Positions 1-64,000 of a stretch of 64,000 nt of DNA are shown one piece after another; the first letter of the stretch is position 1, and the number at the start of each line of letters is the position of its first letter. A program made the translations under genes and the position numbers. The notes under the pieces are model-generated. The model made no database searches. It saw only the letters and a list, made by a program, of their open reading frames with translations, and had not been told where the DNA came from. Source of the stretch: Botryllus schlosseri (taxonomy: Eukaryota); NCBI GenBank assembly GCA_051294905.1, contig CM119383.1, positions 13,206,001-13,270,000 on the forward strand, in the 5' to 3' direction.

Positions 1-3000
1 TCTTCTTTTTACAACTATTTATTTAAGTGCTGTACAAACTTTAATTTGCTACTTCCATATGATGTAATTTTGACATCTCATGGAAATTGATACTTCTACA
101 TGCAACTGTGCATAAATTTGGCTTAATGGCTTAACTTCTGCTTCAGTAGAAACACTGGCTACTTTGACAACCTAAGATTATTTCACAGTTCCAGGCTATC
201 AAACTAAGATACATCACCTAGTTGATCTAGTAGTCTAAAAATAGTTTACCTGTACCGAGTAATCATGCGACACCGGTATTTTGCATGCTTGGTGTATGCC
301 GAATTCTCTCAAAGCGATTGCATTGTTTTTGCACATGGCTCTGAACTTCAGACAGCTGAAATAACACAATTCAATCTTTTAGAAGTAAATACCTGAGATG
401 GATGTAAAGAAAAGATGTACCTGACGGGGCCTCCAATTCCCAATTCATTTTCGGCAGTGTGTATATTAAATTCGTCAACGTGTGACCAACGAATATTACC
501 GACCGCGCTGCACAAGTATATCATTTCTCCACATTTATCAATCAGAGAAGTGCGATTCAAGTATACTCCATCCGTGTCGTTGTAAATCACGCTCCAGACA
601 TCATTCTCCTTTTTATGAAACTGAACCGCAGAGTTGGGAAGATTATATCCAAGATGGAAGTTCCTGCAAGGGCACAAAAAAGTGCTTACACATGGTAGAA
701 ATAACATTTCATAGTTTTTCACCTGGTTGAAATTAACGGATTCATTACAGATCCGACGAAAAATCTGAGACCAATTTGCGAAGCCGGATTTTGTAACTGG
801 GTGCCGTCAAGAGACAAAGCTTCGATCGTTATGGCGAAAGGTATTCTCGTACCAAGGTATATGAAGGGATCATAGAAATTCGCAGAGAATTCAGAGACTT
901 CCAATCGCAATCCAACTGCAACGGCAAGATTTTGACAAAATAAGTCAAACAGTGTGAACTGAAAATAACCTTACTTGGGTTGCAAAGATCAGCAGCGAAT
1001 TCGGTAATGTCGAAAAAGATCTGATTGTTGGTAATTTCATCATTCAATTGGTTAGTCGATTTCAAGGTTGTCTGTTGAACATTTTTTAATCAGTAAACAA
1101 TCACTATTACTACAATGAAAACATTTGAAAGGGCGGTACAGGTCCTATACTTTTCAAAGTCCATATCTTGAGACATGAAATCAATTTAACCAATGCCTCC
1201 AACACTACAATATCCCCCGACTCAAAGATATCCTTATTATTTATCATATAATTGATTGATATACGTGATTTGTCTGCTATATCATATAGTAACTAATTTT
1301 AAACCGATTACACCACATAGTCCAAATAGTTAACTTGTTTCAACGTGCTTTTAAAGTTGAACTAAAAGTGAGGAATTGTGTTGATGCTTGTTGAGATATA
1401 CTTATCTTGTTAATGATGCTTTTGGGCATACAACAATCAAGATATAACCACAGGTAGTCAGTAACAGACTTTGTACTTTTTCAAGGTTATTAATCGTCTA
1501 ATTCCATTGCTTATTCGAGTAATTACACTATCAGACTACTTACACTTCATCAATTTCAAGTAGCCAAGCTTCTGTGTTTCTACGTTTTGAATTGATAAAT
1601 ATATTCATATTGAGAACCCGAATATTTTCGGCTGACACTCGTCAGGCTTAATCGTAAGCAACTAGTTGAGAATTGGAAATTGCATGGTACATCAACAATC
1701 GTATCGTCGGTATGAAGTTTCTTCACCCCAAGTATTCAAAATGTCATGCCGGCGACGTCATATTTGGTGATATGGTTGTTGATATACAATGTTCTTTCCA
1801 ATTCTCTGCTAGTTACTGACGATTACCCCTGACGAGTGTAAGCCGAAAATATCCGGGTTCATTTCAATATGAATATACTTTTCAATTGTATATTGAAGTT
1901 CTGTACCTCTAAGAAGCTCTCCAAAGACGTTTTGAATTTTTGTGAAGTTTTATAACTGAATTTACGATTCTTGTAATAGCAAACCCTTTATGACTGGGAA
2001 GGAAATCACAATGTGTTTCTTCTGACTAATTACTTGAATGCATACCAGACTTCACATTTCCTCTTCTATTTGAGGTAGTTTCAGCATACCATGAAAATAT
2101 CTACCACCTAAATTTGAGTAGAATATAATGGCAATACTTCAACTTGTACTCAAATACCAGCAATAACTATTTTGACCACTTTTGCTAATAACAGACAGCA
2201 GACATGGATTGTTCTACTTCAAATTATTCTCCAGAACTCACCTCAAGCTCTATTCGCACATAAGCGGTACTGGTGCAAACTGAGTTTCTTTGTAGGAGAA
2301 GCGGGATTTTGAAAAACAACCTCATCGGCGTTTTATCACTTGGCGTGTAAAACGGTTCTCTGTAAAAGAATCAAGATCAGAGCTGATTCCAAATATAAAT
2401 GAGAAATGAAAATTTTAATTTACCGAAGCGATGGGTAAGTGTTTGCGGCATCCTTGCCGTTCACCGTGTATATGTGCGTGTAGGATTTTCGATTATTTTT
2501 TGTCAAAGCCAAATTCACTTCAACTGGATAAAATGAAAAATAGAATGGATAAATCAGAAATCTACTGTAACTTAACATCCTAAATCTCACAAAGCCAAGC
2601 ACAGCTCATAATGGAAACTTATATCGTTTGACATCATAAATATGCCTCTAGGAACACTAAAAGTATCCTAAAAAATTGTATCGAACAACACTTCAGTCAA
2701 AATAACATGCAGAGATATGCATATTTCATAATGAAAAATTGATGAAATCTCATTGACGTTATTATTTGCAGCAAAATTCAGTTTAGTAGACACAGGAGTC
2801 ATATTACACTGTATCAATTCTGGAATTGTAATTGGCGGGGGCATTTTAGGTCGTGATCATACCCATATTAATCCCAATCTTCAAAATGCAGCCAACATCA
2901 ACCCTGGCTGGGCACAATTGCAAATAGAATACCTTCTTTAACTTCGGCTATCGCAATATTAATTTTTGAATGAATCCCTAAATCTAAATTCTGATAACAA

Positions 3001-6000
3001 TATTCCGCACACAGGTTGTTTTAGTCGGATTACAATAAATTACATTACAAACGATATGAAGTGCCCACCAACACCAGAAATTCCGGGATTCACGGAAGCT
3101 ATCATTTTAAAACAATTACCGTGCTAGTACCATATTGAAAACACTTTCCGGTGCTTCTCTACTGCTAGCGTACTCAGCAACGTACCTTCATAATTTGTTT
3201 GATCAAACTTCGCCACCCTAGGAATATTACAGTATGGATGCATCACACAAGTCACATTGAACGACAACACAGCATCTGTCGAAACGTCGGCGTACAATTG
3301 TGGCAATAAATGTATCGCGGGATTCGATATTGCGAAGACATCTAAAGCAATTTTGACATCAGTCCTTTTTATTTGAGTCTGTGCAAGAAACTGTGCGTAC
3401 CGTCTGTGCAAGTCCGGAAAACAGGCTGACTCATGAAATTATCTTGCAGATTGCGTTCCATCAGATCATCAGAAAACTAACAAATAGTAACAGAGGTTAG
3501 GAAATATAAGAACAGGTAATTATTAGGTTGTTTTATAATTAGACCACAATGTCATTCCCTTTATGGTCCCGTCATGAATGCCACATATCTATCATTTTTT
3601 CGTACAAGTTTAATTAGTACTGATTTTCAGGTTAGTAAAAAATTAAGCGTTCTAGGTCTACTTTTGCCTAAAAAACTGAAACTTTCAAGAGGAAGTAGTC
3701 TGGAAACATAATCACTTAGGGAAGTAGTGCAAATACGCAAAAACGTGCCTAAAGTGGAAGTAGCAGCACTTTGCCACCGACCACCTCTGGGCGCAAGCCT
3801 AACCATTTACTGGTTTTGCCTTTTGTCACCAGCAGCTAGGTTCGTAGGAGACAGCAATCAGGAATAAAGTTCACTACCCCTGGTCTGTGTAACGGACGTT
3901 TTGGTCGTTGCCTAGCTCAAACGACAGTTCGTTATATTTACTTGATTAGAGTTTTGGCTGTAACAATTTTAGGCTTGTCGAGTAGCTTGCCAACTCGAAT
4001 TGAGACTACCACCTTACTTTCTTTGCTTCCTACAATCCGAGCCTTCCGCTGAGACCCGGTCAAATGTAACTCAACAAATTACAGAATAGGATAACAAATT
4101 TACTACATAGAAAGATCACGTCAACGTCGAGGCAATAGTCACAATAGCGGTTAACAACAGTTAACTCTCTAGGCTCTAGACTTGCAATCTAAACAAAATA
4201 CAATCACCTGAATGATGGCCTAAACTTATACAATACTCACACAATACAAATAATGCCCTAAATGGCACGTTATATCCCTAAATTAAGCCTAACTTCAATC
4301 ACTGATCCAATGATATTACAAGCAACAAAGCGACTAAACTTCAACAAGTGACTACCAAGACACGAGGGGAAAATCCAACCAGAGAGGGCACTACTGAGCT
4401 GTGAGGCTCGCAATCACTTGACCATTTCTCGTGTTACATTCCCCCCCACAGATGTAGGAATTACGAGAATACATCGACTTAACCTAATAGCACGAGATAT
4501 TATCAAGCCAAAGAAAAGTAATTCAAATTACCAATCAACTCATGCCACAATGTCACTATCAATATAGGCCAAATGTTCTTCAAAAGGTTGGTGAGACTTC
4601 AGTAAATCTCTCAAATATATCAACAGTCTTCAAGTAACATTTTCGAACAACCATCTGTTTACTGGCTGTACAATCAACCAAGTACGAACGAAAAACTGGA
4701 ACTCCATGAGGAAAGGTTCCACTCTTCTTCTTTGGGAGACATCGGAGTTCGATCCACATCGCACAATGGCATTCACCATACAATCGATCTTCTTCAAGGT
4801 CTCCAAAGCTGTTTCCGTTTGCACCTCCTTATAAAAGAAGGATAATGACAATATGTCAGTACCAATCCAAATGGCAGCCAACTCCAACATTGATTTGTCC
4901 ATGCTACCAAACCGAGCAAGCTCTTGAAGACAAGGCACATTATAAAGAGATGCTTCTTCATCAAACTCAGTGCTGTCAGAATACCCTTGTGGATCCTTCA
5001 ACAATTGCGATGGAAAATTAGCACTCACATTGCGAATCCCATCGTCACCAGTTATGGAACGAGAGCATGCTTCAATCTTTGAATCCAATGCGCAATCCAT
5101 TGACACCTGTGTCATCAACTTTTCAATATTGGCATCAAGAGAATATCGTTTCTCAAATGTGAATTGATCTCCTGTCACTTCTCTATGCACAAATTGCACA
5201 GGCATCTTTGCTACCTGACCATTACCAGTTGGATCAGGATGGCTTGACTTGTGAAGTATTGATACTTCATCATGCGCATTAGGTGATTCGGTATCACCTT
5301 CAATCTCAGCATCACATGAACAACTTGAGTGTTTACACAACAATGTACGTTCCGGAATATAATTATCAACTCTGTTCACATGGAGAACGTCTTCCGGCTT
5401 ACACTTCAGCGCCTTTCCAATATCAGGAAATTTACTAGACCTAGCACTGTCAAATTTAACCATTGTGGTTCGAGAACATTCTGCGTCCCAGTCCTCAACG
5501 TTTTCATAGTTTCTTTTCAAAATACCAAGGTCCTGAACACAAGTATTTGCATTGATGCAATCTTCAATTGGGTGTGGCGCATTGGCAGGATCGGCGATAA
5601 CATCGACTTCAGTGGAATTGAATACTGCAGCTTCAGAATTACTTGGACATTCCACATCCTGAATTTTCGCATTACATTTGTCTTTGCCTGTCCCATTGAC
5701 AAATACTTGTGCAGTGTTGCCAAGGCCTTTCACAGCAAGTCCAACGAGGGCAGGAGAAACTGGATTCTCTGTATTTACACTGCTTTGCTTCAGAGCAGTA
5801 CTTTGACAAACAGCCATTTCTTCCGTATTCTTTTGCGAGTATGAATGTAGCTTGTGCACGTTAGCTGAGGATTTCCAAATACTTGCTTCAACGCAAGCAA
5901 GTTCAAAGTCTTGCTTCAATCGTAATCGTGATGTTTTACGTTCAATCATTACTTTCTCATCTTCCAAAACTTCGCGATTCAACTGATGAGCCAATTTCAA

Positions 6001-9000
6001 ATGAGCCATTTTCTTTTGGATGATTGCTTCTTTTCTCTTCACGTTTACACTATCATGTATGCTGGCAGAATATGCATTTCCCAATCGCCGAGACATATGA
6101 CGACTGCTTCCAACATAATGCGAACGAGTATGTTTCGATCTTTCTTGCATACATCTCTCCAACTTACTTTGGAATTCATGATAAAATCTCACTTGTTTAT
6201 CATGATCTTTATGACATGCAATCTTTTCTAGATCATCTTCGACTCCGAGGAGGTATAAACTCCAGAGTGTAGAATATTCTTGAAACATACACTGTAGATC
6301 ACTTTGATGTCTCAGAAGATTGATATTCACGTCTTGGGTCGAGATTTCGTGTTCAATGCTTTCATATCTTCTATGCAGTCCGGCCAACTTCTGAATCAAT
6401 TCTTCTTCAGACACACACTTAATTCTTGCCATGGTCATTGTTGTTTTTCATCAGTTACGAATTGGAGAGACGTTGGAAACCTCAGTTGCACATTACCGTT
6501 TTGACTGGCGCGAACTAACTATTTGCTTACCTAGGGCTGGGCCAATCAACAACTCCTGAACTTGCTTCTACTTTCAATTACAACGAGGACAATTTCATGT
6601 ATGGAGGACACTAGCCTCATATGAGAACCTATATCTCATTCAAATGCAAAATACTTCTGCTGAGAACCCTTGGCTTAGCAGTCGAATTTTCTATTGGGAA
6701 CACCAGCCGCAATAGTCTCACAAATTTGTATCAACTGCTACTAAAGCTGATTCTAACAATCAATTCAATGTCAGCTCTTCCAATACAATACTTCTACTAA
6801 CAGTTGTCAAACGGTACAATACCGGTACTCCACTTGCAGCAATTGATATTCAACAATGGCCAAGTCTATACAATAGACCTGGATATATCAAACTGTGGAC
6901 GACCGTTTCTACCAAAAGTTGCCGTTTTGATAGTCTTCAAATTACTTCCGAGATTGTTGTTAACTTAAATGTAACGGACGTTTTGGTCGTTGCCTAGCTC
7001 AAACGACAGTTCGTTATATTTACTTGATTAGAGTTTTGGCTGTAACAATTTTAGGCTTGTCGAGTAGCTTGCCAACTCGAATTGAGACTACCACCTTACT
7101 TTCTTTGCTTCCTACAATCCGAGCCTTCCGCTGAGACCCGGTCAAATGTAACTCAACAAATTACAGAATAGGATAACAAATTTACTACATAGAAAGATCA
7201 CGTCAACGTCGAGGCAATAGTCACAATAGCGGTTAACAACAGTTAACTCTCTAGGCTCTAGACTTACAATCTAAACAAAATACAATCACCTGAATGATGG
7301 CCTAAACTTATACAATACTCACACAATACAAATAATGCCCTAAATGGCACGTTATATCCCTAAATTAAGCCTAACTTCAATCACTGATCCAATGATATTA
7401 CAAGCAACAAAGCGACTAAACTTCAACAAGTGACTACCAAGACACGAGGGGAAAATCCAACCAGAGAGGGCACTACTGAGCTGTGAGGCTCGCAATCACT
7501 TGACCATTTCTCGTGTTACAGTCTGCAAGTCTACATGTGTAACAACTGAGCTGCATATAACATAGCGTAGGAAAATCAATAAGATACGGGGGAAACAAGA
7601 CATCAACAGTATCAAATCGGTATGATTTTTGTTAAAACACAATCAATGCAGCCATCCTTTCAAACTTTATTACCACAACTAAATCGTCAGTGTAATAAAA
7701 TTTGATGATGGAAATATGATTATCCGCAAACTACTTTTTCTCTGTGGTTTCTCATATTCATGCAATGCACAACAATTCAGATCCTATGATTCAGTCATTC
7801 TGTGTTTACGAAAATGCTCAGGATCATCATAAACTAATTTTCTCTTACATAACTTCTGGTTCAAGATGGATTTAATCACTTGGCTAGTCACAGCAGTGCA
7901 GAATGGTTACAAAATCAATCTCTACGCTTTTAGCATTTTATCATCGTTTTTATTCCTACCACTCAGTGGGTGGTTGTTGGGAAGGTGCAACTAGAATGTA
8001 CAATAGAACGTAATGTACAACTAGAAAGAATATCCAAACATTCCAGTGAATAGTGTGCTAAAAAAACACCAGTTCAGGTGGTCCTTTTGGTATATCCTGA
8101 CCAAAAGAGACAGAAAATCAATGGGGAATACCACCATATTTATGGAATTTTAGTTAAGTCAAGTTCATAGAGAAAATATATTTCCAGCGGTTTACATTCC
8201 GACCATTTCCATACCTCTGTAACCAGGAATTTGTAGAAGCATAACACTCTAAAAGTAAGTATATCAACTCTAATCAATACAAATTTATACTCACGCTGAC
8301 AATAATCATCAGGAAGATATCTCCACAGAAACGGTTGTCAGTGGGAGTGGGGAAAGAGTACAGATCTGAGACAATATGGAACCCGGTTTCGCCTTTATTT
8401 ATATTGTCCCCCGATGCATATCCCGACAAGCCAGTGTCCAAGGTGTTGGTAATGTAATTGTCATGGAGAGAATACCAGAATTCGATGCTACATGCAAATA
8501 TTCAATTGATCAATTGAAGTACAAAAATGTTGTAGCAGAGAGCATGCCGCTATGGCCCTCTGGTGACATCAATGAAAATTTTTATTTTGACCCAACCTAT
8601 CAGTATTATTAATTTACAAAAATTAAGTAAGCCAGTGTCTCATGTAGGTTAGCATTCAGCTCAGACGTTTAAATATTCGAGTGAATCTCATTCTGGTTAT
8701 AGCTATAAGAATCGTTTTTACATTAGAGTGTGGTATCTCCAACATATCAGTTCAGTAAAGAGGACAAATCACTACATTTTAAAAACTGATATTCGATTAC
8801 GTTGATAAAACTCCAGTGTATCTAAAAGCGATCATTTATCAATTACCACCAGTAGTTGATAGTAGTAAAATAACGGAACTTGTGAAAAATATTGCTGAAA
8901 TGACAGTTTTGCAACAGAGAAGGTCATTGGTTTGGCTCAATTTAAACAAATATACCATACCAAATATTAATGTTCGTAGCAATCAAAACCCCAAGTGATT

Positions 9001-12000
9001 ACAAAACCTGTTTCAAATATAGACACAACCCCATTTAGTAGAACAATGGTACTCATTACATTATAAATCGTAACACTCTATTATTCTCTAATACCTGTAT
9101 GATGACCGAGAGATTTCAGTGCTATAGGATTGGATAAAAATATCAGCATATACTTCAACCTCTCCTTGAAGAAAATCGGGAACCTTGAAACTGGTCACTC
9201 TCAGATCAGCATCTATGCAAAAGGAATTACTGCAACTTCATGAAGCTAACATTTTGTATATATTTGCTCACCGAGGTTATAATCGTGCACTAATATATCT
9301 GTCAAATCCAATGTCTGCCAGTTATTGTGTAGATTAAAATCCTCCTCGTTGCTACTGGCAGGATAGACCAAGACGTGAAGGAAGACGCGGTCATATTCAT
9401 TAATCTGAATATTGGAAATATTATCACGCAATTTATACACTTTACCCTATCGCTTTTACAATCATTAACATACTCATTCTGTTTTGTTATGAATGTTCCG
9501 GTTGACGAACCAATAAAATCTCTCCCTCTATCTATCTTATTGCAAGCTATGTCATGCGAAATTGTGTATGTTCGAGTTATTACACTCAGCTCCACCAAAT
9601 ACATTACAGGAGATACAGATAACGGCAGGTCAGCAGTTACAAACTATGCTAGCATTTACTGCTTTCGGGAATCACTCATTTAACACCAAATGAATAGGAT
9701 TTTAACGGAAATGCTCATCGCTAGGGCAAGTTTTTGCAACACTTGCCACTTTTTTTAACGCTTCCGGCAGCTTCCTAATTACTAAGAATTTATGTAGTAT
9801 GTTTTAAACTGTTTGTAGGAATTCTATATTGCAACTCATTTCTATTTTTCATGCAAGTTTTTACTGCAACATTTATCAAGTACCGTACTACACGAAATGT
9901 AAAGGAGAGATTTAAAAAAACATACGATAACACAATTTCTAGTGTTGGTCTATTCTATTTGATTTGCATAACCAAGAGCTATGTGATGGATTAGCTGCAT
10001 CTCAATGTTATCAATGGCAAAACAGTTGGCTTGCAAGCTAGAAGTTTAACAACCCCAGTGAAGTACGCCAGTTCCCCAATTAAATTAGAAGTGGACGTAC
10101 GACTTGGCTTTTAGTCAAGCCCGTACAAACGGAATCAGGTCGTGTCTAAACTTTCGAGGTCAAGTTTTGTTAAGGCAGCTTAGTTAGTTAAACTGTGTGT
10201 TTCTGTGCATTCGTTATTTTGCAAGCAAGAAGAGATAACCTTGATATTTGTAAAGATGACGGTCTAAAGCGACGATGTCCAACCTGCAACCCACCTGACA
10301 TTTTTGTGCGATCCTCTAGTCATGGGATCTGTTGGGTTATACAATGGAACCTTTCCGGTATCTCATACCCTAATAATTGCGCATAAATGCAACTTTTTAC
10401 TGCAACTTCTGTTAAAATTAAGTGCAATTTTGCCACAATTTTAGTGCAACAAAACTTGCCTTTCTCACTATGATTTCATTGAGAAATGATCATTCAAGTG
10501 ACTACTTCACTAAAGAGCAGTGATTCTCAAACTTTTTGACCTCGAGGACCTTTTGAAAAGAAAATATAGTTCCGGCACCCTAGGACTTTGAGTCTTTGAG
10601 TACTCTGAGTGGAGCCGATGATTTCAAAAAGGTTAACAACATACATTATACCCACTGTTTATGTTTAGCCCAAGATCCCAGGCGTTGATGTACAAGAATC
10701 ACCTTTGGCCAAGCCTCTATATATCACGGCCTCATTGATGGATATGACTTGTTTTAATAACTAGGCTCCCAAGTCCTACTAATAATTTGGATTTTCTTAA
10801 TTTTTGTTATATATCGACATCAACCCTCTTTACCTGAATGTCTTACGGCACCCCAGTTGAGAACCACTGCACCAGGGATATCTAGATATCCATGCACTGC
10901 ACTAATCACAGTGACAAGTAAATATTTGAAATCGAGCTATTGACACAAGTGTCCATAACACAGGTATCATCTACAACTTCACACAGTAAAAATACACTTA
11001 CTGGAGTTACATATTGTTCTACTACAGTCCCATTGAGTAGAAATAGGACAGAATCCAAGCCAATTTCGTCACCAGGACTTAGAACCTCCGATATCGGCAA
11101 CTTGGTAAATTGCACATCGAATATGACATTGTCTCCTGCTGGAAACTCGGGAAGAATCGAAATATTTGACAATGTGGCCTGAGGAAATAGGAATAATCTG
11201 TTAGCAATCATGTAAGCGATGAGTTTCAATACATGTTAAATTTCAGTAACTTTGTCAGCAGAAACAAACATCTTTAGATGGGGAAATAGCTGTTCAAATA
11301 TTTTACTGTTGAAAGATCTACCTACTCCGTAGCTTCAGACATTTCATATTCTTACATCACTTCATAACAAATCCGTGTCTTACCCAAAATGAAATTTCAG
11401 AGTCCAAGTTTTCAAGGCGACATTTCCCAAGATTTGCGATTGTCAAGTTCAAATTCAGTGAGCTAGAGAAAGTACTGTTGCTGTGAAGAACACCTCCGCC
11501 ATAGGTATTAATATTCAGAGACGCCTTCACAAAACCAAGAACATCTGAAATTTTTAGAATCTGAATTAAAACTATATCTCGCAAAGTATACATCACTAAC
11601 ACAGCTAGGGTATGATGATATAAGCCAACAATGAGATGTTAGAGTAGCAGCAATTGATGAATAAAAGCCCTCATTACTTTGTTCGGCGGGGTATGAATAT
11701 TTCATGAAGCTTTGGTATTTAACACATTGTGCAACAACAGGATATGTCTGATCTAATACATCTGCTTTTTTGGGCTCAAAATGCCATTCAATATGTCATA
11801 GTTAACTGTCAGCTCTCCATTGGTGAGGTTAGGTGTCATTTACCAATGGAAGCAGGTTGAATTTTCTATGGGTCATCAAGTTAATGCACCAGTTATTCTA
11901 TTCACAGTAATTGGTGAATCAACTGTTTAGCATATAGGCCATATAACATAACAGACCAGAAAAGCAAATGAGTGAATAGGGAATTAGGCCAACCCTACAA

Positions 12001-15000
12001 TAGAAATGCTTATTGAATGAAAAATGGAGAATAACAAGCCCAACGACTGTATTCCAGAACACCTTGGCATTGTAATATAAATGACTGAGATCCTGGTTAG
12101 TTCCAATAGGACTTCACTCCATATAGACCCAAGTTTGCTACACTAGAATTATACACTACAGTGAAACTATCAATGTCAATGAAATCACACCTCCATCACA
12201 CAGCAAACTCCCATTTTCAAGTATCACATATTCTTGGATTAGAACATCAAGTTCGTCAGGACACAGAGAACCCGGCATAAGTTTTGATATAAAATCCTCG
12301 TCTGGTGTCAAAAGCGATTTACTCCAAATGACTAAATCCGGTGATGCATCAGGGTATGGAAATGAATCGTCGGAGCATGGAAATGAATACAGATCTTGTC
12401 TTTCCAAGGCAAAACTCCACATGTTGAGATCAGATATTGTCCATTCCGAAAGACCCTGGTCTTTTAATACTATGAAATCATTGGCTGTAATAAAAATAGA
12501 TAACATAGTTCATAGTTTGCTCATAATAAAGATGTAATTATAAATAGGTGTGTTTTTCCGCTGATCAATTGCATGAATTTGAAATGAAATTGCTTTCGAA
12601 GTTATTTGATTTCCGGCAGTACAGCAATCCTCATCATAAACTCAATCACTTATAATTGATATTCATTCTAGTGCATGGTCATTGGTCAATCATCCCAATG
12701 ATCGTCGATGAAAGCTTTAATTAACATATGTGTTAAATTGCAAACAATACCTTACTATACACAGGATGTACAAATTTTTGATTAGTCTTCGAGATATGAA
12801 TAGCATAGAGAAACTGTGGGTCATGCATAGGATTTTTAACATTGCACGGCTCACCTTCTCATTAGGAATTAATTACAGTGATATCGAGACATGGTAATAA
12901 AATTAGGCATCGGATTAGACACAACCGTGCATACCTGAAGGGAAATCGGTCATAGCGAAAAACATCAATGTATCGAATGAATGAACCAGCATATGCATAT
13001 TTCATTAATTCTAATGTTATCTTGGACCTCCTCTTGTGGCCCACTTGAGCTTAGTAAAAATATTGCAGACGAAGCTAGAATAAGGCTCATTTCACACTGC
13101 TCCATATTGGCATTTCTTCATGGGATTCACAAATTTCTCTAGGGGCAGCATTTCGCCCATGTGCCACAGCTTGCTTGCCCTGACTTAATACATGTCTTTT
13201 TATCTATTTTTATTGAAATGAATGCAGCAATATTAAATGACCTCAGCATAATGCCAGACTGATATACCAAATCATTTGAGGAAATTCACAATACCTGGCC
13301 ATTGAAAGGAATTCAGTTCCATGTAGGTTTGTTTGTCGCGGTTTTTATAGATGGCTAAATGAGAGTCCGCCATTATCACACAAATGGCCATCCATGTTGT
13401 GTAAGGAATTAATAATCTTTTATTTTCCGGTGCAACAATCACTGTCAAGCTTGGAACCTACAAAGTATCAAAGTGTATATGAAGATATAAATGTCCTTCC
13501 AGTCTTATGCAACAATAAGTGACAAACTAAGATCAAACTGTGTATCCAATAATTGAAACGAAGGTAGTAGGCTACTTCCCACGCAGAACTGAAGATGTAT
13601 GTTAAAGTTAGGTGATGATTTTTCTCGGAACTGTAGAAATAATTTATTATCAATGTAATATAACTATTCGAAACTTCCAGTTTACAGTAGACGAATGCAT
13701 AACACATTACCAATATAAATTGGCACTTCTTTTATAGTTTTTATGAACTGCTGGAAAAATTTTATCCCCATTTAATTTTAGGTCGTTTCAGGCACTGTTA
13801 AAGATTTTCACTCATCTCAATCAATCACCATTCCATTAAGCTATGAAGATATTCATTTTTAAATTACTTCCAGTCCTGGTTCAACTTTGATCACAAAAGT
13901 TCCACTGGCATCCGTCAAGATAGTCTGCTCCGTCAAAACCGAGGTGAATTGAATGTAGAAGCAAATTGTCCAACTCCAAGAAGGAAAACTTGAAATCTGC
14001 CGAAGTTTCACGTCTTTCTCGGGAGATATCTGGATAGGATCAAATGGAAATATATCATGAGATTTTATCACATCCATTGCATTCAGTAAGAACTACTATG
14101 TTGTCGCAAAGACCTACATTCATAGTGTTACGCTAGTCGATTGTAATTTAGATTTATGTACACACTTTTGACAGATTTGTAAACAAGGTTGACCATAATA
14201 CAGGTAGAATGAAGAGTCACTGTTCATTGATATAAAAAAACCATGATCATATATTATGTATTATGATAGAAAGACTATTGCACAAAGCAACTAACACATT
14301 CAAAGACGATATTCACAAGGTTAACAGAAGTCCATTCAGGATTTTTCACAAATTTATCAATAATGATCAACCTAGTATCACTTCAATCGATACCTTGAAC
14401 GGAAGCTACAGTAACAGCTCACTTGAAATTGGGCTCTTGGCACATGTCTTACAGTAGTACGAAATTGGCCTTTCCCACAGCAATTCTCATTTCCTTTGTC
14501 AAATTTGCCTCTTCCATATACTACAATGGTGTCGGCAGTGTCTTCGCACAGACCATTTGTCCGTGATTGCAACGCCTTGTATAAAAAGCAAGTAATTCAT
14601 TGAAACAATTACAATATTTACAATATTTGTGCTCATGCTTTGCTATAATCTCCTACCAGGGTTTTAACCAAGTCACAAGGCTCCGAGTCACAAGTCAATC
14701 TCACTTTTATATTTTTGACTCGAGTCAAGTCGAGTCATTTTCAATTCCCACCGAGTCAAGTCCGAGTCCAAGTCAGCGAACAGAGGATCGAGTCCGAGTC
14801 ATGGTATTATGACTCGAGTCCGAGTCCAAGTCATTGTGTTTTGACTGCTCAGTTTCCAGTTAAAGTCTTCCTAAACCCACTTTTTTAACTCTGTTTGGTG
14901 ATATTGAATGGTTCGCATTTATAATATATCAATTTTCCTCACTTTTAGCAGTTTCTGGTCGCATTTTCAAGCACCAGTGCCACCAAACGAAATCCCAATA

Positions 15001-18000
15001 GTGTGTTGGCTTCGAAATTACAATGAAATGTCGATCTTAGCCGTCTGAATCTCAAGTCAATGACTTGCTTCGAGTCATGCGAAATGACTCGAGTCCAAGT
15101 CGAGTCAATACACTGATTGACTCGAGTCGAGTCGAGTCATTTCCGTATTTTGAGAAAATGACTCGAGTCGAGTCGAGTCATCTGAAAATCGTGACTCGAG
15201 TCATGACAACCCTGTCTCCTACATTATGAATATTATTCATCAACATTGCTTTAAGTCAGTGTTGGGATGACTCGAGTCATGACTTGACTCGAGTCAGACT
15301 CGAGTCACCTTTTTCGTATGACTTGACTTGACTCGAGTCACTTTGCTAAAATGACTTGACTTGACTTGACTCGGCGTATCAAAAATGTGGATTGACTCGT
15401 GACTCGGAGCAAAATTCACGAGTCAATTTCAAGTCATCAAGTAATCGGTGTCGATAAAAATCATTGTATCTTGCATATGGTCGGGTTGCTCGCGAAACGC
15501 TCGTGTAACCCGTGAGAGCGACTAATCATTCAATGATCGTGCGTTTCACTGTGCCTCCATTGTTCTTTCCCAAATAAATTGACCGCAAACGAAGTGATCG
15601 AAGCTTATAGCTTACGATGTCGTAAACTAGTATAGTAAAGTAATTTAATAGTAAAATGTGTATTTCTGCTTGCTGTTCTTACCTTAACCTAACGTCTTGG
15701 TTAATTGAAATTGAATTCGAATATAGTTTATATAGTCATCAACCATTGGCGCAGGCTCGAATGTATATTGCTTCTTATCAATTCGTTTCTCTATTATCTA
15801 TTTTGGCTGGTAACTATAAACTGAGGCTATGCAATTACTTACGTAGTTTAGCAGTTCTACGTATATGTGAGCGATACAGCGCCTTCTTGCGTGTATATTT
15901 AACTCTATATTCGTTCATTGGTTCAGAATCGATGACCACTCAATCTGTATCCCAGACAGTCAGCAAAATGCAATAACATAATCATGCCTCGTACTTCGAA
16001 AAGCCAACTTGACTTGAATTGTGACTTAACTCGTGACTTGACTTGACTTGACTCGACTTGACTCGAGTCAACTCCAAAAATCGAGTGACTTGACTTGACT
16101 CGAGTCACCTTCGAAAATCGATTGACTTGACTTGACTCGAGTCAAAATGTGCAATGACTCGAAATGACTCGTGACTCGAAGGTAGTGACTTGATCCCAAC
16201 ACTGCTTTAAGCTAGCAAGCAAAGCACCATACGACAACAATAAGAGTTTAACATCCATTTTCAGTAAATCTGTAGTCACAAACTCGCATTTGAACTTAAC
16301 ATTTTTCAATTTTATCTTTTATCTCACTTTTATCATCACATATTAATTTTTACAGCCTAAAGTGTTGGTCGGTGACGAACTAGCCTACTTTGAAATTTTT
16401 CTGAGTAATCAAGTGGATTTCGTCTACTTCCATTACGTAAATGGTTACCGTATGTTATGCGCTGCTTCTACTTCTGCTTCAACAGTTTTTAAAGTGGAAC
16501 TACGTTCTTTTCACAGTTTAGATTTTTTGAGGTGTTTGGTAGTATATGGATACATCTACAACACTTTCATGGGTGAAATTTTTTTTTGGCAACTGGACGA
16601 TGCCGAACCTCTTTGACTGCAACTGATTTAATTTCAAAAATTGCTGGTATGTTGAATGGCATTAGTTATTCTGTGTACGTCACTCAGTTACAACTGGTCC
16701 TTGAAATTTGCTAACAGAAGTCCGGGAGGGCATTCCCATCAAACAACTTACTTGAGTTATTTTCATAGCGTGGTCTTTCGAACCCCTCGAAAATTGCTAC
16801 TTCTACTTGCCATTGAGTAGGAATTGACGGCATTAGGCCTACTTCTACCTATACATGTACAATATTGTCAACGATTTTGACCGTCTATGGTTAATTACAT
16901 GAGTACAATAAAATACAGAGTAGGCTGTTTAGTCAATTTGATGCTATACTGACTAATAATAGCGACCAAGTTTTGCATTGTTTGTTACAAGAAATTAAAA
17001 ATTGATAAACACGCAAGTGAAAAGACGGTGTCCAGTCTCACAGCGAGACATACATATCGTAAACGTGTATTTGCGGCACCGAACCTACCGAGCGACTGCA
17101 TGTTCCTGTTGTAAAGGTAAGATCCATTTCAACGGGTATGTTATGGTAAATCGTGTTTGGAAACTTCCAAAGTGTGGACTTCGTCGTAAACATAACGTTT
17201 TCCGATATATGATTGGGATTTTCGATGGCTTGTCCTTCCTCCAGGTGGCGTCTCGACACCGCATTCGCAAGCTTACTCTGGTCGGTCGCAATAGTGGTTT
17301 GGCCTGTGCAAAACAAACCTACTTAATACTTATCAGAGACGCCAGGCAGAGCAGTGCGGGTAATTACGACCGTGCCCGTCACCTCCGTAGAATCACAGAT
17401 AACTTCACGCAAGTTTAGGCTTCGGTACAGCGACTCATACATGGCGCGTAGCAAATAATTAGTACGGCCTTCACGCCGTACACGGAACGATATTTGGTAT
17501 GGTACGAAACCTGACGATTCGCCAAGTACCAAATTACTATATTTTTACAATACCTTACTTTTTCATGCATTTTGCCGCGGAATATGACATGTCAATCAGT
17601 ATCATGATGCAGTTGTGTTGCATATATGATAGCAATTACCAATCGAGCAATGTCCTCTACTACATTGCGAACTGCTAAACCACTGAATCCTGGCCATGTC
17701 TCGCCGAAACGATCAATGTGATGATCGATAAGCGCCAGATATTCAATGTTCAATATATACTAATAACATTAATTCTATGCTATGCCACTCTATTCCCACT
17801 CTATTATCTTATTCTACATCTCATAGTAATTAGTAAAACGCCGCCAGAGACAACAAAGAAATGCCGCAGCAGTGTACTTTTCTCTGACTGCTTCTGGCCT
17901 CGAAAGACAGTGTAGCGTAGCCTATGTCAAGCAATCAACATGTCTTCTTTGACACGATCCATGCTTTTTTAATACCATCAACTGATAGGCGTAACCAGAA

Positions 18001-21000
18001 CACAAAAAATGCAGGAAGAGATTTTTTAACACTATAATTTCAGTTTCATGTCCATACTCCATATCGTCATTTCGTACCATGCCGTACTTGACGAATCATA
18101 CCCAATATCGTGTGCCGAAATAATCGTTCACTAGTACTACGCTACCGTAGTTCAAATAGCGAAGTGATGCCAGTTACAGGTGATTCGCAACAATCTCATA
18201 CTTCTGGCCCAAAACTTATTTCGTAGCGCTTTGTCACCATTGTGCTAATAGAGTTTATCATTACTTGACAGAAAGACCGCACCATGAATATTCGTACTCT
18301 GCAACAACATGTTTTGCGATGCTGAAGTATGGCCTGGCCAATGGCCACTGTTTCGGTATTTAATTGTAGGGGAAAAAATCGGAACTACATTTTTCGCTGA
18401 CAAAATATTTCTCTTACTGTGAAGGCGAACATTTTCGGCACTCGAAGAAACCGAGCATCACTTATACCACTCCCAGTCGAGTACTAGAATCTACAACTAC
18501 TATGAGTTCCCGCACGTGACATTTATATATCCACTATCCAGCCATAGTAGCTCTAACCTGAAGTCTCGCAAACAATCATGGCAATTCCGTCGACACACGA
18601 AGTGCCGAACCACACGGCTTCGTCGCTCATCATGATACAGCTCTCGGCAAGATCGCTATTATAAACTAAAGTGGACGGAAAGTATTCAAGTCGTTTTCCA
18701 GAATCAGACACCCGGGACCATCCAGAAATCTTCGCATCACCGCGTCCCCCAATCCATATAAAATCCACTGTTGAAGAAAAGTGTTATCGTACAGAGAGTT
18801 ATAGGAATGAAACCGCTGTGTAATTGTATAATGTATTTCAAATGACTTCTCGACGAGTTCGAGGCAGAGAATGAATTTTTCATAATTATCAGCCTATATT
18901 ATGCTATGCGATGCTGCGTTTTATTGACCGCAGCTGTTGAGTTGCGGTAATTAGGCCTAGTTCCTTCATAACATCAGCCGATAACCAGGGTTGCATTTAA
19001 AAGAAAAATCTATTTAAAACAAACCTGTTTAAAACATGTGTTTTACTGTTTTTTAAGCCATGACGTCACGAATATTCAATTGAGATAGTGGATTGACACG
19101 AAGAAATGAAAATATAGGGTAAATTTAGCGTCTTTGACGAAATATCTGCGTAGGCCCTACTATAGCTGTTGAACCGACTATTTTGGGGGTTCCAACTACC
19201 CCATGTCGTATATATACGTCGACTATATCCGGTGGTAATCGTCCTTAGGCTCATACAACACGTTTTTTCAAAGTATTTACACAATTATGGCGCGATTATA
19301 CAACCTAAAAAAACACAATTTTTCGTACCGTTCATTTTTCTCATATATCTGTGAATTGATTTCATATGTGTCTCAGAACGCGGTTCAAGCATGCGAGATC
19401 CCAATCGTTGGCAGGTTTCCACGGCGGTGGAGAAGGAAGAATAGTATCGCTTATTTTCGGTTGCGGTCACAATGACCTGACTGGATCCGAGGGGAGTCCA
19501 TTCTGCGATAACATAAAATATTATTATTCATTAGGTGTGTTACAATTTGATCAATGCACGAAGGTGCTGGGGATGGATATCGATGCTAATCAAGTGGGAT
19601 GTAAGTAAAAGTGGTGATTTGCTACGAATTCTAATAATTGTATTAACTAGGCCTACCATATGTCGTCTTTTGGGAGTATTTGTCGTCTTTTAATAAAAAT
19701 AATAAATGGTCCTCGGAGGACGCCCAAATGTCCTACTTTTCGTGTTGATTGTTTTTACTTACGACCAGATGAGGTAAGACGCCCACGATCAACACGACAG
19801 AACAAAGCAAGTAGTTTCGCAATCATCGCCTAATAATGAGACGAAACTGTCACATTGATTTCCACACACGAATGAAGATTTGTAACGTTTTATGATAATT
19901 GAAGACTTTTACACATATTGTTACTGAAATACGGCCTTTTACAACCAAGTGAAATATCATATTTAACGGATGTTAGAAAGAGTTTTCCAGTCTATTCATG
20001 ATTTTACTGCGCCTAGTTGGATTTAAGTCACAGTCGAAAGGCGAATTCACGCAATAACCACTTGGTAAGTGATTCACAAACAATGGCGACCTCGAGAGTA
20101 AAACGCCTACCCCATTTATGGGTTCATCAAGAATGGCTTCTCGGAGAACGCCATTTCTATTAAAAGTGCGATTCTGCCGACAAATATAGGCTATGGCTAT
20201 CCCCCGACTAAACACAATGAATTTTATAAACTTTCGGCTCTATGTTTTGACTTATCATAATCAGTTGGTGTTTATGGATGATTTCCATGATGAGGGGGAG
20301 AAAATGTATAGGGTTGTGTACGGAATAAATAATTATCGGTTACTGAGTGGCAAGCGGTATTTAGTAGGGTATAACGGGCTAAAACGCCAATGGAGGCGTT
20401 TTTCCCCAGCCATGCAGCAAAACTTCAAATTGATGGACAGTTGATTGACAATTTTACAAGATAATTGATACTTGGACCTTTCAGATTATTGTGGTAGAGT
20501 GTGAACGATATCTCGCGTGCAAATTCTGAAATTAAGCCCGTTTCGACCAGTTTGGTGGGTGTTATGACATTTCCCGCCTATGGTAGGCGTTTTGCCCTGC
20601 TCTTACCCTATCGTTTAAACAATTTTATTATAGTGATTATTCCTTACTGGCAAAAGTTGAGGGAACCGTAAAGTCTTCATGGGTTGAATCTACAAAATAT
20701 AGTTTATCGTGTATGATTTGTAACTTTTTATTTGCTTTGTCTTTGTAACTTTTGCCTGCAACTACCAAGGACATGTACCGTGGCGAGATAGCGCAGTGGT
20801 ATAATCCGCGGCTACAACACCACTGGATGCGGGTTCGAGTCCGACCGAAGTCGGAGGTTAGAGGTTTACCTAGGCTCCTCCTCAGCACCTCATCCGCGTC
20901 AGCGGTGTCTTACAAAAGCCTAGAGGTGGGCCGTGCTATAAGTCGGCAGCTACGGAAGAATATCGGCCTGGTGTAAATGACCATAATAGTCGACAAACAC

Positions 21001-23595
21001 TATGAATACCCCAAAACAAACAAACCAAGGAAATGTAAAACATCAACAAACAAGAAGGTGACATTGTGACAATTCTACTTTCGTTTTACTTGTCGGCAAA
21101 AAATGTCTTCTTTTGGGGTTCTGAAATATGGTACATCTATGTTAATATAGAATCGGAAAACAATGCGAATAATGAAAATCACCCGAGCTACACAAAGTAC
21201 AGATGGTGGAGGCGTCTCATCGGATTTATATTCGTAAGTCACCTGATAAAACTTTCGGAATTCCGTGACCCATCTCGTTCCAACGTGACTAACATGCCTC
21301 CTTTTTTTACATAGCCTAGGCCTCCAAGTCGTTTCGACACCTTCCTATCTTTAATTGTATTGCAGTATTGTGGTTTATTGAAATGAAGTGAGCACTTCAG
21401 CTTCAAAAGCTGTATGTTCTAGTGGAGGTAAGAAGAGTAACACTACGTGCAAGCTAAGAGCTAAGAGAGCATGTTATATGACTGCAGATCAGACGACATC
21501 ATTCGTTACCGGTTTTGCCTATATCAAGTTATCCGTATCTACACTGTGCGAATTGCGCTTACATTTACACATTAGGAATCTGATCGAACAAGGTACGCCG
21601 ACGCAGGTCGAATTCAGGGTGCTAATAGTGACTTACCTAAAAGCGCGGCCCGATCTTCGACTGGGGTTTTCGTGAAGGACGTGGAGAATTTTCTAAAGCC
21701 ATCTGTCTTGTTGAAGAGAGCGAAGCTCTGTTCACCTGCTTCATATTGGCTGAAACAAAATCAGAAATATTGAACGATGGAAAGGTGACAGACCTGAGAC
21801 CACGCTAAAGTCTATATATATTATAGGATCCACGGTTTGGGTTTCGATTTTATCATCTGCCAATTCTGGATGAACATCGATCAGTAAGGGTCCAAGAATG
21901 TATTTAGCATAGATCAGTTGCATGTTTCACTATTCGACTCGAATCATTTGATTTAAAACTCGATTCGGATTCCAGAACTCAAATCATCAGCAATAGGCTT
22001 GGACGGTATATTGACATATGTCTTCGTTGCATGACCCTTGTGATTATGAATCGAGTGCACGTTTTCTAGTTGGCATGTTGATTCTTCGAGGTAAAGCACG
22101 ACATGATCAAGAATGCGAACCACATCGGCAGCGACCCAAGTGAGTTACAAATCCTGAACACGAAATCCGTCACATAATCACCTTATTCTGCTTTGGTAAC
22201 TCACCGATAGAAGAGGAATGGTATAGGCTGACCATGACCAAAGACCCTGCCAATCGTCACGGCGGTTTGCCGCTTGATTAGTACTTGGAAGGAATAGATT
22301 GTCGTTTCCAATGGCTTAACAACAGGGCTATAATTTGATCATTGTATTGCTAGTCAATAAAATGGTGATGGGACATACGTATTTGAAATTCCAAATTGTA
22401 CAAACCCGTCATGCAATTCTAAAAGGACCAAAAACAAGCTCTGTTTCGATGGTGGTAATCGGTGATTGTCTGATGGTCAAGGACTCAAGGTAACTTTCTG
22501 ACTTTGAGCAATACAACGCTACTGAATGGATCGAACGTTCAATGTATCAAGAGCGTGTCCCATAGAAACGCGAAGATGCAAAGATAGCCAAACACAAAAT
22601 CGTTATGCGGGAAAATGGTGACCATAGTAGCTCATACCGCAATATAGGCTACATAGACGCCGGGTTAATGTGCTGCGCTATCAACCGCTTATAGTTGCTT
22701 ATTATTAGGATTATGTGCACATTGCGTTCGTTAGACTATCACTCCATACCGCAGGCTGTAAAATTGGCAAGATTAGTAATGATTGAAATATTATCTTACT
22801 ATCCAAGGCAGGCTTGATCTCTGAAAAGAACTTCTAGCACGAAGCTTTCAGGAAACCACACATCTTCGATCATACGAAAACAACACGACTGCGCAGACCG
22901 CTCCTTCGCTTCGTGGGCCGGTAAAAGTAGGGGAAGAATATTCCCGCTTAACTCAGCTTGAATTGGATTAGGATAGCAGATATACTTTCCAGGGTCTTCA
23001 ATGCCATCGTGAATCTTGAAGAAGCTACTCGCTGTTTTGATTGAAATTGCGTCGGCGAGAGTGTCTCCAACGCACGGTGTCAATACGAAATGACTCCCAA
23101 CTATGACGATAAGTGATGAGAGTGACCATTGGTCAAGTGATTGTGATGTTACATACATGCGATAATTTGCTTACCCGAATCAATAGAACTAAACAGACGG
23201 TCGTCGCGAGCAATCCACGAATGCTTGGACATGACCGAACGCACATAAAATGCATCTGAGCAATAAAGCATGATAAAAATAGTAATGAAATAAAATAAAG
23301 TTATCTGAATCAGCTAACATTACGGACCTACGATGAGTTTAATTTGACAGGTAACCGGCTCCTCCAAATGAAATTAACCCGTTTACTGGTCATTATATCG
23401 TCACAAACTAACGGCAGTCTTTCGCTTCTGATGAGAGTCAGTTGAAAAGCTTTGAAGCGTATTAAAGCAATATGGACATTGGACATATTGTTAGGTGCAA
23501 TATGGAAGTTTATACCTCCAGAAACCTAGTTAATACCTTGCGGCAGCATCGCAGATTAGCAAACTTGCTTATGTGAGCAATATATTTACCTTCAT
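1..23595 (-). CDS. Multi-exon mosaic secreted/cell-surface protein gene (signal peptide - CTL - LamG/pentraxin-like - tandem CARDB-like repeats), 3' end beyond window
   Basis: About 30 phase-compatible GT-AG exons traced by hand on the minus strand. A few joins are unresolved (about 17303-18557, 14575-16752, 12484-12935, 3378-8295), so more than one gene is possible. Confidence 0.65.
250..1497 (-). CDS. Exons 1432-1497, 975-1071, 723-915, 421-663, 250-355: CARDB-like Ig repeats
   Basis: Phases chain 0/0/1/2/2/0 with 59-65 nt introns among the last four. Peptides TCGYILIV|TTLKSTNQLNDEITNNQ, GLRLEVSEFS...GLRFFVG, KCGEMIYLCSAVGN. Confidence 0.75.
1590..1887. mobile_element. Palindromic MITE (long imperfect TIRs)
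   Basis: About 100 bp inverted arms (AATTGATAAATATATTCATATTGA...TCAATATGAATATACTTTTCAATT). A related end fragment lies near 41835. Confidence 0.65.
2046..3378 (-). CDS. Exons 3186-3378, 2933-2977, 2242-2359, 2046-2100 of the mosaic gene (CARDB-like repeat)
   Basis: Donors GTACGT, GTATTC, GTGAGT, GTATGC. Peptide KIPLLLQRNSVCTSTAYVRIELE|IFSWYAETTSN resembles the other repeat ends. One linking exon is missing. Confidence 0.6.
3888..4438 (-). repeat. 3' LTR
   Basis: Matches 6970-7520 except for one G/A substitution that I could find. Confidence 0.95.
4630..6438 (-). CDS. 602-aa Gag-like protein of the LTR element
   Basis: Intact ORF between the LTRs. The coiled-coil N-terminus, S/R/H-rich stretch and KRKEA..KLAH helix resemble BEL/Pao Gag N-termini. 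No zinc knuckle, PR, RT or IN motifs seen. Confidence 0.75.
   Translation of the reverse strand: MTMARIKCVSEEELIQKLAGLHRRYESIEHEISTQDVNINLLRHQSDLQCMFQEYSTLWSLYLLGVEDDLEKIACHKDHDKQVRFYHEFQSKLERCMQERSKHTRSHYVGSSRHMSRRLGNAYSASIHDSVNVKRKEAIIQKKMAHLKLAHQLNREVLEDEKVMIERKTSRLRLKQDFELACVEASIWKSSANVHKLHSYSQKNTEEMAVCQSTALKQSSVNTENPVSPALVGLAVKGLGNTAQVFVNGTGKDKCNAKIQDVECPSNSEAAVFNSTEVDVIADPANAPHPIEDCINANTCVQDLGILKRNYENVEDWDAECSRTTMVKFDSARSSKFPDIGKALKCKPEDVLHVNRVDNYIPERTLLCKHSSCSCDAEIEGDTESPNAHDEVSILHKSSHPDPTGNGQVAKMPVQFVHREVTGDQFTFEKRYSLDANIEKLMTQVSMDCALDSKIEACSRSITGDDGIRNVSANFPSQLLKDPQGYSDSTEFDEEASLYNVPCLQELARFGSMDKSMLELAAIWIGTDILSLSFFYKEVQTETALETLKKIDCMVNAIVRCGSNSDVSQRRRVEPFLMEFQFFVRTWLIVQPVNRWLFENVT
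6970..7520 (-). repeat. 5' LTR
   Basis: Near-perfect direct repeat of 3888-4438. Confidence 0.95.
8295..9643 (-). CDS. Exons ~9446-9643, 9272-9404, 9095-9212, 8295-8487: CARDB-like repeats
   Basis: In-phase join gives VFLHVLVYPASSNEEDFNLHNNW...DADLRVTSFKVP...YSIEFWYSLHD...FCGDIFLMIIVS, which matches the CARDB pattern DL.v...y.i.fylS.d...CG..yl.v.vD..E..NN. Confidence 0.75.
9724..10460. mobile_element. MITE with GGGCAAGTTTTT TIRs (possibly PIF/Harbinger type)
   Basis: TIRs at both ends and AAAAGTTGCA subterminal motifs. Homologous copies at 35217-36140 and 59697-60075. Confidence 0.6.
10518..10869. mobile_element. hAT-like MITE (CAGTGATTCTCAA/TTGAGAACCACTG)
   Basis: TIRs present; TSD not recognisable. 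Confidence 0.5.
11002..11544 (-). CDS. Exons 11384-11544 and 11002-11178 (first CARDB-like repeat)
   Basis: Phases 1-0 and 0-0, donors GTAAGA and GTAAGT. Peptide LNLTIANLGKCRLENLDSEISFW|ATLSNISILP. Confidence 0.75.
12191..14092 (-). CDS. LamG/pentraxin-like exons 13868-14092, 13295-13457, 12935-13049, 12191-12484
   Basis: SWTICFYIQF...QTIL, WMAICVIM..HLAIYKN, GSFIRYIDVF and ISDLNMWSFAL...C...PDLVIW are pentraxin/LamG-type strand motifs. Confidence 0.7.
14423..14575 (-). CDS. Exon with CUB-like fragment
   Basis: LCEDTADTIVVYG...NCCG resembles CUB C..D.l.iydG....CG. Donor is at 14453 or 14423, both phase 0. Confidence 0.4.
14657..15214 (+). mobile_element. hAT MITE with GACTCGAGTC subterminal repeats
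   Basis: TIR CAGGGTT/AACCCTG and exact 8-bp TSD TCTCCTAC. Inverted copy at 61666-62188. Confidence 0.9.
15257..16204. mobile_element. hAT MITE with GACTTGACTCGAGTC arrays
   Basis: TIR CAGTGTTGGGAT/ATCCCAACACTG; TSD CTTTAAGT/CTTTAAGC. Confidence 0.9.
16752..17303 (-). CDS. Exons 17089-17303 and 16752-16848 (unassigned domain)
   Basis: Acceptors TTGCACAG and GTATAG, donors GTAGGT and GTAAGT. In-phase join DLTFTTGTCSRS|VEVGLMPSIPTQWQVEVAIFEG. Confidence 0.55.
18557..19502 (-). CDS. C-type lectin domain exons 19329-19502 and 18557-18767
   Basis: FSTAVETCQRLGSRMLEPRSE...FIWIGG...CIMM....WFGTSC......VCE shows four canonical Cys and a WIG motif. It ends either at TAG 18553 or at the phase-1 donor G|GTTAGA. 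Confidence 0.85.
20780..21026 (+). mobile_element. tRNA-derived SINE
   Basis: A-box TGGCGAGATAGCGCAGTGG, B-box GGTTCGAGTCC, about 170 bp non-tRNA body and an A-rich tail. Copies at 55872 and 41871. Confidence 0.85.
21637..23595 (-). CDS. N-terminal exons 23590-23595 (MK), 23175-23304, 22800-23100, 22205-22327, 21637-21749
   Basis: Join gives signal peptide MKITLFYFITIFIMLYCSDA. Phases 0/1/2/2/1 lead in frame into the CTL exon; donors GTAAAT, GTAAGC, GTAAGA, GTGAGT, GTAAGT. Confidence 0.7.
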
Positions 23596-24583
23596 TATTG
23601 CAATTCTTCTCAATGATACGTCCCCCACTGCGCTGAATGGGTTCGACAAGAAGGCACAGTGCTATTAGAAAAATCATCACGCCAGATTCAGCTGCAGCTT
23701 ACCATGACTGCGAAGAGATTGTCAATTCAGTCCGTTTATACCGTAATACGAGTTGTATCTCGTGTATATATAGTCGGCGTGTATTGAATTATTTATTCGA
23801 AAACATATCCTCAAACAATAGATTGAATTGAAAGTGAAAATTATTTCACCATAATAGGACTAGAAACGTCACTATAATGACTTGGTATACGACTGTACGT
23901 ATCCCTTTCAGCCTATATAATTAGTTACGCCATCCAATGAGGGTACCTTAATCCCAATTTTACTTCCGTTAGTCTTTGCCAGTTGCCACTCAAATTTCGA
24001 GTGGTATATTTGAGAATCAGTAGTTCTACTCTAAAGTCCGTTACATTAAATTACCGACTACATCTGTTCCTTGGAAGAAATAGCCTACAATGGCCGAATC
24101 AACGCGTCGCGACTCATCAGTAGCGCAAAATGACTGCTTGCACGGGGTCCAACTGCAAAATACTGCATCATCAATCGCAAAATCAGTAGGTCATTGAACA
24201 TTAACATACATATGATTTTATCCACGGATCCCGCGGCTCTCAAACCGTAGAAGGCGGATGAATCGGATGTGCAATGTGCATATGGAATTGTGCATTGTGC
24301 ACGTGTACTACATTATGCTCGAAAATAGTTTGATAGCCGACGAAATACATTACCACACTTGTCTTTGAGCGCTGTGTCAACCTGCTATTCATGCTGATCA
24401 TCTGGTATCCAGTTATGTGATGAGTACGGAAGTCTGTCCTATGTTGTACCAGGGCCTACCGCGGGGCCTATGATGCTGAAAGCTGGAAAAGACACTCTCG
24501 TATCATTTGATTCAGATATTAATCCCGTGGAATCTCAAGTTATTCGTAGTCATTAGAATGACAACTGCATCATAGATGTAGAC

Positions 24584-25312
24584 CAGGGGTGGCCAACCTT
24601 TTTAGCCGAAGGGTCACATTTGACATTGACGAACTATTGCGCGGGCCACGAATCGCGCAAGGCGCGAAAATTTGTCGAAGTTCGTAGGTCAATAATATTG
24701 TCACTTGACTATATTGCTGGGCCTGCTGTATATTGCTGGGCTCAGTATGCAAGGAATGAACTATTCGGCGAATGTGCTATTCGGCGCCTGGACATGTCGA
24801 TATCGAAAGCTTCGACCAACATGCGTCAATCATTTTGTGCCTATAGGTGTCATAGTCGACGGTCTTTCTGCGAGCGCAAACGCAAGGTCGCATATGTTGA
24901 AAGACACTTTGTTTCGTAATGGCGAATATAGTTATGGACTCAATCTGATACATTAGGCGTACTTTCATTTTCACCAAGGGGTAACAATATTAAAAGCAAG
25001 AAATCGAGTGACAACATGTTGCGCGGAGCGTGTAGAAAATTTTTACTTTTGATGAATCTATCGCTTATTATTCTGCTTTATTGTAGTGAACGAATATGTA
25101 CCAAAATGTGACTGGCTCATGGATCTGCCAATGCGTCGGAACTGATATTTTTAGTCATCACATCTCAAATGTTGCGGCCCGACTAATCAATTTTTTGGTT
25201 GGCCTTGCATGTTCAAAATCTGTGCCCATTTGTGATAATATCACTTATTTCAGAAATTACCTCGCGGGCCACTCAAAACCTTCTCGCGGGCCACGGGTTG
25301 GCCGGCCCTATG
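24584..25312 (+). mobile_element. hAT (Buster-type) MITE
   Basis: TIR CAGGGGTGGCCAACC with a degenerate right end; exact TSD ATGTAGAC. Confidence 0.8.
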
Positions 25313-25587
25313 ATGTAGACGGAAAAGAGATCTTTCGATTTGTGGGTGTCGTCAATATTAAACGAAAATCTGGCTACATAATTGTGCGCGGGACCCATTA
25401 TTGAATTTGAATTGATCAGCGTACCGCTTTTCATATTGCGCTGTATCGAAAGCATCAATGGTATAGTTGAATATTGTGGAATGGTTGTCTATAATGTTAA
25501 TTGCATAGAAGAGTCTTAGTTATCTAAGCTCCAGATTTGCAGAGCTGGTTATTGATATCTAGACACCGAAATGGCACTTGTGGAAAC

Positions 25588-26834
25588 CAGGGCTTTGGAG
25601 CCGGAGCCGTGGATTTTTACCGGAGCCGGAGCTCTACATAAAATTCAGCCGGAGCCGGAGCTGGAGCTAGTTATTTGAGGGGTGGCTCCGGCTCCGACGT
25701 ATTTCATAAGATGCTATTCTATATGCAACAACCATATCTGCTGAGTTCACATAATTCAACAGCAGGCCTTCGCGAAATTAAGAATTTCTTCCTCTTTGGC
25801 GCTACCTTTCGCGACTAACCATGTTCGTGGGGATTTACCAGCATAGCAGTCATATGTTCAATGTTCAATTTTCATACATGAGTGCCGAACCTCGGTATGC
25901 TAGATATCCCTGTGAATATTTTGGGTATTCGGCATACCCGCAATTTCATCATCGCAGCACAACCTTGTTGGCCAATTCTACGGTTCGAAAATAATGAACA
26001 CTATGATAAAAACGTGATTTCGTTGCACAAGTCGATATGACGAGCACGAGCCGAGAAATTCCATCTCATCGTTGATATGGATCGGATGAGCAAATACTCG
26101 TTCTTTCGTGATAGTTGTTTAATCGGGCCGCGAAATTGGACAGTGTCATTGAGTATGCAATTATGCATGCGAATTGGAATTCATTACTGAGCATGATCGT
26201 CATTCACCCCAGTAAGGATTTTCGAGCGTGAATGGGGGATGGCAAAAGAGTAGCCCAAAACGCCGTTACACTCAGTGAACAATTGTCGCGGTGCGAGCTA
26301 CTCAATGCGATGTCAGGACCCCATGGTATTTTATGATGGAGAAAAATTAACTGATTTGATACGCGATTTCCAATTTGTAATCATCTGTTTCGTAAATTCA
26401 TTCTGGTTGTCTGCTTGATATACTCTAGTATTCCCGGATTATCGCGGACTGTGACTTGTAAATGTGCAAGGTGCAATGTGCATACTGCATAGTTTAATTC
26501 GTTATGGGCATGGCGCAATATGCATGACACAGTGTTCAATTCGATTATTCGATTCGTTTCAACGGGAAAATTATCTCTTCCGATAAAATTGATCGACACC
26601 GGCTGGTCAGGTAACGAGTGCACCAATATCGAACGTCGAACCATTGGCCATTTGGTAAAAATCGAATTTCTATTGATCAGGCAGTGATGTCCGCCCATAT
26701 TGCTCAGTTACAGTTGAATAATAATCGCTCATTTAAAGATTGAATTGAGCTTAATGCTAACGAGTACAGTGCCAGTGTTAAAACGCCGCATCAGAATTTT
26801 CATACTGTACACCACTGGCATGGACTAAAGTACG
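25588..26834 (+). mobile_element. Truncated copy of the GGAGCC-repeat hAT element
   Basis: Starts CAGGGCTTTGGAGCCGGAGCC and is colinear with 45619-46810. Right TIR not found. Confidence 0.75.
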
Positions 26835-26842
26835 TTCTAGTG

Positions 26843-27950
26843 CAGGGGTCACCAACACGCGGCCCGCCAAGTCATATTGTACGGCCGCGAACTGATTTGA
26901 AATTTCGTAAGAAAGCTAAGAAAACCAATTTGAAATGCTGAAATTGACTACAGTTTCAACATGTTGCTGTTGTTGTTTTAAAATAAGCTATTCTCTTGTG
27001 CCCAATATCACTATTCGTCACTAGCAAAAACGGCCGTGGTGATGGGAACAACATTCCATCGAGGGAGAATCAGCTGATATGAATGGGCATACTGTCTTGA
27101 CTTGCAATGGCCCAAACACTGCCAAGACCGAGACGCTTAGAAAACGGCTTAGGGCAGTGGTTCCTAAAACTGGGGAGCGCGCACCCCTCGTGGGGGCGCG
27201 AAAGCATCAGAATGGGAGGCGGAGATGCGCTCAACTGAAAAAAATTTCGCGCCTCCACGAGGGGCGCGAGCTACCCAGTTTTAGGAACCACTGCCCCAAG
27301 CAGTTTTCTAAGCGTCTCGGTCTTGGCTGTGTTCGGGCCATTGCAAGTCAAGACAGTATGCCCATTCATATTAGCTGATTCTCGCTCGATGGAATGTTAT
27401 TACTCTGTGTATAGTCCGGAATTCATCTTAGAGAATTCTCTTATCAACAGTCATAACCTTCCATGCCATCAAACTAGACGTTGGGATTGCTAGCATTCTG
27501 GTTGCATTTTGTGATATGACGATATTTGAGTATTATAAATGGGGGCGTGTCTAAAAAAGTTTGAGAACCACTGGCTTCGGGTTTCCCCACAAGATCAAGC
27601 TTTAGGCCTACGTGAAGATGGTCTTTCGGCTAGCCACGTATCTGGCTAGTCCCAATATCGATTCCTTTGTCGCTGAAAATCGTTTCCAGGTATCGTGCAC
27701 AGCTCACAGTTCAAAATAAAATAAAATTGATGATAATGATCTTTTGTTGTATTTGCAATCCTTTATAATAAAATATGATTTCTTTCGTGGTCAATATGCC
27801 CGTCGCCTATGTTAGGTAGCTCACCGTCGTACCAAATTAGAGTTTTAGAATGTTGTTGCCTATTTTTCATCGATATCGAATTCATGCGGCCCGCGGCCTC
27901 TACGAAATTTGAAAAGTGGCCCGCGACCCGTTTTGAGTTGGCGACCCCTG
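26843..27950. mobile_element. hAT (Buster-type) MITE carrying nested repeats
   Basis: TIR CAGGGGTCACCAAC/GTTGGCGACCCCTG; exact TSD TTCTAGTG. Confidence 0.9.
27050..27398. repeat. 349-bp foldback palindrome with a CAGTGGTTC mini-MITE at its centre
   Basis: Outer ~105 bp arms are reverse complements. The ORF track gives near-identical translations on both strands. Confidence 0.9.
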
Positions 27951-28149
27951 TTCTAGTGCAACCATGATGTTATCGACAATTGACAAATATTCATTATGAA
28001 GTCACAAGCCGGCACGGCGGCACCTATGTCTTCGTTGCTGCATCCAATGTTACTGACGGCTATATATACATCGACTTTTCCATTAGATAAAATAAAATGA
28101 AAAGGGCAAAAGAAAACAGGAAACAAAAAAAACATCGAGATAATCAGTT

Positions 28150-30410
28150 TTAGGCTCGTATTAAGCGTCTCCAACGTAGGCGGTCGTGGGCGTCTTCAAG
28201 CGACAGCCCGCGTTGCGCTAGGTCAGTCTCCATGGTCGAGCGCCATGTTTTCCGATTCAAGCCACCTCTGCGCCATGGCTCCGTGGGAATGTGATTGATG
28301 ATGGCGGCGGCTGGTTGCTCGTCTTGATGCCGCACTAGATGGCCGATTAGGCGGAAGCGTCGTTCAGCTGCCAGTAGACGGCATGGGACCGTTCCTGTGA
28401 GTTCTCGCAATGCATTCGTGTATATTAGGGTTACCATATTTTTGTGGAACAAATTCCGGACACTCTTTGGCGCCCACTAGCGGATTATAAAATGAGGTAT
28501 AACAAATTGTCCGACAACATGACGTCACACTAGCAAAGCATTGCCTATCGACTGTATACAGGAATGGAAAGGGATATAGGACATAGGTCATGGATTGGGT
28601 CATCTGTAATGTGAGCTCTGGTGATTGCTACTTGCTAGGGTCTGCCAATGATATATATATATCATTGGGGTCTGCAATAGATTCCTCCACGGGCCGGATG
28701 AAATAGTCTGGCGGGCCGTGTGTGGCCTGTCAGGATTGTGTTTGACAGCCCTGCTATACTGTTAGGTCGGTGCGGCTATCTGTTTATGTGTTTTAATCAG
28801 GTTCGAAACATATATTTTTTCTGTCCCCTTCCGTCCAAACAAGCACTGATCTTTGACCTACCACATAGTCGATGTAACTTGTGGCGCACTTACCATATGC
28901 ATTTGGCTGTTAAATTTTATGTATGAATTATGTCAATAATATTGAATTTTCCATAGATTTGGCTACTATAAAATGCACCAGCAGGTTGCACATCCGGTGA
29001 TTTCCTACCTTTTATGGTCGTGACCTCATTTCTCGCTTAAAAATGTTCAGTGGCAAAGCTAAACACTTCATAAGCTGATTACCAAAAAAATTCAGCTTGC
29101 CCACACTTACTCACGGCCTAGAAAGCTGAGTACGTCCAACATCATCGCGATCCCCAGATAAAGGCGAACGACGCCAAGATTTGGAAACACTGTCTGTGAC
29201 TGAAGCATCCAATCGGCCTTGACCAACTCTACGAATATACCGTTAGCTTATAATTGAGATTACAATCAGACTTATTCAGTAAATGATGGTTATTTATATT
29301 TATTTTGATTGCATTTTTGGCGAGGGTGGTGCCTGGTGCCCGTACTAATATCATTATACGTTGCATTGACTCGCGCGCGGCGCGATGAACAATTTTGAAT
29401 AGCATAAATCTGCTTGAAAATAATATTGTTTGTGTTGATTTACGAAAAACTTTTAGAGCCTGCTTCAAGCCTTCAAAATTCCGGACATTTGGGCATATTT
29501 TAGAAATTCCTCCCGGACGCAGATTTTTCAGTGAAATTCCGGACATGTCCGGGAAATTCCGGACGTATGGCAACCCTAGTGTATATATATGCTCCGGATG
29601 GTGAATGCCGAGTGCATAGCGGAGGAGTGCGTCGTGGTTAGCGTTGAGCGTCTTAGCCAGCTTCTCTGTCAGCGTGAGTGCCTCTATTCCGTAGAGAAGA
29701 ACCTGTTCGACAGTGGCACGAAGATACGGGTCTGGAGCTGGGTTGAGGCACTTGAATGGACGAGGCTATGTAGCCGTCTTGCCGCGCCCCAGGCCTTTGC
29801 TCGCCTCGCCTTGAGCGCTTTTCCAGAGTCAGCGACGTCAATACCGAGGTACACAAAACTCGTTACATACTTGAGATCGATTTCTCCCAGTTGAATCGGT
29901 GTCGCGTTCTTCGGTAGAGCTGGTATGGCCAGAACCTCAGTCTTCTTGGCGTTGATCTGGAGGCCAACAAGAGCGGCGGCGGCCTCTAGCTGGTTAATGA
30001 GGCGCTGTACCGATGCGGTGTTCGGGGCAAGCAAGGCTAGGTCGTCTGCGTAGGCAAGAATACCTACGTGTATTGCCTCGCGAGTCGTTCGTGTGTCAGT
30101 GTAGAGGGCCATGATGGCGTACGTCATCACCTCAGGAATTCCATAGAATCTGAGGATCTCCGCCATGGCTGGGCGCGAGACCGAGTCGAAGGCATTCGCG
30201 AAATCTACGGAGACGGCCACAACATTCTTTTTGTGTGAGCGACAGGTGTCAATGATTGTGCGCAGTACCAGGATGTGCTCTGTAGTACCGTGAGATGGTC
30301 GAAATCCATTCTGAGCATTCAGGAGCTTGGTAGAGAGTTGCTCACGTATGCGAAGGAGCAATACTCGGTCGAACAATTTGGCAGCGGTCTGCATCAGGGG
30401 AACTGCCGGC
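28150..30410 (-). pseudogene. Decayed RTE-like LINE reverse transcriptase, interrupted by a hAT insertion
   Basis: QNGFRP, VDFANAFDSV, YADD and FVYLG motifs, and C-terminal GHLVRH...WRRGG...TW...DRLRWR. The GVxQG region is deleted and there is a frameshift. Confidence 0.9.
28426..29578. mobile_element. hAT MITE inserted in the LINE
   Basis: TIR TAGGGTTACCATA/TATGGCAACCCTA, exact TSD GTGTATAT. Removing it restores HPEHIYTNALRELTG. Confidence 0.9.
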
Positions 30411-31041
30411 TGACAGACTCTAGATTACTATAGATAACTAACCTACGGGTAAATTAGTAATCTATATAGACCAGGGGTGGCCAACCTTTTCGGCTAACGG
30501 GTCAACAAACGAGAAAACTGAAATTGTTGATTATTTTTACCTAATTGTGCACATTAATGGAGGTTTGGGACAATCCAAAAAGCAAAACGTGATGCAGAAT
30601 TGCAGATCAGTCCAGTCGAGGTAGATTGTAATGCAGCAAACATAGTTTCGCTGCATGCTCACCCAGTTAAACTCATCCCACAAGGGGGAATCTGTCACGT
30701 ATCGCCTTTTGCGTCGTCGATTTCTTCTCGATAGTCGGTCGACCTCTACTTTCGATGCGAGGTAGCCTACACGACACAAGTCAAGCAGACGATGTGCGAC
30801 GAATCGTCGCCGACAATACAATGAGGGAACGGTAGCGAGGGCGAAAATGAGAGACTCCGCAGAATTGTTTCAACTCGGCCCTCCGTTGCCTTGGAACGCC
30901 CATCCGCTAGGTGTATTTTTTTTGCAACGAAGCGGTTTATGTATGTGAATATGGTCCCGGGTGATATCATCTGGAGAAAGAGAATAACTCTCCCTGCAGT
31001 TGCGCTGCCACCTTTGCAATTATCTCGAATGTGGCAGACAT

Positions 31042-32524
31042 TAGGGATGGCGTGGACCTCTGAAAGGTTCAGGTTCGTGTGAACGCGAACCTTTTCGAAA
31101 GGTTCTGCGTGAACGCGAACGCGAACGTGAACCTCATGACGTTACGTGACGTCATATTGCTGATTTCGACCCTATATTTCAATTAAGTAATTGCCTACAT
31201 TAATGTATTGTACAATATATGTAGGCCTACTGTACACGATACCTAGCGACGACTCGGGCCACATAATGTAGGCTTACCATACGTCCTCTTTTAAGAGGAT
31301 TTGTCCTCTTTTTTGACTTTTTTGAAAGTGTCCTCGGAGGACGCCCTTTTATCCTCTTTTTTGAGATTTTGTCCTCTTTTTTGAAAATTTAGGTCAGATT
31401 CAGAGCAAATTGCGAGTAATATACCGCAAATTAGCACAGAAGTGAAGCTACGGCGGGTATTTCTGAGTGAAAAACGGTGATTTTAGCTCTGAGCGAAAAG
31501 ATGACCTTTTTTTTTTAGTCATCCACCTGGCAACGTGGAGAGAAAAACGGTATTTTAAGATCTGAGCGGAAAAGATGACCTTTTTTTTAGTCAACCGATC
31601 ACAAAGTGGGAAAAATTCACCGGTATTTGAGTATTCTTCTCCGGTTTTGCAAGTCTGAAATTTCTGAAAAAGTGTCCTCTTTTTAGATTTCCAAAATATG
31701 GTAAGCCTACCATAATGGCACAGCGCTGAAGTACATATTGACGTTTTAAAAGTCACCAAATGTCTCAAATGAGGCAATCAAATGATATAATAATCCCATA
31801 AAATCAAGATCTTCCGTCGCTTTGCCAACAATTTCGACGAGGACTCGCCAGGGAATATAAGCTTATGCCTTAACGATCTCGGCCAGACCGAACAATGTAT
31901 TCGGCGTCTGAGTATTGCTACATGGATATTGAGCAGAGTGTTAAACGGGTTTCTATACTTGCTACCGATAGTACCACACTATCGAGTTATACAACAGTAG
32001 GCAACACCCCAATCGCCCGTATTTGGGATTTGGTTTTTATGATACAGTTTACATTTGAAATCAAGATTGACCCCGTACGCCTGCTAGATTTTTACATCAG
32101 AAAACGATATCATAATCTCATTGATTGGTTTAATAAGCATCACTCGCTGACTACAGCAGTGTATTTCGCTCTTGATGTTGTGTGATTGCGGATCAAACTC
32201 ACAGCAAAGAGTCACTTAATATTCACAGACGGAAAGCTGGATATTTCGAGCAAAACAATGCAAGTAAAATTTTTGAGATTGTCAAGGTGCATATGCTCGT
32301 TTAGTGTTGATTGTTTATGCTGCCAGCGCCATGCATAGAGTAGTCCGCAGTTGAAATGCAATAAATTTGAACCAAAGATGTTATAGTGAAGTGAAGATTG
32401 CATTATATGAAAAAGGTTCACAGTGCAGAACCTACCAAGGTTCTGTTGTGAACGCGAACCTCAAAATTCCCGAGGTTCACACACACAGAACGCGAACGTG
32501 AACCTCACGTTCACACCATCCCTA
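31042..32524 (+). mobile_element. hAT MITE (TAGGGATGG TIR, GTGAAC/GTTCAC subterminal motifs), copy A
   Basis: TSD GCAGACAT/TCAGACAT; inverted homolog of 33120-34082. Confidence 0.85.
31269..31709. mobile_element. hAT MITE nested in copy A
   Basis: TIR TAGGCTTACCATA; TSD ACATAATG/CCATAATG; GTCCTCTTTT motifs; absent from copy B. Confidence 0.85.
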
Positions 32525-33119
32525 TCAGACATGCAGTGGATGCGACTTTCAGACAAACGTGGAATGCTGTATACAAGACATCATCGCAACCGTCTGTTTC
32601 GTCCAAAAGAAAACGCCCTTTTCGAAGGAAGTCTTCCATCGGCGAATTGATTGCACAATGCCAATTAATTGTATAATGTTTCTGCGCGGCAGTCATGAAT
32701 CGTGCGCTGCCGATTATAGGCGCAGAAGCCAGCTAACGGGTTATCAACGGATGGTAATCGTAATTCATACACGCATTCCATGAATTTAATAACTCAATAG
32801 CACGCTCAAGTCGGATTCGAATGAAGATATAGCTGACAAATAGCGTATCAACAGCAACATGCAACTTGATGAAGATAGCTGACACTTGGTACGGCAACAG
32901 CAACATACTACCGAGTGACGTAGGTAAGTAAGGAACGACCATAAATAACCAGCAACTGACGGTTCGCAGACGCTTTATATAGCGATAAGGACAGCGTATC
33001 TGAAAATGCTTGATTACAATTGATTACTGAAATCAGGATTAACAAAGGAAATGCGTAATCGCAAACAACTGAAGCTGGATGTCGTATCCCAGTGCAACAG
33101 AAATTAGTACGTTGAATAT

Positions 33120-34082
33120 TAGGGATGGTATGGACGTGGGGTTAACGGTCACGTTCTGTGTGTGAACCTCAGAAATTTAGAGGTTCACGTTCACGAACGA
33201 ACCTTGGTAGGTTCTGTCCTGTAAACCTTTTTCATATATTACAATTTTCACTTCATTATAACATCTTTCGTTGAAATTTATTGCATTTCAACTCCGGGCC
33301 ACTCTATGCATGGCGCTGGAAGCATAGAAAAATCAACACTAAACGAGCACGCACTTTGAAAATGTCAAAACATTTACTTGCTTTGTTACAAAAGTTTGCT
33401 CGAAATATCCAGCTTTCAGTTTGTGAATATTTGGTGGCTCTCTGCTCTGAACTTGACCCGCAATCACACATCATCAAGAGCGAAATACAGTACATGTATA
33501 GGTAGGTAGTCAGCGAATGATGCTTATTCAACCAATCAATGAAATTGATATCGTCGTCTGATGTAAAAAATCTAGCTGGTGTACGGGGTTAATCTTGATT
33601 TCATATGTTTATTGTATCATGAAAACCAAATCCATGCGATTGGGGTGCTGGCTACTGCTCTTAGTGCGGTATCGGTAGCAAGAATAGAAACCCATGTTAC
33701 ACAGCAATACTGAGACGCCAAATACATTGTCCGGTCTGGCCTAGACCGTTAAGCCGTACGCTTATATTCCCTTGCAAGTCTTCGTCGAGCTTGGTGGCAA
33801 AGCGACGGAAGATCTTGATTTTATGGGATCATTATATCATTTGATTGCCCCGGTTGATACATTTGGCGACGTTTACAACGTCAATATGTACTGCAGCATT
33901 GTGGCATTATGTGGCCCGAGTCGTCATTAGGTATCGTGTACTGAGTGTACAGTACATTAATATAGGCTATCACTTCGCTGAAATGTAGGGTTGGAATTGG
34001 CAATATGACGTCACGTGACGTCATGAGGTTCACGTTCGCGTTCACACGAATCTGAACCTGTCAGAGGTTCACACCATCAGTA
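33120..34082 (-). mobile_element. hAT MITE copy B (inverted relative to A)
   Basis: Exact TSD TTGAATAT; reverse-complement homology to A along its length. Confidence 0.85.
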
Positions 34083-35216
34083 TTGAATATTCATCGGCTT
34101 GGCCTACTCTTCTCAAAATTCTTTGAATTATCCACGTTTCCAAGTTTGTTCAAGTATATAGATGTATCTGTATCGCAATCACCGTAAACATCTGCTTTAC
34201 ATCATATGTTTCTATTTGATTGCCTCCTTATTCCAACCCATATTGCAGATATATAGTTGTTTTGCCTTGGCAGTGAAAATAAGTCGTGGTGTGAGTTCAA
34301 ATTCCAGCTGATGCTCTGCGTCTTAGGTCACTGTGTACCTGGTATAATGATTCTGTTCTAATCATTCTAGTGCCGTCAAAGCATGGCGTGTAGAGGGAGT
34401 CATACAATGAGTGGAAATAGGAGAATGTGAACTGTGAATTTCCTGACGGGACTGCTGCCTGAAATGCAGTCTAATATTAGGTATCGAATATAGTCCGTTG
34501 CTGCTATGCTATGGCATAGGTGCTCCGGTGTAGAATAAGGCGATTATCTCATACTTAGTTCGTCACATCCCCGACGTCAGTAGGAATGAGCAATAGCTTG
34601 GAGAGCCAACTCGCCCTGCTGTCTTGCGAGTGTATGACGAAGCAGAAGCGGTAATATTAGCGGGTCGTGTTACCAAATATACCGGATGTCAGCGTGCGTC
34701 TCAGCTCATTTGTGATTGGTAGTGCAGCATGGTACTTTCAGAGGTGACTTTACCAGTGTTCCTGAGAAAATCAGTGTATGTTACAGGTTCACAGATTCCT
34801 GCTAGCTTTGTTAGTACACTGATAGATATCCACAGTACTTGAATGAATCGCCTTAATCATACTTAGCAGCAAGCACCGGTAGCGCATACCCGTCTCTGTC
34901 AAGTCACATGCATGCCGACCAGATTGCTCAGCCTGTGTGTATTATATAATACGACAATACGCATGAATGACATGCATGGCATGAGCATCTGGCGTGTGTT
35001 CTCAGATAGACGCTTCACTGGGCATTGCGCTGGTGTCAGATATCAGCAAAGACAATTATATAAACTAACGATATGGAGCAACGTTATTCAGAATATCGCT
35101 TTGGACGTTTGTGTGGCACGCGTTATACCGAGTACAATTCGAACGCGCGCACGTCGAACGTCCGCTAAATTTTGGTTGGACTGTGGAGTGTAGCGACTTT
35201 CATGTAATGATGACAA

Positions 35217-36140
35217 GGGCAAGTATTTGTTGCACTAGAATCGTGGAAAAGTGGCACTTAAATTTAACAAAAGTTGCGGTAAAAAGTTGCATTTATAATG
35301 TTTTAGAATTGTTACGGTATGAGATACTCGAAAAGGTTCCGTTGTATAATCCAACAGTTTGATATTTCCAGGGTGTCTGCAAGCTCCGTTTCTTTCTTCG
35401 CTATTCAATCGAACATCGATACGTTTTTTTCCGTTCTTTAGGTTTGAAACCTACATGACAGCATTTCGCTGTCAGCTCCTGTTGAGCTGTCAAATTTGGT
35501 ACTTTCCCTTTTCACGAACGGCCGGGCGAGACCGTCAAAAATTACATTTTGCCGGTACGCAGCAAGAAAATAACGCAACATGGAAATAATTTTCCAGACA
35601 AAGCCAATCAGCAAAGCGATAACCCATGAAGCAAGTCAGGTACCACACCCCAAACCCCCTACGTCTGCAGACTTGTCCCAAGGCATTACAGCTAAACATA
35701 GTGTTGGCGACTTTAGCATAATCAGTAGGAAGGGCCTCACACTTAAATGACAGTGAATCAATCAAGCGATCTATTTACATATAGTTCAGGCACCGCCGTG
35801 ATTGGATGGGGATGTTGAAATTCTAACTTACACGTCATTGCGTCATAGATAACATTGAGATGCAGCTGATCAAATTCAAATACTTCTTTGTTAAGTAAAT
35901 CAAAGATATAACTATACTAGAAATAGTATTATAGCATGTGTTTTAAATCACTACTTTACATTTTGTGCAATACTCGATAAAAGTTGCAGTAAAAAGTAGC
36001 CTTAAAAATAGAAAAAGTTGCGAAAAGTTAAACTATAAAATTCCTTCAAACAGTATAAACCATCTTACTACATAAATTCTGAGTATTTTGGAAGCTCCCG
36101 GAAACTGTAAAAAAGTTGCACAAGTTGCAAAAACTTGTCC
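35217..36140. mobile_element. GGGCAAG-TIR MITE copy
   Basis: TIRs and AAAAGTTGCA motifs shared with 9724-10460. Confidence 0.6.
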
Positions 36141-36261
36141 TGTAGTGACGAGTCATGATATGCAGATCCCATGATTTTCCTTACTGCAGCAATTCTATTT
36201 ATCGCAATCTACTATATGGCGCATGTATGTCGCTAACGCATGTGTGTTCTATACTGTAGTG

Positions 36262-39051
36262 ATTGATATCGGATATCGTTGCTGCAAGCGGACCGATTCG
36301 ATTAGCTCTGTTATTTGATATGTTTTAACATAAACATCAGAACCCTCACTTGTCATATAGCGCTCGGACGCTTGTCCCGGCTTTGCGTAGCCTATATCCG
36401 CAGAATCGGAAGACCGTCGTCCAGGCGTAAAAACAACAATTGAGGATGTAGGAAATGTGTTTGCCTCCGAGCATTCTGTGGCACACTGTCAGGGCCGTAA
36501 CAGTACTTCGTCAGGCCACCCAAAAACTTTGGTCTTGGGCCCCCCATAGGGCTTCGCCCCCCAGACCCCCCTCCGGCGATACACTTTTACCGCTATTCAT
36601 CATATTCATTGGGAGTTTGTTTAGTGAATCAGCTACCGTCGCCTAAGCGCGCGAAGCGCGGGAAATTTCTAGAATTCATGATTTCATCGGTCAATATGAT
36701 CGGGAATTGCATATATTGTTATCAATTTTTATCTTCTCTATGCTCACGTAATCAGATTGCCGGTAGAGCTGAGTGAGGTGTGTTTGAAAAGGTAGGACCA
36801 CTCAATAATAATTAAACATCTTCGGGGGTGTACCCGTTGGCAGGAACAAAACAGCACCTCGTCAGGCCCCCAAAAACCTGGGTCTTGGGCTCCCATAGGG
36901 GTGATAAAACGACCCCCCATCACGTTGTTCGCGTTTGTCACGAAATTATCTGTACCGTATTGTCAGCCAGCGCTAAGCGCGAACATTTTCGATGATTTAT
37001 GATAAAATCGGCGATTGCATATATATTATGCTATCAATTTATTGTCCTCTCTACTCACGTAATTAGATTTACCGATGGAGCTGAGTGAAGTGTCTAGAAA
37101 ACGGGCGGGCCCGTAAATAATGATTAAACATCTTCGGGCGGACGGACCCGTTGATATGACTTCGTTACATGATGTTATTTCGCGACTTGCAGTCTGGTAT
37201 ATCAAAAAATATAGAATCGTTCAAACGTAGGCTTCTAAACGAAGAGCCGCACAGGATTTCAAATTGGTATTTCTTCACTGGCATAAAATTTTTCCCAGCG
37301 GGATGGTATTTGTCTTGAGAGGTTCAGATTGCAAAGACAGAAACATTCGGCGCCAGTCATTTAGGAGCCTATGGACAATTAAACCTATATGTATTTTGTA
37401 TATATAACGAAGTCTTCGGTCTGCATAAGGGCATAGAGCTTTTCGGCCAAGCTTTTCTCGCTGCCGATCGTTCTGGCACACTTCTTGGAGTCTCATGTTA
37501 TATGGCCTAAAACTTGATTGTATGTCTTGGTGGGTGGTGGCGCGGTAAAGACCCAATACCCAATAATATAGATAAAAGGCTACTTGAATTCGCGCGCAGC
37601 GCGAAAAAATTTTGAAAAAATTGCATAAATTTTGAAAAAATACTCTATGATTTATGCTAATTCACGAAATAATTTTGGGCCCCCTTCGAGCTCGGCCCCC
37701 CCCCCAATTGGGGGGTTTGGGTGCGGCAGTTACGGTGCTGCACACCGTAATAGTTCAGGAAGTCGTCCATCTTATTTAAACATACCATTAGTGAAACAAT
37801 TAGCCAGGATATCTTCGTATTATACTAGAGCAGGCACTGTTAGCCGGGGTCGCTGGGACCCTTGGGAATACGAACAACAAAATCATGGGGTACGAGATGC
37901 ATTGTGGAATTAGACCAATACGCCTAAAATTATTTTGCAAACCAACAAAATGTGGGATATTGTCTGGGTCAAAATATTCAACTCAATACTCGTCATTTTG
38001 AAGGTCGCTTTGAATTTAATATAAGTGCCATCAGAAGTTGCATTGAAAGCCCAAGGGTTACGAGCGCCAAAAGGTTAAGAAATATAGGCTAAAACTATAA
38101 AACTATTAAACTGTAATGATGACATGTTCATGTTCACTATCATTGCGGGGTGGTAGATCCTTTTTCAGATCGCGTTCCTGGTCGAAAATGTTTGCTCGCA
38201 ATTGCATGTAGATTAGAACAAGTAGGTTCATCTTTCTCAGGTTTGAAAACTTGTATCCATTTCGCGACAAATAACAATTGTCGATACTTTCAGATTAGGA
38301 TTTCACTTTAAGGTAGAAACTCTCTGCGGGCCGCTCAAATCCTGTCGCGTGCCCTACGTTGCCCGCCCCAGGTATATGATACCTTCGTTAAAAAGCATTC
38401 GGCCGACAAAAACACAACCGCTTGGAGATTTGAAATGCGACAGCAGGTTTGAAAAAGAACACAAAAATGACGCTAATAACGAAAGAGCAATTCATGTTAT
38501 GCGGCATCGATGGAAATTTTTACCATTGCAATATTTCCATGATTGGGAGATGGTGCGCTTGTGTCGTGACATCGAGTCGCGCGATGAAAGATTTTTGTGT
38601 GGCCGATATGAGTTGAATAAATAGGCCCAGAAAATATCCCACATTTTGTTGGTTCGCAAAACAATTTTAAGCTCTGGATAGCGTATATTGGCCTAATTCC
38701 ACAATGCATCTTGTAACCCATGATTTTGTTGTTCGTACCCCCAAGGGGTCCAGGGACCCCGGTCAAGAACCCCTGCTCTAGTATAATACGAAGATATCGT
38801 GGATAATTGTTGAACTGGTATGTTTAAATAAGATGGACCAAACACATTTCCAACTTTCGCGATTGTTGTGTTTACGCCTGTACGTACGGTGTACGACGGT
38901 CTTCTGATTCTGCAGAAGTAGGCTACGCAAGGCCGGGGCAGGTGTCCGCGGGCTATATGACAAGTGAAGGTTCTGATGTTTACGTTAAAACACATCACAT
39001 AACAGAGCTAAGCGGATGGGTTCGCTTGCAGCAACGATATCCGATATCAAT
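36262..39051. repeat. Degenerate foldback: ~430 bp inverted arms around a ~620 bp spacer, left arm split by a MITE
   Basis: 36262-36470 matches 38840-39051 inverted, and 37762-37985 matches 38612-38838 inverted. Confidence 0.8.
36490..37740 (+). mobile_element. hAT MITE (CAGGGCCGTAAC TIR)
   Basis: TSD CACACTGT/CACACCGT. Partial copies at 60211-60860 and about 48235-48390. Confidence 0.8.
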
Positions 39052-39778
39052 TTGCGCGACGCAGCTTTATAAGTGGATTTGGTAATACAGACCTTTCCAT
39101 TTAATGGCCGTGCACACTGCACTTGCTCATTGAACATTGCACATTGCGCATCATGCCGTTGAGAGATGAAATTTAAGATGTTGCCGTATTATTTACTACG
39201 TTACCTGCACTTTCATCTCCAGCTTAGAGACAGGCGACTAGTGATACTCCTGGAACAGTGGCAGATATTGTGCACTTTACTCTAGTTGTTACCATAGTAA
39301 AGTAGACCGGCCTTCGTACAGTTTCATATGGTAGCTGAGAAGATGACAGCATCATTCAGTGGTCTGCACGTGGGCGTGAGTAGTCTTGAGTACCTATTTG
39401 AAACCACGGTTTCACGAGAATGTCGAATTGTCATTGTTCGTCGTTGTAGGCCTACGTAGATAGATGTCTCTGTTATTCTCTAAATTCTGACATTGTAAAG
39501 GATCAGCATCTGCAGACAACTGCACGAAATCTCACGAGTAACAGGCGATGTTGTGAAAATACTGTGGTATCTCTGGTCTGTTTGCGCGACAGGTGGCGGG
39601 TGTGTCTGTGTGGTAGATCATTTGTCAGAAATAGTTCAGCAGTTTCATCGTTTAACATAATCGCTGTATTGTGTGTGGGACTGAAAATTTGCATTTATAT
39701 CAAGGCTTGCTATTCTCTTTCGTAGAATTGAGTACAGCCATTTTAGAGCATATTGCTTATGGCGTTTTGTCGATTACC

Positions 39779-39936
39779 ATGAATCCCGTGCGATTTATTG
39801 TCACTGTACTGGTTCCGGTGTCACTGCTCGACGCTTACAACACCGATACAACAATATACGCAGCATTGAATGGGCCGACAGCCGACTCGTTCTTTGGATA
39901 TTCCACTCAAGTGCTTCAGGTCGACGGAAAATTGAA
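39779..39936 (+). CDS. Integrin alpha exon 1 (signal peptide and start of FG-GAP repeat 1)
   Basis: MNPVRFIVTVLVPVSLLDA|YNTD....GP..SFFGYS is the typical integrin-alpha N-terminus (YNxD, S.FGYS); donor AA|GTGAGC, phase 2. Confidence 0.9.
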
Positions 39937-40367
39937 GTGAGCTTGAAATTTACGTTGTCAAATAAGGTATCTTACTAGTATTTAAAATCAAGTAACTGCT
40001 AAATTAAAGTTTTATTACTAACAAATGTATCATCGACCGCGAAGGCATCCTAGTACTGTGTGCAATTGAGGTGAAGCAATCACAAAATATCGAAGGTACC
40101 AACTAAACTACTAGGTAGGATGTCACGAAAACATCGGCCGAATCACCGTATTTGCGAGAATAATTGTGCATCAGAACCTTGACATCCACAAATGAAGGAA
40201 CACAACTTAAACTATATTCGTTTGAAATTTAATCGAAATTCACGGTCGCAATCGTGTCCAAAATGCACCTCACCTCGATGTAAAATTCACGAATTTGTGT
40301 GCGCAAACTGTTTGCAACGAAATTAATTCGTAAATCGGTTCTGTACGCCACTTTGTACCCTTTAGTG

Positions 40368-41002
40368 CAGTGGTTATAAAACTATTTTAGACACGCCCTC
40401 CTTGAGGACAGTGAAAAAATGTCGCGCGCCCTTATCGACTTATACAAAAAGTATTAGAAAGAGCGACCAGAATATTTGCAATCCTAGCGCAATAGTTTAT
40501 TGGAATGAAAGTTTATGACTAATGAGAGACTAATTCAGCTGATCCTTGTTTCTTAGATTATTAATGCATATTATAGACATGGGCTAGTATATGACACGAC
40601 CTAATAAGGATCCTATTTCTACATAAATTTGTGCGTTTATACGCAGTACGCACTCTGCACGGATACTTGACACACAGGCCATAAAAGCGTCTGCTAACAG
40701 CTACAGCTACACGCATTCACTAGTTACTCCTAATTCAGAAACATCTTCTGATCAAAGCAAGGTCCGCGCGGTGTCGGTCAAAATCTAGCAGCATCGGTGT
40801 AGCCGTGTATGGACTATGGATGGTACGACGCGATTATGCCATTTAAATCGTTTTATAATTAACATAAGTGCCGTTTTTGATACGTGGAAGTTTCAACGTA
40901 AATCAAACTCATTCCGAGTTCAAGAAACATCATTTTTTCTCAGGTAGCTTTGCACCCCCCTTTTGATGCTTTCACGCCCCCCCCCCGGTTTTAGAACCAC
41001 TG
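40368..41002. mobile_element. hAT (Buster-type) MITE
   Basis: TIR CAGTGGTT/AACCACTG; exact TSD CTTTAGTG. Confidence 0.9.
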
Positions 41003-41870
41003 CTTTAGTGAGATGAAACCCGTGTCGGGGTCTATCCGTACCAATTTTCATCGAAAGCACATCGTAATCACCTCTCCAAAATCATTCTTCCCTAAAAATC
41101 GGATTTGGCAAACAATTATTATCACGAAAACAGTGCCGTCCACTCAAAACACACTTGCATGAGTCGCGTTGTGTGATAACAACTTGCGCCGTAGCATTTA
41201 ACATTTGGTAATTTGTAGAGGGCAGTGGTTAACCCAGTGATTCCCAACCGCGGCTCTCAGAGATGCATGCGACTCAAAGCAAGCCTTCTTCAAGCTTCTT
41301 GGTATCTGAATATGCCACAAAAATATAATAGATAGTTGTTGTTTGTTTCTATGAATATTTATAGTAACTTTCTGTATATGGTTGCTAAAATAGGGGATAT
41401 TAGTTATTTCTGACGCCTCCCAAGGTCGCTTCTGAAAACTGGGAAAGAGAATTCTTGCGGATTAGCGTCAAACGGATGGATGAATAATGAATATCGAATA
41501 CCCGTTAGACAATGAGTTCTGCTGGTCATAGACCTTTATAGATCGTCTCTATGAAGAGTAAATTTCGACACAATTTGACTGAAATTGATGCGCTGGTTAT
41601 CATTTGATATGTAGTTACTAGTTAGATGTGTATCATGGTATTTTTTTGTTCTTATGACTCGGCGATAGTTTGGGGTTCCACGAAGGCTTGTAGATTAGCC
41701 TAAGTGTTCCGCGGGTAAGTAAGGGTTAAGAACCACTGGTGTCGGGGATCTGCAGTTCCTCAAACTATGTAGGCAGCACGTATACTCTTGGGCAGACCTT
41801 GAACATACAATTTAATTTAATATTATATTCGTATTGAAATAAACCCGAATATCTTCGGCTGACACTCGTC

Positions 41871-42108
41871 ATTCATGGTGTCTTTCGAGTACATTTGTGA
41901 TTTACAACGGGCCGATGTTCTTCATTATAATTCCCCATCTGTCGACTTCTAGCACGGGCCACTTCTAGGCTTTCGTAAGATACCGCTTAAGCGGATCACA
42001 GTGAGGAGGTTGCTGGACGAACCCTTAGGTAGGGCCGACCTCGGCCTAACTCGAACATGCAACCGATGTTGTTGTAGCTGTGGATCGTACTACCACGATA
42101 TCACGATA
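41871..42108 (-). mobile_element. Diverged copy of the tRNA-derived SINE
   Basis: Reverse complement retains GTTCGAG and the body GCGGTATCTTACGAAAGCCTAGAAGTGGCCCGTGCTA. Confidence 0.7.
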
Positions 42109-43425
42109 CAGTCGTCAGGAGTAACCGTATAATTAGTCATAACTCATAAAGTTTTGCACTCATTTTTCAACACTGATTTTACCTATTAATTCCATATGAT
42201 CATCATAGATCAGTATACGAATCGGGCTAGAATTGTTGCATTTAATGCAGTAAATTGTATGCACTCCAGAACACATTTCGATAAAGTATGCGTTAGCGCG
42301 CCTTCGGATACTGGAACGACAGGCAATTACCGTTGCTCGTACTGGTTCATTAGTAAAACTGAAGCTGTCGGTATTTCCGAAATAGCTGCCTGGATAGGTA
42401 ACGAGTGCGTTTCCACCATGCAGTTTTGAATACACATGATTGTGCAGCTGCTGGTTAATATTCAATTGCATGGCCATTATCAATTATAGCTATTACTTAT
42501 TGCTTCTAATAGTCATAATAATACGTTATGTTCCGTGGCTACTTCGAATATTGTTCAAAATCGATCAGGCCAAATTGGAGTGAAGTTACATTGAGTATAC
42601 TCATTTACACGATGATAACGACACGGTGACGGAGAGTTACTCCTCTGCAATGTCACAATAAGCCTAGAACTGACCTTTTCAAAAGCTCATTAAAATCTTG
42701 GCGGTGTTACCATATCATTACCAGTTTTGTTAAGTTTGTTTAGGTTGTTACCTGATCGCTATTATTTACTTCAAGTCCAAATTTATTCATAAAATTTCAT
42801 CACTTCCAAACATCACAAGACTGCAATACAATGAATGATAGGAAGATGCCGAAACGACTAGGAGTAGTCTTAAGATCAGACACCCACCTGGGCCTAGGCG
42901 ATGTAAAGAGGAGGCATGCACAGTAGGGCTCTTCAAAAATGACTTTTTTCTCAAATCGTACTGGCTACTTGATAAAATTGTTAGGTTACCTAATTTAAGC
43001 CTACACACAAAATTTGGTTCAATTCCAGCCAGTAACCGTTTTGCTACAGGAGAAGAAAGTTTCTATTTATTATATAAAAATAAATAATAAAAAATTTGAA
43101 AATTTTCTGTTCACCCCTCGAAAGTGTTAGGCTGTCTATAGAAACGATGCTCACCAAATTTGGTTCAATTCCAACCAGTGGAAGCGGAGTTATTCTCGTC
43201 GAAAAACTTTTGATTTGAATAAAATAGTCTTTACGGTGACCGATTCTTTGTTTATTTATTATAGTTGTGCTCACCGTAAATACTAACGAACATTCGATGT
43301 CATTCAGTTTCGCAATCTCACTCATTAATCACAATCGCTGATCATAATAATCTCAGCGGTATATTGTCTCCAAGCCACCAAGAGATAGGAGCCAACGCAT
43401 GCCAGACCCGAGACTATGGTTACGC

Positions 43426-43579
43426 CAGCGATGATGTTGTTCGTACCATGCCTATTGCAGATGCGATTGTGCAGGACAGCGATGATATCGTGAGCACCAA
43501 GCCAATGCAGATGCGATTATGTAGGCCAGTGATGGTATAATGTCCACAGAGCCTATTGCAGATGTGATTCTGCCAGCGG
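43426..43579 (+). repeat. Three degenerate ~51-bp tandem units
   Basis: CAGCGATGAT...CCTATTGCAGATGCGATT occurs three times (51, 50 and 47 bp). Confidence 0.7.
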
Positions 43580-43975
43580 AACTATAGGCTTGTTGAAGAC
43601 TCGAAAAATCAGGCCAGCGACGATAGCCGAGATCGCGGCAATCAATGACCTATAATTTGGCGATCTTCTCAGCGGGAGATTGCGTCGCGTTACGCAGTGC
43701 ATTGACGTATCCCGCTAATTGACGTATCCCGCTAATTGGCCGCGCGAAACACTGATAATACGACTTATTGAAGCTTCCTAAAAGTTTAAAACACATTATT
43801 AACGATACTATTTTATCCGGTTAACCGGCATATTTATATCCGGATCTCGGATAATAAAAAAACCTGCGGTTAACCGGTTAACCGTTATCCGGATAATCCA
43901 ACCCTAATCCACACATAGTAAACAGACATGCGATGGACATTGTAGTGTGCTTGTAAGAACACCCCACGTGGTGTA

Positions 43976-44938
43976 GGGGAGATGTGGTACCGATGGATCA
44001 CTGGGACCGAAAATACTTTGAAAATTCTCTATGATAATTCCATGATTACACTACGTAAACTTGTCTACAATTGCGTGCTGGCAAAATCTTTCCTCACATA
44101 CAAAAAAATTCGACGTGGGCGAGCTATGGGGTCTCTCACAGTTGATTTTTGTTTCGGGGGGTCTAAACTAAATTTAGATCGACATATACATTTTTCTTTG
44201 TAACCTTCAACACGAACAAACCAGCAATCATTTTTATTGTGAAATGTAGGGCTTGTATCAGGCTATATAATGACACCTATTATTTTTTTCAGTACTTTCC
44301 TTGAGTATCCTTTTTTTCCATTCATGTATAAAATTCGTAGGGTGGGGACCGATGATACAATAGCCAAATCAAGCAAAATAATCAAGCATACTAATCATGA
44401 AACAAATGAAACATGCCTACGTACAGAAAATCTTCATCTAATAATTGCATATGATGTTGTATCGCTATAACGAGGTATTTGGAAGTCACACTGTCGATTT
44501 TCGGGCAATATGTATGTACCCACAAATTTATAAGATCGAGCCTAAATCGAAACGTGATTTTATGACAACATTTGAGTTAATATTTATTCTTTTTTTTGGA
44601 CTGTTGCGACCAAACATTCTTCTTTGGCTTGCTGCAGCTTAGATTATAATACTGAGCAAGAAAAGTAGTCACATTTGAGCTTTTTAGGGTATATGTGTCA
44701 TAGGTCCCAGGGTCGTGTGTCATTGGACCCACCCGGTGGGGACCGATGACACGTTCGAGCAACAAATTTTGAACGTCCATAAAGATTTTTTGAAAAGACG
44801 GGTATTCATGTATATGTGCGCGATACGTAGAGCTTGTATCAAAGTGCTGAGCCAGCAAAGGATCTGCTGTTTTCGGCTGAACATTTCGGGGCAAGCGATC
44901 ATTTTCCAATTTTTGATCCATCGGTACCACATCTCCCC
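43976..44938. mobile_element. Tc1/pogo-type MITE
   Basis: 25-bp TIR GGGGAGATGTGGTACCGATGGATCA flanked by TA, with internal GGGACCGATGA motifs. Confidence 0.85.
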
Positions 44939-45618
44939 TACATCAGGTTATCAATACACCACAGAAGCCCCTACCTCGCAGCAGGATATTGATCACCACT
45001 CTGCCTATAGTTTCAAATAGTAACTTTTGTATTGATGTTTGGTTGTGCTTAGTTAAACGCAGTTTACCGTTGCTGCTTGGCGAGCAGGTGGCCTACGTAC
45101 GCACGTACACCTGATGAAGATTCGGAATTTTGTACTCGTCGAATAAAACATTGCAGTTTCCACAACGAAGCATTACAAATAAACAGCTGCTGATATATAT
45201 CGTGACCGAGCCGTGCTTAGCCGTTTCTCGTAACAGCAGCTCGTAGTATATGTATTAAGTTGAAGGCAGAATATTTATGTTCACTATATCTTATTCTCAT
45301 ATAACTATACTTGAAACGGGCGTCAATCGTTATATCACAGCTCGTTACTTAGCATTTGGACCTGCCGCCATAACCATCCGCTTATATAGCCTGACATGTT
45401 AGCATGGGTTGTAGCTAGAATCATCAATTCAGCCAAAACAGCAATTCGTCCCCCTGTCCAACCGTTGGTCAATTTTCAAAACTGAATTTAATCAATAATA
45501 TTGGTAATTGCATTATATTACTATTCATTTATAACCTCTCTCAGCCCCGAGTGTCAGATTTACCTGTAGAGCTGGGGCACGTAATTCATAATCATAGTAT
45601 CTGGCATGTTGTTATAAT

Positions 45619-47299
45619 CAGGGCTTTGGAGCCGGAGCCGGAGCCCGGAGCCGGAGCCCCGGAGCCGTGCATTTTTACCGGAGCTGGAGCCGGAGCCGGA
45701 GCTCTATATAAAATTCAGCCGGAGCCGGAGCCGGAGCTGGAGCCAGTTATTTGAGGGGTAGCTCCGGCTCCGACGTATTTCATAAGATGCTATTATATAT
45801 GCAACAACCATATCTGCTGAGTTCACCGAATTCAACAGCAGGCCTTCTCGATATTAAGAATCTTTTCCTCTTTGGCGCTACATTTTCCGACTAACCATGT
45901 TCCTTGGGGTTCAAAAGCAGAGCAGTCGTATGTTCAATGTTCAATTTTCATACATGAGTGCCGAATCTCGGTATGCGACATATGCCTGTGAATATTGTGG
46001 GTATTCGGCATACCCGCAATTTCATCATCAGTATAACCTTGTTGGCCAATTGTATACGGCTCGAAAATAATGATCACTATGTATTACGCGAAATGGGAGA
46101 GAGGATAAAAACGTGATTTCGTTGCACATGCCGATATGACGAGCACGAGCCGAGAAATTCCGTCTCGTCATTGCTATGAATCGATAAGCAAATACTCGTT
46201 TTTTCGTGATAGTTCTTTAGTCGGGCCGCGAAAGTGGACAGTATTGCGAGTATGCAATTATGCATGCTAATTGCAATTCATTACTGCGCATCATTGTCAT
46301 CTCCAGTAAGGATTTTCGAGCTTAATAGGGGATGGAAGAAGAGTAGGCAGAAACCCCATAGTATTCTATGTTGGAGACAAGCTTCTGATTTGATGCGCGA
46401 TTTCCAATTTGTAATCATCTGTTTCGTAAACTTGTAAATGTGCAATGTGCATACTGCATAGTTTAATTCGTTATGGGCATGGCGCAATGTGCACGGCACA
46501 GTGTTTATTTCGATTATTCGATTCATTTCAACGGGAAAATATTATTCCGATAAACTTGATCGACACCGGATGGACTGGTAACGAGTGCACCAATATCGAA
46601 CGTCAAACCATTGGTCATTTGGAACAAATCGAATTTCTATTGATCACGTCGTTATATTCGCCCATTTTGCCCTTACTACAGTTAAAGTTGAATAATAATC
46701 GCACATTCAAAGATTGAATTAAGCTGTATGGTAATGGTAATGGCCTAATGGTAATGAGTACAGTGCCGTGCCACAGCATTAAAATTCTGATGCAATGTTT
46801 TAACACTGGTTTTAAAACATCGCATCAGAATTTTAATGCTGTGGCACGGAGTAAAGTGCTTTTTTAGTTTATTGTAATATACGACGATTTACTCAAATGT
46901 GACTGGACCCTGGATCTGCCAATGCGTCGAGACTGATATTTTAGTTCAGTCATCAATAACATCCCAAGTGCCGCGACTAGAGTAATCATATTTTTGGTTG
47001 GCCTAGCGAGTTCACAATCTGAGCAATTCAATTTCGATAATATAACAGAATTTCGATAATATAATGTGAAATTAGCTCGCGGGCTACTCAAAACCTTCTC
47101 GCGGGCCACATATGGCCCGCAGGCCGCGCGGGTTGCTCACCCCTGATACAGACAGACACCTTCGATGGTTTTCAGAGCCGGAGCCGGAGCAGTGGTAATA
47201 ATGCTGCTCCGGAGCTGGAGCCGGAGCTGATGTATGATAGAAGAAAGCTCCGGGGCCGGAGCTGGAGCAATGCAAATTTACGGCTGCTCCGAAGCCCTG
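45619..47299 (+). mobile_element. Complete non-autonomous hAT element with GGAGCC arrays at both ends
   Basis: TIR CAGGGCTT(T/C)GGAGC, exact TSD GTTATAAT. It carries a piece of the 24584 family at about 46880-47145. Confidence 0.9.
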
Positions 47300-47747
47300 G
47301 TTATAATTACTTTATTGTATATTGTTAATTCGCGACCTCCAGTCTGTTGTATAATCAAAAGATATTGCACTCGCCCAAACGTAGCAGACTAAAAGAATAT
47401 CTTTTATGAGACGCACACACAAATTGTCATGGCTTTATTCCTTTGTGGATGCGCCGGGTGGCACTTGCATTGTGGGCCCAGATTGGAACGACAGGAGTTA
47501 TTAGTCACGCCCACCCAGCGCGGCTACTGACAATGGACGAATACCCTAAGTTTCGGCCAAGGTATTTCTTTGGTATCACATCCCGTGGAGTTGCGTGTTG
47601 GCCGAAACTGCATATGTCTTTTGGTGTGTTGTGGGATCGTGGCGCGGTAATGACCGGCTCCGAAATGCCTGTTCCCATAAAATAGCCTATACATGTTTTT
47701 TCTTGAGGGGAAGAGGTATGCATTTCAAACCCAGCTATCTACTGGAA

Positions 47748-48227
47748 CAGGGGTCACCAACCGTTTTGAAACAAAAAGCTACTTCTTGTGTAGTGTGTAC
47801 TGATTATTGCGACGACCGACGGGTTGCCACCTACTCCCGCCGTTTATCCGTGTTCAGTTGGATTTCTCCACTTAGAGTAAGACAATCAGAGCACTGGGCC
47901 GGGTTTCCGCCCCATACCAAGAACAAAAAACGCTCACTCGCTGGGACTCACACCAGCTCCTCTGGGCTCAGTTGCGTTGCTGCAGATGCGCGCCGAAGCG
48001 CCAATGTCCACGTCGAGACTCGAGAATAGTAACTATAGATTCCCGTTGGCGGCGAAGACAAGCAATGCCCCGAGCGACTGCGTTCGTATCTTCCTTGGGG
48101 TCGGCCGACCCATGTTCATTGTTCAACTGCTGCTCATATAAAACCAGCTTCAACTTTCAAATCTCTCATTTGGATATTTGCTACAGCAACCGCGGGCGAC
48201 TCATTTGGTCCGCGTTGGTGACCCCTG
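47748..48227. mobile_element. hAT MITE
   Basis: TIR CAGGGGTCACCAAC; TSD TACTGGAA/TACTAGAG (6/8). Confidence 0.75.
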
Positions 48228-48576
48228 TACTAGAGACATTTGAATCGCAAAGCTCGAAAAACATTTTTAGGAATTAATTAAATTCTCGAAAATACTCTAT
48301 AATTTATGTTGGTTTACGAAATACTTTTGAGTCCCCTTCGAGCACGCTCCCCGCCCTATTAAGGAATTTGGGGTGCGGCAGGTAAAGACCTGGCAATAAT
48401 GCAAATCGTTGGATGCGATAAATCATCCACTATAAAGTTGGGCAATTGGTATATTATGACGTAATAAGCAAATGACGTATGAAGAGAGTTGATATCTCAT
48501 TAAGCCTTTTCATCGCAATCCTTGTATTGTCTTCCAATATATCATTTAAGATTATAGTCCTAAGAAGCAAAACAAA

Positions 48577-48719
48577 TGTAATCGTGAGTAATCGTGATTA
48601 CTTTTCCAATGTAATCGTAATCGTAATCGACTACTTCGTGATTTTGCTGTAATCGTAATCGTAATCGCGTGATTCCGAAGTAATCGTAATCGCAATCGAT
48701 TACATTCATAAAGTAATCA
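48577..48719. repeat. (GTAATC)n / GATTAC motif cluster, probable MITE subterminal remnant
   Basis: More than 10 GTAATC units with inverted GATTAC copies. Confidence 0.65.
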
Positions 48720-51700
48720 CTCCGTGTCTGGTGCAAACTTGATATCCTATAAAACGGTTCGCATCTCCATCTTCAACGCACTCTAGTGTTGAGACAGAAA
48801 TAAAACTGATCTCCTCCATGATTCGGTCCAAATTACGTAAACTGCGCATCGCACACTCTATAGGTACGGTACAGTTACTTCTCGCACACGCGGTCTGGGC
48901 TCGACTATACCACCGGCCCACGACACTATTTTGTAAAGTTATTCGCTATGATGCACGTCTCGGCTTCACACTATCATCTATAATCATGAATGTATACTGC
49001 AAAATACTAAGCAAGTGGGATTTCCATATTCAAATAAAATGGATTTGGTCTACAAATATGGTATTTAAAAAACTCACCGACACACGCAAAGTAGCGTGCA
49101 GACGTATGAACTGAACACTGAACAAGCTCAGTCAGGGGTGACGAAAAAGGCGCATACGACTCTGCGGGTTTGTGCTTTAGCTTTGTGCAGTCATCTTGGT
49201 TTAATGAGTACGTGAGAATATTTTGGAACTTCTATTTCCTTCTCAAGTTTCCCGTCTTGACGGCCATGATGAACGGTAGACAGACGTAATTTAATCCTTT
49301 TGTTCAATCTGCTGTCGGCTTCAGTCCCTAATCCACATTCCGGTAACCCGACCGCCCTACGAAAAGGTTGCTCGCTCCTGCAGTACTGTTTGCATTGTGC
49401 AATATGTGCAATTGTGCATTGTGAATTCTACATGTGGGCCGCGCGCGCACAATGCGAATGTAGCTGTGTCACGAAGAAGCGGGTATTCGTCGCTGTTGAA
49501 AGTTACGAAATAAACCTGAATATCAAAGAAATGTCGAGAGGAAGTCAGTTGTAACGTAATGCCGCCGCGAAGTTATTTGTCGGCGTCAAAGTTAAACTTC
49601 GAATTCGTATTTGACGTCACCAGGCGCGAGTGAACGCGATAGTCAACTCTGAATTGAAACACGATTCAAGCAATCTATCATATGTTGTTGTTTTGTAACA
49701 ACATACAAATGCATCAACTCGCATTCTATACAAACTGATAGGAATTATGAATCACGGTGTATTGTGCTTGGGATGTGTGATCTATTTGCCAAGAATCACA
49801 ACGTAAATTGTGACATAGAGCCTTCAAATCGTTCGCGGGCCGCACCGTAGTCAACTGATTCCAAGATGTTACTCTAGCTCTTGCTTTCACTTGAATACTT
49901 GGTTAGGCATATAGACATGGACGGATTATATAGGGGTTTTATTTTAGCAGGTCGTAACACCTTTAGTCGCGAACAATGGAATTGGTATAAATACGATGAT
50001 TGTTCGGTTGAATACAGTTATCAAATCAACAATAAAATAGTGACGCTACGACGATATATAAGTGGGCTTATTTGTATACTCCTCTGCTTTAATGCAATCT
50101 GGCATTGGCGCTGCGTACGCGTTATGAGAAATACAACATATTCAACTGTAAACGCGGACATTTTAATTTGGTTTAATATTATCAAATCGCGAGTCGGGAT
50201 TCTCGTAGGTCCGGGGACCTAATGGTTCGGAAGTGGCACAGCAGTGCGAATATAGATGTTGAATTAGATATTTGTGTGACTCCTATATTTCCATGTGAAC
50301 TGCATATACGGTTCCGCATTTGCGTTTCCGCTTCTGTGAGTATAAATAGCTCTTTTTAGTCCATTTTTCCATAAAACTCTAAACTTTGTTTGCACTTTCT
50401 GCCCTCTCAAAATTGTACGTCGACGTCACCGACTTGCGTAATAAGTAGTAACTAGAGTGAAACCACAACGCCGTAGTCACGTGGCTATATAAGGTGACCT
50501 ATAAAAATGCACAATTGAACAATGAACATCTCAACATTTGCTGCGAATGTGCTGTTTAATATAAGAATTTTTCAGTCTACTCAGAATTGCTGCGCCGGCC
50601 GTATGTTTGACACCCCTGACCTATACCATAGCCGCAATGCTGAGTCTAACGCCTCAGTGAATTACACGATTTAAAATTTCCAAAATGAGTGAAGTATCGG
50701 ATACTGAAAACGTGTTTACGATTCACTTGTGATTAGACAACATGGATCTATCGAGTGGCATTTGCTGTCTTTACCTGAATATTTCTTCGTCTGCCGACCA
50801 GTGCGAATAGGTTTAATGCGATATCGTATGACGAATTCGACGAATTCACGCCTATCTGGCGCTTGAACCGAAACTCATAATTCACTAGTTTTGTGGTTAG
50901 GCAGACAGATCGTCGTCATAACTCACATGTAGAAGTGGCAGGTTAAAATGTCAGGTTAAAATGTCTGATATACGAATCTTACGAGTCACCTGTGATAGTG
51001 CTGCTACATTTACAAATATGCACGCGTAACATGCTTCGATACTGAGTCATTATGAGTAGTTTTGAGATGTTTAGACTACGCAGTATGTGCGATACCCGTG
51101 AATTCCCTGTACAATGATTTCCAAACTATCTAGCGGCCTTTCAAATGTTTTCGCAGGCAAGACTGTCATTGCAATTTAATTGCAATTGATCGTCGTCATT
51201 TAGCCTTACATCAGGTCCACACGGTCGTTCATTTCTACTGTATTGTATAATCGAGTTCTTATGGCTTTCATCACGGCCCACTTTTGCATTGTTTTTTTGT
51301 GTGTGACACGGCTAACAGTTCTCACGCAGATAGTAATATTTCATGGGATGATGACCAGCGAATACAGGGGATTCTATATTTCTGTACCTGGTTTTTACGA
51401 TTTAATGATTATATGAATATGAATCACATATGATTCGGACGCGGTTCGAACATCTGCCTCTAAATTCGATTTGATGCGATTCAATTTAGGTATTCGCCAA
51501 TCATTTTTCAATATATAAATATTTAATACTTAATGAATTCAATAATAATCATAATCAATAATCGTCGTAATATCGTTTCATCTGACCAAGACTCACACTA
51601 TGTACAATGCGATACACAAGACACAATACGATGTAATGTAATGATCTCTCTAATTTATTAATTCGGATGATTTCGATGTTGGAACGAGGACAAACGTCCC

Positions 51701-52143
51701 TCTCTCTCGGGGCCACTAACCACCAGCAATCGGGTACATACGCCATTAATAAATATACACTATCTATCGGTTTCACGTTGTCCTACCTTCCGACATCACT
51801 TTGTTGCGGGTTCCCTCGAATCATGTGAAGAAAAATTGAGTTCCGGAGTTGACGTAGTTGTTAATGCACCGGTTCAAGTCTCGGCAGTATCACGTTTCGA
51901 AGTGTCGGGGGTTCATCTGGGTTCATTCTCCCCTCCGTCACTGTTCTTTCCGCGTCTTATAGAAACAATGCCAAGAGAAAGACGAATGAAATGCGACAGA
52001 TAAGAGCTAGGAAAGTGTGCATAAAAAAGACAGCCGAACATACAAGATCGAACATTGTTACTTGCCGGCATAAAGCCAAGGTGGACGTCGAATTTCGTCA
52101 TCCTCCTTTCTGTTCATTTCATTACATCGAATTGTGTCTAGTG

Positions 52144-53035
52144 CAGGGGGTGGGCAACCTGCGGCCGTTAGAAGGAAATTTGTGCGGCCGTCGACACATA
52201 ATTCAATTAGTTTGTGTTGGCGGCCGTCAACATGCAAATTGAATTTATGAATTGACTCCAGAATCTTTGAAAGATTTCGAACAATTTTGAAATTTTCTTC
52301 GTGCTGGGCGCGATTCATTGCGACTTCATTTTTCAATTTTAATGTAGTAGCGCTAGTAGCGCCTTTTGCAATCTTAGCCCACAGTGCAGATGTAAACAAC
52401 AGAGGAAAATGATGTCCCCATAGAGAAAATACTAACTTCGAATCGTGTGCTCCTCACGAAATAAATTTGTTTCTGGGACGTTTGGGCGATTGCAATATCT
52501 TTCCACTGTGACTGTACCGACTATCCTGATGGGAGGTCAAGAAATAACAGCATGTACCAAAGTGACTAATAACAATTTGACTACCGAAATATCCATCATC
52601 ATTTATAACTTGCGCTAAATTTTCGAAACACTCCTCCTTCAACTCTAGCTTACAGATGAATTTGATCCTATCATATGGGCGGAAAAAGGATAAATGTTTA
52701 ATAATTATATGCGAAACTACTAATATTTATTGCGAAGTTCATTCGTGAATCTGAAAAATATTTCGCCGTGTCGATTCCTTGAAACTATTCATAACATGAT
52801 CATTCTCGGTTTCGGTGCATTTAGTAAACCGATGTTAATATATGCTATGCTAGCTAGAGATTGGTCCGGAGTTCATCGGAATTGGATAATTGGGCATGGA
52901 CACTGTCCATTGGACAGTTTAACATGGGAATTTGGCGTTCATTTAGTTCCTTACGACTATGGCCTGGAATGTGGCCGTAGGCTACATGAGTAAGCGAAAT
53001 GCAGTCGTGAATAGCTAAAAGGTTGGCCACCCCTG
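52144..53035. mobile_element. hAT (Buster-type) MITE
   Basis: TIR CAGGGG(G)TGG.CAACC; exact TSD GTCTAGTG. Confidence 0.85.
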
Positions 53036-53133
53036 GTCTAGTGTATCGCATTATGCATTCTGTGTCTGATGAATAATGACAGAACCACCGATTGTCAATC
53101 TTCATAGTATGCGTGCTACTGTTTTGTGGCGAC

Positions 53134-53251
53134 CAATGTTTCCTCTAATTTTTGACGAGTCTGAGCACACTCATCAACTTAGATTTTCTGCACGCAGAGA
53201 CCGGGTCAGCACTGCGCATTTGCTCACACGAGCAGCTTAGAGGGAACATTG
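53134..53251. mobile_element. 118-bp hAT mini-MITE
   Basis: TIR CAATGTT(T/C)CCTCTAA; TSD GTGGCGAC/GTGGCGAG. Confidence 0.8.
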
Positions 53252-53413
53252 GTGGCGAGTCGAGTCATTCGAGTCGGTTTCGAATAACCTATTGAAATCG
53301 CCATTCCTGGGAATCATAATAATAAAATATAAGGGCCTGAAACCGAATAAAGATATGTTTCAAAGTAGCAAGACAGACATTCACTCAATGATCGCGTGAA
53401 ATAATTGTTTCAG

Positions 53414-53592
53414 ATTATGGACTGGATCACCGAAGTACAATAGTAAGCCAACAAATGCAAGCGCCAGTGAAGGAGCCGTTTTCGCTTGTGAGTTATCGCC
53501 GCGATCTCAAGATGGTACCGACGTCTCACATCAATGTCAAAAGCTCCATCTCAGCACAACGCCCCCAGCAAGTTCCTTGAATGACACTGACG
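53414..53592 (+). CDS. Integrin alpha exon 2 (rest of FG-GAP repeat 1)
   Basis: TTTCAG| acceptor, phase 2 matching exon 1. LWTGSPK...EGAVFAC...C..L corresponds to LLVGAP...G.V..C....C. Donor G|GTAATC, phase 1. Confidence 0.88.
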
Positions 53593-55871
53593 GTAATCTT
53601 GCCTCCTCCAATATTCTATTTTCGAATAGAGTGAGGCCTTCCCCAAATGCCGCATGCTTTAACGACGCCGCGGGCCGCAGCATTTATAGGGATATTCTAT
53701 GTCTTTCCAAGTAGGACTTATTTGGCGGGAATGAATTGTCCTATTGAAAGTGAGCCGATCCAGCAGACTGACAGTAAACACACATCGTCAAAATGTGATT
53801 TACTCTTGTATCAATTTAAGCCTGGCACGAAAAGAATCATCACATTTACAGCTATTTGAATAGAATTGTTGTTGTACTTGATATATATTAATTATAAGAT
53901 ATAGACACCATATGGGCGGACTAATGTATGATGCCATCATAAAAGCTATCGGATTATAATTTTGCAGCTTGAATTCAACAGATTGATAATCGAGACTGAT
54001 CTGATATCAAAACATTTTTAAGTTGAGCATTGTAATTTCAGTCCAGGATCCGGATATACTTCCGATAAGTAGGCTATTAATCTCATGGTCAAGCATCTTC
54101 AAATATAGGAGCTGAAAAAATATAAATATAATGTAAATATATTAATGAATGTGTCCTAGTGATTGAAATGTCGGAATGCCGAACGACCCATTGTTGTTAC
54201 ATCGTTGGAGCGTACCAATACGGTACTCGGTACCTTTAAGTGGCCTTAATAACATGGTTTAGCGACCAAAGATGTAACTAACAGATTGCCAATGGTTGCC
54301 ATAACTACGTGTTTAGTTAGCGAAATACCAAGCTGCAACCTTCTGATCTATTAGTATTCTCCTGATACGCGATTAGTTTGTTCCGTCCGTGGTTCAAACA
54401 AATTCACGGCATTCCGAGTCCACTCGAGTCATTTTCATTTTGCCATCGAGTTAGCCCGAGTCTGAATAATTCTAAGAAAGGTCGCGTCCAAGTCCCACTC
54501 ACAAATTTCAGTCACGAATCGTCTAAGGGTCAGGTTTTGTCATCATGAATTGGAAATGTGGCGAAATAGTGAAACTTCCAATGCATAGTAGCGTTTGCAA
54601 TTGATGTGATAGTGAAGTTTGATGAATAGTTTCAGGCTTTCGGCACAATTTAAGAGTGAATTTTCACTTTATAAGCTGAAAAGATATATGTGACACTTAT
54701 ATATTGTCAAATTAATAAAAATATAAAATGTCGTCGCGGGCCGCGTGTTTGAGACCTCTGCTTTAAGGAATTAATACTTTGATAGCTAAGATCATTCACT
54801 CTCAGTCTCTCATATTACGCTTGGAAATCAGAACTGAAGTTTTGCTCCTGAATTTCTATCTTCAATGCGGCATGTAGGCGGTATATATGCCGCATGTATA
54901 TTAAAATAGTGACATCACACACATGGTAATTTCCATTTGTGTTCGCGGATTTATATCACCCGCATGTTTGTTGATATGCTCATTACTCACCGTCATTAAT
55001 ATAGTTAGTTTCTATTGGCGCTGTTATATATGGGCTTTTACAAAGATATCCCGTGAAATCCAATCCATATTACCTGCATATTATGATCACTGACCAGTAA
55101 GCAGTGATTAGGGCTGTTCAAAAATACCTTTTTTTCAAATTTTACTGGCTACTTGATGAAGCTGTAAGGTTACCTTAAAATACAACTCACACCAATTTTT
55201 GCTCAATTCCAATCACTACAAGCGAAGATATTGGAGTACAAAATTTTGGATTTATTAAATATAAATAAATGTAAAAATTTTTCAAATTTTAGTGGCTACA
55301 ATGCAAAACAAATTTGGGGTATCTTGTACTGGCATCCACCTCGACCTAGCGCTCGATGTCACAGTCTTCTTCCATGTTATTCTTTCTTCGTCGGTCCTTT
55401 TTGGAAGCTATTTCTTGCTTCACACAGTATGAGTTATGAGATAGGTCTGATCGATACGACCTTTGATGTCAACTATTCCGATCACGTCAGCATCAGACAA
55501 GTACAGTGTCTATGTCTATACGTGATTAGGTTGTTGCGATGGAATCGCAGCGCTTATCACCAGGGTTGTAATAACTCGACTCGAGTCGAGATTTTGTGGT
55601 GACTCGATTTGACTCGAGTCAGTATGAAATGAATACTGTTGAGTCAATTTAAGTATTGGCCCGACTTGTACTCGAGTGATTGTGCATCACTCAAACCAAG
55701 TCATATGACTCGAGACTCGGATGGCCAGGACAGACATTTCATTGTAACTTCGAAGAATAGTAAAATGTGATTATTGGTATTTCGTTTATCATTCTACGGC
55801 CTAGCCAGACAGGACGCGTATAGCCTAAAGCGTAGCAGTTTGCGCACTGCAAGCGTATTACCTAAAGCGTA

Positions 55872-56147
55872 GTGGCGAGATAGCGCAGTGGTATAATCCG
55901 CAGCTGCAACACCAATGGGTGCGGGTTCGAGTCCGACCGAGGTCGACATACGAATTCCGATACCTATGTGTTGGAGGTTTACCTAGGCTCCTCCTCGCCA
56001 CCTCATCCGCGTCAGCGGTGTCTTACAAAAGCCTAGAGGTGGGCCGTGCTATCAGTCGGCAGCTACGGAAAATAAGAAGAATATCGGCCTGGTGTAAATG
56101 ACCATAGTAGTCGACAAACACCATGAATACCCCAAAACAAATAAACC
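55872..56147 (+). mobile_element. tRNA-derived SINE
   Basis: High identity to 20780-21026 with two small insertions. Confidence 0.85.
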
Positions 56148-56261
56148 TTAAGAGTAGCAGCAGTTTTTTGCTTCCCGCTTCATTGGTGTGAATGGGACCG
56201 TCAGCGTTTTCGCTGATCGATCAAAATATTGCTGCGATCAAAACATTGTTGACTGACTGAC

Positions 56262-57030
56262 TGACATTATGGCTGAGGTGTGTTCGGCCTGTGTTGTCAT
56301 TCGTACATGGTATCTGGGGTGTGTTCGGACTGTGTTTACACCCGGACATCGTGTCTGGGGTGTGTTCCGCCGGTGCTGCCATTCGAACATGGTGTCTGAG
56401 GTGTGTTCGGCCTGTGTTGCCATTCAGACATGGTGTCTGGGGTGTGTTGACACTCGGACATCGTGTCTGAGGCGTGTTCGGACATCATGTCTGGGGTGTG
56501 TTCGGCCGGTGCTGCTATTCGGACATGGTGTCGGCGGTGTGTTGGGACTGTGTTGACAGTCGGACATCGTGTTTGGGGCGTGTTTGGACATCATGTCTGG
56601 GGTGTGTTCGGCCGGTGCTGCTATTCGGTCATGGTGTCTGAGGTGTGTTCGGACTGTGTTGACAGTCGGACATGTGTCTGGGGAATGTTCGGACATCATG
56701 TATGGAGTGTGTTCGGCATGTGCTGCCATTCGGACATGGTGTCCGAGGTGTGTTCAGCCTGTTTTGCCATTCAGACATGGTGTCTGGGGTGTGTTGACAC
56801 TTGGACATCGTGTCTGGGGCGTGTTCGGACATCATGTCTGGGGTGTGTTTGGCCTGTGCTGTCATTCGAATATGGTGTCTGGGGTGTGTTCGGGCATCGT
56901 GTATGGGGTGTGTTCGGCATGTGCTGCCATCCAACATGTGTCTGGGGTGTGTTCGGACTGTGTTGACATTCGAACATCTTGTCTGGGGCGTCTTCGGACA
57001 TCATGTCTGGGATGTGTTTGGACTGGGTTA
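56262..57030. repeat. Composite minisatellite of 24-bp and 17-bp TCGG-initiated monomers
   Basis: TCGGACATCRTGTCTGGGGTGTGT (24 bp) interleaved with TCGGCCTGTGCTGCCAT or TCGGACTGTGTTGACAG (17 bp). Confidence 0.9.
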
Positions 57031-57065
57031 CCGCTGGGATATCGTGCCTTGGATATGTTGATACT

Positions 57066-57185
57066 GCAACTGACCTTATTTGATTTCAAAAATGAGACTG
57101 ACCTTATTTCAAACATGACTATCCTCATTTCAAACATGAGACTGACCTTATTTCAAACAAATCTGACCTTATTTCAAACAAATCG
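57066..57185. repeat. Short tandem array of ~20-24 bp CTGACCTTATTTCAAAC units
   Basis: About 5 copies visible. Confidence 0.8.
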
Positions 57186-57298
57186 AACCAACCCTCCTCA
57201 ATATACCAACATATCTGGTGTCGTGATTGCCGACCATCTCATATGAATTGACAATGATAATACATCTTTTCCTTTCCACACTGTTGCATATTTTTCAG

Positions 57299-57416
57299 CT
57301 TTGGATCCAAACGAATCGTTACCGCAGATCGCTTTCAAATGCAGTTTCGAAGAGGATATGTGCGGCTTTAAATCATATCATACAAGAGCTTGGATAAGAA
57401 AGGACGAATATAAGGC
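57299..57416 (+). CDS. MAM-domain N-terminal exon (putative integrin exon 3)
   Basis: TTTTTCAG| acceptor, phase 1 matching exon 2. FKCSFEEDMCGF......WIR fits the MAM C.FE..CG....W.R motif. Donor GTGGGT (57417) or GTAACT (57421). Confidence 0.75.
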
Positions 57417-57708
57417 GTGGGTAACTCTCTGTTTCTAACAAGAACCATCTGTAATCTATTCATTACTTGCTGTATGTGGTTAGATTTCTGCAATCTTAGC
57501 CAACACTATGCTCACACCATAGGCAGCACAGCACAGCTACTTGTGCAATGCCTCACATCCTACGCAGTAGTGCAGTGCATTCATATTGATTATATGGTAT
57601 TGGCACAAAGGTCTTGTGGTAAGTACAGTCAATGGACACTTGGTGGATACAATATGTAGCACTCTTCCTTATTGTGTGCACATAGGTCAAATTACTGAAT
57701 GTCTAGAG

Positions 57709-58502
57709 CAGTGGTTCTAAACGGGAGTCTGCGAAGCATTTTCAGGGGGTCCGCGAAGCCTCTAAATTTACAAAATGATTGACAACTGTATGTTTATTTC
57801 CTTTTTAAAATAGAGAGAAATGATGAAGCAATTTTGCTTCATTACTGCAACAGCTTCATGACTCACATCAACAGAATGACCGTCTGAGATGAAATATCCT
57901 ACTGTGCAAACTCATTTTAATTGTCAAATCGCAAATAGCCAACTGATACAAACATATTGCAGTTTAGAGATGTTTTGTTGGGGTTTGTGGAAAAAATAAA
58001 AAGTTGGAATAGTCAGGTCAATGCTTGCAAAAATCCATTTTTTATGTGATATACCATAACCACTATTCCAGAACAACTTCGAGATGAACTGCTAGATAGA
58101 AATGACTAGGATGGACGTTATATGTTCAATAAAAAATCAGTGTCTCACTTTTAGCGGCATATCCAAGGGGGTCGTCGGAAGCGTTGCCCGTTTTATATCA
58201 TTCGCCACCACCTATCTTTGTGAAAATAAATTTTCGGCACTCGTTCATATCAAATCGAAGGTGCGGATTTTCAAGACACGACCACATATTTCAATAGATG
58301 CTGCTCTACTCTCCACCCAATTTCCACATAAATGGTGTGATGTTATTTTCAAGAATAGATGCTGTTTGTCACTAGCCTACAATTAATATTCGCAAAACAT
58401 AGATGACGGTTGCACGATTATTGTACTAAATTTAAACTAAAACTTGGGGGTCCTTGACGGTCCAAAGGTGGTCCGAAAAGACAAAAAGGTTGAGAATGAC
58501 TG
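57709..58502 (+). mobile_element. Charlie/Buster hAT deletion derivative with transposase remnant
   Basis: TIR CAGTGGTTCT, exact TSD GTCTAGAG. FATTYLCENKFSALVHIKSKVR matches the hAT C-terminal dimerisation motif. Confidence 0.9.
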
Positions 58503-59696
58503 GTCTAGAGCTATGTTGCATCAATAAAGTATATCTGAAAAGAACTGATACTGTTGATACCTTGATAATTTACAGTAGTAGGTGGTCCTCGAGGCTGCCC
58601 TTTGGCGGGCCGATCAACTTTATAATTAGTATGCCCCGATTATTCATTCAGAAACAGGAAGATTGATTTTGTGTATGCACTTGGCTTTATGTCTTGCGCA
58701 AAGCGCTTCCACTTATTTGTCACTCAGACCGTTTCATTTGAATGACATAACCTACTAATTAAAAATGTGTTTGATGCCATTTGGTAATGGTTGGAAGCCA
58801 CATATAGGAGTCCAGTTGAAAATTTGTAAATTTAATTCCGTTAGTAGGGTATATTCCTTTATTTAGTTTGACAAGGTAAGCATTTGTAGTACACTGGATA
58901 ACTGAAACATTGCACTGAGATGCTGCTCTGTAGAAACATTACATGTCTGTTTGCTAAGTATATTGATGATGTTCGTAACAAACGTTTAATACTGGTATCG
59001 TGTTATGCTGGCAGAGAACATTAATTACGTACTTAACTCAAATAGAGTTTTGAAATAAAACACTCAAGTATTAAAGTGGTTCTTCTATTTATCATTCTTT
59101 TGATCGGTTTTGTTCACTCAACTTTGCTGCTTCTTAGGTGTGCAAGCATCAATTAAAACATTATTCCATTTCCATATCAATGCTGATTCTTAAAAACCGC
59201 ACACTATGTAGATTTACTATCCATAGTCTCTATTCGGATTACTGTTCCTGTACATTTCCACCACCTCTACTCGTTCACATTTTTACAGCATTTACTTGTT
59301 ATCCTTTCCACATTTACCATAATTAGAAACACTCAATTCGAATTGTATTAGAAAGGAATTCTACAGTTGGACTAGTAACATCTAGGGACCAATTCGACAC
59401 CGTCCCACACCCAATCCCTTACAAACAATGGTATATCAAGCTTTCACAATATGAAATTCCTATTCAACTTAATAGTATTTGAGACAGGGGTCTCAAACAC
59501 ACGGCCCGAGAATGATTTGTGCGGCGCGCTTCGGCATTTTGGGTTTTCGAGTATTCGACAATATTTAACTGCCAATTTTTTTTTTCAAATTTGAGAACTT
59601 GAAACTCTAAAACTACTCCAAAAACCTGGAACTACTAATCAAACTTCAATATCACATACCTTTCAAAAGGTCAGCTAATATTATGTCTTATTACCG

Positions 59697-60075
59697 GGGC
59701 AAGTTTTTGTTGCAATTAAATCCGCGGAAAGTTGCATTTATTTATTTATTTTTGACAAAAGTTGCACTAAAAGACCACATTTCGCTCGATTGACCAAAAA
59801 AAAAGGTCAATATACCGGCTCAGCTCCCGAAATACCCGTACTTCGGTGCTGATTTACGGTGTTTCAGTCGAATTTGGCCGTGTATTTCACCAAAACCGAA
59901 AATACTTTCATGAAAAATCGAAAAAGTTGCAAAGAGTTGCATGAAACAAATGGACAAAAGTTGCACTATAAGATTCCTTCAAACAGCTTCAAACAGCATT
60001 CTACATATCTTACGAGTATTTAGGAAGCTGCCGGAAGCTGTAAAAAAAAGTTGCAAAAGTTGCAAAAACTTGCCC
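59697..60075. mobile_element. GGGCAAG-TIR MITE, short copy
   Basis: TIRs and homology to 9724 and 35217. Confidence 0.6.
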
Positions 60076-60102
60076 TACTTATTACCTATTCATGATGATA
60101 AA

Positions 60103-62327
60103 CAGTGGTTCTTGACTTTTTTCCTCCAGCGCCCCTTTTCAAAAATTGCCGTGCTCTAGCGCCCCCCAACCCATATTTTAAGGACTGTAATAAAAACAAT
60201 GGGTAAGAAGCAGGGCCGTAACAGCACTTCGTCAGCCCCCCTCCAAAATAAAAGTTGATCTTGGGGTCCCTCCATAAGGTGCTAAACTAAACTTCTGGGG
60301 GGCTTCACCCTCAAGACCCCCGGTCGCGAGATTTCGATAGTAAGCAAAGTTTATGTGGCCTGGTCGCGCAAGGCGGGAAAATTTTCTGTGATTCATGAAT
60401 GAATCGGTCAAGAATATTGATAATTGCATATATATACATTGCTATAAATTTTATATCTCCCACATAATCAAATTTACCAATAGCGCTGAGTGAGTTGTTG
60501 TCTTGGAAAACGTAGGCCACGTAATTAATAATGAAACATATTTGGACGGGCCCGTTGGTACAATTACGTCGTTATATGTTGTTATTTTGTGACCTCCACT
60601 GCTATATAGTCAAAAGATATTGAAATGTCCTAAACGTACCGCACTAAAAGAAGCACACGATTCAAAATTGGTATTTCTTCACTGAAAAATGGTTTTTCTT
60701 TGAACGGATGTTATTTGTTCTGTGTGGTTCAGATTGCCACGACAGGATAATTTGGCACGAGCCGTTCAAGCACCTATAGACAATTAGACATATTTATATC
60801 AAACTTTACGGTTAACATAAGGGCAATCCGTTTCGGCTAAGATTTTCGTGCTTCAATCACGCCCGAGGACCACTCGACTAGTAAACGATATAACAGTTGT
60901 ATGTGCTATAATCGGGGTCAACTCAAGGTTGTTATAACAACCATAGGGTGCACACTCATACTCATACCATGTGGTTCAAACCAGATGTATACACATCCCG
61001 AATTCACATCTACGATTGGCAATACCAGAAAATAAATTGTATTGGGTTTTGTTTTAGTGCTTTGTGTAACTAGTAAATCAACTGAGAATGTCAAGGGTGA
61101 TATCTCCTCAATTGAATTTGGTACTGCACCCAGTTATTAATTTTACTATGAATGTGTTCCAAATAAAGCGACTCATATTATGAAACAATCATGTGAGGTT
61201 GTAGACCACAACACTAAATAGTGTCATCCTTTATGATACGATGACCAAATATTCTGAAGATTAAATTTTGCAGCTCTCAAATACAAGTATAGTTAGTTAA
61301 TCATTTTGTCCACAAATCTTTTAATTATATTTAATGTACAAGGGGCTCTCACTATCAAAAGTGAGACACAGTGCCTTTTTCTTCGATTTCCACACACTGT
61401 GCGCTGCAGGATACAATATACCTATTTCGAAACATGTTGTTGAGAATAACCCTAGCAAGCGTGACGGCAGTGTTTTAATGGCAAATTCGCGATCTAAAAG
61501 TACGCTCAATTATTTACATCAATTATAATAAGCATCTACACTACATTTATGAAAACATAGGTAGTAAAAGTCGTCACGGAGCGCGACCAAAAATTTCGAG
61601 ATTTGGTAATTTGCACTGAAAACTTATTAATGGTATGTCCTACCACTACACCATCTACTGCGAAGCTGGGTTGTAATGACTCGGGTCACGATTTTTTGAT
61701 GACTCGACTTGACTCGAGTCATTTTCTCAAAATACGGAAATGACTCGACTCGAGTTAATTTGTGTATTGACTCGAATTGGACTCGAGTCATTGCGCATGA
61801 CTCGAACCAAGTCATATGACTCGAGATTCAGCCGGCCAAGACCGACATTTCATTGAAATTTCGAAGAACAGTAAAGTAACCACTCTATTGGGATTACGTC
61901 TATTGATACTGGTACTTGAAAGTGCGACCAGAAACTGTTAAAAGTGAGGAAAATTAGTATATTATAAATGCGAACCAAGACTTTAACTGGAAACTGAGCA
62001 GTCAACACAATGACTTGGACTCGGAATCGAGTCATAATACCATGACTCGGACTCGAACCTCTGCTCGATGACTTGGACTCGGACTTGACTCGGTGGTGAA
62101 TTGAAAATGACTCGACTTGACTCGAGTCAAAACCGTAAAAGTGAGAATGACTTGTGACTCGGAGCTTTGTGAATTGGTTACAACCCTGCTGCGAAGCCAT
62201 TTTTCTTCAGCGCCCCCATACAGCCCCCTGAGCCTAGCGCCCCCCATATCGCCCCCTGATCGTTTCCGCCTCCTTCAAAATCCAAATCGTCCCTTGGGGG
62301 GCGCTGGAGGCAAGGTTAAAAACCACT
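60103..62327. mobile_element. Middle hAT MITE of the nest
   Basis: TIR CAGTGGTT (terminal G lost on the right); exact TSD ATGATAAA. Confidence 0.75.
61666..62188 (-). mobile_element. Inner GACTCGAGTC hAT MITE
   Basis: Reverse complement of 14657-15214; exact TSD CTGCGAAG. Confidence 0.9.
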
Positions 62328-63052
62328 ATGATAAAACATGACCCAAGTGAACAAATCTCGGGTCAAACATTAAAATCTGAAAAGGACTTGTGACACGAAA
62401 CGCCCGCTATTAGTACAAACACGAAGAGCTTCTTGGCGGTACAAAACTTCAATATTCAATTAAATCTAACACTCATATAATTTGACTTTGGCAATGACAT
62501 GATCATTAATTTTGATCAATAACCTAGTTATCAGGAGTATGTCGAAAGCTCGGATTAGGCTACACGGCTTGAATGCTCTGATATCAGATCAATCTTTGTT
62601 AAATTCTAAAATATTCTACCCATAATTGTGACATGTCAAATGTCTGCCAACTTCAAAATTATAACGCGATAGCTTTTACGATATTGTTATGCATTTGTCC
62701 TCTTGCATGGTGTCTATACCACATTATTTTGACTAATTATGCCAAGTACAACATAAATTTGTTCAAATATTTAAAATGCTTTTTTTTTCGTGCCAGGCAT
62801 GAATATTACAATAGTAAATCAAATTTCCACGATGTGTGTGGAATGACAGTCTGCAAGGTTTTGTTAAATAATACGTACTTGGAAATACATGGAATAACCG
62901 TATTGTTGATGCTGCGGCCCGCGGCGTCATCTAAAACTGGGAAATTGGCCCGCGAGCACATTTGAGTTTGAGACCCCTGATTTAGGATTACAAATTCTAG
63001 TATGCCACAATTTAATTATGTGCATTAAGAGATGATGTATTTATTTTTATAG

Positions 63053-63168
63053 ACTCCGCAGGGGACCGAACAAACGCAACCATCGAGGCCGTGTTCGATT
63101 GAGATGCACTCCAGACATAAGCCCGGGATTAGTACTCTCTGGTCCAAAAACTCTAAATGGATTTAGTG
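63053..63168 (+). CDS. Putative exon 4 (continuation of the MAM domain)
   Basis: TTTTTATAG| acceptor and G|GTAATG donor; only the phase 2-to-1 frame is open to the donor. GPNKRNHRG resembles MAM GP..DHT.G. Confidence 0.55.
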
Positions 63169-64000
63169 GTAATGTTATTTTAAAGTTTTCTTGTTGAAAG
63201 GAGAATACTGTTTTATCATCAATATATTATGCCTGTATCTGCATTTATCAAAATGTTTTCATAAGTAACAATCCAAATAGACTTTTCTGTAATTATGGCG
63301 GTTTTCATGTTCACAGTAAACATCACGCCATTGAAAACGATTGAATATATTCCCATTTTTTATTCCATTTATTTCAGATAACATTGCTATGTTTTAAGGC
63401 ACAATATGAAGCATCTGAATAACATAAGCTTGTCAATGTTTTTAATATTGAAGTTATGACTGCTGGTAGTTCAGTAAATACTTTCTGACAGCAGTCAGCC
63501 ATGATACCAATCAAGCATGCAAATGCTAAAATGTGGTAGACTGTGTCATATGATTGGCTATTTCTTTAAAGTGTACTGCGACACCAACCGAATGCGTTGT
63601 ATTAAACAGCGAAGATACAAGAAGCGAACCATTTCAACGCGCCTTGCGTTATCAATTAAATGTATTTCTACTTTAGTTATGGCCCCACAAATGACGCCGA
63701 AATGGAGGCAAACATTTAGTAGCCAAATTCCACCCTGGTAGTTGGCTTTGACATATTTCGCTACCGGTTTCATAAAATGATTCATTTACATATTTGAGCT
63801 CATATTTTGCATTCTAAATATTTACAATTGAATGTGAGACTACCTCTGGATTGTCTGAAAACAGACAGTCAGTGCTAATCTGTAACGCCGGCAAAATACT
63901 AATGTCCGGAACTTTGGACCGCACCTAGTATGAGAAGTGTATCTGAATACTACTCCATCTCTGAGACTGCTCATTGTCAGTTTGGTCACATCATAATGAG

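What the first reader, a model, noticed from the sequence alone, without database searches (positions are those of the whole stretch)
250..11544. Tandem CARDB-like Ig folds in an intron-rich animal gene
Seen: at least five divergent units share end motifs (FCGDIFLMIIV; TCGYILIV..NDEITNN; KCGEMIYLCSAV; VCTSTAYVRIELE..ETTSN; VFLHVLVY..NEEDFNLHNN) and start/middle motifs (DADLRVTSF, GLRLEVSEF; SIEFWYS, GLRFFVG). Known: CARDB is mainly a bacterial/archaeal surface-adhesion fold with DL.V, F.LS.D and E.NE.NN motifs. Inference: either an old horizontally acquired module that has gained many introns, or a poorly described animal Ig-like family.
Basis: partly seen in the sequence, partly recalled or inferred. 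Interest (0 to 1): 0.7.

Follow-up and report, generated by a model that had tools for sequence, protein, structure and literature searches.

The report
Orphan-module sea-squirt gene, weak CARDB link
The stretch holds exons of a real, spliced, single-copy animal gene for an acidic protein made of very divergent modules of about 100-145 residues.

Summary
The quoted motifs are all present on the minus strand. A spliced transcript contig joins six exons (12362-8295) through GT..AG introns into one open frame of 318 codons, so the intron-rich gene is real.

- **Repeat claim:** weak. The modules do not align to each other above shuffled controls, and all-against-all phmmer of the exons finds no internal repeats. 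One short motif, C-G-acidic/Tyr-Ile/Met/Leu at the last long strand, does recur: 5 times on the gene strand against 0, 1 and 1 in controls.
- **CARDB claim:** spliced units U2, U3 and U5 hit no Pfam family convincingly. They score about 0 bits on a CARDB profile, and hhalign gives 0.2-3%.
- **The exception:** It is the best CARDB match in the whole 495-Mb genome, at E 0.9.
- **Fold:** both AlphaFold models failed (pLDDT 33 and 40), so the fold is not established.
- **Distribution:** the gene is single-copy. Its only relatives are three ORFs from one related sequencing sample.
- **Horizontal transfer:** nothing supports a recent event.
- **Also in the stretch:** a recent LTR-type element fills 3888-7522.

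The scan has not noted this gene before on other DNA.

The parts
12191..12362 (-). Exon a. It holds the start motif SPDLVIW of the first visible unit. The transcript contig begins here, so the true 5' exon edge is unknown.
   Evidence: Spliced contig of run X1; open frame.
11383..11544 (-). Exon b, the second half of unit U1 (..LNLNLTIANLGK..SEISFW).
   Evidence: Junction with 'cut +1' ambiguity.
11002..11177 (-). Exon c, the first half of unit U2 (ATLSNISILPEF..). It is preceded by a phase-1 intron.
9272..9404 (-). Exon d, the end of unit U2 (VFLHVLVY..NEEDFNLHNN) plus linker.
9095..9212 (-). Exon e, the start of unit U3 (DADLRVTSF..). A phase-1 intron of 59 nt precedes it.
8295..8487 (-). 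Exon f, the middle and last strand of U3 (SIEFWYS .. FCGDIFLMIIV).
3186..3476 (-). Exon g, the acidic tail of U3 (DDLMERNLQDN) and the start of the next unit. The start is fixed by 30 transcript letters and the end is predicted. The frame switches inside it: the first frame closes at 3371 and the second opens at 3438.
   Evidence: Loose end of the contig; reading; frame continuity into exon h.
2242..2357 (-). Predicted exon h (..VCTSTAYVRIELE).
   Evidence: AG/GT sites and frame continuity with exon g. No RNA was laid here.
1432..1475 (-). Tentative exon piece with TCGYILIV. The acceptor is uncertain.
975..1071 (-). Predicted exon j, a unit tail (..NQLNDEITNN..) ending at a phase-1 intron.
723..915 (-). 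Predicted exon, the first half of unit U5 (GLRLEVSEF .. GLRFFVG).
   Evidence: Splice sites and open joined frame; related-species ORF P0002 covers it.
421..663 (-). Predicted exon, the second half of U5 (..KCGEMIYLCSAV..VDEFNIHTAENELG..).
   Evidence: ORFs P0001 (78% identity) and P0002 (44%).
3888..7522 (.). Inserted LTR-type mobile element inside the intron between exons f and g. Its terminal direct repeats of about 553 nt lie at 3888-4440 and 6970-7522 and are about 99% alike. It carries a 602-codon ORF at 4630-6438 on the minus strand. It is not part of the gene.

Best explanation
The stretch is part of one large, single-copy, spliced gene on the minus strand of an animal genome. Other agents of this scan call the genome a sea squirt. 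The gene encodes an acidic protein, probably extracellular, built from a chain of very divergent modules of about 100-145 residues.

Each module visible here begins with a short strand-like segment, often (P/A)DLxV-like. It ends with a long hydrophobic strand, often introduced by Cys-Gly, followed by an Asp/Asn/Glu-rich tail. Module starts sit at phase-1 introns, the usual signature of modules multiplied by exon duplication in animal extracellular proteins.

The modules belong to no recognised Pfam family. One module 14 kb downstream keeps a near-canonical CARDB C-terminal signature, so the array may descend from, or converge on, a CARDB-type beta-sandwich.

The inferred mode of action is a rod of tandem sandwich modules in a secreted or surface adhesion or matrix protein, with acidic inter-module tails that could bind calcium and stiffen the chain. 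What is shown: splicing, the open frame, single copy and homologous ORFs in one related sample. What is inferred: the fold, the location and calcium binding.
For: - **Transcript:** a spliced contig with six GT..AG junctions and a 318-codon open frame.
- **Strand asymmetry:** long minus-strand open frames continue downstream (886, 443, 428, 289 and 288 codons), while the plus strand has none over 147 codons between about -45 kb and +13 kb.
- **Copy number:** single copy in the genome.
- **Related ORFs:** 78% and 73% identity in one related sample.
- **Intron phase:** phase-1 introns at the starts of U2, U3 and U5.
- **Recurrent motif:** the CG-acidic/Tyr-I/M/L motif occurs 5 times against 0/1/1 in controls.
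- **Composition:** D+E is 12-15% against K+R 4-8%. N-glycosylation sequons exceed the shuffled expectation in the two largest of the six pieces tested: 14 against 8.5 and 8 against 3.5.
- **CARDB link:** unit Uc scores 20.5-20.6 bits on CARDB, E 5e-4, 19.7 bits on an independent bacterial profile and 66% by hhalign.
- **Neighbours:** TSP1, cEGF/EGF_CA and weak NIDO exons lie on the same strand further downstream.
Against: - No statistically significant similarity between modules.
- No Pfam family for U2, U3 or U5.
- The CARDB hit of Uc is below Pfam's cut-off and has a genome-wide E of 0.9.
- Both structure models are unusable (pLDDT 33 and 40), so even 'beta-sandwich' rests on sequence pattern only.
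- The language-model search gives low recognition and no neighbours.
- Continuity of the gene from the window to Uc and the large downstream exons is inferred, not shown by RNA.
- No signal peptide or membrane anchor was located.
- Expression is low: three deep RNA runs gave 0-4 reads.
- Exon g shows a frame switch that could mean a broken allele.
Confidence: 0.6

Rival explanations
1. The modules are true, very diverged CARDB (E-set) domains throughout. The whole array is a eukaryotic CARDB expansion, inherited vertically from an old eukaryotic or early animal stock.
For: - Uc has a near-threshold CARDB signature.
- That hit is the genome's top CARDB candidate and falls within the same roughly 60-kb gene region. 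This would happen by chance about 1 time in 10,000.
- The C-terminal 25 residues of U3 align in register with Uc (CGD..L....D/S..N/D..E..N..N) on reading.
- The best local hhalign matches of U2, U3 and U5 all map their N-termini to CARDB positions 2-29.
Against: - Those hhalign probabilities are only 0.2-3%.
- A C-terminal sub-profile finds no other unit: only Uc among all exons scores above 6 bits.
- The tail of U5 is not conserved in the 44%-identical related ORF.
- The N-terminal register argument is partly circular, because the units were cut at DL-like motifs.
Confidence: 0.3
2. The units are a lineage-specific orphan module, or an ordinary metazoan Ig-like or fn3-like module diverged beyond recognition. 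They are unrelated to CARDB, and Uc's match is a chance or convergent Asp/Asn/Glu-rich loop.
For: - The genome-wide E of the Uc hit is 0.9.
- The score is carried almost wholly by about 27 residues.
- No other unit scores.
- Ascidian genes evolve fast, and the only relatives are at 44-78% identity in one sample.
Against: No metazoan Ig-like family matches either, even at E<=10.
Confidence: 0.35
3. The CARDB-like module entered the ascidian lineage by horizontal transfer from a prokaryote. It then gained introns and multiplied.
For: CARDB is mainly prokaryotic: it was found in 26 of 151 Bacteroidota genomes and in 5 of the 14 control genomes, bacterial and archaeal. No other CARDB match exists in this genome, and the second candidate is a Calx-beta-like gene. 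From general knowledge, tunicates hold known bacterial acquisitions such as cellulose synthase.
Against: - There is no sequence close enough to any prokaryotic domain for a tree; the best is a 20-bit partial match.
- Canonical introns, including phase-1 module boundaries.
- Composition is like the surrounding DNA.
- Neighbouring exons on the same strand are typical animal modules.
Confidence: 0.05
4. This copy is a decaying or polymorphic pseudogene. The frame break in exon g, the fresh LTR-type insertion in the adjacent intron and the very low expression reflect loss of function.
For: - The frame switches between 3438 and 3372.
- The LTR-type element has about 99% identical ends.
- There are 0-4 reads in three deep RNA runs.
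Against: - Six upstream junctions are spliced cleanly and the frame is open.
- The frame break can be resolved by a 44-nt GT..AG intron (3422..3379) or a one-base assembly error.
- The downstream exons keep very long open frames.
- The related ORF is 73% identical with no stops over 406 residues.
Confidence: 0.1

Closest known systems
CARDB domain (Pfam PF07705, E-set clan), as in archaeal and bacterial surface proteins
   Same: The unit length is about 100 residues. There is a (P/A)DLxV-like start in several units. A long penultimate strand begins at a Gly and is followed by an acidic/Asn tail. In unit Uc the tail D-x-N-N-x-x-E-E-x-D-E-x-N-N matches the family signature D..N...E..E.NN, with 20.5 bits on the Pfam model.
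   Different: The score is below the curated cut-off. A Cys precedes the Gly, which is not a CARDB feature. The units are split by 1-2 introns each. The host is an animal. No structure is available to compare.
Tandem-module extracellular proteins of animals assembled by exon duplication (phase 1-1 modules: fn3, Ig, EGF, TSP1 arrays)
   Same: Module boundaries fall at phase-1 introns. The gene is very long and has many exons. TSP1 and calcium-binding EGF exons lie on the same strand downstream. The composition is acidic and rich in sequons.
   Different: The modules match none of the named animal families. Internal introns cut the modules as well. It is not shown that the TSP1/EGF part belongs to the same transcript.
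Giant uncharacterised secreted mosaic proteins noted elsewhere in this genome by the scan (TSR, EGF/VWD giants)
   Same: Same genome, same style: huge genes with many exons and a presumably extracellular product, unstudied.
   Different: Those are built of recognised modules with annotated orthologues in other ascidians. This one is built of unrecognised modules, and nothing was found outside one related sample.

Membership tests
CARDB (PF07705) | The Pfam model score reaches the gathering cut-off of 22.7 bits | tested here: not met
   U2 and U3 had no hit at E<=10 and U5 had no CARDB hit. Uc scored 20.5-20.6 bits, E 5e-4, over profile positions 65-99 only. The genome-wide six-frame best is 18.3 bits, E 0.9.
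CARDB (PF07705) | C-terminal signature G.Y.l.v.vD..N.v.E.nE.NN | tested here: inconclusive
It is present almost perfectly in Uc. A sub-profile of this block scores only Uc at 19.1 bits.
CARDB (PF07705) | N-terminal PDLxV strand followed by the v.v.v.N.G strand | tested here: inconclusive
   Look-alikes can be read in the sequence (SPDLVIW, DADLRV, LTIANLGK). The N-terminal sub-profile gives nothing above 6 bits, and the plus strand scores as high.
CARDB (PF07705) | Seven-stranded Ig-like beta-sandwich fold superposable on solved CARDB domains | tested here: inconclusive
   The AlphaFold2 models of U3 (pLDDT 39.8) and of the 428-residue exon (pLDDT 33.3) are too poor for a fold search. The alignments had only 1-2 sequences.
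Tandem repeat array of one domain family | The units align to each other above chance | tested here: not met
   Smith-Waterman against shuffles gives a best p of 0.07. phmmer of the units and all-against-all of the exons give no pairs. Only a 6-residue motif is enriched.
Ordinary metazoan Ig-like families (fn3, I-set/C2, cadherin, Calx-beta, PKD, integrin calf/DUF11) | A match of any such Pfam model | tested here: not met
   No such family appears at E<=10 for spliced U2, U3, U5 or Uc, nor at E<=0.1 to 1 for about 45 single exons.
Horizontally acquired gene | Closest relatives are prokaryotic, with anomalous composition or missing introns | tested here: not met
   A search of 1.84 billion representatives with one exon found only two eukaryote-style ORFs from one sample and one spurious bacterial repeat protein. 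Introns are canonical. GC is 35-41% over the gene part of the window (1-14 kb), within the window's overall 35-46%.

The most novel reading that the evidence does not exclude
The array is a tunicate-specific expansion of a prokaryotic CARDB surface-adhesion module. It would have been captured by horizontal transfer, as tunicate cellulose synthase was, then cut by introns, multiplied by phase-1 exon duplication and diverged until only one copy still shows the family signature.
Probability: 0.05. Interest if true: 0.7.

Novelty: new variant of a known kind. Interest (0 to 1): 0.3.

Why it matters
If the modules are a new or CARDB-derived sandwich family, this gene would add a building block to the set of animal extracellular modules. 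It would also be a further case of fast, lineage-restricted invention in tunicates. As it stands, it is one more large, unstudied, weakly expressed ascidian gene of unknown role. The main practical value of this check is negative. Motif-level resemblance to CARDB read by eye in five units does not survive profile tests, and only one unseen unit gives a borderline signal.

Tried and rejected
- **Pfam:** scans of single exons and of spliced units gave nothing but the Uc/CARDB borderline hit and a 13-15-bit DUF6701 match.
- **ESM Atlas feature search:** two exons gave no usable hit and low recognition.
- **Homologue searches:** the exhaustive phmmer search of 1.84 billion representatives with exon 351-806 gave two Logan ORFs plus a spurious bacterial repeat protein. 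The word-indexed search found one ORF for the 428-codon exon, none for the 886-codon exon and none for the Uc exon.
- **Structure:** both AlphaFold2 jobs gave pLDDT under 40. No fold search was run, because it would be meaningless.
- **PDB:** a sequence search with the Uc exon gave nothing.
- **C-type lectin idea:** my first impression of C-type-lectin pieces at 18553-18768 and at -16.3 to -18 kb got no Pfam support and is dropped.
- **Second CARDB candidate:** the genome-wide candidate on contig C5 reads, by eye, as a Calx-beta-type gene (no Pfam scan was run) and is unrelated.
- **Literature:** one full-text search for 'CARDB domain' with 'metazoa' found nothing on animal CARDB arrays.
- **ETTSN:** this motif could not be placed in an exon.
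Full report
**Where and what.** The window is G000:C13:13206001-13270000 of a 495.5-Mb animal assembly. Notes by other agents of this scan call the genome a sea squirt; I did not test that. Everything of interest lies on the minus strand.

**The gene is real and spliced.**
- One run of the same species (X1, Logan contigs) holds a 1250-nt contig that lies on 12362-12191, 11544-11383, 11177-11002, 9404-9272, 9212-9095 and 8487-8295.
- It skips 646, 205, 1597, 59 and 607 nt. Every skipped piece is CT..AC on the plus strand, which is GT..AG on the minus strand.
- Joined, these exons give one open frame of 318 codons.
- The next 30 contig letters match from 3476, so the following intron runs from 8294 to 3477.
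- Three deep RNA runs, read to 6-13%, gave only 0-4 reads, so expression is low or restricted.
- One exon differs from the contig at 6 of 172 positions, which suggests a polymorphic species.

**Units.** Reading the transcript-supported protein gives the following modules.
- U1 runs from SPDLVIW to SEISFW, about 104 residues.
- U2 runs from ATLSNIS to the NEEDFNLHNN tail, about 103 residues.
- U3 runs from DADLRV through SIEFWYS and FCGDIFLMIIV to DDLMERNLQDN, about 120 residues.
- Downstream, splice sites and frame continuity give exon g (3476-3186), exon h (2357-2242), a tentative piece with TCGYILIV, exon j (1071-975) and the two exons of U5 (915-723 and 663-421). The U5 exons join in one open frame.
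- ORFs P0001 and P0002 from a related sample cover U5.
- The starts of U2, U3 and U5 fall at phase-1 introns, and exon j ends in phase 1. By the established rule for animal extracellular modules (phase 1-1 exon duplication, Patthy), this supports autonomous modules.
- Other introns cut within the modules.

**Are the units repeats?**
- Statistically, hardly. phmmer of U2 and U3 against all six-frame segments of 164 kb returns only their own exons, and the plus strand gives noise as high as the minus strand.
- Smith-Waterman scores between U2, U3, U5 and Uc, each against 500 shuffles, give a best p of 0.07.
- All-against-all phmmer of 260 minus-strand segments gives no pairs apart from interspersed repeats.
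- One short pattern is enriched: CG[DEY][IML]x[ILFYVM] at the start of the last long strand. It occurs 5 times on the gene strand between -45 kb and +13 kb, 0 times on the opposite strand there, and 1+1 times in the other 106 kb. It was defined from the data, so it counts as modest support.

**CARDB test.**
- The Pfam CARDB model searched over the whole genome in six frames gives two candidates. The best scores 18.3 bits, E 0.9, over profile positions 73-99. It lies at C13:13191517-13191597, which is window -14483 to -14403, on the same strand and 14.8 kb downstream of U5.
- On its own that E-value is compatible with chance. However, a random top hit would fall within this roughly 60-kb gene region only about once in 10,000 trials.
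- Scanned alone, the exon scores 20.6 bits, E 5e-4. Spliced to its upstream exon (unit Uc, -14119 to -14318 plus -14384 to -14492) it scores 20.5 bits on profile positions 65-99. This is below the 22.7-bit cut-off.
- I built an independent CARDB profile from 27 non-redundant domains fetched from Bacteroidota genomes. It gives Uc 19.7 bits but U2 -0.5 and U3 0.1 bits.
- Sub-profiles of the N- and C-terminal blocks find no other exon of the gene above noise.
- hhalign against the bacterial alignment gives Uc 66%, U2 3%, U3 1.5%, U5 0.2%, and 0.7% for U5 aligned with its two relatives.
- In the 44%-identical related ORF, the acidic residues of U5's tail are replaced.
- Pfam at E<=10 gives no other family for the spliced units. 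No fn3, Ig, cadherin, Calx-beta or PKD model matches.
One neighbouring unit is a borderline CARDB.

**Fold.** AlphaFold2 on the 428-codon exon, with its single relative in the alignment, gave pLDDT 33. On spliced U3 alone it gave pLDDT 40. Both models are strand-rich but unusable, so no fold search was made. The fold is therefore not established.

**Extent and context.**
- Minus-strand open frames of 886, 443, 428, 289 and 288 codons lie between -11 and -44 kb. The plus strand has none over 147 codons between about -45 kb and +13 kb. None of them has a Pfam match.
- Further downstream on the same strand come TSP1, a weak NIDO match, and cEGF/EGF_CA exons (-47 to -66 kb). A separate rhodopsin-type receptor gene follows at -73.8 kb.
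- Whether all of this is one transcript is not shown.
- The tested pieces are acidic. The two largest of the six carry more N-glycosylation sequons than shuffles, which fits an extracellular product.
- The gene is single-copy.
- Its only relatives among billions of proteins are three ORFs from one sample: 78%, 73% and 44% identity.

**Frame problem.** Exon g opens in the only open frame at 3476. That frame closes at 3371, while the frame that continues correctly into exon h opens at 3438. Three readings are possible: a 44-nt GT..AG intron (3422..3379, with a good acceptor and a weak donor), a one-base assembly error, or a broken allele. I could not tell which.

**Insert.** Positions 3888-7522 are an LTR-type element with ends of about 553 nt that are about 99% alike. 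It carries a 602-codon ORF with no Pfam match. At least 13 copies with intact ORFs (91-98% identity) and many more repeat ends are scattered over the genome.

**Verdict.** The finding is a real, expressed, lineage-restricted modular gene. The modules are of unassigned family. CARDB ancestry is possible, with one borderline unit, but it is unsupported for the listed units. Horizontal transfer is unsupported. The interest is modest.

Noticed in passing
window 3888-7522: An LTR-type mobile element sits inside the gene's intron. It has terminal direct repeats of about 553 nt (about 99% alike, beginning TG) and one 602-codon ORF (4630-6438, minus) with no Pfam family. The genome holds at least 13 further copies with intact ORFs at 91-98% identity, and at least 157 repeat-end candidates. 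The first roughly 210 residues are 32-35% like the start of 1092-1912-codon ORFs elsewhere, which may be the autonomous partners. Described only.
   Followed up: partly
window 3438-3372 (inside exon 3476-3186, minus): The reading frame switches inside a transcript-supported exon. It could be a 44-nt intron (3422..3379), a one-base assembly error or a broken allele.
   Followed up: partly
G000:C13 about 13140000-13160000 (window -46 to -66 kb), loci L006-L008, minus strand: Exons with TSP1, weak NIDO, a VWD-looking piece without Pfam support, and several cEGF/EGF_CA modules. They are either the 3' part of the same giant gene (a MUC4/SNED1-like tail) or a neighbouring matrix gene.
   Followed up: partly
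L009:6185-6949 (window -73815 to -73051), minus strand: A rhodopsin-family receptor ORF (7tm_1, E 1.5e-13; one open frame of 255 codons covers profile positions 39-260 of 260) lies downstream on the same strand.
   Followed up: no
window 29684-30394 (minus) and 56250-57250: A reverse-transcriptase-like ORF of 236 codons, judged by eye. A block near 56-57 kb has overlapping long ORFs on both strands made of a repeated unit of about 20 codons (..VWGVFG..), probably a minisatellite.
   Followed up: no
L046:4979-6693 (G000:C5:26275979-26277693), minus strand: The genome's second-best CARDB candidate (15.7 bits) reads, by eye, as part of a gene with Calx-beta-type repeats. It is unrelated to this finding.
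   Followed up: partly
window 15926-16141 and -22042 to -21821 (minus): A short interspersed repeat is shared between two introns or flanks of the gene region (phmmer E 1e-12). Related Ser/Val/Thr-rich pieces (..SSQV..SHF..) recur at 14600-15200 and 61850-62340.
   Followed up: no

Follow-up and report, generated by a model that had tools for sequence, protein, structure and literature searches.

The window, i.e., the whole 64,000-nucleotide stretch of Botryllus schlosseri DNA analysed here, carries on its forward strand the 5′ end of an integrin alpha-type gene that is expressed and rich in introns. Its features are as follows:

Exon 1, coding part: 39779..39936, plus strand; ATG at 39779; placed by sequence and donor reading.
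Intron 1: 39937..53413, plus strand; 13,477 nt, dense in dispersed repeats.
Exon 2: 53414..53592, plus strand; acceptor tttcag/A, donor ACG/GTAATC; covered by contigs of runs X1, X2 and X3.
Intron 2: 53593..57298, plus strand; 3,706 nt, GT..AG, phase 1; joint present in RNA contigs.
Exon 3: 57299..57416, plus strand; joined to exon 2 in two contigs of run X1.
Intron 3, provided that exon 4 is real (if not, the beginning of a longer intron that runs out of the window): 57417..63052, plus strand; repeat-rich.
Candidate exon 4: 63053..63168, plus strand; 38 codons, Arg-rich; good acceptor, GTAATG donor, right phase.

Read from the sequence, exon 1 comprises 52 codons plus 2 nt, ending in phase 2 at the donor GAA/GTGAGC, and is preceded by at least about 97 nt of 5′ UTR; exon 2 leaves 1 nt at its 3′ end (phase 1). 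Exon 3 follows the acceptor tttttcag before 57299, and its end at 57416 was set by an RNA contig (donor GC/GTGGGT, 2 nt left, phase 2). The reading frame across the four proposed exons joined together runs for 190 codons without a stop. The phases of exons 1–3 and their stop-free joining, both claimed in the initial annotation, are thus borne out by the sequence, the exon ends and the joined frame. The borders between exons 1 and 2 and between exons 2 and 3 presumably also match the positions found in vertebrate integrin alpha genes.

The introns were examined for other content. No ORF of intron 1 reached the cut-off of any protein family, and intron ORFs in general were rejected as coding, being repeat or minisatellite artefacts with no family above cut-off. 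In intron 2 lie a tRNA-derived SINE (about 55872-56075) and, downstream of it, a minisatellite (56273-57023). The block at 55.7–56.3 kb is highly expressed; scanning it against Rfam and for tRNAs gave no match.

An integrin alpha N-terminus followed by a MAM-type motif

Read directly, exons 1 and 2 present the N-terminal marks of an integrin alpha in canonical order. Exon 1 encodes a signal-peptide-like hydrophobic stretch, a Y-N-T-D mature N-terminus and the F-F-G-Y-S motif with which FG-GAP repeat 1 starts, while exon 2 encodes the remainder of this repeat (G-S-P, G-A-V-F-x-C and a second Cys 16 residues on) and, after it, a Ser/Thr/Pro-rich linker. Two integrin alpha N-terminal patterns, picked after the sequence was seen, occurred once each in the window (in exons 1 and 2, respectively) and in none of 200 shuffles. 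The few allelic variant sites are synonymous in the conserved FG-GAP core and residue-changing in the loop.

Searches with single exons gave little by alignment: exon 1 matched residues 29-66 of integrin alpha-5 in a phmmer search of the PDB at a non-significant E-value of 1.8, exon 2 had no match in the same search, and neither matched Pfam, the pieces being too short. Among the 100 language-model look-alikes of exon 2, more than 82 belonged to FG-GAP families (best score 0.77, with an ITA6 cluster at rank 67), which we treated as a lead only.

The same order of marks (Y/F-N-x-D N-terminus, F-G-Y/F-S, G-A/S-P and G-A-V-F/Y-x-C...C) is common to this gene and to insert-free integrin alphas of the alpha5/alphaV/PS2 type. 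In those proteins, however, the second FG-GAP repeat follows within about 30 residues of the Cys loop, whereas here a MAM-like exon stands in its place. After a linker of 14 residues, exon 3 encodes the MAM-type N-terminal motif C-S-F-E-E-D-M-C-G-F ... W-I-R. When the window was translated in all six frames, a strict MAM N-terminal pattern, likewise chosen after the fact, had a single occurrence, which lies in exon 3; none of 300 Markov shuffles contained it. Moreover, all of the 10 best language-model look-alikes of exon 3 were MAM (with MAM clusters at 0.91, 0.87 and 0.85). Exon 3 on its own matched nothing in Pfam or the PDB, and the candidate exon 4 on its own likewise nothing in Pfam, pieces of 38-40 aa being too short for the Pfam cut-off. 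Only about 27 residues of exon 3 are MAM-like.

Exon 3 shares the elements C-x-F-E ... C-G-aromatic ... W-x-R with MAM proteins such as receptor tyrosine phosphatase mu, meprin A/B, neuropilins, MDGA and enteropeptidase; unlike this gene, these receptors and enzymes have no FG-GAP repeats. Known MAM proteins continue for about another 130 residues, with later conserved Cys and an I-A-x-D-D end, which are not seen in the window. Specifically, the middle and C-terminal parts of the domain (G-P-x-x-D-H-T, L-x-S-P, C-L-x-F-x-Y and I-A-x-D-D) were not found within the window, so that a whole MAM domain is absent from it; the missing parts may lie beyond its end.

Exons 2 and 3 are joined in RNA

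To follow the gene in transcripts we used contigs and reads from sequencing runs whose kinds are guessed labels (“RNA?”). The junction 53592/57299, which the initial annotation had put forward, is seen directly (joint 53591 to 57298, cut +1), with GT..AG ends and 3706 nt skipped. Two contigs of run X1 carry it; their depths sum to 19.8, and the shorter side of the joint spans 90 nt. These contigs differ at 53532 and 53548, which means that both alleles of the X1 animal make the junction. One of them, 1421 nt in length, extends 1212 nt beyond exon 3, indicating a long mRNA. The proposed joint therefore stands, in two haplotype contigs with canonical ends. For run X1, in which exon 2 is spliced to exon 3 on both alleles, this excludes the alternative that the MAM exon belongs to a transcript of its own. 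At the other end of exon 2, the match of X1 and X3 contigs to the genome stops precisely at 53414, and the contigs continue upstream for another 213 nt (X1) and 255 nt (X3), which fits exon 1 plus 5′ UTR. The few stranded X23 reads on exons 2 and 3 have their first mate mostly on the minus strand, an orientation that fits plus-strand RNA.

The runs differed in their coverage of exon 3. Contigs of X2 and X3, which are larger contig sets, cover exon 2 at depths of 4.95 and 15.6, respectively, and have depth 0 over 57300-57499 (exon 3), and the ends of the X2 contig coincide exactly with both borders of exon 2; inclusion of exon 3 may thus not be constitutive. These observations would be expected if the MAM-like exon (or exons) were used only in some tissues or stages, with a canonical integrin alpha, made by way of an FG-GAP exon beyond the window, as the main product. 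On the other hand, the junction depth in X1 equals the total exon 2 depth (19.8), raw reads of X23 fall on exons 2 and 3 at similar depth (about 4 on each), and gaps in contig coverage are no proof of absence; diverged alleles may also drop below the 95% cut. We consider this explanation improbable.

Candidate exon 4 and the remainder of the window

Downstream of exon 3 the picture becomes less clear. Outside repeats, X1 gives no depth over 57500-59299, and neither a MAM nor an FG-GAP motif occurs in any frame of the interval 57417..63052. Nothing convincing emerged when 53593-64000 was scanned for further exons in phase and for motifs of MAM or FG-GAP; a D-H-S site at 60868 was rejected as an exon, as it is without a pyrimidine tract.

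The candidate exon 4 lies in a stretch that is unique in the window, and all 9 sampled words of 63040-63180 are present in five RNA-labelled runs (X5, X33-X35 and X10). It is transcribed and in phase; its joining to exon 3 is proposed. The encoded peptide cannot be recognised as MAM (recognition 1316; its best look-alike scored 0.55) and offers only loose echoes of this domain (G-P ... N-H and L-S-G-P). The single PDB match that it gave, to ovomucoid, was dismissed as a chance hit. Accordingly, of the MAM domain claimed in the initial annotation, the N-terminal motif in exon 3 is upheld by the look-alikes and the shuffles, and the continuation into exon 4 is not.

If the proposed donor at 63168 is unused, the frame closes at a TGA at 63195, 9 codons further on. 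The locus could then be truncated or decaying: the transcript would end in or just after the 63053 exon with a long 3′ UTR, and the product would be a protein of about 200 aa, or else a non-coding RNA in which an integrin start is joined to a fragment of MAM. The Arg-rich, unrecognisable peptide of exon 4 is in line with this, as is the recovery of all 9 words with the flanks included, which is likelier if transcription passes 63168 (assuming random words, an estimated 0.33 or so for read-through vs 0.10 for splicing on both sides). Furthermore, the sequence of 63169-64000 is unique, which would allow a contig to extend across it. By contrast, the acceptor, donor and phase suit an internal exon, and both alleles are expressed with the frame kept. 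We thus think truncation or decay unlikely.

No FG-GAP, thigh/calf, transmembrane or GFFKR exon was found in the window beyond repeat 1, and neither D-x-D-x-D-G Ca-binding loops nor further FG-GAP motifs occur in any frame of 53593-64000. For the MAM part to lie inside the propeller, as suggested in the initial annotation, FG-GAP repeats 2-7 and the leg domains (Integrin_alpha2) would have to come after it, beyond the window. One way to account for this is a mosaic gene, in which a partial 5′ end of an integrin alpha gene (promoter, signal peptide and FG-GAP repeat 1) was fused to a MAM-containing gene. The product would be a MAM protein, secreted or in the membrane, whose leader derives from an integrin and which lacks a complete propeller. 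Only repeat 1 is seen, with no propeller exon within 6.6 kb downstream, and the junction and the long contig fit such a fusion as well as they fit an insert. Against a fusion, a lone FG-GAP repeat cannot form a propeller, yet its core residues and Cys pair are intact and the allelic changes in that core synonymous; the sequence is also distant from known integrins, so that it is not a fresh duplicate. A fusion of this kind is conceivable, with perhaps somewhat long odds.

Relatives in sequence databases and the literature

We looked for relatives of the gene in sequence databases. A HMMER search with exon 2, covering 1.84 billion representatives, returned only two sequences: P0001, which is a genomic ORF representing exon 2 from another haplotype (95% identity, on a source contig of 1144 nt), and P0002, a CAP-repeat protein that we rejected as a relative because it is a chance match. 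The spliced product of the gene was absent from two protein collections, and searching with words from the exon 3 ORF gave no candidate. An alignment of exons 2 and 3 with a filler ORF of 602 aa (A1) recovered nothing but a relative of the filler itself (P0003); its profile was too soft to score a 40-column exact match, which left this search powerless. In the literature and database entries searched, we found no description of an integrin alpha with a MAM domain.

Discussion

The explanation we favour, at a probability of roughly 40%, is that the gene encodes an integrin alpha with a true MAM insert, i.e., a complete MAM domain interrupting the beta-propeller between blades 1 and 2. Exon shuffling would have placed the MAM module into the phase-1 intron after the second integrin exon (a phase-1 intron suits the insertion of a 1-1 module), and the beta-propeller would resume further downstream, past the end of the window. 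The insert may perhaps be switched in and out by splicing.

No module other than the alpha-I (vWA) domain is known to have been inserted into the integrin head. This domain lies between blades 2 and 3, and its insertion reshaped ligand binding in chordates. Alpha-I integrins (vertebrate alpha1/2/10/11/L/M/X/D/E; Ciona alpha1-8) have the same signal peptide and FG-GAP repeat 1 at the gene start as found here. In them an extracellular module interrupts the propeller in an upper-face loop, and the same would hold here if the insert is true. The two cases differ in the module, which is vWA in alpha-I integrins and MAM-like here, and in its position, as the MAM-like sequence begins directly behind repeat 1, which is one blade earlier. 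The alpha-I domain itself has a vWA fold with a MIDAS site and is inserted at one conserved position (PMC1145181).

On the reading that we favour, the MAM domain would occupy the loop connecting blade 1 with blade 2, on the upper face of the propeller, which is turned towards the ligand, and one blade before the site of the vWA-type alpha-I domain. MAM domains act as binding or self-association modules in receptor phosphatase mu, meprins and neuropilins. By analogy, a MAM domain in this loop would most likely be an added binding or self-association module beside the head of the beta subunit.

Should the product instead be mosaic or truncated, the locus would be one more case of MAM exon shuffling, of modest interest. 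If the insert is true, it would represent a second, independent way of equipping the top of the integrin head with a binding module, differing from alpha-I in both site and fold, and would mean that the head tolerates inserts other than alpha-I. It would also suggest a new way in which integrin activation is coupled to a module for adhesion or self-association, and would provide a natural test case for the communication between an inserted domain and the beta-I domain.

Gene structure and splicing

The locus is an expressed gene with an integrin-alpha-like start, whose exon 2 is joined in phase by splicing to a MAM-type exon. Four candidate coding exons, all on the plus strand, span 39779-63168:

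39779-39936 (+), exon 1: ATG start, hydrophobic leader, Y-N-T-D and F-F-G-Y-S; two spare bases at the donor GAA/GTGAGC
53414-53592 (+), exon 2: acceptor tttcag; G-S-P, an N-x-S site and G-A-V-F-A-C; one spare base at the donor ACG/GTAATC
57299-57416 (+), exon 3: preceded by a long pyrimidine tract; a 14-residue linker, then C-S-F-E-E-D-M-C-G-F ... W-I-R
63053-63168 (+), candidate exon 4: fourth exon of the initial annotation

Read directly in the sequence, the coordinates and phases of the initial annotation are correct, and the joined exons give an open frame of 190 codons.

Reads and contigs from four sequencing runs were mapped to 53300-59299, with a 95% likeness cut-off for contigs. The proposed junction across 53592/57299 was borne out by two transcriptome contigs of run X1 (mapped as 53591 to 57298, i.e., cut +1), with GT..AG ends and 3706 nt skipped; their summed depth of 19.8 matches the total depth of exon 2 in X1, and since they differ at 53532 and 53548 they represent two alleles. 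One of them, of 1421 nt, spans 53502-53591 and then 57298-57416, which sets the exon 3 donor at 57416, and continues for another 1212 nt outside the mapped stretch. Contigs of X1 and X3 part from the genome exactly at 53414, with 213 and 255 extra nt, respectively, which fits exon 1 plus 5' UTR. Raw reads of run X23 were sparse (about 4 each on exons 2 and 3), their first mate lying mostly on the minus strand, as for plus-strand RNA in most stranded libraries.

Contigs of X2 and X3 covered exon 2 at depths of 4.95 and 15.6 and exon 3 at depth 0, as would be seen if exon 3 were included only optionally in what is otherwise a canonical integrin, although such holes in contigs prove nothing; we regard this reading as improbable. 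Allelic divergence in exon 2 is high (an X2 contig differs at 6 of 178 nt), so that allelic contigs can fall under the likeness cut.

Identity of the exons

Taken singly, the exons gave no significant match in Pfam and PDB sequence searches, as expected for pieces of only 38-59 residues. The best PDB match of exon 1, a weak one, covered residues 29-66 of integrin alpha-5, which is where the corresponding N-terminal segment lies. Among the look-alikes of exon 2 in a protein language-model search, FG-GAP families made up more than 82 of 100 matches, including an ITA6 cluster (best score only 0.77). Each of two patterns of the integrin alpha N-terminus, albeit picked post hoc, had a single occurrence in the window, the pair falling in exons 1 and 2, and turned up in 0 of 200 Markov shuffles. 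Beyond G-A-V-F-A-C, exon 2 has a second Cys 16 residues on, followed by a Ser/Thr/Pro-rich tail.

Against 1.84 billion representative proteins, exon 2 matched only P0001, an 80-aa genomic ORF from the other haplotype, besides a chance match; P0001 departs from exon 2 at 3 of 59 residues, each of them in the loop or linker. Across the contigs and P0001, allelic changes were synonymous in the G-A-V-F-A-C core and residue-changing in the loop and linker, a pattern consistent with constraint, albeit at few sites.

For exon 3, the ten best look-alikes were all MAM clusters (0.91, 0.87 and 0.85 at the top), and a strict MAM N-terminal pattern was found in this exon only within the window and in 0 of 300 shuffles.

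Candidate exon 4 and downstream sequence

Candidate exon 4 has a good acceptor, the right phase and a sequence unique in the window. Its Arg-rich peptide scored as unrecognisable (recognition 1316, best look-alike 0.55) and found only a chance ovomucoid match in the PDB. All 9 words sampled from 63040-63180 were present in five RNA-labelled runs, of which the study behind X1 contributed four; these words include 12-13 nt flanks, and transcription may therefore extend past the proposed exon borders. Without use of the donor at 63168, the reading frame would run to a stop at 63195, and a truncated transcript ending around there is an unlikely reading.

No further in-phase exon candidates, MAM motifs or FG-GAP motifs were visible in 53593-64000. 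A mosaic that has a leader derived from an integrin but lacks a propeller is doubtful, if somewhat less so than truncation.

Introns, repeats and other window features

The introns are packed with dispersed repeats common to other window regions. The intronic ORFs tested gave no match above cut-off against protein families, and neither strand yielded a nested gene.

55872-56075 (+), intron 2: tRNA-derived SINE; A box T-A-G-C-G-C-A-G-T-G-G, B box G-G-T-T-C-G-A-G-T-C-C, then an A-rich tail
20780-21026 and 41871-42105 (-): SINE copies of the same family
56273-57023, intron 2, directly upstream of exon 3: G+T-rich minisatellite, about 750 bp, units of 24, 41 and 106 nt
57083-57180, intron 2, directly upstream of exon 3: 21-nt repeat
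45659-46734 (intron 1) and 25601-26760 (upstream): repeat of about 1 kb, 84-87% identity
4630-6438 (-): uninterrupted ORF of 602 aa, no Pfam family
29684-30394 (-): ORF of 236 aa, by eye resembling a reverse-transcriptase fragment of a non-LTR element

RNA contigs contain the intron 2 SINE in great abundance, with a word depth reaching about 37,600 in X2. Numerous X23 reads begin at 55872 directly behind the template-switch oligo, suggesting that this repeat family is transcribed from its own promoter; ARAGORN and Rfam made no calls in this region. On both strands, several frames stay open through the minisatellite and 21-nt repeat, yielding spurious ORFs of up to 225 aa. Several other dispersed repeats recur both in the introns and at 9.7-16.2 kb and 36-37.7 kb. 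The 602-aa ORF has one relative, the 596-aa P0003 from a Logan contig (68% identity).

A possible MAM insert in an integrin alpha

The initial annotation proposed an integrin alpha with a MAM domain within its beta-propeller; exons 1-3 proved real and RNA-supported, and the insert architecture is a plausible candidate. Papers on chordate integrins describe the alpha-A/alpha-I insert only, with no MAM (PMC1145181, PMC4237329), and no integrin alpha with a MAM domain was described in the full-text literature searched; a word-index protein search returned no candidate for the spliced product.

Our leading reading, to which we give a probability of roughly 0.4, is a MAM insert in an integrin alpha, the module having entered the phase-1 intron behind exon 2 by exon shuffling. 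Provided that the propeller picks up again further downstream, MAM would lie in the loop that connects blades 1 and 2, on the face that binds ligand, a position that adjoins the alpha-I site of alpha-I domain integrins. At that loop, it would contribute a binding or self-association module.
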